64,000 nucleotides of DNA, taken from contig NC_086097.1 of the NCBI RefSeq assembly GCF_963921235.1, forward strand, positions 14,446,001 through 14,510,000, written 5' to 3'. Origin of the DNA: Mobula hypostoma. Its lineage: Eukaryota. Under the pieces are notes generated by a model, which did no database searches, had not been told where the DNA came from, and saw nothing but the letters and a program-made list of their open reading frames with translations. This document shows positions 1 through 64,000 of this stretch, piece by piece. Each line of letters opens with the position of its first letter. Positions within the stretch are counted from its first letter, which is position 1. A program made the position numbers and the translations under genes.

Positions 1-2388
1 AGGTCAGAAGTGTGATTTAAGCAAAGCAATTACATGAATATGCACTTTTCTACTAATTTTTTTTCTTGCCTACATATGGTAGCAGTAATCGTTCTTCCCA
101 ATACAAGTTCTATACAATTTTTGAAAAAAGATAAAACACTCAAGGCAAAAAAGTCTACTAAAACTGATAGTCAATTAGACTTTACAATTACAGTGACAAG
201 AACAATTTTAGACCCACAAATTTACTGCAACAATTTCCATTTTTGAAAAAAAAAATTTTTTTGTTTTTTTTCTCTCTCTCCATTTTGTAAAATGCCCAGG
301 CATTCTCCATTAATACAAATACTGGTACACTTTTACAGTGATCAAGAAACTGTAATATATATATATTAAACCCCGTCACCAGTTGAATCAGAGAACCAAT
401 ATACACATGGCCATAATGGCACCCATGTATTTACTAAGCAAACTTCGGGAAAAAAAAACCTCTTGATCATTCAACAAACACGCACGCACGCACACACAAT
501 ATTTTTTTTGTATTTTTTTCCACTCTTGTAGATATTCAATACTGTAAACTTATTCGAGACTGAGTGCACTAAATTCTGTTCAGAACCAAAAAAAAATAAG
601 GAGTAGCCATTGTTCCTGATGAGTAACTGTCTTTATGTTCTTGTTGGGATTCTGGAGGCATCTTTTATTTTACTATTGAGCCTTGCTACAGTGGGGCTCC
701 CACAGTTTAAGCAGCATCCTGCAGTGTCAAATGATGAGCATAGATCGGCAGACCAGTTTCCGAAGTTGATTAGCTGGGTGGGGTGGGGGCTGGGTTAACT
801 GGGGATTAGGAATGTTGTCACATCTTCACCAACTTGTAGCGACTGGCGTGAAGGTCCGCTGATTGCTTTATTTTGTTTGTCTATAAATTCTGGATTGTTG
901 GTGCGTGGAGAACTCTAGAATCTAATGACGTACATCTTTCTCTTGTGTGATTTTTTTTCCTCTCTTCTTCAAATCAGCACTTTTTTTTTAAACTTCACAA
1001 AAAGTGGTTTTGCATTTGTCTCAGAGACTCATTAGGAAGATCAAGTATTCAAGGCACTCATGTCAAATCGAATGGCAGTATAAAAACTGTCAAATGACAT
1101 TAACTTTTTTTTTAATATAGTGCCAGCATTGTGAATGCTACGCTAAGCAACACTGACACTTTAATCTCAGTTGTTCCCTAATGTATATGATAACCCTTTT
1201 TGGACCATAGAATTCCCATAGTTTTTCTTGTTCAGAAGTCGCAGTTTCTATAATTAAAAAAACAAATACGTTAAGGTGCGGGTTCAAAAAAAGGAAATAT
1301 CTCAGGTACAAATTTAGCTCTTTAAAACACAATGGCCATAGACCATCCACTCCTGTTGGCAAAATACCTGTGCATTTCAGCAATAATGCATATCGCATAC
1401 AATCAAGCACAGATGTTTTGGTAGGCATTGGCAATAATGCACTTCTGATTTTGCTTGGTTCACTTTCGCTGTGCATTTTACTCACTAGTTAGTAACACAA
1501 ACTAAAAGATCGTTATTGCTTAGGTTAAATTTCTGGCCGGTATCACTGGGCACTGGATAGTAAATTCCCTCTCTCATCTGCCTGAGCTTTCTTTCTTTAC
1601 TTGTCATAAACTATATTAGTTTTAGCCAGGGGGAGGGTGGGGGTCAGTGACGAAAATTGACAACGGCAGTTCCAGATTCCAGTGGCTTTTAAGATCAGTG
1701 CTACATTTCGAACCCAGTTTGTGATTTAAAAAAAATGAGTTAAGTGCTACGATTAGGATTGTGATCCGCTGTGGCTCTCCCTTTTTCCTTAAAACACAAA
1801 TTGTAAGAAAAATATGTTTTTTGTGCAAATCCAATCTGCCTCACCCCAACCAACCCCCTCCTTGACACCGATGGCAAAGAAATTAAAGGAAATCAACAAA
1901 GGCGGCTTCTATCCAAGAAATTACTGTGTTAACTATTCGGTTCCAAATAAGCAGCGGCCCCAGAGAAGGGTTATTTCGATGGATCTGCACCTCAAAATGC
2001 AAGTAATCTCAGGTTTCCGTTTCTTTCTAAATAAAAAAAGAGGGTAAAATCATAAGGGATACCCTAAATAAAACAAAAGTTTCAAACAACGAAAAAATAA
2101 AAGAAAAATTGTACCTGCACATGATGCTTGAAAAAATATTTAAAAAAACAATAAATACAGAAATTATTGCACAGTGGAAAAGGCTCAACATTATTTTACT
2201 GCCTCTACATCACCCTCAGGTTTGATTGAGCATCTCAGACAGAAATTATACCTTGAAAATTAAGTGCCACAGGAGGCACTCTGGGCCGACTTTCTCAGTT
2301 AGCAATTAATTAAGCTTTACAATTGAATTTTTTTTTGTGTGTGTTTTTTTTTTGTTTTAAAACCAAGTCTCTTTTACTTCAAGGAGCT
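1..2388 (-). other. BCL11B: BCL11B 3' UTR (partial, continues beyond the window start)
   Basis: AT-rich sequence with no recognisable transposons directly after the TAA stop; U-rich tracts and miRNA seed matches on the minus strand. Confidence 0.8.
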
Positions 2389-3404
2389 TTAGCTTCTTTC
2401 TGCTTGTTCGATTTTAACGTCGCTTGTCAGTAAGTGTTCTCCGTGCCATTTTTTCATGTGTTTCTCAAGGGTGCTGTAAACGCTGAAGGGCATTTGACAA
2501 ATGTCGCACCTGTAAACCTCCTTGCCAATCTGGCCGTGCGTTTTCATGTGACGTGTCAGCTTGCTGCTCTGGGCGCATGCATAGTTGCAGAGCTCGCATT
2601 TGTAAGGCCGTTCGCCCGTGTGGCTCCTGCGGTGGACTGTCAAGTTGCTGCAGTTTTTGAACACTTTGCCGCAGTACTCGCAAGTGTCGCTCCGGCGTCC
2701 TTCCTTCGAGCTTGGCCGCCCCGGGCCGGGACCTCCCATGTGAGGGGTGCTGCCACTGCTGGCGGTGCCGCTGCGTCCGGATAGACCTCCGTCCAGCATG
2801 TCCCCGGGAGGGGTGGAGAATCTCAGGCTGCCGTTCTCCGACGAGTGCTCTGAAGAAGTGGCGAAGGGGGATTGTCTGGAGTCACCGAAGCCCAGGAAAG
2901 GGTCTTTCATGAAGTGCCTGGACGCCGCGTAGCCCACTAGCCACTGCGAGTAAACATTCTCGGAAGGGATTAAAGGCCCCGAGGGCAGGTCCAGGTCCTT
3001 CTCCATCTTGATTCTCTTTGAGGAGGCGACGGACGGAGAGGGGCTGGTGATCAAGGGGGGTTTCCGAGGCATCATGATAGGGAAGGTCTCCCCGGGCCCA
3101 AAGCTGCGCCCGTTCACCGTCCCGTCTTCTGGACGGTCCAGCTCGCCGGCGACCGAGTCCTCGTCCCCGGTGTCCCTCTGGCCGTCGGATGAGCGCTTGG
3201 AGAAGGTGTTGCGTTTTTGCTTGTCTGCCAGCACGTCCCCATAGTGCTGGATGGCTCGCAGCCCCACGTTCTCCATGACCTTGCCCAGGACACAGTGCTT
3301 CTCGTTGATGGGCAGCTTGAAGCCGTTCTCCCGGTTGCGGCTCAGCTCGGAGTCCATGCTGAAGCTGGACTCTGGCCGGCTCTCGTTCTCCAGCTCCTCC
3401 TCCT

Positions 3405-3435
<31 letters not shown>

Positions 3436-4394
3436 GTTCTCGTTCAGGAGGCCGGCGCCAAAGTTGGTGGCTCCCCCGCCCTTGAGCCCGCAGCCTTCAC
3501 CGGCGGGGTGCTCGCTGGTGCCAGGCTCGGGGGAGCTGGTGGCGGACAGCCCGTCGTCTGACCGGCCCGTCACCGAGGCCCCCTTGTGCAGGTGCGTCTT
3601 CATGTGCCGTTTCAGCTTGCTGGCCTGCGAGCAGGCGTGGTCGCACAGCTGACACTTGTAGGGCTTCTCCCCTGTGTGGCTCCGCCGGTGGACGATCAAG
3701 TTACTCTGGAACTTGAAGGTCTTGCCGCAGAACTCGCAGGACTTGGTCTTGGCCTGCGACTGTGGTGGCGTGGTGCTGCTCGGGGGCATGGGGGGCAGCG
3801 GCGGCGTGCTGAGGAAGGGCGACTTGGGGCTGGGCTGGAAGGGCTGGAGCAGACGGTGCATAGGATTGTGCCGGCTGGGCGAGAGGGGCGGAGTCGAACT
3901 GCTGTTCCCCGCCAGCTCCCGAAGCCTCCTGGAGAAGTCCATGGTCTGAGACTCCATGCCCAGTGGGTGGTTTAAGCGCATTACTCTGTCAAAGGCACTG
4001 TGATGCTGAGATACCAAGCCCATCTCGTCGGCACTAAGGCGGTCCAAGCGATGGGGGTCTAGGTGGTGCCGAGGAGGCGGGCTAAAGATGGGAGGGGTGC
4101 TGGGGAGGCGTCCGTCGCCGAAGCCAGGGTGCTCCTGGAGGATGGGGCCTGTCATCCGCAGCAGGCTGAAGGGGTTGTTCTCGCCCAGGAAGCTGGTAAG
4201 AGGCGACTGCGAGATGGGGTCCGGGCCCAGGGAGGGGGGAAGGCCAATCCGAGGGGTAAGGGGGCTGCTGGACGGGTGCGTCTCCAGGTAAATGCGGAAT
4301 CCGTGTGTGTTCTGTGCATGTTGGAGCAGGAACCAGGCGCTCGTGAAGGGCTGCTTGCATGTTGTGCAAATGTAGCTAGAAGGCTCATCTTTGC
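2389..4394 (-). CDS. BCL11B: BCL11B (CTIP2) terminal coding exon, C2H2 zinc-finger transcription factor; upstream exons lie outside the window or were not recognised
   Basis: The 588-aa ORF 2389..4155 extends in frame to a splice acceptor, ctctgttttcttgcag|GC AAA GAT GAG CCT ([32 protein letters not shown]). It contains the fingers [21 protein letters not shown] and [21 protein letters not shown] and a poly-Glu tract. The C-terminus [21 protein letters not shown] matches BCL11B rather than BCL11A. Confidence 0.96.
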
Positions 4395-4415
4395 CTGCAA
4401 GAAAACAGAGGAAAC
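4395..4415 (-). promoter_or_regulatory. 3' splice acceptor and polypyrimidine tract of the last BCL11B intron
   Basis: The minus strand reads tttcctctgttttcttgcAG immediately before the conserved phase-1 G|GC AAA GAT exon start. Confidence 0.9.
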
Positions 4416-5654
4416 CATTAGTTCAATCAGGTTCACCGGCAGCCTCTTTTTATACAGTAGCTGAGTGCAGAAAGACGCAGGCAGAAAAATCATGGCGGAA
4501 CACTACCCACACAGCAAACTGACTTTCCAAAAACCTTCCTTTGGAAAGTGCTGTAGAGCTATAAAAACAAAAACTTCACGCCGTCTTAAAAGTTTCTACC
4601 CCCAGGCAGTTAATCTGATCAACCATTCTAGTTAGCTAACCCCCCCCCCATATCTAATCCCTCAGTCACTGCAGTTTGTAAACACATTAAACCACTTTTT
4701 ATAATTCTGCTTTCATTATAAATACATGCTGGTATTTATATATTTATGCACATTTTATTCCATTTCCGTACTTCTAACTTTATTTTTACATAATTCTTAA
4801 TAATTGTCGAATGCTGTTGTTTTTGCTGCATGTCGCACTGTCACACCACAGCAAATTCCTAACACATGTCAATATGTATAGTAAATAAAACTGATCCGTG
4901 ATCCTTGACAGAATTGTTCTCAGACACCAAAGACAGGAAGGAGTTGGGTTCCATAGAGGACAGGGTGAGGAAGCGCACTAGAGAGATGCAGGGAAGGGGT
5001 TCCGCAGGCGAGGGCTTGGTCGTCCCATTGAAAATCGGGCATGAACAAGGTTGAGGAGGGTGCAGAGATCTATTGGCTGGAAGAGCTTTAATAAGTGTTG
5101 TGAGGACAGTCCAGTGGAGGGCTCCTGAGCAGCGGGTTGAGACATAGATGTAAGCCAGTGAGCACAGGATAGAGCAGGGTGAGTGGGAGCTGGAGTGAGT
5201 CTGGAAACCTTGCATACTTCTTATACAGATCAAATCATTACACAGTGCATTGAGCTGGAATTAGGTAGAACAGTAACAATGCAGAATAAAGTGTAAAAGC
5301 CAGCAAAAAAGTGCGGTGCATGTAAATGATGAAGTGCTAGATCATAATGAGGTAGATTGTGAGACCAAGAAGCCATCTTATCATAAAAAAAGATCGTTCA
5401 TGATTTTGATAACAGAACAGAAGCTATCACTGAGCTTTCAGGCTTTTATATTTTCTGCCCAGTGGGAGAGGGGAGCAGGGAGAATGTCTGGGGTGAGATG
5501 TCTCTGATAATGCTGACTGTTTTTCCTCAGGGACTGAGACGGGTAGACAGAGTCCACAGAAGACAGGCTGGTTCCTGTGATGTGCTGAGGTGTGTCCACC
5601 AAAAATGTCCAAGTTACTGGGAGCCAACTCATCCTTGAATGACTCATCCTGTTG

Positions 5655-5935
5655 TCACACATGGCAATGTAGTGGTTAGCACAAGGTTTTACAGTCCCCG
5701 CAACCGGGGTCGATTTCCTGCTGCTGCCTGCAAGGAGTTTGTACTTTCTCCCTGTAACCGTGCGGGTTTCCTCAGGGTGCTCCTGTTCCTTCCCACAGTC
5801 CAAAAACGTACCGGTTAGTTGGTTAATTGGCCATTGTACGCTATCCCGTAATTAGGCTGGGCTTAATCAGGGACGGCTGGGCAGCTCGGCTCAAAGGGCC
5901 CGAAGGGCCTATCCTCGCCGTAACTCAGGAAGTAA
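5655..5935 (+). mobile_element. tRNA-derived SINE, HE1/V-SINE-like
   Basis: tRNA-like head (gtagtggttagc...ggggtcgatttcc) plus V-domain-like core gggtttcctcagggtgctcctgttccttcccacagtccaaaaacgtac. Many copies occur in the window. Confidence 0.8.
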
Positions 5936-6129
5936 ATTTTTAAAAAACTGCTGCACTGGTGGTCAGCAGAGGAGTGGGGAGGTGTGTTCAGGCAGGGGAG
6001 TTAGTTCATAATAAATGGTATGGGCACCGGTAGTAGGGTACAGGGGAGATAAAATACCCGGCCCCAGTGTGTGGAGTGTGTTCTTCACTGCCAAGACTCC
6101 TGACTGGTGTTCGATAAATGTACCAAGGA

Positions 6130-6600
6130 AAGAGGTGAGTGAGAATACCTGGGCTCTAACAACGCTGACGCAGGGAGAGGAGAATGAGAATACTTGGACT
6201 CTAACAATGCTGACACAGGGAGAGGAGAATGAGAATACCTGGGCTCTAACAACACTGACAGACACAGGGAGAGGAGAGTGAGAATACCTGGGCTCTAACA
6301 ACGCTGACAGACACAGGGAGAGGAGAGTGAGAATACCTGGGCTCTAATAACGCTGACAGACACAGGGAGAGGTGAGTGAGAATACCTGGGCTCTAACAAC
6401 ACTGACAGAGGGAGGGAGAGGAGAGTGAAAATACCTGGGCTCTAACAACACTGACACAGGGAGAGGTGAGTGAGATTACCTGGGCTCTAACAATGCTGAC
6501 AGAGCAGAGGGAGGGAGAGGCGAGTGAGAATACCTGACAGACACAGGGAGAGGAGAGTGAGAATATCTGGCCTCTAACAACACTGACAGAGGGAGGGAGA
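6130..6600. repeat. Minisatellite, about 10 copies of a 45-49 bp unit
   Basis: Unit GGGAGAGGAGAGTGAGAATACCTGGGCTCTAACAACACTGACAGACACA repeated with small indels. Confidence 0.92.
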
Positions 6601-7654
6601 GCTAAACAGCCTCCTTCTGAGAGCGAGGGTCATCTGACACAGGTAATGCTCACTGCTGCTTTGTGTCCGGACCTTTAACACAATGTGATATAGGGGACCA
6701 AAAGAGAAACTATGTGTGCAGTTGCCCTCATCACTTGTACATTTCAATGAAAGTCAATTTTCTATTAGTCTGATTTAATGCTTTGACAGAATCAATTATA
6801 ATACACACATCTAAAAGCTACTTTTAATAATTACCGAACAGAGTCTGGACTTAGTCAAGTAACATTATCTTCACTGGTGGATGAAGGTAAACTGAACACC
6901 AATACTAAAATAGGTTAACGGTTGAGACCTGTTAATCTCCCTCGAGCCGAGACCTGTTAATCCTCACATTATCAACAATTCAATTTTTTTAAATTTCAGA
7001 GATACAGCATGCAATAAGCCCTTCCGACCCAATGAGCCACACCTATTTAACCCTAGCCTAATCACAGGACCAATTTACATGTGACCAGCCCATGGACGGA
7101 TTTCCAACATCTTCTCAAATGGGCATGGGAGACCCTGACTGAAATGACTGTGTTTCAGTACCACTGCCTCCTGATCTCAAGTTCAATCTGAAAGTGTCCT
7201 TTTGGTTGTCAAGAGCCACTTAAAAACATGTGAATTCATTTAGCTCCTTCCATGACTTCAGGGCTTCTGAATGGACTTTACAATGTGTGCTGCCTTGGAA
7301 CTCTGTAATACAAGTATTCCTCGATTCACCAACATTCAATTAGTAATTTTTCTCTGCAATGCTACTGATCTTTTGGGGACATATCTTCCTAAATGATCTC
7401 CCTCATGTTTGGGAACATCCATCCCTCGAGATGAGATGGCCAACCTGATGAATGGTGTGATCCTGTCTATTAAATAATCTGTTTCGGCCTGATCTCCAGA
7501 AGCAAGTATTGACTCATACGGTAAACAGGCCCTTCGGCCCAACTAGTCTGCACTGATCAAGATACCTCATAAACCAGTATCTGGTCCATAGCCTTCTAAA
7601 CCTTTCCATATCATTACCTGTCAACTGTCTTTTAATGACTGCTATTGTATCTAG

Positions 7655-8000
7655 CAACACACACAGAATGCTGGAGGAACTCAGCAGATCAGGTAACATC
7701 TATGGAAAAGAATAAACAGTCGACGTTTTGGGCCAAGACCCTGCTTCAGGACAGAGAGTCTCAGCCAGAAACATCGACTGTCTATTCATTCCCATAGATG
7801 TAGCCTGCCGTGCTCAGTTTCTCCGACATTTTGTGTCCTGACGAAGGGTTCCCGCCCGAAACGTTGACTGTTCATTTCCACGGATGCTGCCCGACCTGCT
7901 GAGTTCCTCCAGCATGTTTGAATGTTACTTTGACCCCAGCATCTGCAGAGTATTTTGTGTGTGTTGCTCTGGAACTCCAGTACCTGCAGAATCTTCCCTG
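7655..8000. mobile_element. PLE family 1 terminal-repeat cluster (one inverted arm plus tandem plus-strand arms)
   Basis: aacacacacagaatgctggaggaactcagcag... and its reverse complement repeated; hammerhead-like core at 7838-7865. Confidence 0.75.
7835..7868 (+). ncRNA. Minimal type I hammerhead ribozyme motif (PLE family 1)
   Basis: GTC-CTGACGA-A-GGG TTCCCG CCC-GAAA-CGTT-GAC. Confidence 0.6.
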
Positions 8001-8364
8001 TTTGCTTTTGCCCTTGCCTCAATTAATACCTCTGGCAGCTCATTTCATATATTCACCATCCTTTGTGTAAAAAAGTTGCCCCCTCAAGCTCCTACTAAAT
8101 CTTTGCCCTCTCATCTTAAACCTATTCCCTCTAGTTCCTGATTCCCTGCCCTATTTAAGCACTTGATCACTTTATACAAGGTCATCTCTCAGTCTCCTAC
8201 ACTCCAAGGAATCAAGGCGTACCCTGTCCAACCTCCCCCTACAACTCAGTCCCTCAAGTCTTTCCAAATCTTTACTGCATGCTTTCCAGTTCGATCACAT
8301 CTTTCCTACAGCAGGTGACTAAAACTGAATCTTCCTCGGGGAATTCTTCTTTCCCCTCACTGGA

Positions 8365-8480
8365 AAAGCAGCACTTCTGCCAGCATAGCTCTCCCTCAGT
8401 TCTGCACCGGCATTTTAGCCTAGACTTACGACTGAGACTCCGGTGCGGGACTTGAACCCAAGACTCAACGGCAGGGCAGA
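8365..8480 (-). mobile_element. Old SacSINE1/AmnSINE1-like (Deu-SINE) remnant
   Basis: ctccctcagttctgcaccggcattttagcctagac...gggacttgaaccca resembles the reverse complement of a Deu-SINE 5' region with a B-box (recognised from memory). Confidence 0.45.
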
Positions 8481-10069
8481 GGCGCGGCTAATGTCGCCGT
8501 GAATTAGGGCCTCCCCAGGGGTGGATGGGAAAGGAAGCAAAGAGATTTGGAGCGCAGCTTGTAACGCAGGAACAGCCAGCCCACTGACGGCTGTTACAAA
8601 CTGAGCCTTGCACGTTATCCACGCAGGCCCCGGGTCTCTGGAGTTCCTGCTGCCAGTTCGGTATTAAGGTTGTCCACCCAGCTCATCTGCACCACACAGG
8701 GGCTGTAAGGAGGTCCCAGGAGTGGTATTCTATCCGTTTAATGAGCAACCGCATCCTTCACCTTGGGTTTTACCTACTTTTCCTGGCTTTAAATTAATCA
8801 ATTAATCAGAGACAGCTGTTCAATTAGACGTCTAAAAATTTACAGGCGATCTCTACAGCCATTTCCATATGGTGCCTGATGAGGGGAACTTTAATGACCT
8901 GCTCACTGCTGCTCTACTCAATGAAGAGTACCATTAATGTTTTTTCATTAAGGCTGTCCCAGTACATTGTGTTAATATGATAGCCTAATTCTTTATCTTT
9001 TACTGACAGGAGTTAACCCTCGCCACCCCCCAAGTTACACACAGCGACAGACGAAGGCTCAAGAAGGAGCCTTCCTCCTCTGCCTCTCCTTTGTCCCCGC
9101 CCCCCGCCACCCTCCCAACTCTGCAAAAGGCATATACGTCGAGTAAGTGTCAAGATACACAGTACAAAGAACATTTATTATGTTGGCCTGGGAATTCCAC
9201 TCACACTGGTGCCTGGCCAAGGGAAAGAACGCAGCAAAATAGTGGGGAGGAGATAAACCCATTGCAAGGCAGTGAGGTGAAACAGACGGTATGGCTCAGG
9301 CATCTGTTGAACACACCGTCTATTGTTCAATCTCACTGCAGCCTATAGAATTAATAATCAGCTACTGGGTGTATTGGGTGCCTCATTCAAAAATCACCCG
9401 CTATATCACTGCCCAAGACAATACTACTACCAGGCTGATACAACACCAGTGACCTCTCACCACTCCAACATCAATGCACAGCCAGCTAACACACAGTCTT
9501 TTCATTACAAGTGTTCAAGGGGTGAGCCTAAAATGTAAACTGAATTCCCACAATGAACAAAGTTTTGATATCCTCTCGCTGACCCCAGTCGGCGCTCTAG
9601 CGGCCTCCAGGCAGGATCTTCACAAAGATGCCTTTAAATGTTTCCAACCAAGCTCGCTCACAACCCTTTAGCGCAGTGTCCACAGCAGATCCGTTCAGTT
9701 CGGCTACCCCTATGGTGGAAAAAAAAACAATGCCTTGCATTGTGAACCTCTTGTCACTTGAAAAGCATGTCCCTGGCTACGAGCCACAGGAACTGGAAGG
9801 GACCTTTCGGGCAATCAATCTCTCAGTGATTCTTCACTGAATTTAACACTTCTACCTCCCTCCCCCCTCCCATTTACCAGCCTCCCCCCTTACTCTGCTC
9901 CACAAGAAAGGCATCTTGCTAGCTTTTTAACCCACACTTGTCTCCGTATCTTTTTTACCTCCTTGTAACTCAGACCGATGGCACTCAACAACTCATACCC
10001 ATTGTCTAATATTTATTCTTTCTACAATCTCCTGATAATTACTTTTCATTCGTTAAATTTATTTATTTA

Positions 10070-10345
10070 TTGAGATACAGTGCAGAACAGGCCCTTCTGG
10101 CCCTTTGAGCCATGCTATCCAGCAACCCCCCAATCTAACACTATCCTAGTCGTGGGACAATTTACAATGACCTATTAACCGAGCAACCAGTACGTCTTTG
10201 GACTGTTAGAGCAATCTGGAGCACCTGAAGGAAACCTACGCGCTCACGGGAAGAACGTACAAATTCCTTCAATGCAACAGCAGGAACTGAAACTGGGTCA
10301 CTGGTTCTGTAAAGCACTGCGTTAGCCACTATGGCACCGTGCTGC
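10070..10345 (-). mobile_element. HE1/V-SINE-like SINE
   Basis: Reverse complement of the 5655-5935 family (gtacgtctttggactg...ggagcacctgaaggaaacc). Confidence 0.78.
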
Positions 10346-10992
10346 CCCACTCTTGGTGTCAACTACCGCAAAATAACTAAAGATGGTGTCATAAAAGAGT
10401 GAGAGAGAGAAAGAGAAGGAAGGAAGAAAGAGAATGGAAAAATATGTATATGGGGGGCAAATCTTGCTTGTGGACTTGCTTTGATCATCGTGCTTACAGC
10501 AAGGATGTATAAAATTACTAACAGCAGAGATAGGGTCAAAGTGAAGAGTCTTTTTTCCCCCAGGGTTGGGATCAAGAACTGAAGGACAAAGGTTTCCAGT
10601 GAGAGGGAAGAGATTTAATAGGAGCTTGAATATAGTTTGGCTATATTGCAATAGTTGTGATTGTAAGTAATCTTGCACTGTAAAAGTTGCATTAGAGCAG
10701 GATTATCTACAAAAAATAAAAAGTTAATTTACTTCATTGTCTGTCAGGGTACTCAGGAACTCGGGAACACTCAAGCACCAAGTCGTGGTATAACAGAACA
10801 GTAGCTGGCTCCACCGTGCAGACTTAAAACAGGCTTGCTGAGTATGATTGCAAAGAAACCAGCATAGTCTGGCTAATGCAAACAGTGCTCCCTAAACTAT
10901 CAACTGTGTTAGAAGCAATTTAAATCATGAAAACACATTTTACAGCAGATCTTTACAAGGTTGCTTAAGAGAAAATTTATTGGTGACTCAGA

Positions 10993-11210
10993 AACACTGG
11001 AGATTCTGCAGATGCTGGAAATCCAGAATAACACACACACACAATGTGGGAGAAACTCAGCAGTCTGTGTTTTGGGCTGAGACCCTTCATCAGGGCTCAT
11101 GAGCAGCCTTGATAAAGATCCTGATCAAGGGTGCTGATCTGATATGTTGACTGTTTCTTCATTTCCATAAACGCTGCCTGACCTGCTGAGTTCCTCCAGC
11201 ATTTTGTGTG
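10993..11210. mobile_element. Palindromic non-coding PLE family 1 derivative with 12-bp TSD
   Basis: Inverted arms flanked by TGGTGACTCAGA at 10981-10992 and 11211-11222. Confidence 0.8.
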
Positions 11211-12234
11211 TGGTGACTCAGAGGTTTGGCTCTGTGCTGGCTTTACATCTGTATCCATAGTAGTAAGACCTTATCTGAAGCCCTACCTCTGAGCCACTAG
11301 ATTCCCTGAATCAGTTAATCACTGTTTTCTTTAATTCTCCTGCCTTAAACAGTCACTCCCTCCAGCATTAGAACACTGCGACCACAGTGTGCACCAGCTG
11401 CAAGACTAATTTCAACATCTCACCAAGGCTTTCCCCGTCACACCTCTTGAACTTATGAGCCCACAGCCAGAGAATGGGGCAGCAGGTGTTAGGGAATGCC
11501 ATCCCTTTTCAACGCCCCTCCATGTTTGGTATCCTACCCTTGCACCAAATTACCTTGCCTTTGTCACTGTCACATGGCTGGCTTCCTATCTAACTGAATG
11601 GGGGGGGGCGGGGTACCTTCCCAATCCCAGCTATGGTAGTCAAGAATTCACCTCAGCAATGACATTCTCAAAGGCGTTCAGGAGAGTGCGATAATCGCTA
11701 GCCTCACCGGCATTTTCTCTCATGGGCCATACAAAGCAAAGGCATGATCTGAAAGCTACGAGAGGCAAGTTAGAGCACAAAAACTTTCCAAGGCCAGACT
11801 GAACTGCAAACTCGCCTCTCAGCCTAATGCACAATGTCTTCCCATGTCCAATGAGCGCTCGTCAACACTAATACAATGTGCCTGTTCATAATTTGGTTTA
11901 GAAGAGTGACATTTTGTAGTTTTATCATAACTGAGGCCCAGTGAAGAGAATAAAATGCAGACTGAAGCTGTACAACCATCACTTAAACCATCTGAGAGTC
12001 TTAACCCAGAGCAATGATTTAGATTCAGCAACTGGGATCAACTCTTCCTTAAAACCAGATTCCTTGATGATGGTGGGATTAAAAAAAAGCACTAAACAGG
12101 GTTGGACCACTTACTTTTTCAGTGTAATGTTTATATTAACATACCTGCCAATAGATTTGGGAGCTAAATGCATTGTCCTTTGAAACTGTTACCTTGTTGG
12201 GTAATCTGTTTCACTCACGAATGAGTTTGAGGCA

Positions 12235-12580
12235 AGAAATCTCACCAACGCCTCAGCTTTCTGAGGAGGCTGAAGAGAGCTGGACTGTGTATACCAATTC
12301 TCACCACCTTCTACAGTTGTGCATCCTAACATGGAAACTGCACTGTGGTCGAACAGGAGGGCTCTTCAATGGGTGGTCAAAACTGCCCAACTCATCAGCG
12401 GCACCAGTCTACCCACCATCAGGGACATTCTTACAGAATGGTGCCGGGAACAGGCCAGCAATATCGTGAGGGATCCCACCCACCCTGCTCGTGGACAGCT
12501 TTCCCCACTCCCATCAGGGAAGACACAAAGCAATGCTCACGCCAGGACTAGTGATATCCCCAAGCTGTCAAGCTGAGTAA
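12235..12580 (+). mobile_element. Rex1/Babar-like LINE 3' fragment
   Basis: Degenerate peptide ...RALQWVVKTAQLISGTSLPTIRDI...DPTHPARGQLSPLPSG. Confidence 0.7.
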
Positions 12581-12627
12581 CACCTGCAAAATGCTACAGG
12601 AACTCAGCAGGTCAGGCAGCATCTATA

Positions 12628-13911
12628 GAAACAGAAACATAGAAAATAGGTGCAGGAGTAGGCCATTCGGCCCTTCGAGCCTGCATCGCCATTTATTATG
12701 ATCATGGCTGATCATCCAACTCAGAGCTCTCCCCCTGCCTTCCCTCCATACCCCCTGATCCCCGTAGCCACAAGGCCATATCTAACTCCCTCTTAAATAT
12801 AGCCAATGAACTGGCCTCAACTGTTTCCTGTGGCAGAGAATTCCACAGATTCACCACTCTCTGTGTGAAGAAGTTTTTCCTAGTCTCGGTCCTAAAAGAC
12901 CTTTATCCTCAAACTGTGACCCCTCGTTCTGGACTTCCCCAACATCGGGAACAATCTTCCTGCATCTAGCCTGTCCAATCCCTTTAGGATTTTATACGTT
13001 TCAATCAGATCCCCCCTCAATCTTCTAAATTCCAACGAGTACAAGCCCAGTTCATCCAGTCTTTCTTCATATGAAAGTCCTGCCATCCCAAAAATCAATC
13101 TGGTGAACCTTCTTTGTACTCCCTCTATGGCAAGGATGTCTTTCCTCAGATTAGGGGACCAAAACTGCACACAATACTCCAGGTGTGGTCTCACCAAGGT
13201 CTTGTACAACTGCAGTAGTACCTCCCTGCTCCTGTACTCGAATCCTCTTGCTATAAATGCCAGCATACCATTCGCCTTTTTCACCGCCTGCTGTACCTGC
13301 ATGCCCACTTTCAATGACTGGTGTATAATGACACCCAGGTCTCGTTGCACTTCCCCTTTTCCTAATCGGCCACCATTCAGATAATAATCTGTTTTCCTAT
13401 TTTTGCTACCAAAGTGGATAACTTCACATTTATCCACATTAAACTGCATCTGCCATGAATTTGCCCACTCACCCAACCTATCCAAGTCACTCTGCATCCT
13501 CTTAGCATCCTCCTCACAGCTAACACTGCCACCCAGTTTCGTGTCATCCGCAAACTTGGAGATGCTGCATTTAATTCCCTCATCCAAGTCATTAATATAT
13601 ACTGTAAACAACTGGGGTCCCAGCACTGAGCCTTGCGGTACCCCACTAGTCACAGCCTGCCATTCTGAAAAGGTCCCGTTTATTCCCACTCTCTGCTTCC
13701 TGTCTGCTAATCAATTCTCTATCCACATCAATACCTTACCCCCAATACCATGTGCTTTAAGTTTGCACACTAATCTCCTGTGTGGGACCTTGTCAAAAGC
13801 CTTTTGAAAATCCAAATATGCCACATCCACTGGTTCTCCCCTATCCACTCTACTAGTTACATCCTCAAAAAATTCTATGAGATTCGTCAGACATGATTTT
13901 CCTTTCACAAA
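12628..13911 (-). mobile_element. 5'-truncated CR1 LINE (RT domain, C-terminus and 3' UTR), young
   Basis: ORFs 13711..13908 and 12892..13689 are one frame broken by a single TGA. Motifs include [31 protein letters not shown] and LVRPHLEYCVQFWSP; the tail is ttctatgtttct. It is inserted into a PLE family 1 palindrome. Confidence 0.93.
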
Positions 13912-14569
13912 TCAATGAGTAACAAGTCAATGTCATGGGCCTCCCAAAACCTTGAATCTATTCCTTTCCATAGATGCTGTTTGACCTGCTGAGTCCTTCC
14001 AAAATTTTCCATATGTTACTGTTGATCTCCTTCAGTACCTGCCGGCTGTGAGATCGCATAGTCTTCTAACAGACGTACACGAAACTCATAATGATCAATG
14101 TGAATTCCATTAAAAAAGCCAAATCGTGATTTCTTACGCTCTAACTCATTAGTGACTGATACAAATTACCTTACAAAACAACGGTTAAAAGGATGATGCA
14201 TTTAGCTCCCAATACATTGACAGGTGTGTTAAGGCAACGTTATTCAAGTTTGCTTAATGTCATTTCCAGTACACAAGTGAAAAAGAGAATGAAATAATTG
14301 CTCCGGATCTGACGCAGGACAAAACAATAAATAACACAATAAACATTAATACACAAGATAGCTTATATACATAGATTGATTGTGCGTCCACAAAGTGACA
14401 CTAAGCACTGTACATAAGGTGCCTCAGACAGGAAATGATGAAGTAGTGGTGGTGGGAGTTGTGGAAGAGTGGGTTAGTGAGTGGAGGTGGTGATCAGCCT
14501 TGCTGCTTGGGAAAAGTACCTGCTTTTGAGTCTGGTGGTCCTGGTGTGGCAGGGTGGAGATACGTCTCT

Positions 14570-14930
14570 ACTAAAGGAGGTGCAGGGGGTGCTACTTCAT
14601 CTCCGCTAGCCTGCAGGTCAACCTTGGGCAAGGTGTAGCATCTGCTTCCCCCCCTCCAACCCTCCACCCCGATCAGGATCACATGAAGCCACAGAAGTAG
14701 GCGGCGGATGGTCGTGTGAGCAGCTAGTGCACATCACAAGTCCTGATGGACGGAAGGCTCACAGTGTCTGAAGAGTATTGATAATGGCAGGGGTCGCTTG
14801 TCCTGTAAAGACGCCGCCCAAAAGAAGGAAATGGCAAACCACTTCTGTCGGAAAATATGCCAGGAACAATCATGGTCATGAGGCGATGATCGCCTACGTT
14901 ATATGGACACAGCACACGATGACGATGGTG
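14570..14930 (+). mobile_element. RTE-related SINE or short element
   Basis: 3' end ggcaaaccacttctg...cacacgatgacgatg resembles RTE/BovB-type tails. Confidence 0.45.
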
Positions 14931-15289
14931 GTCCTGGTATGGACGCTGCATAGCCTCTTCCTTGATGGGAATGGGACAAACAGTCCATGAGCAGGGTGGG
15001 TGAGTTCCTTCACGATTTTACTGGCCCTTTTCTGGCATCTTTCTGTATATACACTGTGAGATCAGTGAAGGACCAAACATGCCTAGAATTTCTCCTACTT
15101 TCTCTTATTTCAAACAACACAGGAGGCCATCTGACTCATCAAGTCTGTATTAGCTCTAAGAGCAGTCACATTCCTCTATTTCCTCGAACCTATTCTCCCA
15201 CGTATACTCCCTTTGTGTCCTACGCATTCCTTCACAGTTGCCTATTATCCTACCAGCCTGTCCTTGAGATGTGGGAAGAATACGTGGGG

Positions 15290-15588
15290 TCCTACGGTGC
15301 AGTAGGGGTTAGCGCAACACTAGTACGGCTCGCAGTGTCCTGGAGTTCAGAGTTCAATTCTGGTGCTGTTCTGTAAGGAGCCTCTGTACATCATCCCCGT
15401 GGAATGTGTGGGTTTTCCCCGGGTCTTCCGGCTTCCACCCACAGTCTAAAGACGTACCAGGTAGGTTAATTGGTCATTGTAAACTGTCCCGTGGTTAGGT
15501 TAGGGTTAATCAGGGTCATTGGGGGTTGATGGAGCAGCCTAGCTCGAAGGGCTGGAAGGCCCTACTTCGCGGGGTATTGCTAAATAAC
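15290..15588 (+). mobile_element. HE1/V-SINE-like SINE
   Basis: Same head and core as 5655-5935. Confidence 0.75.
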
Positions 15589-15594
15589 GAACCA

Positions 15595-15990
15595 GTGAGG
15601 CCGGATCTCACTGAAACCTATCAAATGTTGAAAGGCCTCAATACAGTGGATGTAGAAAAGATGGTTCCTCTGGTGGGGGAGTCTCAGACCAGGGGACACC
15701 GCCTTAGAATAGAGGGGCGTCCTTTTAGAACAGAGATGAGGAGAAATTTCTTCAGCCAGAGAGTGGTGAATCTGGGGAATTTGTTGCCACAGGCAGCCAT
15801 GGAGGGCAAGTCATTAGGTATATTTAAGGCAAGAAGCTGATAGATTCTTGATTAGTCAGGACATGAAGGGATATGGGAAGAAAGCAGGAGACTGGGGCTG
15901 AGAGGGAAAATGGATCGGCCATGATGAAATGGTGAAGCAGGTGCGATAGGCCAAATGGCCTAATTCTGCTCCTATATCTTATGATCTTTT
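15595..15990 (+). mobile_element. CR1 LINE 3' fragment
   Basis: DLTETYQMLKGL...TRGHRLRIEGRPFRTEMRRNFFSQRVVNL followed by a CR1 3' UTR. Confidence 0.88.
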
Positions 15991-15994
15991 CGTA

Positions 15995-16535
15995 TCAAAG
16001 TTCAAAGTAAAATTTATTATCAAGAGTACGTGCATGTCACCACATATAACCCTGAGATCCATTTTCCTGCGGACATACTCAACAAGTCTACAGAACAGTA
16101 ACTGTAAACAGGGTCAATGGATAACAAACAGTGCAGATTCAAATATAAATAAATAGCAATAAATAATAAGCATGAAATAACAAGATAAAGAGTCCTTAAA
16201 GTGAGACTATCGGTTGTGAGAACACTAGAAATAGAATGAGTACAGTTATCGTCTTTTATTCAAGGGCCTGAATGTTGAGGGGTAGTAACTGTTCTTGAGC
16301 CTCATGGTGTGAGTCCTGAGGCTCTTGAACCTTCTACCCGATGGCAGCAGTGAGAAGAGAGCATGGCGTGGGGGTACTGAGGATCTTTGATGATGGATGC
16401 TGCTTTTCTACGGCAACCTCTCATGTAGATGTGCTCAATGGTTGAGAGGGCTTTACCCGTGATGTACTGGGCCGAATCCACTATCTTCTGTAGGATTTTC
16501 CTTTCAAGGACATTGGTGTTCCCATATCAGGCCTA
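15995..16535 (-). mobile_element. Rex1/Babar-like LINE 3' fragment
   Basis: The minus strand encodes a decayed HALFSLLPSGRRFKSLRT motif and ends in the family tail aataaattttactttgaactttg. Confidence 0.7.
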
Positions 16536-17664
16536 TATCTTATGGTCTTAACTAAATAAGTAAGTATATAAAATGGAATACCTCAGGTTAAAAACAAACT
16601 GCTGTGGGAATTCAGGGGACTCAGCAACAGTTGAGGGGATGAAAGAAATTGTTAACATTCTCAGTCCTGATGCAGGATTTTTAACCCAAAGCATCGACGA
16701 TTCTTTTCCTCCCTCATGGTTGCTGCCTGACCAATGAGATCCTCCTTTAGCCTGTGTTTTGCTCCACGTTCTGGCATCTACAGTCTCTTAGGGTTTCTTG
16801 CTGATTTTTAAGGAAATCAGGTAAGCTTACAAAACACAGCTGGGAAACAAGGGCAAAGGTACCTCAGACAGAAGGGGAACACACACTATTACAAGTTCCA
16901 CACAGAGAGCCCTGGAGCTCAGGAACCTAGTTCCTGCAACCCAGGAAGCACCGGTTCCTTCAGGTTGTCATAGCCAGGGGAGGTAGTGGGGATAAGCTTC
17001 CAAGATCTATTAAATGCTCCCAGTAGTGTGCGTCTCAAATAGCCTCTGATAACTAAGTCCAGCTCCTAGCCTTCACATGTGGCTTAGCTACTAAGCCCAG
17101 GAGAAGGAGCCAATGCGGGTTACTGGTACCTTAAAACCAGATGGTGTCCATCAGCCGTGGTTGGCAGCTAATCTAGAAGGAAAACTCTGATCTCAAACCT
17201 CCATTGCCTTGCGGAAAGACCTCTGGGAAAAACCCTGGGAGTAAACCCCAAGGAAAACTCCAAAGCTGGAGTCCCTAAGGCAGTCCTATATTGAGTTCAA
17301 AGCTGGCTGGCAGCTCCTGCGACACCACTGGTACCAAACTGTATCGGTCTCTTTGGGTTCATCAGATGTGTGGAGAGGGCGAGTCTGGTACATGAGTAAC
17401 AGCTTGCTCTCCATATTGTACTGCCCAGGCTTGTGTATCACATAGATAGCTGGAACACAATATCCATGGTCAACCATGACCAACTGCTGCTACTTGACCA
17501 GGTCTCTGAGTTACTAATGAAGCATTTTAACAAGTGTAACACTTTACCTATTCAGATATCTTCCCCAAGGGAGGTTGAAATGTCTTGTCAGACCTCTTGA
17601 ATGGGACATCATTTTGGATTGGTCAAAATTTTTCCACATATTTCTGATGAGTTTTTAACTTTGG

Positions 17665-17699
<35 letters not shown>

Positions 17700-17819
17700 C
17701 AGGTATTAAATGGAGGAAAATAGAAAAAAAATCCTGAAAGTCAGTTGGCTTAAATCTTATCCATGTCTTTCCTACCCCTTCCCCACCCAGCCCTACTCCA
17801 AGGCAACTTCACTGAGTAC

Positions 17820-18320
17820 TGCCCGCCATTGAGTACATCTACATGGAGCGCTGCCACAACAAAGCAGCATCCATCATCAAAGACCATCGCCCCCTCCCAC
17901 CCCAATCATCCAGGCCACGCTCTCTTCTCACTATTACCATTGGACAGAAGATACTCAGGGCTCACACCACCAGGTTCAGGAACCGGTTAATAACCTCTAA
18001 CCATCAGGCTCCTGAACGGTGTGGATAACTTCCATCACCACTACTCATAACTGATCCTATCAATGACAGACTTGCTTTCAATGACTCTTTACAATTCATT
18101 CTCAGTGCTTCTTTTAATTTGCAGCTTGTTTTCTTTTGCACATCAGTTGCTTATCAGTCTTTATGTATATTTTTTCATAAATTCTATTGCATCTTGTTCC
18201 TGTAAATGCCTGCAAGAAAACTATTTTCAAGGTACTGTAGTATGTACACATACGCACACACACACACACACACACACACACTTTGATAATAAATTTACTT
18301 TTTGGGTTTTTGAACTTTTG
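17820..18320 (+). mobile_element. Rex1/Babar-like LINE 3' fragment with a (CA)n microsatellite
   Basis: HPGHALFSLLPLDRRYSGL...TTRFRN; tail gataataaatttac...tttgaactttt. Confidence 0.72.
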
Positions 18321-20731
18321 AGTTTGAAGCCCATCAGCTTTCAGGGAAAAGTAAGTAAATTCACAGAACACAACTATGAAGCAGGAGGAAAAGTTCCTTA
18401 GATTTAAAAAGGGGAATATAGTCTTTTTCCATTACCATGAACCAGTGACCTGGCTATGCATTAAAATGAGTTCCTTTAAATCTGGACAGATCCCTGATGA
18501 AGTACTCGGCTGCAGGATAATGGCATTCTATCGATAACAATAAAGGTGCAAAGAAATGTCCCACAAATCCAAACGAAGTTCAATTCAATTCTGGTACAGG
18601 TTTGTATACGAAGGGTCCAAACAGGATCACGGCCACCCATCCCACAATCTCTTTGACCCACTACCGTTACAGAGCAGGTACAGAAGCATCAGGACTAGGT
18701 CTGCCGGACTGGGTAACAGTTCCCTCCCCTGTTTGTAAGACGAATAAATACCTGCCACCACCGAGGTCTTGTCACCAGGACAGCAAGCTGTTCACTGTTT
18801 ACCTGTGCTGTGCACTGTCACGTGCCTTTTGAATGATATTTTATGAACTTATTTGTGGTAATATTTTGTCTTACGTGCTGTGTGTGATATATGTATCATG
18901 GGTGCACCGTGGTCCAGAGGAATGCTGTTTTGTTTGGTTGTATATATTTAGTCAGATGATAACAAAGTTGAACTTGAAACATGCAGTAAAATAACAAAAC
19001 ACCTTCAACATAACTTGCCAGAAATAAATATGTTTTGTTTTTTTTTTAAATTAAAGCAACAACTGATATCCCAGCATGGGCTGTGTTTAGCTCAGCAATG
19101 CACGGTTATCAGCTGATGAGATTTCATGAAAATCAATCTAAGAATGGGTAATTGAAAACCTCAGATTGTTAACAGTTATGTTTTCCATTAGCCCCTTTCG
19201 TTGTAAATCTACACAAACCTCCAGACTAATCCCCCGAGTCAACGTACAGACAGTATTTTAATTTTAATGGAGCTATGCGGAGCATACATTTAGCAACTAA
19301 GTGGTAATTGACATTACACAGACACAGTCTCATAGCCACATTATATAGGTTAGCAAATACAGAGGGGAGTCATTAATGGGGCAGAGCAAACAAATGATAA
19401 TGTATGTATGCAGTGCTGAATGATGTGATGTTGAGAGTGTTGGGTCTTGTGGGATTTATAAAACAGGAAAAAATGGCAACTGAGCACAAGTAAATTTGTC
19501 TCATTTGTCTATTAAATTAAAGGTCAGCCTTCTGACCTGAAACGCAATAAAATATTGTAACTTCAGAATGGGACTGAGCTGGCGCTTCCTCTGACTTCTT
19601 GCCGACACCCAGCCCTTTTGTACCTGACGTCAGCTTTGATTTACTCGACCACGTTCCCACCTCCAGGTCAAAGGGGGGGCTTGCAAGTTTGGGTGAGGCG
19701 TCAGCCCTCCAGCACCTAATATTCCAAGCTAATGCTCATGCACAGCCTGAAGGTTTGCCAAGAAATCAGAGTCATCTCCTACCCCCACCCTCCCCCAACA
19801 GCACTCTACCACCTCACCCCACACAATGGTGCAATGTTTGAAGAGATTCACCTCGTGTCTCCCAGTTGACGTGGTGAGTTGACTACGGCTTGGGGAAAGT
19901 ATTTCCGAGTCTGGTGGTCCCGGTGTGAATGCTACATAGCCTCCTTCCTGCTGGGAGTGGGAGCAGGGCGTGTGGAACCCTTCATGATGTTACTGGTCCT
20001 TTACCGGCACCCTTCTGTTCGTGTATCTCTGATGGCAGCGCAGGTAGGCCGGTGATGGTGATGCGTTGCGCAGTTTTGCCTTCCTGTCTGCTGCAGTCGT
20101 CCCAGCAGTGTGGGCAAAATGACCACCTTCCGAGGCGTAATAAAGACCAGCAGCAAGAAAAGGCTAACTGGGCACTCACCACATTTACTCCTGTGAGACA
20201 TGTTTATGCATGCTATTGGATTTAATTATTTAACAACTATAACTTAGATGACAAGATTTAATTTTAGATGACAAGAGCTTAGATGACAAACATGAGAAAT
20301 TCTGCAAATGCTGGAAATCCAAACTAACACACACACACACACAAGATTCTGGAGGAACTCAAGAGGTCTATGGAAATGAATAAAGAGTGGACGTTTCAGG
20401 CCAAGACCCTTCTTGAAGTTGGCTGGACACCTCACTGTAAGGCTGGGTTCTTACTTTGTAGAGTGCATTTCAGCAACTATACGTGAACAATTGTGGGGAT
20501 TCTAACAAAGAACTTACAGAACAAATATACCTCCTTCTCAGAAGCTGAAGACCTGCCATGTACTTTGAGCGGTTTGTGCTTTGATTCCACCGTCTCCAAT
20601 TCTTTTGACCTTAACACATATTAATTCATAACTCCATCAGTACTTTAAAAAGGTTGGGGGGGTGGGGTGAATGGCAAGCAATCCGAAGGTAAAGTGAAAG
20701 GGACTTGTAAAGACAAACGATTCTACAGGAT

Positions 20732-21375
20732 AAATAACGAGAAATTCTGCCAGAAATCCAAAGCAACACACACAAAATGCTGGAGCAACTCAACAGAGTG
20801 GAACAATGGGAAAAAGGGAAGGAGGAGGGGACCCAGGCTATAGCCATGAGAGAAGAGGTAAGGGGCCAGAGTGGGGAAGAGAAGAAGAGGAGGGGGAGCG
20901 ATTTATTTTTAACCAGAAAGAGAAATTGATAGACATGTCATCAGTTTGGAGGCTACCCAGATATAAAATAAGGTGTTGTTCCTCCACCCTGAGGGTGGCT
21001 TCATCGTGGCACAAGAGGAGACCATGGACTGACATGTCAGAACGAGAACGGGAATCGAAATTAAAATGTTTGGCCACTGGAAAGTTCTGCTTTCGGCAGA
21101 TGGAGCTGAAGTGCTCGACGAAGCGGTCCCCCCAATCACAACAGGTCTCACCAATGTAGAGGAGGCCGTATTAAGAGCACGGCACACAAAAGATTCCACA
21201 AATGTTAGAAATCCAGAGTAGCACATACAAAATGCTGGAGGAACTCAGCAGGCCAGACAGTGTCTATGGAGTGGAATAAACAGTTCTGATGAAGGGTCCC
21301 GACCTGAAACCTCAACAGTTTATTCCTCTCCATGGATACTGCCTAACCCGTTGAGTTCCTCCAGCATTTTGTATG
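20732..21375 (-). mobile_element. Penelope-like element family 1: GIY-YIG endonuclease C-terminus plus terminal repeats
   Basis: ORF 20838..21077 PVAKHFN...SDMSVHGLLLCHDEATLRVEEQHLILYLGSLQTDDMSINFS resembles the PLE endonuclease end. It is flanked by family 1 arms. Confidence 0.78.
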
Positions 21376-23016
21376 TGAAGGGGGCTTAGTGATGTCACCA
21401 ATCAGCACTCTCTGTTTGTTATCCTAGAACAAAGTGGGGCCTGCATCATATCCTCAAGTGGAACATCAGCTTGCGGAAGGTAATGTCTGGAGTACAGTTA
21501 GCTTCTACCCCAAGCCCCTGGTAATACGAGTACTCCTAAGAGAGGCTGAGAAAGGAGGCTTGCCCTCTTGGGACTCTCAAACAAGTCCAACTCTTAGTCA
21601 TAGTAACATATACCTAATGCTGGAAGAACTGAGCAGGTCAAGCAGCATTTATGGAGAGGAATAAAGAGTCGACACTTTAGGCCGCGACCCTTCACCAGGA
21701 CTATATCCCTGAGTATATATATTACAAGAGAATGAATCTGATTGCTGACTATATTCCTGAGTATATATATTACCAGAGAATGAATCGGATTGCTGAATCT
21801 ATGGTTCTCACTAGATGTAATCTTCCATTAGACAGCGGAAGCTGCAGGTTGGTCCTCTGTGAGTGAGTATGTGTGTGTGAGAGAGAGAGAGAGTGGAGTG
21901 GGATGAAGTCACTGTTCAGGGCAAGATACCTAGCAAAGGCTTAACTAGAAGTTCAACACACACAAAATGTTGGAGGGACTCAGCAAATCAGGCAGCATCA
22001 ATGGAGGGGAATAAAGAGTAAATATGCTGAAGGTCTCTACTTTACCCAGGAAAACACACAAACACAAGCACTGGCAAATGTCTGGTCATGATGGAGCTCG
22101 GGTGTGCAGATTCTCCTGTCAACCCAGAGAAAATGTGACCCAGCACGAGGAGATAAGATGCACAAAATGCATCAACACTTTCTCAACGGCAAAAATTAGT
22201 ACATGCACTCCAAAATGTTTTCTATAATATTAAAAGGAAAGAAAAAGATTGCATGTGCTGGCAATCTTAAACAAAAATAGAAAATACTGGAAACACTCAT
22301 CTACCTACGGGAAAGATGACGATAAGATTGAAAGAGTACAGAGAAAATTCACAAGCATGTTACCAGGACCCGAGTCATTAGGGAAAGGTTGAATAGGTTA
22401 GTACTTTACTCCCAAGAGCATACGACAATGTGGGGAAATTTGGTGGAGGGGTAGAGACAGAGTAAAAGGTTAAACATTACCCATCGCACTTTTTCGACTG
22501 AGGTTGAGTGAGACTAGCATGGGTCATGGGTTAAAGGAGAAAGGTGAAATGTTTAAGGGGAACATGACGTTTTCAAACTAAGATGGTGCTGGTGAAGCAC
22601 AGCGATGACTTGTTGACAGCAAAAACGATCATTAACTACTTTATTAATCACACTTTTTCTCAGAAGTGATCACTGCAATTGATAGCCTGTAATTTCCCTT
22701 CTGGAGCTGAGCTTTCGAACCGCCTATATGACCTGTCATTTTTGTGGTGTGAACTAAAGTCTCAAAGGCACAGGATGGTTGCAGCATGGTGCGTACGGGC
22801 TGAATTATGGCAACAGGACCAGGGCTGGAGAGCGGGGAATGAGCCAATGTTTGGCTGCTGGATCAGACTTGAAGGTGATATGAAATGGCAGAACCAAGGC
22901 AAGGCAAATTCAAGGTGGTGGGACTCAGGCCTGAGAGCGAGGAGCAAACCGGGGTTTGACTGATTCAAGCTTGGGGCCGAATTGGAAAGGTTGGATACGG
23001 ACCAAATTGAGGCAGC

Positions 23017-23286
23017 GGGTCCTGGACCTGAGAGGGTATTGAAGACGGGTCCTGGACCTGAGAGGGTATTGAAGACGGGTCTTGGACCTGAGAGGGTATT
23101 GAAGGCGGGTCCTGGACCTGAGAGGGTATTGAAGACGGGTCTTGGACCTGAGAGGGTATTGAAGACGGGTCCTGGACCTGAGAGGGTATTGAAGACGGGT
23201 CTTGGACCTGAGAGGGTATTGAAGGCGGGTCCTGGACCTGAGAGGGTATTGAAGACGGGTCCTGGACCTGAGAGGGTATTGAAGCG
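23017..23286. repeat. 30-bp minisatellite, 9 copies
   Basis: GGGTCCTGGACCTGAGAGGGTATTGAAGAC units that differ at essentially two positions. Confidence 0.96.
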
Positions 23287-23506
23287 GCAGGGTCTTGGGT
23301 CCGAGAGCAAAGAATGACCCGTTGTTCGGCTGATTTAAGCGTTAGGCCTGATTGAAAAGGTCAGGGTGTCATGGCAGGAGGCCAGGGATGGGCTGATGTT
23401 CGGCTTGCTGCTCCGCGAGGTTTACTCGTCTCTGCGCTGAACTGAGGCTGGATAGACTCCTGGATAGGCTTGGTGTCTGAACTTTCCTGAACTTCAATTC
23501 TGAATG

Positions 23507-24367
23507 TGTGACGAGAATACACATAAATTAAGATGTTTGCTGGGCTGGGATAGCACCAGTGGCATCAGCAGTTGGTCTGCCACCTGTCCTCAGGGGAGGG
23601 AGAGATAAGGAACAATGAAGCAGCATTTGGAGATGTTAATGAAGGAGCCATCAGTCTGGGTATTGTCAAGATCGGCTCCCCCTTTGAACCCTGAACTGTT
23701 TGAAGTGATGGACAGGCGATACCCCAGCAGAGGGATAAAAAGGGACAGGTTCGCTAAGGCAGGACACACACGACACCCGAGGTAACGAGACCCTGGAAGC
23801 GGTGCGCCTCTCACAAGTCGGTGGAAAGTACCAGGCCATAAACGCACAGGGTGGAAAGGTACGATCAGCGGGAACCCGGTGTGTGTCCACCCTCGCTTGG
23901 GTGCCGGGTTCACTGCAGAGGATCGTCCGCATCTGGAGGAGGGGTCACAGTCGGTGACCTCAGGTGACACCACAAAGGACCCGACCGAAAGCTGCTTGTG
24001 AGCAATATCGCAGGTCTGTGAGTGGAAGCCGTTCTGAAAGATCAGTCGTTCTCGTTCTCTCTCTCCTTCCCCCCACATTGTCCATCGCCATGGCAACGAT
24101 TATTGCAAACTGAACTAAATTGAACTGGACTTTGTGTCACTTTGAAATTGGTCATTTACCCCTAGACAATGATAGAGCTTGATTGATCCTGTTATCTTAA
24201 TTCTGTGCACATGTGTGTTTATCATTGCTGAACTGTTGCATTTATTATCCTTTCGATTACTGTGTTGCTTGTTTCTTTAATAAAACTTTCTTAGATCTAG
24301 TAATCCAGACTCCAACTGAGTGATCCATTTCTGCTGGTTTGGCAACCCAGTTACGGGGTACGTAACA
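23507..24367 (+). mobile_element. Solo LTR (861 bp), probably Gypsy/Ty3-type
   Basis: Termini TGTGACG...CGTAACA form an inverted repeat. 4-bp TSD AATG at 23503-23506 and 24368-24371, TATA-like GATAAAA near 23735, AATAAA at 24279-24284, CpG-rich. Confidence 0.88.
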
Positions 24368-26018
24368 AATGTTATTAACTCACTTCTACTGTCTGCATGA
24401 TTTTGTTCCTGCACATTGGGCGTTTGATGGTCTTCTTTTCTTAATGGGATCTATTAGATCCCTTTGTTTTGTGACTACTTGTAATCCCAAGGTTGTGTAC
24501 AGTATACACACACACTGATATTAAATATACTTTGAACTTTTGAGGAGGAACTTCACTCAGAGGGTGGTGAGAGTGTGGAACGGAAGTGGTGGATGCAGAT
24601 TTGATTTCAACATTTAAGGAAAATTTGGATAGGTACAGGGATGGGGAGGGTTATGGAGGGTGCAGGTGGATGGGACTAGGCTGATTAATAGTTTGGCATG
24701 GACTAGATGGGCCAAAGGGCATTTTTCTGTGCTGTAGTCTTCTATGACTCCATGACTTGTAGGTTGGGCAGCATCAGTGTAGAGAAAAGAACAATGCTGA
24801 TGTTTCTGGATGATAACCTACTGTGAGGAAGGTTACCAGTCTGAAAATGATTCTTTCTCACAGATGCTGCCCGACCTGCTGAGTGTTTTCGACATTCTTT
24901 GTTAGCTGTGGTAATATTATTTTGCCGCAGATTTGCACCCTGGCGTAAGTTTTTCAAAAAAAGGGGGTTTGCTAAGCAGAGTTTACGGCGTGCGTACCAG
25001 AAATATCAACCAAAATCTTTTGTGGTGCAGATGCTGTTCTTTTACTTTTTACCATTTTATTCCTCCTCTAACCCCAGATGATAAACCAAGACCAGTAATC
25101 CGCTCTGTTTAAAAGCCATCCTCTCAAGTACGAGACAGCTTGCAGACTTGTCACACAGTACAAAAGTCATCAGTAACTAAATGTTCTTAGCTACGCCGCA
25201 ATTAGGCAAAATCAATATGATGTGCCAGAAATGGTATTTTACTTTCAATAAGGCTTTCGGTTGAGTTTATTCAGAATATTTTAGCCGCCCCCAGGGGGAT
25301 TTTGCTCAGTCACAGATGGCAAATAAAGTCTTCAGCCCTAGGCTACATGGTATTATGCTAATTTTAATGTCAGATGTACTTTTATATACAGCTCTATTTA
25401 ATCACCCCATTACTCTGCATTTCCATATGAAAAGAAAGCCCTCAGCAGTTTGGGCACAGCCCCTATGCCCACGATGGCTGCCCTCCCCTTCAGCACCAAC
25501 TACTGAATCTTGCACTGGTCACTAATACCTTTCCCCATAAATGGTTCAACAATAATGACCAAAGTTGCAGCAGCCGCTTTTCCCACAAAGCCTCCAGAAT
25601 TTGCAGCAGCTCTGACACCAGCAACAAGGGAGTCGCCGGTAACCAATGTTCCAACCCCAAATAGGCCCCGTGGTTCAAATTTGCCACAGAAGACATGGCT
25701 GAGAAGATCCATTGCAGTGGATCCATTGCAGCCGATTGTTCAATACACATTAAAAGAGAAAATAATCCCAATTGTAATAACAGTGAAGTACAACCAACAG
25801 TCAATTTCTTGCAATTTTCTACAGACGTTTCTAACAGGCTGCATCACCGCTTGATATGGGCTGGGATGGTAGGGGGTGGTGGTGGGGGGGGCGGGGCTAC
25901 TGCACAGGACCAAAGTAAGCTGCAAAGAGTTGTAAACTCAGTCAGCTCCATCATGGGCTCTAGCCTCCGTCGTATCCAGGGCATCTTCAAGGAGTGATGC
26001 CTCAAAAAGGCAGCATCC

Positions 26019-28754
26019 TTTTTTCAGACGTGAAAGAGGCAGAGGAATGAAGGGTGGGGGGGGGGGGTGGCATTACCAGTCAGGGAAAATGTTACAGCAG
26101 TGCTCAGGCAGGACAGATTAGAGGGCTTGTCTACCGAGGCCATATGGGTGGAGCTGAGAAACAGGAAAGGTATGACCACATTAATGGGGTTGTATTATAG
26201 ACCACCCAATAGTAAGCCAGAATTGGAGGAGCAAATCTTCAGACAGATTGCAGACAACTGCAGAAAACATAAAGTTGTGAAAGTAGGGGATTTTAATTTT
26301 CCACATATTGATTGGGACTCCCATACTGTTAAAGGTCTAGACGGGTTAGAGTTTGTAAAATGTGTTCAGGAAAGTTTTCTAAATCAATATATAGAGGAAC
26401 CAACTAGAGAGGATGCAATATTAGATCTCCTATTAGGAAACGAGTTAGGACAGGTGACCGAAGTGTGTGTAGGGAAAACTTTGGTTCCAATGATCATAAC
26501 ACCATTAGTTTCAACTTGATCATGGATAAAGATAGATCTGGTCCTTGGGCTGAGGTTCTAAACTGGAAAAAGGCCAAATTTGAAGAAATGAGAAAGGATC
26601 TAAAAAGCGTGGATTGGGACAGGTTGTTCTCCGACAAGGATGTGATTGGTAAGTGGGAGGCCTTCAAAGGAGAAATTTTGAGACTGCAGAGTTTGTATGT
26701 TCCTGTCAGGATTAAAGGCAAAGTGAATAAGAATAAAGAACCTTGGTACTCAAGGGATATTGGAACTCTGATAAAGAAGAAGAGAGAGATGTATGCCATG
26801 TATAGGAAACAGGGAGCAAATAAAGTGCTTGAGGAGTATTAAAAAGTGCAAAAAAAAACTTAAGAAAGAAATCAGGAGGGCTAAAAGAAGACATGAGGTT
26901 GCTTTGGCAGTCAAGATGAAGGATAATCCAAAGACCTTCTACAGGTATATTAAGAGCAAAAGGATAGTAAGGGATAAAATCGATCCTCTTGAAGATCAGA
27001 GTGGTCGGCTATGTATGGAACCAAAAGAAATGGGGGAGATCTTAAATGGGTTTTTTGCGTCTGTATTTACTAAGGAAACTGGCATGGAGTCTATGGAAAT
27101 AAGGCAAACACGTAGTGAGGCCATGGAACCTATACAGATTGAAGAGGAGGAGGTGCTTGCTATCTTGAGGCAAATCAGAGTAGATAAATCCCCAGGACCT
27201 GACAGGGTATTCCCTCGGACCCTGAAGGAGACTAGTATTGAAATTGCAGGGGCCCTGGCAGATATATTTAAAATGTTGGTATCTACGGGTGAGGTGCCGG
27301 AGAATTGGAGGATAGCACATGTTGTTCCGTTGTTTAAAAAAGGCTCTAACAGTAACCTGGGAAATTCTAGGCTGGTAAATTTGATGTCGGTAGTAGGTAA
27401 TTATTGGAAGGAGTACTAAGAGATAGGATCTACAAGTATTTGGATAGACAGGGACTTATTAGGGAGAGTCAACATGGCTTTGTGCGTGGTAGGTCATGTT
27501 TACCCAATCTATTAGAGTTTTTCGAGGAGGTTAGCAGGAAAGTGGATGAAGGGAAGGCAGTGGATATTGACTACATGGACTTCAGTAAGGCCTTTGACAA
27601 GGTCCCGCATGGGAGGTTAGTTAGGAAGATTCAGTTGCTTGGTATACATGGAGAGGTAGTAAATTGGATTACACATTGGCTCAATGGAAGAAGCCAGAGA
27701 GTGGTGGTAGAGAATTGCTTCTCCGAGTGGAGGCCTGTGACTAGTGGTGTGCCACAGGGATCAGTGCTGGGTCCATTGTTATTTGTCATCTATATCAATG
27801 ATCTGGATGATAATGTGGTAAATTAGATCAGCAAATTTGCTGATGATACAAAGACTGGAGATGTAGTGGACAGTGAGGAGGGTTTTCAGAGCCTGCAGAG
27901 GGACTTGGACCAGCTGGAAAAATGGGCTGAAAAATGGCAGATGGAGTTTAATACAGACAAGTGTGAGGTATTGCACTTTGGAAGGACAAACCAAGGAAGA
28001 ACATACAAGGTAAATGGTAGGGCACTGAGGAGTGCAGTAGGACAGAAGGACCTGGGAATACAGATACAAAATTCCCTAAAAGTGGCGTCACAGGTAGATA
28101 GGGTCGCAAAGAGAGCTTTTGGTACATTGGCCTTTATAAATCGAAGTACTGAGTATAAGAGCTGGAATGTTATGGTGAGGTTGTATGAGGCATTGGTGAG
28201 GCTGAATTTGGAGTATTGTGTGCAGTTTTGGTCACCAAATTACAGGAAGAATATTAATAAGGTTGAAAGAGTGCACAGAAGGTTTACAAGGATGTTGCCG
28301 GGACTTGAGAAACTGAGTTACAGAGAAAAGTTGAATAGGTTAGGACTTTATTCCCTGCAGTGTAGAAGAATGAGGGGAGATTTGATAGAGGTATATAAAA
28401 TTATGATGGGTATAGATAGAGTGAATGCAAGCAGGCTTTTTCCACTGAGGCTAGGGGAGAAAAAAACCAGAGGTCATGGGTTTAGGGTGGGGGGGAGCTT
28501 AAAGGGAACATTGGGGGGGGGAGCTTCTTCACACAGAGAGTGTGGAAGTGTGGAATGAGCTGCCAGATGAAGTGGTAAATGCGGGCTCACTTTTAATATT
28601 TAAGAAAAACTTGGACAGGTACATGGATGAGAGGTGTATGGAGGGATATGGTCCAGGTGCAGGTCAGTGGGACTAGGCAGAAAAATGGTTCGGCACAGCC
28701 AAGAAGGGCCAAAAGGCCTGTTTCTGTGCTGTAATGTTCTAAGGTTCTATGATT
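26019..28754 (+). mobile_element. CR1 LINE ORF2 (APE endonuclease part and RT), frameshifted and 5'-truncated
   Basis: Consecutive ORFs carry [59 protein letters not shown] and KFADDTK. Possible TSD CATCC at 26014-26018 and 28755-28759 inside a Rex1/Babar-like host fragment. Confidence 0.95.
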
Positions 28755-29125
28755 CATCCACCATTAAGGACCGCCATCACCCAGGTCATGTCTCGTTCTC
28801 ATTGCTGCCATCAGGAAGGAGGTACAGCAGCCTGAAGGCACACATTCAACTATTCAGACATAGCTTCTTCCCCTCTGCCAACTGACTTCTGAATGGACAT
28901 TGAACCTACCTCACTATTTCTTTAAGATTTATTTTTGCATTACTTATTTAACTAATTCATATATATATTTACTGTAATTCACAAATTTTTTTTCTTTTAT
29001 TTTATATTGCATTGTACTGCAGCCACAAAGACAGTGAATTTCATGACACATGCCAGTGATATTAAACCTGGTTCTGAATGGAGAAAGAGTAAGTTAACGG
29101 CGTGGTATGAAGTGATGCTCCAGAG

Positions 29126-29571
29126 CAGGGATTCTTAACCTGGGGTCCACGGATAGCTTCCAGGGAGTCTGTGAACTTGGATGAGAAAAGATTTACATCT
29201 TTATTTTCACTAACCTCTAACTGAGATTTAGCATTTCCTTCAATTATGAATGTAGGCAACAAACCACATTAGTATTAAGCAGTACCTGTGACTTGGTCAC
29301 CAAAGGAAATCACAGATATTTTCAGATCTCATTACAGTTGTTAAATGTATAGTTTCGTTGTTTAATGAGTTAATAAAGAAGCACATATATTACTACATCA
29401 TGAATTTGTTTTTTTAATCTTTTGATAACTGTCTTTCAATATAATTGGTTTTGTTTGCAATCCTGTGTATTTTATTTTATATATTTAAATACATTATTCT
29501 GAGAAGGGGTCCATAGGCTTCACCGGACTGCCAAAGGGGGTCCATGGCATTAAAAAGGTTAAGAACCCCTG
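29126..29571. mobile_element. hAT (Charlie-like) non-autonomous DNA transposon
   Basis: TIRs CAGGGATTCTTAACCT / AGGTTAAGAACCCCTG; 8-bp TSD CTCCAGAG / CTCTAGAG. Confidence 0.88.
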
Positions 29572-29885
29572 CTCTAGAGGTGGAAATCGGTCTTGGATCT
29601 GATTTGGCAGACTTTTCTCACTGCTGCCATCAGGTACCAGGTACAAGAGCCTCAGGACTCGCACCACCAGGTCGCAGAACAGTTACCATCAGGCTCTTGA
29701 ACAAAAGGGGATAACTACATTCATTTAAGGACTCTTCTTATCTTGTTATTTTATGCTTGTTATTTATTTATATCCACATTTGCAGAGTTTGTTGTCCATT
29801 GATCCTGTTTACAGTTACAGTTCTATAAATTTGCTAAGTATGCCTGCAGGAAAAGAATCTCGGGGTTGTAAGTGGTGACATGCAT

Positions 29886-30421
29886 ATAGAACCATAGAAC
29901 ATTACAGCACAGAAAAAGGCCTTTTGGCCCTTCTTGGCTGTGGCGAACCATTTTTGTGCCTAGTCCCACTGATCTGCAACTGGACCATATCCCTCCATAC
30001 ACCTCTCATCCATGTACCTGTCCAAGTTTTTCTTAAATGTCAAAAGTGAGCCCACATTTACCATTTGATCTGGCAGCTCATTCCACACTCCCACCACTCT
30101 CTGTGTGAAGAAGCCCTCCTGCCAATGTTCCCTTTAAACTTTTCCCCCTTCACCCTTAACCCATGTCCTCTGGTCTTTTTCTCCCCTAGCCTCAGTGGAA
30201 AAAGCCCGCTTGCATTCACTCTATCTATATCCATCATAATTTTATATACCTCTATCAAATCTCCCCTCATTCTTCTACACTCCAGGGAATAAAGTCCTAA
30301 CCTATTCAACCTTTCTCTGTAACTGAGTTTCACAAGTCCCGGCAACATCCTTGTAAACCTTCTCTGCACTCTTTCAACCTTATAAATATCCTTCCTGTAA
30401 TTTGGTGACCAAAACTGCACA
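29886..30421 (-). mobile_element. CR1 LINE 3' fragment, same subfamily as 26019-28754
   Basis: ORF 30058..30420 QFWSPNYRKDI...RGDLIEVYKIM...TRGH with a matching 3' UTR. Confidence 0.92.
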
Positions 30422-31454
30422 CTTGATACATTTTACTTTGAACTTGGGAATTCAGAGAGATTCGAGGTTTCTTTCTGAGGTTTAATATCACCGGTATATG
30501 TCGTGAAATTTGTTTTTCTGGATAAGAGATTAATTAAATATTTCTAAACTCTACCTCCACCTTTGTGTAGAGGTGGTAAGATGGCAGTATTGGTCTCACA
30601 AGTGGGACTATGATAATGTCACCTTGCCTCTGACTCACTTCCAAGCACCACTTCCTGCCAGTAATGCAGCATCACAGAATAAGCTTGATTTAATGAAATA
30701 TACTGAGTACATCTTTGAGGGAGATCAATTTACTGGACTGCAGGGGCACCAGGGGTCGTGGCAAGCAGACACTAGATGAAGTTGAAACAAAAGATCACAG
30801 CAGGCTTGAGAGTGCTGTGCGAAAGACCAGGCTGGAGGTCTACCCTTGCTTCTATTTCTCACGTTTGCCTCTGCGCTTCACGTGTTGACTGTATAGCCGG
30901 ATGTACAGAGTCTGTGGTTACCTTTTGCTCCAAATCTTGCTCGTTTCTTCTCAAAGGGTGCGGCAAATCTTGGCAGAAGAAGAAAGGCTTCCGCTTAAAG
31001 CCCTTCTCCTAGATCGAGTAAACAGTCAGAACCTTCAGCCCTCTTTAGAGAGATCAATAAAGAGACTGGTAGAAGGATTAAAAGGGAGATGTGTCAAACT
31101 ATTTTTTTTTAACTAGAAGCTGATGTGGAGTTTACTGCCTGTGTTGTGTCACACTTTAAAAACTGCAGAGAGCTGCAGGTTTAAGGACCTGGATGATGGG
31201 ATTAGGGCAGGTTTCTGTTCTTAAATCTGAACGGACATGTTTGCTGTCCACAGTTTCGCTCAGCAGTACATTTCTAAATGAGCCGTTCTCAGGAGCATTG
31301 CTTCCAGACCTCGATCACACCAAAAAAAAAACGGAATCAGGTTTAACAACTCAGGCGTATGTCGTGAAATTAGCTGATTTGCGGCAGAAGCACTATTAGG
31401 TGCATAAAAGTATTACAAATTACAATTAAGAAATTTATGTATATAAATATACCC

Positions 31455-31775
31455 TACCAAGAGGACCATAACCTTGTCGTAGGGTTTGGAGGCTTGCATA
31501 CCTCAATGACCCAGAGAGCTATGGTGGCTGGAGTTAGAGCTTTATGCTTTGGCTGTTGGTAGGCTATCCTTTGCCAAACAGACCAAAGGTCAGAGGCCAG
31601 ACTAAGAGTGGTCCACCAGTCCTCCAGGTTCGGGGGTTCAGCTCAGGACTAACAACCCTGACCGGTCAAACAAAATTGTCACTGAAACAGCAATGAAGAA
31701 TCCTTCTGCGTTTGAGTGGCCAAGGACTGACATAGATGGAAGACTTTCATTGCCAGTGGCATAACGGGCAGTAAG
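31455..31775 (+). mobile_element. RTE-like internally deleted element
   Basis: Start accataaccttgtcgtagggtttggaggcttgc...aatgaccc resembles RTE 5' ends; (agta)n-like tail. Confidence 0.45.
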
Positions 31776-33451
31776 TAAAATAAATTAAATAAGTAGTGTG
31801 AAAAGAGAACAAAATTAGTGAAAGAGAAGCTGATAAACAGAAAGGCCAAACAGACTGAGATGAAATGCACAGACGGAGGTTCATCTGGGTTCTATGAACC
31901 ACCGGCTCAATGCCATGCTTCTAGGCTCCAGATTCCAAATGATACTACTGCTTTATATATCATCAGGTTGAGGGAGTCACTGACAAGGGCTGCATTCCCT
32001 TCCTACACACAGCTGATGGTTTAGACCAGAGGTGAGTGTATGTCTGCAGGCATGTGCAGACCAAGATCAATAGATTTCTTTCGGTAAATGTCATGAGATA
32101 ATCGGTTATGCTTTTTTTTGCAGCCATCTGAATCAGAATCAGGTTTAATATCACAGGCATATGTCGTGAAATTTGTTGTTTTGCAGCAGCAGTACGGTGC
32201 AATACATAATAATGAATAAAAGCTATAAATTACAGTAAGAAATAGAGGTAGAATATTAAATTAATTAAGTAGTGCAAGAAGAGAGCAAAAAATAGCGAGG
32301 TAGTATATATGTGTTCATTGTCCATTCAGAAATCTGACAGCCGAGGAGAAGCTTTCCGATCTGACATACAGTACATAATTGCCAAATTTTATTTGATTCC
32401 AGCTCCCGTGGAATCGTTGAAAGGAGCCAGACTAGTGCTGCCTGTTCAGAGATTGGTACGGTGCATACCCTCATCACTTTCCCTGCACTACTTATTCAGG
32501 GCAAAGGCCAGGAAAGATGCAAATCTAAAAGTTCTAGCCCAGCTTAGAAGCTCACCGATGACTGTGGCCATACCAAAGGCAAGGTAAAGTGAAGGTCTCA
32601 AAACCTGACTGGCAGATCATTTCACTCCCCGCTTGTTTCCTGCTCTGTTGGGCTTGGCCTCTACCCTTTGTGACCAATCACATTAAAACAACAACCGGCA
32701 TGTACAAGGTCAACCATATCACTAAACCAGCACCAGGCTGAATTGAACTTGCAGGCCTCAAGGCTTCCTCCTTGGGAATTTGTACAATGTGGTTGCTTTG
32801 CAAAGATAAATAGAGGTCACATCCATCTTACCTGGACAACGCTGCAAAGGCACTGTGACGAAGGTTTTCACCACTAACTTCCCATGAGATAGGTACTGTT
32901 AGACTTGCCCACGTCCACCCCCTTCATACCTCTAGATGTATGTCCCAAACTTTATCTTATGCTCTCTAGATTGTTCCAGTCTTATTTTTAAAGCAAGACT
33001 GTTATTGTTGACTGGTGCCAGGTCCCTCCCCAGTCTATAAAAGAGGAGCAAAGTTCAGCCATAGAACCTGCAGCAACCGAACAAAGAACAGGCTCTTTGG
33101 CCCATGATGTCCGTGCCAGGCATGATACAGACAAAATCATCCCCCCCTGCCTGCACGTGGCCAATCCCTGCCTGTGTAAAAGCCTCAGAACACCACTATC
33201 CTACCTACCCCACTCCCTGGACCAAACACCCTGCAGCCACACTCTCGATGTCAGCGGGAGAGGTGTGAATTTCAGAAAAGATGTCCCCTCGTTCTTCGAA
33301 AAGGTTTTGTGTGGGGAATCATTAATAAAGGTGGCAATCCCAAGACAGGACAAGGCAAATCACACCAGAGCAACTTAGAATAAAGACAGTGAGAGCTTCT
33401 TTCGATTTGAAAGACGTGTTAAAGATTACAATGGCCTCAGATAGGATAAAG

Positions 33452-33532
33452 CAAGGGTTCCCAAACTGGGGTCCATCGACACCCTTGTTTAATGGAATTG
33501 GTCCACAGCGTAAAAGCGGTTGGGAATCCTTG
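33452..33532. mobile_element. 81-bp hAT MITE
   Basis: TIRs CAAGGGTTCCCAA / TTGGGAATCCTTG; perfect 8-bp TSD GGATAAAG at 33444-33451 and 33533-33540. Confidence 0.88.
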
Positions 33533-35269
33533 GGATAAAGAGAGGGAAGCTGAACCAGGGAATGCAGATTTAAATTTTTGCTCAAAAAATATGAAAGTTA
33601 GAGGAAGACCTTCTAAACAGAAAGTAGTTATAATCTGGAACTTTGTCATGGACACTTTGCAGCCCAGCTGCAAAAGGAAGAGGGTTGAGCATGGGGCTAG
33701 TAACTCTAAAAGCAACAGAAGCTCCAAAGACTTTTATCCCTGGGAGGGGAAGGATGTTCACCTGGAAGACGTAGGAAGTCATGTGGTGAAAGCAGAAGCC
33801 ACAGGGCTGATTATTTTTTGGCCCAGAACAGCACACTCTGGTGACCCGCTGTTGGCAGCCTATGTCCCAGTCGGGGTGATGGGCTTTATGACCGGTTGGC
33901 TCAAACCACAAGGCATGGCTCATTCTAATCGGCCATAGAACAAATCCGATTCTCTGGGACAGATAGAAAACGCAATCACTGCTCATTTGAACGAGACAGA
34001 ATGTGGGTGGCTGTGGTGCACTTGACGGAATTTCAAAATGCCCCAGTGGGGAGCTCTGGTCCAAAACTTTGCTGGCATTTTCACAGGGAGCGTGTCATTC
34101 CACTTCAGTTCGCCTCTGTTGGAGCAGATGGACACAGCTCAGGTTTAGCAGCAGGCTACTACACTAAGCAACGGCACAAAGCTAAGCTTGCAGCGTGGGA
34201 CTGAAGCTGGGGGGTGGGGGAGGGACCTTTTGGTCTAGCAGAGGAAGGAACTATGACAGAACAAAATGACAGCTCTGTGTAGTGCACCCCAAGGCCCAGC
34301 AACAAGAAACCTACAGAGGAAGAGTCTTACTGTGCAGTGCTATCTCCAAATATTCCCTTTACGCACAACATGTGGCTATGTTCATTAAAGGAGACTATCC
34401 ACTACACAAGGGTAAACACTCCAAATAAGCAAAATTCTTCTACGAAATAAGTCACCGAATTTCATAAACAATTACATAGTTAGCAAGTGGTGTAACCCAC
34501 AAGCCGGAAAAGGGCAAATGAAACTCAAAAGAGAACTGCAGATGCTGGAAACCTACAACAAAAACAGAAAGTGTAGGCAATACTCAACAGGTCAGGCGCC
34601 ATTCTCTGCCTAATCTGCTGAAGAGTTCCAGAATTTTCTGTCTTTGGTCCATACTTTCACTCTGGTGGTGAAGGTAATTAGTCATACGAAACTGAAAGAA
34701 AATAGCAAGTCCTAGTGGCAGCAGACATCTGTGGAACGCTCTGCCTCAGAAGGCAGTGGATGCCAATTCTCCAGGTGCTTCAGGAAAGAGTTAGATAGAG
34801 CTCTTAAGGGTAACGGAGTCAAGAGATATGGGGAGAAGGCAGGAATGGGGTACTGATTGTGGATGATCAGCCATGTTCACAGTGAATGGTGGTGCTGGCT
34901 TGAAGGGCCGAATGGCCTATCCTGCCCCTATTGTCTATCGTCAGACAGGAAGATGACAAAATCCACTTATTCAATCAAACATCTTCCAATATTTAAACCT
35001 GTCCTCAATTCACCAAGCCTCAGCCAAGAGAAAATTGGTGGTTTGGGTGTCAAATGTCAGAATGGCTGATGAGAAGCTGCCCATGGTTTTTTAGCAGGCA
35101 ATAGTTTGGAGGAAGGGATAGAACAATATGACATACAACCCAGAAATGATACCCACCGAAGATTACCTTTTGGCAATGTGGAGCAGACCAAGTGAATTTC
35201 ATCCAATGCTGTCAGCTCTATACTCCTACTTGTAGTAATAACCAATTCTCCCAAGATAGAATTGAAGAA

Positions 35270-36010
35270 AGGCACAGTCGACGTTTCGGGCCGAGACCCT
35301 TTTTCAGGACTAACTGAAAGAAGATCTAGTAAGAGATTTGAAAGTGCGAGGGGGAGGGGCAAATCCAAAATGATAGGAGAGGATGCTCTGTCCGCCAGAG
35401 AAAGCAGGATCTCCCAGTGGCCACACATTTTAGTTCTACATCCCATTCCCATTCTGATATGTCTATCCACGGCCTCCTCTACTGTAAAGATGAAGCCACA
35501 CTCAGCTTGGAGGAACAACACCCTATATTCTGTCTGGGTAGCCTCCAACCTGATGGCATGAACATTGACTTCTCTAACTTCTGCTAATGCCCCACCTCCT
35601 CCTCGTACCCCATCCGTTATTTATTTATATACACACATTCTTTTTCTCTCTCTCCTTTTTCTCCCTCTGTCCCTCTCACTATACCCCTTGCCCATCCTCT
35701 GGGTTTTTCCCCCCCCTTCCCCCTGGGCCTCCTGTCCCATGATCCTCTCGTATCCCTTTTGCCAATCACCTGTCCAGCTCTTGGCTCCATCCCTCCCCCT
35801 CCTGTCTTCTCCTATCATTTTGGATCTCCCCCACCCCCTCCCACTTTCAAATCTCTGACTAGCTCTTCCTTCAGTTAGTCCTGACGAAGGGTCTCGGCCT
35901 GAAACGTCGACTGCACCTCTTCCTACAGATGCTGCCTGGCCTGCTGCGTTCACCAGCAACTTTGATGTGTGTTGCTTGAATTTCCAGCATCTGCAGATTT
36001 CCTCGTGTTT
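35270..36010 (+). mobile_element. 5'-truncated Penelope-like element family 1 with an inverted 5' arm
   Basis: The plus strand encodes DLPVATHFS...SDMSIHGLLYCKDEATLSLEEQHPIFCLGSLQPDGMNIDFSNF, followed by the terminal repeat. 35270-35381 is an inverted copy of about 35803-35918. 13-bp TSD TAGAATTGAAGAA at 35257-35269 and 36011-36023. Confidence 0.88.
35877..35912 (+). ncRNA. Minimal type I hammerhead ribozyme motif, intact core
   Basis: AGTC-CTGACGA-AGG GTCTCGG CCT-GAAA-CGTC-GACT; predicted cleavage after 35908. Confidence 0.75.
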
Positions 36011-36537
36011 TAGAATTGAAGAATGTTACTTTCCTTCAACAAACGCCTCTTGCACGGGCCTCAGTTAAAAGAATTTTCTGTGCTTGTAGGTACAGCTTTA
36101 TCTGCAGATTTTTATGGGGAGGGGCAAACAAAATGTAGTAACACTAGCTATAATCAGTCAGCTTTGCTTATTACTGTTAAAAATGTAAGGACCTGCGCAA
36201 TATCGAGAAAGTGGAATGAGGATTAATCCAACTATTTCCCTGGAACAGCAGCTTTGGCTTATTGAGATAAACTGGAGGGACGCAGGTGCAGACACACCCA
36301 GCCCTGAGACACTATGTAGGGTCATTTGATTCCAAACAATTGATTTATTGATCAGTATAGAATGTCTCTACAATGCTTCCCTCACCCTTCCCCTTTTCCA
36401 ACCATGATTCCCCTCGCCCTGCCCCCTTCCCACTTTCAGTCCACAATAGAGACCCATATCAGAATCAGGTTTATCATCACTAAAACATGTCATTTTTTTT
36501 TTGCAGTGGGAGTACAATGCAAAAGACAAAATTACTA

Positions 36538-36604
36538 CAGTACCATGCAAAAGTCTCAAGCACACTAGCTATATATGCGTGCCCAAGACTTCTGCACAGT
36601 ACTG
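36538..36604. mobile_element. 67-bp Tc1/mariner-type MITE
   Basis: TA-CAGTACCATGCAAAAGTCTCAAGCAC...GTGCCCAAGACTTCTGCACAGTACTG-TA. Confidence 0.8.
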
Positions 36605-37021
36605 TACCTTATTCGGTGACTTTATTAAGACTAAAAATTGAACTGACTGAACAGAGTGAATGCAGGGAAGTTGTTTCCCATTGGCTAGACTAGAACAAGG
36701 GGGTTCAATTAAGGGGTATGTCATTTAGGATTGAGTTGAGGAGCAATTTCTTCACCATGAGGGAAGGTGAATCTTTGGAAGTCTCAGCTGTGTGTGAAGC
36801 CTCAGCATTGAAATTACTCAAATCAGACCTATCAATTTCTGAATATTAGAATGGAGGAATATGGGGATATTGTAGGAAAATGGGGTTGCGCAGAGGACTA
36901 ATTTTGTCCTATATAAATGGAAAAGGGAACAGATGGTTGACTACTGCTTCCAACTGAGAGATAACTTGATAGAAATGTACAAGATGATAAGAGGCCTAGA
37001 TAGAGTGAACGACCAGAGACA

Positions 37022-37510
37022 AAAAGGATCTAGTGCTTTCCCGGCATATATGACGAATAAACTCTTCTTGGGCTTCAAGCCGGGTACAGGTATCGATTAT
37101 AACTGATGTTTCAATGACAAAGTCTGCCTGATTCTTTACGGATGAATTCCTTTCCTTAGATGCTGCATGACCTGTTGAGTTCTTCCAGCGCTGTTTGTGT
37201 GTTGCTTTGGATTTCTAGCATCTGCAGACTTTCTTGTGTTTATCTTTTTGTCTTTTATTTTCATGTTTGTACTTTATTATCCCATATATAAAGCACTTTG
37301 AACTACATCGCCCTTATGAATTGTGTTCCATAAGTAATTTATTATTGTTATTCTTATTATTATTATAAAGTGCCTTTGCCCATCTGCTGTTGAAGTTCTG
37401 ACCATCAGGAAACTGGACCCCCTTCCCTGAAGAAGATGGCAGAGTCTGTCATCAAAATGTTGGTTATAATCGATACCTGACCTGGCTTGAAGCCCGAGAA
37501 GAGCTTAGTA
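37022..37510. mobile_element. PLE family 2 inverted arms enclosing duplicated intronic DNA, inserted in a CR1 fragment
   Basis: Arms at about 37060-37128 and 37438-37505 are reverse complements. Decayed hammerhead at 37427-37461. 10-bp TSD ACCAGAGACA at 37012-37021 and 37511-37520. Confidence 0.7.
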
Positions 37511-38059
37511 ACCAGAGACATCTTCCCTAGAATGGCTAATAGGAGGGGGCATATAACTTTAAGGTGACTGGAGGAAACTACAGCAGGGATATCAGAGATA
37601 GTTTTTCTTTACACAGAGTGTGGTGGCTGCGTGGGACGCCATGCCAGGGGTGATGGTAGAGGCAGATACACGGGGAACATTTAGCAGACTCTTAGATAGG
37701 CACATGGTTAAAAAAAAAATGGAGAGCTATGTGGGAGGTAAGGGTTAGATTGACCTTAGAGTGGGTGAAAAGATTGGCACAATATTGTGGGCCGAGGGGA
37801 CTGCACTGAGCTGCATTGTTCTATGTTCTGATTATTATATTCAAAGAGTAACGGAATGAAGAAATTAGGGGTAATAAAGTGGGAAGGAGAGGATAGGGGT
37901 GCAAGAGTGAGGAAGGACCTTAGCAACCATTTCCAGGCAGTCTTTTGGCATTCACTGTTGTCCATGAGTGGTGGAGAGAGCCCACTAACAGTGCAACCTG
38001 CCGCAGCACCCAACAGGCCTGCCTCAGCTGAGCTGAAGGGATTGGCACAATATTGGATA

Positions 38060-38260
38060 TCGGCCGATCAGGACCGGGGGGGGGGGGGGCGGGTGGCGAT
38101 ATAAACGTGAGCACTCCCAAAGAGAAACACCAACAATTATGCACAGGATGTCACCTCGACTGGTGATGAAACATCTGCAAGTTAATTGCCAAGCTCGGCG
38201 AACACTGCAACATCAAATGCCTCAACCCGAGCTACTGATATTCACCACCATCATATACAA
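38060..38260 (+). mobile_element. PLE family 3 terminal repeat (solo, decayed hammerhead)
   Basis: Aligns by eye with 63705-63893; aggatgtcacctcgactggtgatgaaacatctgc. Confidence 0.72.
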
Positions 38261-38787
38261 TGTTATGTCAGTGTACCATCTGTAGCCTTAGCAAGGAGCT
38301 GTTTCAAGTCAATTTAATTATGTTTTGAAAAAACACAAGGGTATAAAGTAGGTTTTTAAATAAAGGGAATGATGCCACAAAACAGTACCGACCATGATGA
38401 GATTGGGCTTGTATGCCCAGCAAAAACATCCCACCAAAACCCTGAAGGGAATCCAACAGTGTCAAAGCCAACTTCTGTTCACACAGTTCACGTGACCATA
38501 TATGCCTGCAAAGTTTACTATGTTTTCCCGAGTGGTGTGGAGACTGGTGGGAAAAGGGCAAGAGTCTGGAAAACGTTCTGAAAGGAAAACCCAGCGGCCA
38601 CACACCAGATCTCCCAGGTCACCGGCTCGGTGCGTGGGAGCGACCATCGCTGGTTTACGGCCAGGCCATCACTGAAATCGTAAAGCCATTGTTTTGCAGC
38701 CTACTTCAGTTTTACAACTGTCCGACACACAAGTGAGAAAGTGAGAACGATGTTGTGGCAGGGGGAGGAGGGTGAAAGACAGGTTTT

Positions 38788-39075
38788 AAGAGGGGAGAGG
38801 GAAAGAGGAGTAGGGAGTGGGAAAGAGGAGTAGAGAGAGGGAAAGAGGAGTAGGGAGTGGGAAAGAGGAGTAGAGAGAGGGAAAGAGGAGTAGGGAGTGG
38901 GAAAGAGCAGTAGGGAGTGGGAAAGAGGAGTAGGGAGAGGGAAAGAGGACTAGGGAGAGGGAAAGAGGAGTAGGGAGAGGGAAAGAGGAGTAGGGAGTGG
39001 GAAAGAGGAGTAGGGAGTGGGAAAGAATAGGGAGAGAGAAAGAGGAGTAGGGAGTGGGAAAGAGGAGTAGGGAGG
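38788..39075. repeat. Purine-rich 20-bp minisatellite, about 14 copies
   Basis: GGGAAAGAGGAGTAGGGAG(T/A) units. Confidence 0.93.
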
Positions 39076-39984
39076 AAGGTGAATGGAGAGGTAGAAAGTC
39101 AGGGCAACATGATAGGGTGAAGGAAATGGGATGGCAGGTAATGAGATAGATCAATATTAGAAAGATTGGGGAACAGGGAACTAGCATAAAAGAGGAATTG
39201 AGGTCAGAGTAGATCAGACTTGCTCAAATTGAATGGTGGGACAGACTTGAGGGGCCAGGTGACCCTGCTCCTATTTACTTGAGTTATTGAGAGACAGGGA
39301 TAGAAAGGACTAACAAACACTTACTTCAAAATGATCAACAAGCTTATAAAATCAGATCTGCAAATTTCATAGCCACCCTTATCTGAAAAATTGGCAAAGA
39401 AATGTATTTTTAAAACATTTTCATGACAGGATTCCTGAGGCACTCTGCATTTCTGTTAACTGTAGAACTACGGCTGTCATTTTGTGCACAGCAAGTTTCC
39501 ACAAACAGTAAAGTGACAATGACCATATTGACCGAAGATAAACACTCAGCTGGAGACTGGGGCTAATTCCTTTGACCTTCATTGAAACAGTACCAAAAAA
39601 TCTTTAACATCTATCGGGAACAGCAGCCAGAGGTTCAGTTTAAAGTCTGATCCAAAAGACAAGGTCACAGTAATATCATACAATAGATAATGAAGAAAAG
39701 CCTGCATCCAGTCCTTAGTCAATTTCTAAATTGTGGCCAATGCCCTGAATACAGTCTGCTCCAGAAGATTCATCCTTTGTTGGAAAACTAGATACACTTT
39801 TCCTTTAGAATATAATGAAACTCCAGGTCCCTCTCTGCTGCTTGGGCCTCTCCTTTGCATTCACAGCAGGTCAGAAGCAAGAACAAGAAACATCACTTTT
39901 ACCAGTACCCTAAATTAATACCTCATCAGAATGGACTAAGCAACTGCACTTTGATCAGAAGAATGAGAAATATATTTTTTTATT

Positions 39985-40255
39985 TAGAGATAAAGCATGG
40001 AACAGGCACCTCTGGCCCAATGAGCGGTGCCACTCAGCAACTCATCTATCTAACCCTAGCCTAATCACAGGACATTTTACAGCGACCAATTAAGTTTTCA
40101 ACCGGTCAGGCTTTGGACTGTGAGAGGGAACCAGAGCACCTGGAGGAAACCCACACACTTACAGGGAGAACGTACAAACTCCTTACAGACAGCGCTGGCA
40201 CTGAATGCTCCGAGCAGTAATACCATCGCACTAACCGCTGGGCTATTGTGGCACC
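39985..40255 (-). mobile_element. HE1/V-SINE-like SINE
   Basis: ctttggactgtgagagggaaccagagcacctggaggaaaccca is the reverse complement of the family core. Confidence 0.78.
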
Positions 40256-40647
40256 CTGACTGAGTCACCAGAACTGACAGGTTGGTGTTGCATCATAGGA
40301 ACACTGAATCATTAGATTGGAAATGAAATACTCTTTCTTATGATGTTAGCTGTAACAAAGAATTATACACTTACAGAGTGATTCAGAAAATGTTCTAATC
40401 TGTTAAATGCATTCAAATGCGAACAATGCAAAATGCTGCTAAGTCTGAGGAATATTTGAGTTGGCCAAAGGAATTTAAAAGAAACATTCTCCAGTGGCAG
40501 TGTCCATGACATGTTTTCCTCTTCAAGGGAGCATTAACGAGATGAAAGGACTAAAGCCCATAAAGAACAATCAAAAGGAGAAAGGTAGGGAAAGGAGAAA
40601 AAAAGAATGAGGAAGTGATATGCCGGGAAGGTGGACCTATGTTTGCA

Positions 40648-41078
40648 TAAGACCGTAAGATATAGGAGCAGTAGTCGGCCATACAGCCCACTGAGTCTGC
40701 TCCGCCATTCAATCATGGGCTGATCCAATTCTTCCAGTTATCCCCACTCCCCTGCCTTCTCCCCATACTCTTTGATGTCCTGGCTAATCAAAAACCTATC
40801 TAGCTCTTCTTTCAGTTAGTTCTGACGAAGGGTCTCGGCCCGAAACGTCGACTGTACCTCTTCCTAGAGATGCTGCGTAGCCTGCTGCGTTCACCAGCAA
40901 CTTTTATGTGTGTTACCTATCTATCTCTGCCTTAAATGCACCCAATGGCTTGGCCTCCACAGCCGATTGTGGCAACAAATTCCACAGAGTTACCACCCTC
41001 TGACTAAAGTAATTTCTCCGCATCGCTGTTCTAAATGGACGTCCTTCAATCCCAAAGTCGTGCCCTCTTGTCCTAGAT
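40648..41078 (-). mobile_element. CR1 3' fragment interrupted by a 112-bp hammerhead-bearing PLE insert (40803-40914)
   Basis: ORF 40913..41119 SRTRGHDFGIEGRPFRTAMRRNYFSQRVV; 9-bp TSD ACCTATCTA at 40794-40802 and 40915-40923. Confidence 0.85.
40818..40853 (+). ncRNA. Minimal type I hammerhead ribozyme motif, intact core
   Basis: AGTT-CTGACGA-A-GGG TCTCGG CCC-GAAA-CGTC-GACT. Confidence 0.7.
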
Positions 41079-41365
41079 TGTGCAATAAAAGCCTCTGTAG
41101 AAACTATAAATTTAAACAATCTCCCTCAGAAGATAATTAGCGGGTCAACTCGTCTGAACTACGCTGCTAAACTCTGAAACTCAACACCTAAAACTATAAG
41201 GGATACAGGCTCAGTTGACACTTCTAAACACCAGCTCAAAGACCATTTATTTAACCTTGCTTTTAACTAATATCTTTGTGTCCTGAAGATGGGACTTGGC
41301 CCAAAACGTTGACTGCCTGTTCATTTCCTTAGATGTTGCCAGACCTGTCGAGTTCCTCCAGCGCT

Positions 41366-41423
41366 GTGCGTGTGTGTGTGTGCGTGCGTGCGTGTGTGTG
41401 TGTGTGTGTGCGCGCGTGCGTGC

Positions 41424-41460
<37 letters not shown>
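41366..41460. repeat. Compound (GT)n/(GC) microsatellite grown from a PLE arm gtgtgtgtt seed
   Basis: Alternating purine-pyrimidine run of about 95 bp. Confidence 0.95.
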
Positions 41461-41462
<2 letters not shown>

Positions 41463-43519
41463 GCTTTGGATTTTCAGCATCTGCAGACTTTCTTGTGTTT
41501 ATCTTTTGACTTATATTTTCACGTTTGGACTTTATTATTCCATTTGTAAGGTACATTGCCTGCATGAAATAAGTTCTATAAGTAATTTATTATTGTTATT
41601 ATTATTATTATTATTATGATAATAAAGTGCCTTTGCCCATCTGCTGTTGAAGTTCTGCCCATCAGAAAACTGGACTGGGCACTCACGGTCACGATATGCC
41701 CTAATGTGGGTCTCCTTTCCCTGGAGACACAAGAGACTGCGGATGCTGGAATCCGGAGCAACACACTAAGTGCTGGAGGACCTCAGCAGGTCGGGCAGCA
41801 TCAATAGAGGAAAATGGATATAACATTTCATATCGAGACCCTTCATCTCCTCTCCATGCCTTATGTACTGACGCCATGATGTGATTAATATGTGTGGTGA
41901 CCATTAACTACTAATAATAAACACAAGAGATTCTGTAGATGCTGTAAGCACAAAGCAATACACACAAAATGCTGGAGGAACTCAGCAGGTCACGTAGCAT
42001 CTTTGGAAATGAATAAACAGTCGATGTTTTGGGCTGGAAAGGAAGGGGGGAGATGCCAGAATAATGTGGTAGCAAGTAAGGAAGGAGGATAGCTAGAAGG
42101 TGATAGGTGATGCACGGTGGGTGGGAAAGGTAAAGGGCTGAAGAAGAAGGGATCTGTTAGGATAGGACAGGAGGAGCGGAAGAGAAAGGGAAGGAGGTGG
42201 AGACCCAGGAGAAAAGGTAAGAAGCTAGAATGGGAAATTGAATAAGAGGGAAGAGGGAGGAAGAAAAAATTAGTGGATGGGTGGGGCAAGAGAATGGAGA
42301 CAGAGAGGAAGTGATATATTGAGTGAGCAATAAAAGAGTTAAGATGCATTCGTCAGTACACAAGTGTAAAGGAGAACAAAATGATTGTTACTCTGGATCT
42401 GGTGCAGCATAAAACAAGAATACAATAAAAAAACACAAACATTTAAATACATAAGATTGTAAGATTAGTTTAAATACATAGACTAATTGGAAAGATAGCA
42501 AGCCAAAAGTCAGGAAGAGGGAGAGGGAGGGGAGGGAGTGAAGTGGGGGGAGTGAAGGAGTGGGGTAGGGAAAGGGAGGGAGAGAAAGAGGGAAGAAGAG
42601 AGAGAGAGAGAAAGAGAGAGAGGAAGAGAGGGGAGAAAGAAAGAGGGAGAGTGTGAAATAGAGAGAATGAAAAAAATGAAAATAACAGAGAGAGGAAGCG
42701 AACCAGAGAAATAAGATGAAGGAAAAGTGAGGCCATGAGCATGTGAAGAAGGAAGTGTTTTTAAACTAGCCCTGTCAGTCAGCATGGTCTGTCACTGGAA
42801 GGAACGTGGTGCTTGCTTTGGACTCCATTCATACAATGTGTTGGCAAAGGCTGCTTGGAAAGCACACAGCAAAAGTGCCGTCGGAGAAGCTTGCACTCAC
42901 ATCCTAACAGTTCCTTCCATCCGTTTTCTAACATCACACGTGCCAAAGGAAGCAAGAGATCAACAAAAAAAAACCTTTTCAGCGAGGGCTTGCCAAATGT
43001 TTATTTATTTTCATATTATAATGAAGTAACATGTGTTCGCAGACTGCCTTTCTGATACAGCCTCTCCTGACTTATAGAAAGTGTTTATTTAGGCAGCGGT
43101 CTTTATATACACAAATCATGACTTTGGACGTCTTCCTAAAGTCTAACAGCTACTGCTGACTTCCCCTGTAAACTATAGCTCTGGTTCTAGATGTTAGATA
43201 AGGGCCATGATTGCCACTAAACTCAAAGACATTTTTTTTGGGGACATTTCAACTGTTCTCTTCTCCAGCCAAGTGTGACTGGCCGTTTCTTTGCTAACCA
43301 GCCTTCTCTCTGTGCACTCCCCAGTCAATTAGTCTCCACCTGAGTTGACAGTGGAAGGAGTCCCCACTGATGTTTGCAGCTTTGCGTTCCAGAGTGTGGA
43401 CAGAACACGGTTCGCGGACGAACTGTCCAACGTAATGCAGGGCTAACAGAAAGCTTCGATGACAACAAACTACAGAGTGGGCACAGACTGCTGGCGAACA
43501 GGTTCTAACTAGAGTCAGT

Positions 43520-44670
43520 TGAGTGCACTTACGTGGCCGTTAGACACTACACCATGCTTACAGCGATCAGTTTTTAAGTAGCTTCAGTTATGTGTGTTTG
43601 TGTTCAAACAGCAGTGACTAAGTCACTGATAGTTGGTGAGAAATAAGCAGTAAGATCATCCGGAACTGTTTTCCTCACTGTGGTTTCAAGCATCAGGATC
43701 GGAAATGTCAGAAATGGCCAGGAGTGAAAATGAAACAATTTCACTACCACAACTATATAGGAATTATGAGGAATTTGAAGGTATCAACAATCATTTTGAA
43801 TGTCACAATGAAAATGAAGATTTTGAGGATGCAATAGTCTAAGGCAATGTATGAAGGCTATATATTATCTGCACTAAGCATCTGTGCTGATTTTGTTTGT
43901 TTATCATCAATCAAAAAAAGCGTCAGATGAATTTCTGTGCTGATAACTATTAGGAATGAATACACGGCTTTATAGTACTGTAGAGGTACTGGTAGTGTTC
44001 TAATTTGTTCTGCCTTTCATTTAAATACATAAATTGTTACTCAGTTAAACATCACTTTGTCTTCTTTATACCTTTTAATTATTTCCAAGAAACTTTGGCT
44101 AATTGGGCCAAAATGTACTGGTCCTCATGTGTCCCAATTTGAGTTTGAGGGAATTTAGTATGTCACTAAAGACGCCCACAAATTTCTACAGATGTACCAT
44201 GGACAGCATGCAAACTGGCTGCAAACACCATCTGGTATGGCGTGGGGGGGGGTGCTACTGCGCGGGATCGAAATAAGCTGTAAACCTAGCTCCCTCATGG
44301 GCACTAGCCTCTGTAGTATCCAGGACATTATCAAGGAGCGGTGCCTCAAAAAGGCAGTGTCCATCATGAAGGACCCCAGGACCCCATCACCCAGGACATG
44401 CCCTCTTCTCATTGCTACCATCAGGAAGGAGGTACAGGAGCCTGAAGACACACACTCAACAATTCAGGAACAGCTTCTTCCCCTCTGCCATCAGCTTTCT
44501 GAATGAGCATTGAACCCATGAACACTACCTCACTATATTATATATATCTGTAATTTGCATATTTTTTCTATTATTATGTTTTGCATTGTACTGCTGCTAC
44601 AAAGACAACAAATTTCATGGCACATGCCAGTGATATTAAACCTGATTCTGATTAATTGGAATCCACCGTC
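43520..44670 (+). mobile_element. Decayed Tigger/pogo-like DNA transposon, interrupted by a Rex1/Babar-like fragment (about 44140-44650)
   Basis: 43622-43690 translates VTDSW*EISSKIIRNCFPHCGFK, a pogo-type W..I...I.NCF..CGF motif, followed by an acidic tail. The terminus is split as gtgtcccaatt | aattggaatccaccgt. Confidence 0.6.
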
Positions 44671-46024
44671 TATCACAGTAAAATATTTTGAGTATGTTTA
44701 TTCTATATCCTCCCTCCTTAGTATAGATCGGTATGTGATAGCTGTATGGACACGCAGGCAAAAGAGACTGTTTCTATACTGTATGACTGATTTTAATTCT
44801 GCTGTGACAGCTTTGCTGGATTTTTCCCTTTGGTGGAGTGAGGGAACAGGAAACACTTGAAAGAACAGACTTCCAGTCCATGAAATATCTCCTTCATACT
44901 CTGGCTTCACATTAAGAATGATGCACGTCTTAAGCCACCTTTATGTAACAGATCTAAGGCTTACTGTCACTTTAACATTGAATAGCATGAGAGCTTACTT
45001 GGTTGTTGCCTGAAATGGAATAGATCCAAGGAATTCTTGGCGCTGTTAATAAACTTGTACACTGCAACACAACTCCTGGGAATAGGTGCAAGGCCTTTAC
45101 AAATTTACAATTTTAAAGTGGCTCTTGAAAAAAAAATGTTCATTACACTGTGACAGCTGCAATAAAACCCATTAGCAACTCTGCTTTTCTTTAAACAAGA
45201 GAGCGAAGTGATCTATAGTTTCCAGTCCAAAATTTTCCAAATAAACATTCAAAATAAAAACTACAAGTAACACATATAACATGCTTTGGGAACTCAAGCA
45301 ATGTGTAAGGAGAGGAATAAACAGTCGATGTTTTGGGCTGAGACCCTTCATCAGGACTGGAAAGGAAGGGCGGAAGAGCCAGTATAAGAAGGAGTAGGGA
45401 GGGGAAGAAGTACAAGCTAGAAGTTGATAGCTGAAGCCAGGTGGATGAGGAAGAGTGTGAAGTGAGAAGCTGGGAGGTGATAGGTGGAAAAGGTAAAGGA
45501 CTGAAGAAGGAATAAAAACTAAGCAATATGATCAGGAAGAGGAGAGGATTACAGGATAAAGATTCTCAAATGATTTATGATGATATACAGTAAATCCTTC
45601 TATCATTCTTCCCAGTCAAAAGGCAATGTATGAGAGACTTGTATTAATCAGTGAAGACTGAGAATTCAAGAATACTGTGCTAGAAATGGGACCCTGATAG
45701 GACACTGAGGACCTGGAGTCCATGTGGTAGGAGCACACAGACACTCAGCATGAATGGCAGAGGGAGTACACGTCCTCGTAACTTACCCAATCACACAACC
45801 CTTCTGGGACCTCTTGCCTTGTCCACGGCAGAGTGCGTTTCACACCCCGATCGGTCATCTTAGAAACATAGCTGGTCCTCCTTGATCCCAAGGGACAAAC
45901 TAGGAAGAGTTCTCAGCACCAGAGAGGTTGTGACAGTGCAGGAGACGAAGATGCAGGTAAGTTACGAGGATGAAGCCAATGCTGCAGAATTTTACTTATG
46001 AGGAGAGGTCATCTCGGCTAGGGT

Positions 46025-46505
46025 CATTGCCTACACATCTACACGAAACGTTGTTGCAGGAAAGCAGCATATATCATCAGGGTCCCCCTCCACCCAGGTT
46101 ATGCTCTCTTCTCACTGCTGCCATCAGGAAGAAGATACAGGAGCCTCAGGAAGGAAACCACCAAATTCAGGAACAGTTATTACCAAAGGAGATAATTTCA
46201 CTCAACTTCACTTGCCCCATCATTGAAATATTCCCACAATCTATGGACTCACTTTCAAGGACTTCATCTCACGTTTTTGATTTTTATTTCTTATTTACTT
46301 ATTATTATTATTATTTCTTTCTTTTTGTATTTGCACAGTTTGTAGTTTTTTGCACACTGGGTGAACGCCCAGATTGGTCTGGTCTTTCATTAATTCTATT
46401 ATGGTTATTATTCTATTATGGATTTATTGAATATGCCTGCAAGAAATGAATCACAGGGTTGTCTATGGTGATATGTTTGTACTTTGATAATCGATTTACT
46501 TTAAA
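46025..46505 (+). mobile_element. Rex1/Babar-like LINE 3' fragment
   Basis: ctcttctcactgctgccatcaggaagaagatacaggagcctcagg...gtactttgataatcgatttacttt. Confidence 0.7.
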
Positions 46506-48849
46506 TTTTTGCGACAGAGGGTTGATTTAATGATATGTGAATTAGGAGGGTCCACAACAAGAAAGCTGTAAAAGAATTGAATGGTGGGGGGTGGGGGTTT
46601 GAAACTCAAGCAATGCGCAAGAAGCTGAACAAACTCATCAGGCCAGGCAGTACCAAAGAAGGGAATTAGAAACATCAACTGGCCACCTTCCATGGATGCT
46701 GCCTGACCCAATGAGTTCCTCCATTGTTTAATGTGTTGCTCTAGATTCCTACATCTATAGTCTCTCAGATACAGATTCACACCTAGTTATTACACATACA
46801 TCGAAACATATGGGGAATTGCGTCTTTTACATAAACAACCAACAAGGTTTCAAACTGACTGCCTGAAAGTGCGTAGAGGCACAGGCCCTGTTGGATGGAT
46901 GATCACATGAAGCCCTCTGGGGCTGCGGGCCCAGGAATGAGCAATGGAGTTTAACCTAAGGTCTCAAAAGATCAAATTCTTTCACGTTAAATCCCAGCAC
47001 CAACTCCACTCACCCTGGCAACTGGCCTGAACCCTCATGTCAAACAATACAAGGAGCACACTAGCTAGACCCTTGCACTGAAGCTCAACTCCAGTGTTGT
47101 CCTTGAGTCTGCCAGCCAGCTAGACACTCAAGGCCAGCTTCTACGGTGCCTGACTTTCCCACACCATTGCATAGCTTGGCTGACAATAAGGTAGCACACA
47201 GAAAGGAAATTTACTGATCAGAATCAGATTTAATATCACTAGCACATGTGAAATTTGTTGTTTTGTGGCAGCAGTACAATGTAATACATAATAATAAAAA
47301 ACTATAAATTACATTAAGAACTTAAAGGCATCCGTTAGTCTTGTGAGACCATGGATCTGCGCCTGGAAAGCCTTCACTCTCCAGGGCGCAGGCCTGGGCA
47401 AGGTTGTATGGAAGACCGGCAGTTGCCCATGCAGCAAGTCTCCCCTCTCCACGACACCAATGTTGTCCAAGGGAAGGGCAAGGGCCGATACAGCTTGGCA
47501 CCAGTGTCGTCGCAGAGCAATGTGTGGTTAAGTGCCTTGCTCAAGGACACACAGGCTACCTCGGCTGGGGCTCGAATTCACGACCTTCAGGTTACTAGTC
47601 GAGTGCCTTAACCACTTGGTCACGTGTCCACATTTATAAGAACTATATATGATTCAATTAAATGAATACTGCAAAAACAGTTTAAAAAAAAGAAAAAAAG
47701 TGAGGTAAATTACATAGGCTGATTGTTTGGTGGAGGGGAGGAAAACTGTTCATAAACTGTTGAGTGTGTGGCTTCAGGCTCCTGTATCTCCTCTCTGAGG
47801 GTGGCAATGAGAAGAGGCTATGTCCTGGATGATGGGGTCCTTAATGATGGATGCTGCCTTTCAGAGGCATCGCCTTTTGAAGAGGTTCTCGATGCTGGGG
47901 AGCCTAGTACCCATGTTGGAATTAGCTGAGTTTACAACTTTCTGCAGCTTTTTCCAATCCAGTGCAGCGACCCCTCCATAACAGACACAACCAGTTAGAA
48001 TTCTCCCCACAGTACATCTGTAGAAGTTTGCTGGAGTCTTTGGTGACATACCAAACCCCTGATAAAATATGTCGGGTTTGTGGCTTCGCATACTACTTAA
48101 CAAATGGATTCCCCTCACCAACCAAGACTGAGGGATCCTTTGATAGATAACTGAGCCAACAGCAAGGCTGGGACAGAGAAATTAAGAACAGGAATAATCC
48201 AAACCAAAGCTTTTCACGGTGCAACTAATCAGGCTAAGGGGATGAGTAATCACAGGCGCTAAAAGTGTTTTAAGTCAAACAAATCTCAGAAGGAACTGTC
48301 AGAGATACAGACTCAACCATTCAGCAGGCTGGCCATAAAACCTGCAGAGTAAATTGGCAAGAGCAGCATCTGAGGATTTGCATACATCACTGGCATTTTG
48401 ATGCACCGTGTCGATGTCCATTTGGCTTCATCTCATGCCAAGGCAATCACCAGCATGGCAAATGCTTCCTTATATAAACACGTCCTGACATTCACCACTA
48501 CATAATCCTCTCAGATTGGCTGAGGTAACACAAGGCCTGGAGCTAAGAAGGTAATGTTCTCTTTCAAGTGTGTATGTAGGTAAGAAGGTAACATTTTCTC
48601 TCAAATGCATGTGCGTGGGCATCCTTGTTCACCTTTGTCCATGCGTATGCGTGTCTAAGCAAGACAGGGAGGTAAGACAGGGGAAGGGGGCAGCGGGTGG
48701 AGCGAGAGAAAGAAAGAGGGCCAAGAAGAAAAGCTCTACTGCATGTGAGACGAGATAGGGAGCGTGAGAGGGAGCAAGCGCACCACTGTGAGAGCCAGTG
48801 TGAGAGAAGAGAGCAAGAACTTGTACAAGAAACACAATTATACAAAATC

Positions 48850-49222
48850 GTACAAGGGAGTACAAAGTTATGAGGGGTATAGATAGAGTAAATGCAAGCA
48901 GGCTTCTTCCACTGAGGATGGGTGGAACGACAACCATAGGCCATGGCTTAAGGGTGAAAGGTGAAAAGCTTAAGAGGAACGCGAGGGGAAACTTCTTCAA
49001 TTAGAGAGCCATTAGAGTGTGTGGAACGAGCTGCCAGCACAAGTGGTGCACATGAGCTCGATTTCAACATTTAAGTGAAGTTTGGATAGATACATGGATG
49101 GTAGGGGTATGGAGGGCTATGGTCCCAGTGTAGGTTGATAGGAATAGACAGTTTTAATCATTTCGGCATGGACTAGATGGGCCAAATGGCTTATCTCTGT
49201 GCTGTACTTTGCTATGACTCTG
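48850..49222 (+). mobile_element. CR1 3' fragment
   Basis: tacaaagttatgaggggtatagatagagtaaatgcaagcaggc... followed by a CR1 3' UTR. Confidence 0.82.
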
Positions 49223-52200
49223 ACATAGCAAGTGTGAGAGGTTGTGAGTGTGTGATAGTGAGTATAATATTGTGGGCAATGGATGCAGTGGGAAAGCGGA
49301 GAGCTTGTGCATGTTCTGGTCATTTCACTACTATTCTGGTATTCTCCAGTATGCCTCTGAGATTTACTGTACAGTTAACGCTTGTAGGCAAAAATCCACC
49401 AACATTCCTCGTTTAACTGGTAGATTCAAACTACTTGAACTCGCCTCATGCATACCAGGCTGGAAAAAAAGCTCATGATACTGGCAAATAGCTGGCAATA
49501 ATCTGAAATCCCAGAACTCAACTTGCAATTTTCTAATCTTGGCAGGTTCAGTAACAACATTTTAATATCTGTGGACTTTCCATTAAAAACAAACCTGGTT
49601 TTATATAAACCTCATAATACTTCAATAGCCCTCTGGGGGATTGTGCTAACTCTGATCACACACAAGACCAGACTAGTAAATGATCCACATCCAGTAAAAA
49701 CAACCAGCAGACAAGCTCTATACTGGGAGCTCCACAAGCATGTGACATTTCCAGTGGGTTTCCTATGGATCTCCTAGGAGATTAGAGCTGCCAACTGACT
49801 AGAGCCAAATGAAACTTGTACAGAGCGCGATTCAACTTGTGCCCAAGCACAAAACCAGTACTACTGGATAGGTCACTTGCTACACATCCTCTCTCCAAGG
49901 GGAACCAAGATTAGGTAATAGGACTGTCTCAACCAACGGGCTCATAAGGCAGACAGGATAACTTCTCTTACCCCAAAAGTGAACTGCCCACAAACAATGG
50001 ACGTTTCGATTCATGTTCTCAATTGCTTTTCTATTTATTAATATTTTGTTCTTTTTCATTGATTCTATTGTGTTTGTTGTACTTTTTGTGAATGCCCACA
50101 AGAAAATAAATCTCAGTGGAGTACATGATGACATATATGTACTTTGATAATAAATTTACTTTGCACTTTGAATTTTCAACTCTCACACACTTGTCATCAG
50201 GAAAGAGAGAAAAGGGAAGGGAGAGAGGAGGTGAATGAAGGAGCAAAGGGAGAGAGTGGTGGAGAGGGCAAGGGAAGACAGTGATGAAGGGAGTGGGAAA
50301 ATGGGTGGATTAAGAATAAGAGTTAAGGGTGGGATGGAGGGAGAAGAATTTGGAAAGGAAGGAGGAAAAGGCAGATGGTCCAAAAGTAAAGGAAGGAACT
50401 GAGAAAAAATGAGATGAGGCAAACTGATAATTCTTCTAGCGTTCCTTAATTTAAAATGCACACCAGCTCAGCCATGAACTGGCCCATAATAGAACAATGA
50501 AAATATTCTGTTCAGTGGTACTGAATCTACAATCTCCAAAGCAGTTTCCTGAAGGAAATGTCTCCACTTGGAGCACAAGTTCAAAGTTAAAAGTAAATTT
50601 ATAATCAAAGTCCATATACGTCACCAGTTAGTATACTGAGGTTCATTTTCTTGCATGTATTCACAGTTAGTACCAAGAAACACAATAGAATCAATGAAGA
50701 ACTGCACATAACAAGACAAACAGCCAATGTGCAAAAAACAACAAAATGTGCAAATACAGTACAAAAAATAAATAAGCAATAAATATCGAGAACATGAGTC
50801 ATAGAGTACAGCACAGAAACAGGCCCTTCAGCCCATCTAGTCCATGCCAAATCCGTTTAAAACTGTCTACTCCCATCGATCTGCCCTCCATATCCCTACT
50901 ATCCATACATATCTTAAACATTGAAATTGGGCTCACATAGACGACTTGTGCTGACAGCTCGTTCCACACTTTCATGACCCTAGGAGTGAAGATGTTTCAC
51001 CTCATGTTTTCCTTAAACTTCTTACCTTTCACCCTTAACCCATGACCTCTGGTTGAAGTCCCACCCAACCTCAACGGAAAAAGTCTGCTTGCGTTTACCC
51101 TATCTATACACCTCATAATTTTGTATGAGATGAAGTGTCCTTGAAACTAAGTCCATAGGAACAAACTTCTTTACTGATGGTTGCCATTTTGGAAGATGAG
51201 ATACTTTGCTTGGAATTATCGTGGTGGTTGAGAAGGGAGTGTAGAAGCTCTAGTCACTGTTCATTACGATTTTCCATCCAGCTCTTCAGAGAGAGGGAGA
51301 GAGGCAGGAGAAGGAATGCAAGAAGAACAGGACAAGGAAGAGAGAAGGGACAAATAGGAGGATAGAAAGAGAGGTAAGTAAGCCTAAAAGCAGGCTGCAG
51401 TCAGTTAATACTTGTGAAGAGCAGTCACCGCTCTAGGTCAACGAATGTGGCAGCTAACTTATAAAACAAATGTCCCACAGGCAGCACTGTGATAAGACCT
51501 GACTGAGCATGGTATGAAACTTAGCCACAACGACGGAGCTGATGCTCTACAGCATCGTGCCATGAGATTGTACACGTTCATCTAGACAACAAATTGTTAT
51601 CATCAATGGCTGATACCTCCAACTGTACAATATTTTCTCAGAACAGCTTTGTACTGTACTCAGAGGGAGCAGCATTAGATCCCTACCTTGAACAACCTAC
51701 ACGTGACTTCCTAATGGTTTTAATGCCACACTTGAAAACAAAATCACTTCACTGTGGGCAAGAATTGAGGCCTTGCCACACGCCAACGATAAATGTCAAT
51801 CAAAAGTAACTGACCCACATTTTCCACAGACTGGTGACTAAATGTCAACAGTATGTAAAGGCAGTTAATCTGGGTATTTAAAAGAGACACGGGTAGGCAC
51901 TTGAAGGGAAGTCATTCATACAGGGGAAGGGGATTTAATAAACTATCCTTTAAGGAGCCAAGAGCAATACATACAAAATACCCGAGAAACTCATCTGGTC
52001 AGGCAGGGCTGGGAAGGAAGGGGGAAGATGCCAGAATGAGAAGGTGGGAGGAGGGGAAGGAGTACAAGCTAGAAGGTGATAGGTGAAGCCAGGTGGATGG
52101 GAGGGGTTGAAATACAAAGCTGGGAGGTGATAGGTGAAAAAGGTGAAGGGCTGCAGAAGAAGGAATCTGATAGGACAGGAGGGTGGACCATAAGAGAAGG

Positions 52201-53959
52201 GAAGGAGGAAGGGCAAGATAAAGATTCTACGATTTTAACCTATGTTTTTACTTTGCAAGTAGAATCGACAGAATAAAACAGAATCGGTGATGGACAGGCA
52301 AAAGTTTTGAACAGCTCATTAGAACTTCTCAGATTAAAGACAGATGGAAAGACGGTGATCATCCACGTCAGACAACACGGTGTATAGTGATGATGATGAG
52401 AATCAACAGAGGAAATTTTGGCCTCATCGTCTGTTTACAGGGCAAGATGAGAAAGGGTGGGAGGAGTCTCAAAGGGGTGTAAACTAGTGCGGTCAAATGG
52501 TCTATTTCTGTGTGTTAATGAAACTTCAGAACAAATCTAACACCTAAGTAAATAATTCTGTCTAAACTGGTGACTGTACTTAAAAGGTAATCCAACCAAA
52601 AATTTTTTAAGTATATTACACTCTGCCAGCCCCATGATACCCCTAGCATCCCCTTCTCCCACATTAAAGGAGCTGTCCAAACACACACAGAACAGGGGAT
52701 ATTTTATTAGGAGCAAACTAATAGGCAGTGTCTCCTCATTTAGCAAAAGTTCAAAGTTCAAAGCACATATATGTCACCATATACACCCCTGAGATTCATT
52801 TTCTTGCAGGCATTCACAGTAAATACAAGAAACACAATAGAAACAGTGAAAGACTGCCCCCAACAGGCCAGAAGAACTAATATGCAAAAGACAACAAACT
52901 GTGCAAATACAAGAAGAAAAATAATAATAATAATAATAAATAAGCAATAAATATCGAGAACATGAGATGAAGAAATCAATCTGGTATAGTCAATGGGCAA
53001 AGACATCCAATAAGCTGTCAAATCCCACCCTCTTTCAGACTATTTACTTAAATCAGCTTTAGCTTACTGTGTTCAATCAGGCTTTCCAATATTGACAAAG
53101 TTATAGCTGGAGCAAAGAAGGAATAACTCCTGCTGGTCAGACTTTAAAAAAACCTTTAAGGCTTAAGAGGTGAGAGATCATGACTGATATGATTCACAGA
53201 ATTTCTACCACTTGCTGTATTTTTCTGGTGAAGTAATGCACTCTTAGGAGTTGCCATAGTTTCTGTATGTCCACTCCCCTGAGGAAAACTGTGTTTATTT
53301 ACTGCATCATTGACTGCTGGCTGAGAGTTTGTTTCCCTGCCTCACCTCCAACTCACTGGCTGTCAATAAGCATTACTTGTTTCAGTAAAGTCAATTGCTG
53401 AGATAAAACAGATACAAATTTCAATCATTTAAAGATGCAAAATAATAAAACTAGCCCTGCAGTTCAAGTCCTGTTCAATATTTTATATTCACCCAATAAA
53501 CCAGTGCGTATTCTTCTGATATTTTTGTTCAGTTCTCAAATCACATTAATTGAAGCCCTCATTCTTCCTTTATTATTCTACCACTCTAGACTATAACATC
53601 TATGATTCTTACTAGAGTGCTAGACAGACAACAGTGCAAAAGCAGGCCTTTCAGCCCATCATATGCATGCTGGCCATCATGTAACTATGAATACTTGCCT
53701 CGTTTTCCTTCACTCAGCCTGTAGCCGCCCACAGCACGGTGTTTCAAGTTCTCATCTAAACAATTTTTCAACATTGTGAGGTCATCGCGATCCACTACCC
53801 CTTCAGACAGCAAATTTCAGATTTCGAACACCCCTTGTGCGACGTAAAGCTATTTAGCTCTATGACGATATCCTGATCTTACACAGTTTGTACCCATAGA
53901 AAGTAAATGTTATCACTGAAATTTAGTATTCTGTCAATGCAGTGGAAATTTATTTTTTA

Positions 53960-54165
53960 GATTTAGAGATACGGTACAGAACAGGCCCTTCTGGCCCAAC
54001 GAGCCACACCACCCAGCAACCCACCTATTTAATCCTAGCCTAGTCACGGGACAATTTAGAATGACCAATTAGCTTAAATCGGTACATCTTTGGACTGTGA
54101 GAGGAAACCGGAGCACCCGGAGGAAACCCACATAGTTCACGAGGAGAACTTTGCAGACGGCGCAG
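53960..54165 (-). mobile_element. HE1/V-SINE-like SINE
   Basis: ctttggactgtgagaggaaaccggagcacccggaggaaaccca. Confidence 0.78.
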
Positions 54166-56453
54166 GACGTCAGAGATCCTTTAAGTCTTAAAGTGCTGTC
54201 TGCTCCAAGGTCCGGCTGAGGGCAATCCACTTAAAACAAAGCGGGAAAATGATCAGAAACAAATTTCTCCCAAAGACCAGTATGTGCCTTTACAGTTCAG
54301 AGGGTAATGGATAAATCTCCAAAGACATTAGCAGTAACTTTCCATAAGTAACTTCGTGAAATAAAAACACTGAGGAACTGGCAAATGTTATAAGAGCTTT
54401 GATGCTTGGAGGCTGCTGTGTTTACATTGCTGGGGATCTATATTTAAACTGAGGAGCTCTTCACCATAAGAATGCTGCACTGATTGTACTGTGTGTAATC
54501 AGTGAGCAGCATTCATTGCTGTGTCTCAACTTAGAAGTTAAGGGGAAAAGGCAAATGGGAAAGCTGCATCTCTCTCTTTCAACCTTCAACAATGCAAATC
54601 ACCTTGTGAAACATTCTACGAACAAAGGATTCATCACCCCTGGTTCAGTAAGTGTTATAGGAGCAGTGGAGAAGATAGAAATGATGAAGAGACAGTTTGA
54701 CGGCAGTGGAGCAGGTTCAAGGGGCTGAATGGCCTCTTCCTGCAAGAGAGGCAGCTATCACTGTTCCCAAGCACACGGTAGCGTAGCAGCAAGGGCGACG
54801 TCATTACAGCTCAGGGCGTCTCAGTTCGGAGTTCAATTCCGACACTGTCAATGAGAAGTTTGTATGTTCCTCCTGTGTACGCACCAGTTTCCTCCAGTAT
54901 TCTCCCACAGTACCGGTTAGTGGATAGATTGTCCTCTTATTAGGCTAGCGTTACACAGGTGGGCTGTTGGGTGGTGCAGCTTGTTGGGCTGGATAAATAA
55001 ATAAGTCGGCTTCCAGCCTTTTTATCATCAGCCCTCTACAGAGTCTGGAAACAAACCTATTGAGGTTATGTCGAAGAGGGGGGAGGTCTCCCCAAACTTC
55101 CCTGTGGCAGCCTTTTGTGCACAATCTCCCACTCTACTTTCTGCATTATATTAATGCCTACACTTCTGAAGTACTTCGATGGCTGTGAAGTGGTTTGGGA
55201 TGTCTCAAGGTTCTGAAAGGTGCAACAGAAATGGAAGTAATTTTTCTCTGAAGAATAAATATACCTTCAAAATCAGGGACCGAATCCAAGCCAGCACGTC
55301 TGCATTGCTAAGCATAACCTCAAAATTGGAATTCTATCCAATATATATACTCAATTCTTGCCAACAGGGATAAAGAGCCAAATAGGAATTTTTGTATTTT
55401 GTTAAGAGTAAAAGAAATACGCAGAGCAGTATAGAGGCAGGTTACCAACTGTGATTAACTTTGACATGTTTGGAATAATTGGAATTAGTGGATCTGAGCC
55501 GTGCTGTCTTTTCAAACAGGGCTAAGATATTCTGCAAACTTTTGTCAAGTAAGAAGCAACTCTGTAGCATAGCGGTAAGCATAGCTACTACAGCTCAAGG
55601 CATTCCAGAGATTGGAGTCCAATTCAGGTGTCCTCTGTAATAAGTTTGTGCACCCTTCCCGTGACCGCGTGGGTTTCCTCCCACAGTCCTGAGATGTACC
55701 AGTTGGTAGGTTAATTGTGGCCCTGTGATCAGGCTTGGGATGTATAGGTGAGCTGCCGGACAGTGCGGCTCACTGAGTCTGAAGGACCACTTCTGTGCTG
55801 TACCTCTTAATAATTAAGTACATAAATGGGGTGAGGTGTGGGGAGGATGGGGGTTGCTGTTGTGTGACCGTTGCTTCATGAATTAGTCACAACTAATGAT
55901 GATGATGCATTTCAGACAGTTTGTGTACCTGGAAATAAACAGAGAAACAACTTGCTTAGAGGCGGAATAAAAATAATTTGTTTTCTTTAAGAATGTCTGC
56001 AGACCACTATTTTAATTCATTAAACTTTGGAGAGACCCCCTTCTCCATCTGCAGAGAAAGCTGTGCTTTGCGGCACCTAACAAGTGCGAGGGACATCAGG
56101 AACTTGGTGTGATGGTAAATCAGGAATTATGTGAAGCTTGCAAGGGTGAATGTATTTCCTTCAACTATGGGGAAGCTTGTGAATTGCAAGGTGCTGTATC
56201 ATTTCTGTCAGCTTTAGCTCACTAGTACCGTGCTGGCAAACTTCTGAAGATTTATGTACAAAGCAACCCTTCAGCCCATCACAGGATCAAGTCTACTGCA
56301 AACTTTGTCACCCATGCAAACTGACCCACTGTTCTTACTAGTGACTACTAAAAGCCTCTGCGTACCACCTTACTCAATGAGGCCCTCACCGCTGAGTCAG
56401 GCTGTCCCTCGCTCTAGGGACTAGTACACAAAGAACAGATAATAAAGATACCC

Positions 56454-56590
56454 ATCCTCTTTCCCACCTTCTTTATAGGGCCTCTGCCCCTTCCCGCTTC
56501 AGTCCTGACGAGGGGTTCCGGCCCGAAACGTCGACTCGTTTCCACGGATGCTGCCCAACCTGTTGAGTTCCTCCAGCGTGTTGTGAGTGT
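56454..56590 (+). mobile_element. 137-bp solo PLE family 1 terminal repeat with 14-bp TSD
   Basis: TAATAAAGATACCC at 56440-56453 and 56591-56604. Confidence 0.85.
56501..56536 (+). ncRNA. Minimal type I hammerhead ribozyme motif, intact core
   Basis: AGTC-CTGACGA-G-GGG TTCCGG CCC-GAAA-CGTC-GACT; predicted cleavage after 56532. Confidence 0.75.
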
Positions 56591-56959
56591 TAATAAAGAT
56601 ACCCGTTATGGAGGGTGTCATCATCCCAACAAGCAAAAGAGGCTGCAGAACAAATAGAGGCCACTCGGCCCATCGTGCCCTCTGCTTGATATTGGCAGAG
56701 AGCACATGGTGCACCAGAGGAAGCTATGGCTGGATAAACCAGAGGACACACCTCCCTGGAGGAGGTCAAGTGATAGGATGGCGTGTATAGGACTAACGCA
56801 GAGTGCAAAACAGAGCTTACATCGCAAATTGGGTTGGACAGTGATGTCTGTGCCCATGTTGTCTGTGGTGCTTCTGTGTACGTATGTTGTATATGCACGC
56901 CATACGGTTAAAGCAAAGTGAATACCCCACATTCTGCCCCACACATCTACCCCAAGATG

Positions 56960-57232
56960 GGCCCGGTAGCGCAGATAGTGGTTAGCACAATTCTGTACAG
57001 TACCAGTGACCCAGGTTCAATTCCTGCCGCTGCCTGTAACTGTATGTTCTTCCCATGACTGGGTGGGTTTCCTCCAGGTGCTCTGGTTTCCTCCCACAGT
57101 CCAAAGACGTACCAGTTGGGAGGTTAATTGGTCATTGTAAATTGTCCTGTGATTAGGCCAGGGTTAAGTCAGGGTCGCAGGACCAAAAGGGCCGATTCCA
57201 CACTGTATCTCAATAAATAAATAAAATAAAAA
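56960..57232 (+). mobile_element. HE1/V-SINE-like SINE with an (AAAT)n tail
   Basis: tagtggttagcac...ccaggttcaattcc (A/B boxes), V-like core, aataaataaataaaa tail. Confidence 0.82.
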
Positions 57233-58264
57233 AATTGGGTCCACCTTCTGTTGAGCAACACAGTTTGCGTTTGTCCTGTTTCAATTATAGAACCAAACAT
57301 AATGCAAAAGGCTGAGATTAAATCAAAGAAATGCTTCAAACGATACTGAAGTTGTGAGAAGGTAAGAAAGGGTTAATTGAACTCAACAGGAAAGCTGTCA
57401 TATGGCAGTTCCATGTGCCCTTTCAATTATTGAAATGATCTGTTGAGCTCCCTGGGGAGATGTCACACTGCATTTCACAGCGACATTGAATGACTACAAG
57501 TTATATTAGAGGCAGCCTATTCCAATAGACGATGGGCGGTGTCACATTTGTAGACACGTGAAAGAGAATGATTGTTGGGAATGGGGGAGAAAATCTTTTT
57601 TTTGTCGAGTGATACGCAATAAATAGTTGCAATTCTACGTGGGATGGCAACAGATAAATCATTTAAAAGGATGATGATTTAATAAAAGGTTAAAGTCCGT
57701 GTTGTCTGTAATCTGCTCCATATCTGCCACAGAAAGTGATGCAATAGGCTTTCCTGTAACTTGACATGGAAACCTACAACACCCTTCCCATTCCAGCAGC
57801 CTGTGCATCACACACAAATACCATGGCTCTGTGGTATATGAAGAGACATTTGCAGGAACAATTAAGGGATGAGGTTTCCGGCATTATGGGCATGAATGAA
57901 GGAATGCAAGCAGGAATAATGCTAGCTTCTGCCCGAGTCTGTTTCACTATCAATCATGATCAAGCCTAGCCATGTGCTTCCAGTCCGCTATGTTGTTCAG
58001 ACCTCATCAACCTAATGTTGGGCACATTTTCACCAAGGATGACACATTGCCCAACTCTACATTTCATCCACCTCTATACCCCACCACATAGAGTCACAGA
58101 ACACTACAGTACAGAAACAGGCTCTTTGGCCCATCTAGTCCATGCCGAACTATTAATCTGTCTAGTCCCTTCGCCCTGCACACCAAACATAGACCTCCAT
58201 ATTCCTCCCATCCATGTACATTTACAAACTTCTCTTAAATGTTCATATTGAACCTTCATAGAAA

Positions 58265-58895
58265 GTTCTAAAGCTCTGACAAACTTCTAAAGATGTGTTG
58301 TGGAGAGCGTATTGGCCGGTTGCATCACTGCCTGGTATGGAAATACCAATGCCCGTGAAGGGTAAATCCTATAAAAAGTAGTGAATATGGCCCAGTCTAT
58401 CACAGGTAAAGCCCTCCCCACCATTGAGCACATCTACACGAAGCATTGTCACAGGAAAGCAACATCCATCATCAGGGATCTCCACAACCCAGATCATGCT
58501 GTCTTCTCAATGCTGCCATCAAGAAGAATGCACAGGAGGCTCAGGACTCACATCATCAGGTTCAAGAACAGTGCCACCAGGCTCTTGAAGCAGAGGGGAT
58601 AATTTCACTCAACTTCATTTGCCCCATCACTGAACTGTTCCCACAATCTATGGACTCACTTTCAAGGACTCTTCATCTCACATTCTCGATATTTATTGTT
58701 CATTATTATTTCTTCTTTATTCTTTATTCGCATAGCTTGTTTGTTTTTTGCACACTGAATGCCAACCCTGCTGGTGCGGTCTTCATTGATTCTATTATGG
58801 TTATTGGATTTATTCAGTATGCCCGCAAGAAAAAGAATCTTGGGGTTGCGTATGATGACAGATATGTACCTTGATAATGAATATACTTTGAACTT
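58265..58895 (+). mobile_element. Rex1/Babar-like LINE 3' fragment
   Basis: AQSITGKALPTIEHIY...DHAVFSMLPSRRMHRRLRTHIIRFKNS; tail tactttgaacttt. Confidence 0.75.
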
Positions 58896-61800
58896 TCATC
58901 CACCACTTCTACCAGCAGCTCGTTCCATACTCCCACCACCCTGTAAGTGAAGAAGTTCCCCTTCATGCTCCCCTGAAAAAGTTCATCTTTCACCTTTAAC
59001 CCCTGACCTCTAGTTCTAAAGCTACACACGCAAAACGCTGGAGGAACTCAGCAGGTTAGGCACCATCGATGGAAAGGAGTAAGCAAACAATCGATATTTT
59101 GGGCCGCGACCTTTCTTCAGTCTCATTCAACCACAGTGGAAAAAGTCTACCTTGCACTTACTCAATCTATACTGTACCCCTCATAATGGTGTATCCCTCT
59201 ATCAAATCCCCCCTCAGTATCCCATGCCCGAGGGAATAAAATTCTAATCTGCTCAACCTTTCCCCATAATTCCTTCAAATTGGGAACATTGCAGTCAAGT
59301 CTTCAAACCCCAAAACCTGGTCAATAAATAAAGCTTCAACACAGAGCTGGTTCAAATGGGCGGGGCTGGTGTTGTGTCGGGTGAGGAGTTGGGTTGGGGT
59401 GGTGACCCTCAATGGTTAGAGAGATCAAAACTTTTGTCCTGAGGGCTCCATACCGCCCTTAGTAAAACCATTCCAATGGATGTCTTATCCCAGACTGCAC
59501 CAGCAGTGGGTTAAGATAATGACAGCAATGACTAAAGCACACCATGTGTAGCTCAGCTCTTCCAATCAATAGACACAATGCTCAATGTGCCAATAGGACA
59601 GGTTCCCATTCATTCAGTAAAGTTAGGGTTAATCGCAGTTCAATCTACACAGGATTTCTGGGCCGATAGCCATTTATTTTTCTCTGTATAATTTATGGTT
59701 CTGTGTCGTGTCGTTCCCATTAAATTTCTTGCATGTGTACTTTCTTCTGAACCTTATTTTTTTTCTCAACAGTTACAGTATAAATATTACTTCATTACAG
59801 TCAATTGAAACCTCATTAATAAGAACACCTTGTCGAAAAAGACTCAATCTTTTGTTCCTCAAGAAGAGGGCCAATTTCTTTTTTTCAAACACGCACTCAA
59901 GGGACTTCATTGCAACTGTGGTAACATTAGTCATGAACAACAATATTAAGGGGACTGCCAATCCACAGGGTGTTCTAACTCTGGTATGGATTGTATTTTA
60001 AATATTGCACTTTTTATTGGTTATATTAACTAATCAGTCGCTTGTTTAGGGCCCGCGTAATCTTTCAGGAATTCCTTTCATTCTCCTTGTGACATGGTGG
60101 CTGTGGTAAGGTTTTGGATGTGTGCGGTGGCCGTGGTAGGGTTTTAGCTGGGGCTCAATCAGAGGGAGATGCATACCATGACCTTACTACACAGTAGAAC
60201 CATACTGAAAAACAACCCTAAACAGGTATAGTTCTTCTATAAAGTGACAGTTACATTCCTCAGAAACTTCACCCTGATAGAAATTTGCATTGCAGCAGAA
60301 GAGATTTCAAAGCAGAGATTTAAACAGGTTTTTCCAAATGTAATCGTATAACCGTTGTGGCTTGTGTAATGCAGCAGCCCTAATCTATTAATCACATTAT
60401 AACTAATTTGGTATTATGAAAACACACATTATAGCGGAAGTACCTGTATGTAGTCCAAATATTCCTGACAATAAGACAAGCATAACCTTAATATTAGGTA
60501 ACGTTTTCAACATAGTCTAAGTTTAAGGCAATGATTGCCCACTATGAACATACATCTCCACCAATGACATCACGATAGCTGTAGGTTCAGAGCTGTTCAC
60601 TGGTGGGTTACCCTCCAATGAAATGCAGCTGAATGAAACAGGCTGCTTCTGACTGGAAGATGGTTACATCATAGTCTAGAAACTAACTGTGATAAAGCGA
60701 AGGTTTGATGGATCAAAGTGGTTCCTCAAACCCATTTATAAGCATAACTTTTTTATTTCCCAACTCAATACTCAATCAATGAGTGTAGAATTAAATACGT
60801 AATAGCTTCCCTTGCAGGATGGTCTACTGAAACTTTTGCAGCATTCTTAACTCTGCTCTGGTGAGTAGAAATATGGCCTGATCTACAATGTACTAAAAGG
60901 ATGTGAATAGGTCTTTATGCCTTAGTGCAGTGGAGTAATTTCTCCCCTCCCGCCCAACCCCTCCTCATAAGCTTCCAATTTTCTTAGCTGAGGAAATCCC
61001 ATGTTTTACATTTGGCCGAGCTACCCGGTGTTAGGACATCCCTGTCTAAGATGGGACCACAGAGAGGCTTACACACTTGGGCAAGCCAGGAGCGTGGACC
61101 TAACTCTGGAAGCCAGGGTAAACCAGAAGAAAAGTGTTTACACCACTTAAGCCCAACGCAAGCAGGAAATCAATCAAGAAAATGAGCCTTGCCACTCAAG
61201 TCGTCATGGTCATGCACATTAGGGCTATCAGCTGCATGGGCTACTTGCCACAGTCCATAAAAATGTCAGTGCAATAGTAATTAACAAGCACAGACCGGCT
61301 ACTGAGTAATTAGCTTTCTTTCACTAGACTACAATGAACAAGTCCATCAGGCAAGCAATGGGATATAAAGGATTTGTTTCTTTTTTAAATGAAGTATTTT
61401 GTCTTCCATTATCAGCCTGGTTAATGCAATAGGGGTGTGAAGCCAGGTACGAACCCAACTGGCTAAACCCAACTACATTTAGGGTCACAGTCATGTTCCC
61501 ATGAGGTGGTCCTTTTTTAACTGTTTTATCTGTGTTGCATTTTCCAGACCATCAAACAGGTCCAGATAAACTGGTGCATAAAGCCACAGAAATGGTATCG
61601 AAGTTGGCCAGGCATTCTTTGCTTTGTTACAAGAAGTCATCCAATTAAAGGTGGTGTAGTGAGAAGGTGGGAGATATTTCTTTAAAGCTTTTACAACATG
61701 AAGAACTTTGCCAAGCAGTGGCTGAGGTAAAAGTCACTGCATTGTTCATGGCTAAATATCTGAAAGAGGAACAAGGAGATTGAGGAGAGCAGTGGGATCA

Positions 61801-62032
61801 GTTTTGTATCGCTCTGATGCAGAAAAAATGAGATAAATGGCCTTCATCCTTGCCATAAATTTGTACAGGTCTCTATCTCACCAGGGTTTTATACTAGTAC
61901 ATGAAGGGAGATTTAGCTAGGTGGCAAGAGGGTTGGGATTGGAGGCAATTTGATAAGCCTTAAGCAACCCTTCATGTAATGCCAAGTATTCTTCATGGGT
62001 TGGTGCTCATCTCATGCTTCCAATGGCTCTTA

Positions 62033-62254
62033 AGAGTAACACACACAAAATGCTAGAGGAACTCAGCAGGTCAGACCACATCTCTGGAAAGGAAGAAAGA
62101 GTCAACGTTTCAAGCTGAAACCTTTCTTCAGGATGACTTTGGCCCAAAATGTCAGCTCCTTCTTCCTTTCCATAGATAATCCCTGACCTGCTGAGTTCTT
62201 CCAGCATTTAGTGTGTGTTACTCTGGATTTCCAACATCTGCAGAATCCCTTGTG
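62033..62254. mobile_element. Palindromic non-coding PLE family 1 derivative
   Basis: Inverted arms; TSD TCCAAT(G/A)GCTCTTA at 62019-62032 and 62255-62268. Confidence 0.8.
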
Positions 62255-63375
62255 TCCAATAGCTCTTACTCATCCACATAACCTGTATCCAATCCACTGC
62301 TTTAAGTGTAGCTCCTAATTCCCCCTTTGGGCACCAATGAACAACTTTGCACAGTAAAGTAACAGAGTCCAAAGAGAAAATTCAGCTGAAAGATCGGTGC
62401 CTTTGTTAGTCTTGCAACAAATAAAATGAGTGGAACTCCCCAATAACTTTTCCCATTTTCATGCATTTACCTAGTTCTTTCCAGCTTATACATATGGGGC
62501 TGGAAATCCTGTTCTCATTGTTGCAAGAGTGATATCTCTCTTTCCCTTGCGGGTGAGGGAGAGCTTGTCTGAGATGTTGAAGTGTTGGGATGGACAGTAG
62601 TTTTTGATGGACTGTAGATCATGGGTTTTGCTATTGCTTGCATGGTTGGTAGTGGGGGGCTTGAAAGTGGGGGGGGGAGGAAGAGGGTTGATGCTTTTGC
62701 CGCTACCTGTGCGTGGGAGGGGGAAGGGAGCTTTAGGGATCTAATGTTTTCTGTCATTCATTCTTTGGGGATCTTTTTCTGTTTCGCGGATATCTGTGTA
62801 GAGTAAGAATTTCAGGTTGTATGCTGTATGCATTCTCTGATATAAAATGGAACCATTTGAACCATTTAGTCACTGGTGCTAAACTCACAGATAAGAAAAA
62901 AGGTCACACTGCTGTAGCTTACTTGAGGCCAAGTGACGTCCAAATAACCAAGTGGAGAACAATCCAATATATTGCACAAATGACTTAGGATTTGTTTCTA
63001 TGTACTGGCATTTCTTTACAGTTTACCAATGAACAATTTCATAATGTTCACAGGTCTCCCACACCATTCTGTAGTCCCAATAAAGAACTGTTTCTTCCAG
63101 TGATATTAAGCTTAGAGATGGCATCACAGAGCTGGGACCCTGGTATTAAATCTCAGGCTCCCAAGGCTAATCTGTGAACATGTCCACAGTTTTTTTTAAG
63201 TGTTTACAGTTCCATGTACACATGCATGCACAATGACAAACCTAACTTAATCACATAGATATCATGGTCAAGTTAGTTTCAACCTCTGGATCACTAGCTC
63301 AGTCATAAAGCCATCAGACCACAGTATCCCTGATCGTATGCAATCGTATATAAGCATGAAATATATACAAACCAT

Positions 63376-63885
63376 TTGATGTTGCGATGTTTGCCGAGCT
63401 TGGCAGTTAGCTTTCAGACATTTCATCACCAGTCAAGGTGACATCCTCAGTGCGCGGTTACTGGTGGTTCTCTCTGGGAGTGCTCGTGTTTCTATAGCAC
63501 CCCCCCCCCCCGTTCAGTTGCCTTAGTCCTGATTGGCTCCCCCTTCAGTTAACCTTTGAATTCTATTGGCTCTTAGGAGTTCGTAGATGGCACCTATTTT
63601 GATATGTTTGTTTACAGAGTTATCAGAAGAGAACTATGCTTCTAAAAACACTTTGAAGAGCCAAAGAAATGTGAGCCAATAGAATTCAAAGGTCAACTGA
63701 AGGGGTAGCCAATCGGGACCGAGGCAACTGAACGGGGTGCTATATAAACACAAGCACTCCCAGAGAGAAACACCAACAACTGCTCTCTGGGGATGTCACC
63801 TCGGCTGGTGATGAAACGTCTGCAAGCTAATTGCCAAGCACAACATCAAACGCCTCAACCCAAGCCACCAATATTCACCACCATC
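63376..63885 (-). mobile_element. Penelope-like element family 3: endonuclease C-terminus, terminal repeat and inverted arm
   Basis: The minus strand from 63648 reads FLEA*FSSDNSVNKHIKIGAIYELLR, resembling a PLE GIY-YIG end. Inverted arms at about 63376-63572 and 63673-63850. Flanking direct repeat ATATACAAACCAT at 63363-63375 and 63886-63898. Confidence 0.8.
63415..63453 (-). ncRNA. Minimal hammerhead ribozyme motif (PLE family 3), slightly decayed
   Basis: Minus strand: GCA-CTGAGGA-T-GTCACC TTGACT GGTGAT-GAAA-TGTC-TG. Confidence 0.6.
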
Positions 63886-64000
63886 ATATACAAACCATGG
63901 TTGTGTTCATTAGTATTGAGAGTCTACATTGCAAAGCCACACACCTCCAACCCAAATTTCACAGACAGAAGCCCCTTAAAGGGGAGCACAAGTCATCAGA

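What the first reader, a model, noticed from the sequence alone, without database searches (positions are those of the whole stretch)
35877..35912. Minimal, probably dimer-dependent hammerhead ribozymes dispersed through the BCL11B intron
Seen: the most abundant short repeat here contains AGTC-CTGANGA-(A)GGG..CCC-GAAA-CGTC-GACT. That gives stem I (AGUC/GACU), the hammerhead core CUGANGA and GAAA, a 3-bp stem II and a GUC cleavage triplet. Intact cores are at 7838, 35881, 40822 and 56505, with more than a dozen decayed copies. Stem III is reduced to the palindrome ACGU with no loop, so one copy cannot close it. Established: minimal hammerheads with palindromic stem III occur in Penelope-like element terminal repeats and are thought to cleave as dimers. 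Inference: this high-copy, SINE-looking repeat is a ribozyme-bearing PLE terminus. I cannot say whether it has already been described in this lineage.
Basis: partly seen in the sequence, partly recalled or inferred. Interest (0 to 1): 0.85.

Follow-up and report, generated by a model that had tools for sequence, protein, structure and literature searches.

The report
Penelope retroelement minimal hammerhead motifs
The repeated motif is the small hammerhead ribozyme motif carried at the ends of Penelope-like jumping genes, here left behind as dead, truncated insertions in a BCL11B intron of a fish-like genome that holds tens of thousands of them; the kind is already described, so the catch is correct but ordinary.

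Summary
At 35877-35912 (+) the sequence reads helix I / CUGACGA / one spare A / a 4-bp helix II / GAAA / the loop-less palindrome ACGU / GUC / helix I. Four window copies keep both core boxes and the palindrome (7838, 35881, 40822, 56505). An nhmmer profile finds 31 copies or fragments in the window.

The 35881 copy lies 296 nt downstream of the stop codon of a GIY-YIG ORF remnant, inside a 741-bp insertion flanked by a 13-bp target-site duplication. Longer copies elsewhere in the genome show hammerhead-tail-ORF (over 1000 aa, reverse transcriptase plus GIY-YIG)-hammerhead-tail. That is the pLTR-ORF-pLTR layout of Penelope-like elements (PLEs).

The 3.48-Gb genome holds 79,201 exact matches to the 28-nt core pattern; the reversed-pattern control gives 0.

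The motif meets every sequence feature of the "min-HHR" class of Cervera and De la Pena (2014). It is a new member of a known kind.

Catalysis was not tested. Copies in this genome show no stem covariation. Copy 5' ends do not pile up at the cleavage site.

New details are the very high copy number, a young family with long open frames, and hairpin-shaped insertions joined exactly at helix I. The scan has found PLE hammerheads before, on other DNA.

The parts
35877..35912 (+). Minimal hammerhead motif. Helix I 35877-35880 with 35909-35912; CUGACGA 35881-35887; unpaired A 35888; helix II and loop 35889-35900; GAAA 35901-35904; ACGU palindrome 35904-35907. The predicted cut is after C35908.
   Evidence: No Rfam hammerhead model matches it, even at E up to 10.
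35270..36010 (+). One composite PLE insertion, flanked by a 13-bp target-site duplication (35257-35269 and 36011-36023). It consists of an inverted fragment at 35270-35383 (-) and a 5'-truncated copy at 35385-36010 (+).
   Evidence: blastn against L011; target-site duplication search.
35387..35587 (+). Last 66 codons and stop codon of the PLE ORF (C-terminal end of the GIY-YIG domain).
   Evidence: tblastn 87.7% over 65 aa; translation.
35588..35876 (+). C/T-rich 3' UTR between the ORF stop and the hammerhead.
   Evidence: Colinear with L011 and L020.
35909..36010 (+). 'Tail': the first ~100 nt of the next tandem unit, which every insertion carries 3' of the hammerhead.
   Evidence: In L020 the same sequence follows both hammerheads, and the upstream copy runs on into the ORF. 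The model comes from PMC11167929.
35280..35307 (-). Decayed hammerhead core (CTGAAAA: G8 to A) in the inverted fragment of the same insertion.
40803..40914 (+). 112-bp truncated copy (hammerhead core 40822-40849 plus a shortened tail), flanked by a 9-bp target-site duplication (40794-40802 and 40915-40923).
56454..56590 (+). 137-bp copy of an older subfamily (hammerhead core 56505-56532), flanked by a 14-bp target-site duplication (56440-56453 and 56591-56604).
7651..7931 (.). Cluster of three units: 7651-7759 (-) with a decayed core at 7722-7749; 7754-7836 (+) without an intact core; 7830-7931 (+) with the core at 7838-7865 (GUU triplet).
20288..21194 (-). Copy of a second, older PLE family: GIY-YIG ORF remnant at 20919-21194 (65.6% aa identity to the young family), a decayed hammerhead at 20390-20417, and a tail running to about 20288.
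21216..21381 (+). Hairpin-shaped copy: reverse-complemented tail, then hammerhead (21286-21313, palindrome lost), then tail.
62034..62223 (-). Hairpin-shaped copy with its hammerhead at 62104-62131 (-). Helix II has an A-U pair at 10.1-11.1, and the triplet is GUU.
41273..41379 (+). Decayed hammerhead-plus-tail copy (G12 to A).
45264..45362 (-). Decayed hammerhead-plus-tail copy (G12 to A, G16.2 to A).

Best explanation
What it is (odds about 0.93): the motif is the minimal hammerhead (min-HHR) in the pseudo-LTR of a canonical, endonuclease-bearing Penelope-like retroelement. The copies in the BCL11B intron are dead retrotransposition products. They are 5'-truncated, flanked by target-site duplications, and are decaying at CpG sites. 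They have no local job.

How it most likely works in the source elements (inferred, odds about 0.6):
- A tandem or partly tandem PLE locus is transcribed into a more-than-unit RNA.
- A single hammerhead cannot close helix III, because only the palindrome A15.1-C15.2-G16.2-U16.1 remains.
- Two copies therefore pair ACGU with ACGU to build one shared 4-bp helix III, probably helped by the element's own protein.
- Each copy then cuts after GUC.
- Reverse transcription starts inside the next unit, about 100-113 nt past the cut site. That is why every insertion carries hammerhead plus 'tail'.
- Most templates are uncut at the 3' hammerhead.

Shown here: motif anatomy, PLE context, orientation, target-site duplications and copy numbers. 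Inferred from the literature: dimer cleavage, protein assistance and internal priming.
For: Anatomy:
- Both core boxes, the spare nucleotide after A9, G10.1 paired with C or U at 11.1, the C15.2-G16.2 palindrome, the GUC triplet and a 4-5 bp helix I are all present.
- These match the features listed in PMC4209133 (main text, parts 1-2 read).

PLE context:
- The ORF remnant at 35387-35581 lies 296 nt upstream on the same strand.
- L020 shows hammerhead-tail-ORF-hammerhead-tail with a 3,512-nt unit.
- The ORF has weak Pfam hits to RVT_1 (24 bits) and GIY-YIG (18-22.5 bits).
- 544 relatives were found, and the listed ones carry precomputed PF00078 and often PF01541.

Abundance and age:
- 79,201 exact core-pattern matches against 0 for the reversed pattern.
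- 116,330 young-family tail anchors.
- The 104 scored ORF matches include 103 at 95-96% aa identity, and 6 of the 104 have open frames of 1000 aa or more.

Bona fide insertions: target-site duplications of 9, 13 and 14 bp.

Conservation between families:
- The young family and the 20288-21194 family share 74.5% DNA identity in the ORF.
- Their 3' UTRs give no alignment.
- 23 nt of the hammerhead core align at 95.7%, and 46 nt of the distal tail at 84.8%.

Tail and uncut templates:
- 96-97 of the first 100 tail anchors run on upstream into the hammerhead.
- This agrees with PMC11167929 (passages read): internal initiation of reverse transcription, unprocessed RNA as the main substrate, and a protein-assisted hammerhead.
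Against: - No cleavage was tested here.
- Rfam's hammerhead models do not match. This is expected for a motif without helix III, but it means no independent model supports it.
- There is no covariation among 20 copies (19 distinct): score 0.197 against a shuffled mean of 0.198, with 244 of 500 shuffles at least as high. Stems are nearly invariant across the families seen, so conservation of sequence cannot be told apart from conservation of structure.
- The tail is conserved as well, so conservation alone does not single out the ribozyme.
- In young copies the CpG at N7-G8 decays to the harmless TG (5 of 100) and the core-killing CA (7 of 100) about equally. Copies are therefore under no constraint.
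- Copy 5' ends do not pile up at the predicted cut site. Counts per arbitrary upstream triplet are about 10 at +1, against about 5-7 at +3, +8 and +12 and about 3.5 at -2.
- The monomer's lowest-energy fold pairs core bases GACG with CGUC, and it is no more stable than shuffles (z 0.08).
- Published min-HHRs cleave poorly in vitro (PMC4209133).
- In Anolis no RNA-seq reads end at the hammerhead site (PMC11167929).
Confidence: 0.62

Rival explanations
1. The element is the same (PLE pseudo-LTR), but in this lineage the hammerhead-like sequence is kept for a non-catalytic job. It could be an RNA or cDNA structure used in reverse transcription or second-strand priming, or part of the protein-binding or promoter region. 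On this reading the ribozyme resemblance is a relic.
For: - The conserved block runs from helix I through the whole tail, not the core alone.
- There is no covariation.
- 5' ends do not pile up at the cut site.
- The helix I complement is used at the DNA level. 56 of the first 100 of 249 break-at-+1 matches are the exact junction CAG|GACTG. 3 of 3 such loci fetched are hairpins of the form reverse-complemented tail, CAGTC, reverse-complemented core, GACTG, tail.
- In Anolis PAc, hammerhead mutants do not affect insertion in vitro (PMC11167929, passages).
Against: - All 11 invariant core nucleotides of CUGANGA and GAAA, the NUH triplet and the 15.2-16.2 palindrome are kept together in PLE families whose 3' UTRs no longer align.
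- The same architecture is reported in PLEs from cnidarians to reptiles (PMC4209133).
- C3/G8-dependent, protein-assisted cleavage was shown for one PLE hammerhead (PMC11167929).
Confidence: 0.28
2. The short units are an independent non-autonomous family that merely shares a module with PLEs. Candidates are a SINE or a non-LTR retrozyme spreading through small circular RNAs.
For: - Short copies of about 100-140 bp far outnumber ORF-bearing copies in the window.
- Two adjacent same-strand units occur at 7754-7931 and in L010.
- A 2026 preprint (10.64898/2026.07.22.740005; abstract, section 14 and passages read) derives vertebrate non-LTR retrozymes from PLE pseudo-LTRs and reports them in its one Chondrichthyes species.
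Against: - The young short copies are colinear with the PLE 3' end and begin at different points (35385, 40803; L010 against 56454). This is what 5' truncation gives.
- No tRNA-like head was found: ARAGORN reports 0 genes in the window. ARAGORN is a weak test for degenerate SINE heads.
- No regular tandem array of equal units was seen. The L010 pair consists of two different subfamilies within one target-site duplication.
Confidence: 0.08
3. The hammerhead resemblance is a chance feature of a repeat.
For: The boxes are short, and the stems are only 4-5 bp.
Against: - 0 of 100 shuffles reach the observed counts.
- 79,201 forward-pattern matches against 0 for the reversed pattern.
- Every independent feature of the published class is present (PMC4209133).
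Confidence: 0.01

Closest known systems
Minimal hammerheads (min-HHR) in the pseudo-LTRs of metazoan Penelope-like elements (Cervera and De la Pena 2014, PMC4209133)
   Same: Type I topology. No helix III or loop 3, and palindromic 15.2-16.2. One extra nucleotide between A9 and G10.1. G10.1 at the base of helix II. Short helix I (4-5 bp). Location in both flanking repeats of an RT + GIY-YIG element. Most copies are dispersed singly, and some lie close together on opposite strands.
   Different: Helix II here is 4 bp (7-8 bp in the Schistosoma families described). The commonest young subfamily has U at 11.1, giving a G-U pair. The copy number is about 79,000 exact-core matches, against about 4,000 (coelacanth) and about 9,000 (Xenopus), which that paper called remarkable. 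Cartilaginous fishes are not named in the text or in the 2 of 3 supplement files I could search.
Poseidon PAc of Anolis carolinensis (Frangieh et al. 2024, PMC11167929)
   Same: pLTR-ORF-pLTR tandem layout. Hammerhead near the pLTR-ORF junction. A 'tail' 3' of the hammerhead explained by internal initiation of reverse transcription. AT-rich targets (the target-site duplications here are TAGAATTGAAGAA, TAATAAAGATACCC and ACCTATCTA). Both DNA strands are extended, which fits head-to-head inverted insertions within one target-site duplication.
   Different: In PAc the ORF starts inside the hammerhead (at stem II). In the one long copy inspected (L020), the first ATG of the long frame lies about 140 nt past the cut site. 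Nothing biochemical is known for the element here.
Small hammerhead variants of PLEs that cleave as dimers (Lunse, Weinberg and Breaker 2017)
   Same: By its title as cited in other papers: small PLE-associated hammerheads acting as dimers.
   Different: I could not read it; the paper is not held. No detailed comparison was made.
Canonical type I hammerheads and non-LTR retrozymes of animals (De la Pena and co-workers; preprint 10.64898/2026.07.22.740005)
   Same: Same catalytic core. Helix III is short and palindromic, so these also favour dimers. Evolutionary link to PLE pseudo-LTRs.
   Different: Those have a closed helix III, loop-loop contacts between helices I and II, and regular tandem arrays that yield circular RNAs. 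Here helix III is absent, no Rfam hammerhead model matches, and no regular arrays were seen.

Membership tests
PLE minimal hammerhead (min-HHR) | Conserved boxes CUGANGA and GAAA in type I order | tested here: met
   exact at 7838, 35881, 40822 and 56505, and also at 21286 and 62107(-).
PLE minimal hammerhead (min-HHR) | No helix III or loop 3; positions 15.2-16.2 palindromic, so that two copies can share a helix III | tested here: met
   GAAA-CG-UC: A15.1 C15.2 G16.2 U16.1 are adjacent at 35904-35907. C-G is kept in 12 of 19 distinct copies.
PLE minimal hammerhead (min-HHR) | One unpaired nucleotide between A9 and G10.1, and a G10.1-C11.1 pair | tested here: met
   A35888 precedes GGG. The 10.1-11.1 pair is G-C in 11, G-U in 6 and A-U in 1 of 19 distinct copies. 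35881 itself has G-U.
PLE minimal hammerhead (min-HHR) | NUH cleavage triplet followed by the 3' strand of a short helix I | tested here: met
   GUC at 35906-35908, then GACU pairing with AGUC. The three inner pairs of helix I hold in 15-16 of 19 distinct copies.
PLE minimal hammerhead (min-HHR) | Lies in the flanking repeats of an element encoding RT plus a GIY-YIG endonuclease, in sense orientation | tested here: met
PLE minimal hammerhead (min-HHR) | Compensatory changes in helices I and II among families | tested here: not met
   covariation score 0.197 against a shuffled mean of 0.198. Only families of one genome were compared, and their stems barely vary.
PLE minimal hammerhead (min-HHR) | Self-cleavage after H17 in dimeric or multimeric transcripts | not testable with these tools
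   Needs in vitro transcription or end-specific RNA sequencing. The nested-pair folding tool cannot score the dimer, which needs crossing (non-nested) pairs.
Penelope-like element (canonical, EN+) | Single ORF with RT followed by a C-terminal GIY-YIG domain | tested here: met
   RVT_1 E 3.6e-5 at residues 534-696 and GIY-YIG E 1e-3 to 1.5e-4 near the C-terminus; all are below Pfam's curated cut-offs. The listed relatives carry PF00078, and many carry PF01541.
Penelope-like element (canonical, EN+) | Partial tandem (pseudo-LTR) organisation and a 3' 'tail' | tested here: met
   L020 has two same-strand hammerhead-plus-tail blocks 3,512 nt apart around the ORF. L022 runs from 7 nt past one cut site to about 90 nt past the next.
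Canonical type I hammerhead (Rfam hammerhead families) | Closed helix III and a match to the covariance model | tested here: not met
   0 matches at gathering score in the window. No hammerhead family at E up to 10 in 35780-36020.
Non-LTR retrozyme | Regular tandem array of short hammerhead-bearing units | tested here: not met
   Only irregular pairs were seen (7754-7931; L010 with two subfamilies). Only the window and a few loci were examined.
SINE | Pol III-type head (tRNA, 5S or 7SL derived) at a fixed 5' end | tested here: inconclusive
   ARAGORN finds 0 tRNA genes in the window. 5' ends of copies differ. ARAGORN is not built for decayed SINE heads.

The most novel reading that the evidence does not exclude
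The hammerhead's helix I may have a second, DNA-level role. After reverse transcription through the motif, the cDNA end would snap back on the helix I complement and prime its own second strand. This would create insertions in which the 28-nt ribozyme core is the loop of a perfect hairpin of about 90 bp or more made of two tails. With a young, probably still active family of more than 100,000 copies, such hairpins and sense-oriented ribozyme motifs in introns could be a sizeable, unstudied source of structured or self-cutting RNA in host transcripts of this lineage.
Probability: 0.12. Interest if true: 0.55.

Novelty: new member of a known kind. Interest (0 to 1): 0.25.

Why it matters
It adds one more lineage to the known rule that Penelope-like elements carry minimal hammerheads. 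By its closest named PLE relatives (bamboo shark, 69-72% identity) the lineage is probably a cartilaginous fish. The load is unusually heavy: about 79,000 exact-core motifs, with open frames over 1000 aa at 95-96% identity.

A genome like this would be a convenient natural data set for an open question: do these weak, dimer-type ribozymes really cut in vivo? Insertions keep a record of template 5' ends. In this first look that record shows no pile-up at the cut site. This agrees with the in vitro result in Anolis that uncut RNA is the main template.

For the BCL11B gene itself, the copies are ordinary intronic debris.

Tried and rejected
- **Rfam.** Gathering mode on the window and E-value mode on 35780-36020 gave no hammerhead hit.
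- **Monomer folds.** Four copies folded no better than shuffles.
- **Dimer fold.** The shared-helix-III dimer could not be scored, because it needs crossing (non-nested) pairs that the folding tool cannot represent. The unconstrained dimer minimum is an extended duplex (-32.7 kcal/mol), which I do not interpret.
- **Sequencing runs.** No RNA holder is listed, and all 24 runs are kept as contigs of uncertain kind. I did not lay them, because contigs cannot show RNA ends.
- **5' ends at the cut site.** I asked whether retrotransposed copies record cleavage as 5' ends at the cut site. They show at most about a 2-fold excess over neighbouring positions. The raw excess at +1 comes from hairpin junctions and a 2-nt insertion variant.
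- **Core protection from CpG decay.** In young copies the core G8 is not protected.
- **Covariation.** None was found.
- **Literature for this lineage.**
  - 'hammerhead' + 'shark' + 'SINE' returned only shark biology.
  - 'hammerhead ribozyme' + 'Penelope' + 'shark' returned one review, where 'shark' describes the shape of the motif.
  - The supplements of PMC4209133 hold no shark names in the 2 of 3 files searched.
  - I therefore found no explicit description for cartilaginous fishes.
- **Lunse et al. 2017.** The paper is not held.
- **Random genome sample.** I used 50 kb instead.
- **This scan's earlier notes.** There was nothing for this genome. Similar PLE hammerheads had been noted on other DNA.
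Full report
**1. Observation**

The sequence at 35877-35912 (+) reads AGTC CTGACGA A GGGTCTCGGCCT GAAA CGTC GACT. In hammerhead terms this gives:
- a 4-bp helix I (a fifth pair is a U-G wobble one step further out);
- the CUGANGA box;
- one unpaired A;
- a helix II of G-U, G-C, G-C and U-G closing a CUCG loop;
- the GAAA box;
- then A15.1-C15.2-G16.2-U16.1 with nothing between them, C17, and the return strand of helix I.

Helix III therefore cannot close within one molecule.

The two boxes at hammerhead spacing occur 6 times in the window against 0.56 expected. A 28-nt degenerate core pattern with up to 3 mismatches occurs 11 times against 0 expected.

A profile built from 10 window copies finds 31 copies or fragments in the window and 7 in 50 kb taken from five arbitrary places in the genome. 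The window tiles with most self-matches all belong to this family. The ORF at 2389-4422 (-) is 82% identical to proteins named BCL11B, so the 'BCL11B intron' setting is right. Rfam has no match, even at E up to 10. That is expected for a hammerhead without helix III.

**2. What the repeat is**

The window lies in a 3.48-Gb assembly of 200 contigs. The exact core pattern occurs 39,493 times forward and 39,708 times in reverse, against 0 and 0 for the reversed-pattern control.

Loci around such matches show an ORF ending ...GVIYCVRCSRCGLLYIGET...DFSNFR* upstream on the same strand. It gives weak GIY-YIG hits (E 1.5e-4 to 2.7e-3) and, in a longer copy, a weak RVT_1 hit (E 3.6e-5). All are below Pfam's curated cut-offs. 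A search with residues 480-1042 of a 1042-aa frame finds 544 relatives. The 120 listed nearly all carry precomputed PF00078, and many carry PF01541. The closest named ones are uncharacterized proteins of the bamboo shark Chiloscyllium punctatum at 69-72% identity, and others are from molluscs and a sea urchin. RT followed by a GIY-YIG endonuclease is the domain pair that defines canonical Penelope-like elements, as stated in PMC4209133.

In locus L020 the order is: end of a previous ORF, about 296 nt of UTR, hammerhead, tail, a 1095-aa open frame, UTR, hammerhead, tail. The two hammerheads are 3,512 nt apart on the ORF's strand. This is the pLTR-ORF-pLTR partial tandem of PLEs.

The ORF search had 257,684 first-look candidates, of which 104 were scored. 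One of these is the query's own locus (100%). The other 103 are 95-96% identical, and 6 of the 104 have open frames of 1000 aa or more. The family is therefore young and may still be active.

**3. The window copies**

*The 35881 copy.* Window 35385-36002 aligns over 622 bp at 91.6% to the 3' end of the element. This includes the last 65 codons of the ORF (35387-35581, 87.7% aa). The stop codon is at 35585-35587 and the hammerhead core starts 296 nt further on. Immediately to the left, 35270-35383 is an inverted piece of UTR plus a decayed hammerhead (CTGAAAA). A single 13-bp target-site duplication (35257-35269 and 36011-36023) flanks both pieces. The head-to-head pair therefore arose in one insertion event.

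*Other discrete insertions.* The 40822 copy spans 40803-40914 (112 bp) with a 9-bp duplication. The 56505 copy spans 56454-56590 (137 bp) with a 14-bp duplication.

*A second, older PLE family.* It is represented at 20288-21194 (-): an ORF remnant at 65.6% aa identity, a decayed hammerhead at 20390-20417, and a tail.

*Conclusion.* The 'SINE-looking' units are heavily 5'-truncated PLE 3' ends. Their 5' ends differ between copies, and no tRNA-like head was detected (a weak test).

**4. Head-to-head pairs and hairpins**

Seven loci in the window are inverted pairs with the tails pointing outward. Among the first 100 genome matches, I counted by eye 7 opposite-strand pairs closer than 1 kb. All 7 are in minus/plus order, that is, tails outward.

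A pattern that demands a break of homology exactly at the predicted cut site finds 249 places. However, 56 of the first 100 have the junction CAG|GACTG. All 3 such loci that I fetched have the form: reverse-complemented tail, CAGTC, reverse-complemented core, GACTG, tail. In these the 28-nt core is the loop of a long hairpin whose stem begins with helix I. Window 21216-21381 and 62034-62223 are older examples.

This fits the report that the Anolis PLE protein nicks and extends both DNA strands (PMC11167929, passages). It would also fit a snap-back of the cDNA on the helix I complement. Both readings are inference.

**5. Tests bearing on ribozyme function**

*(a) Covariation.* On 20 copies from the window and the arbitrary sample (19 distinct), 84.2% of cells pair. 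The covariation score of 0.197 equals the shuffled mean of 0.198, and 244 of 500 shuffles are at least as high. Stems hardly vary among the families present, so this genome gives no covariation support.

*(b) Conservation between families.* The young family and the 20288-21194 family share 74.5% DNA identity in the ORF. Their UTRs give no alignment. They share 95.7% over 23 nt of the hammerhead core and 84.8% over 46 nt of the distal tail. The hammerhead and the tail end are thus better kept than their surroundings, but both of them are.

*(c) Decay in copies.* At the N7-G8 CpG, 5 of 100 young copies have TG and 7 have CA. This is the neutral decay expected of dead copies.

*(d) The record of template 5' ends.*
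- 96-97 of the first 100 young tails continue upstream into the hammerhead.
- Break-point patterns give 35 places at -2, 249 at +1, 84 at +3, 57 at +8 and 43 at +12.
- Several junction classes have to be set aside. At +1 these are the hairpin junction (56 of the first 100) and a likely 2-nt insertion variant (CGA, 19 of the first 100). At +3 they are a likely 2-nt deletion variant (GTC, about 40 of 84) and the over-represented ACC class (about 17 of 84). At -2 they are likely 1-nt insertion variants (about 17 of 35).
- After that, arbitrary upstream triplets number about 10 per class at +1, against about 3.5-7 elsewhere. These counts were made by eye from the listings.
- There is thus no marked pile-up at the cut site.
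- One long copy (L022) begins 7 nt past the cut site and carries an 11-bp target-site duplication. This is suggestive but is a single case.

*(e) Folding.* The monomer folds into a rod that pairs core GACG with CGUC and is no more stable than shuffles. The shared-helix-III dimer needs crossing (non-nested) pairs and could not be scored.

*(f) RNA data.* No RNA run is on record for this DNA, so expression and cleavage remain untested.

**6. Comparison with what is known**

Cervera and De la Pena (2014; PMC4209133, main text parts 1-2 read) defined min-HHRs by:
- absence of helix III and loop 3;
- a conserved G10.1-C11.1 pair;
- palindromic 15.2-16.2;
- location in both pLTRs of PLEs.

They reported thousands of dispersed copies in fishes, coelacanth (about 4,000), Xenopus (about 9,000) and reptiles. 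They noted pairs on opposite strands 100-700 bp apart, and low dimer activity in vitro. Every sequence feature is met here.

Frangieh et al. (2024; PMC11167929, passages read) showed for an Anolis Poseidon element that the hammerhead is protein-assisted, that reverse transcription initiates internally (which creates the 'tail'), that unprocessed RNA is the main substrate, and that no RNA-seq reads end at the hammerhead site. The layout and the 5'-end record found here agree with that picture.

Other sources:
- A 2017 review states that all available PLE sequences carry hammerhead motifs (PMC6155905, passages).
- PLEs are reported in all vertebrate lineages studied, including elephant shark (PMC4350176, passages), and in whale shark (PMC8455134, one passage).
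- A 2026 preprint finds PLEs and PLE-derived retrozymes in its one Chondrichthyes species (10.64898/2026.07.22.740005; abstract, section 14 and passages read).
- The dimer paper of Lunse et al. (2017) was seen only as a cited title and is not held.

I found no text that describes this particular family or names cartilaginous fishes for min-HHRs. Repeat libraries and closed supplements could hold it.

**7. Verdict**

The motif is a new member of a known kind. What is new is a matter of quantity and detail: the roughly ten-fold higher motif count than the published 'remarkable' vertebrate cases, a young family with long open frames, single-event head-to-head insertions, and a hairpin class joined exactly at helix I.

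Whether the motif cuts in vivo is as open here as for other metazoan PLEs. The evidence from this genome neither adds covariation nor shows cleaved templates.

Earlier notes of this scan had already found PLE hammerheads on other DNA (a protist-like assembly and rotifers) and judged them known.

Noticed in passing
window 2389-4422 (-): A 677-aa open frame with C2H2 zinc fingers and an acidic run. It is 82% identical to proteins named BCL11B (lungfish, echidna, gar, bowfin) and is the large last exon. No closer relative was listed.
   Followed up: partly
window 7838, 35881, 40822, 56505 (+) against 7722, 20390, 35280, 45327, 62104 (-): All four copies with intact core and palindrome lie antisense to BCL11B. 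Four of the five sense-oriented copies have a core-breaking change, and the fifth (62104) keeps the boxes with a weakened helix II. The numbers are too small to call selection.
   Followed up: no
G000 listings (first 100 places each): CpG decay in the motif is lopsided on the element's sense strand. AACATC occurs 13 times against AATGTC 3; GTCAAC 8 against GTTGAC 2; loop CTCAG 13 against CTTGG 6 (counted by eye). This is G-to-A more often than C-to-T, across subfamilies. Editing or error at the cDNA stage is one possible cause.
   Followed up: partly
L029, L030, L031, and an estimated 140 or so places genome-wide (56 of the first 100 of 249 matches): A class of near-perfect hairpin insertions: reverse-complemented tail, CAGTC, the 28-nt core, GACTG, tail. 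They are joined exactly at helix I.
   Followed up: partly
L010:917-1327 (G000:C1:2252416-2252826): One 13-bp target-site duplication (AACTAAATGTAAA) encloses a mosaic: a young-family hammerhead plus tail, a tail fragment, an inverted tail, and a hammerhead plus tail of the older 56505-type subfamily. Either template switching between PLE RNAs or nested events could explain it.
   Followed up: partly
window 12892-13710 (-), 26034-28558 (+), 30058-30432 (-): Open frames with reverse-transcriptase-like sequence (…FADDTK…, by recall typical of CR1/L2-type LINEs). The same type appears in L006 and L012. No family scan was run.
   Followed up: no
window 22762-23360: Tandem repeat with a period of about 39 bp, open in several frames (…PVFNTLSGPG… repeated): a minisatellite.
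   Followed up: no
window 6100-6450, 23000-23150, 39051: A second repeat family with about 10 self-hits per tile in the window. It is unrelated to the hammerhead family and was not identified.
   Followed up: no
window 41330-41430 and 20300-20330: GT/GC-rich microsatellites have grown out of the GTGTGTG stretch of PLE tails.
   Followed up: no
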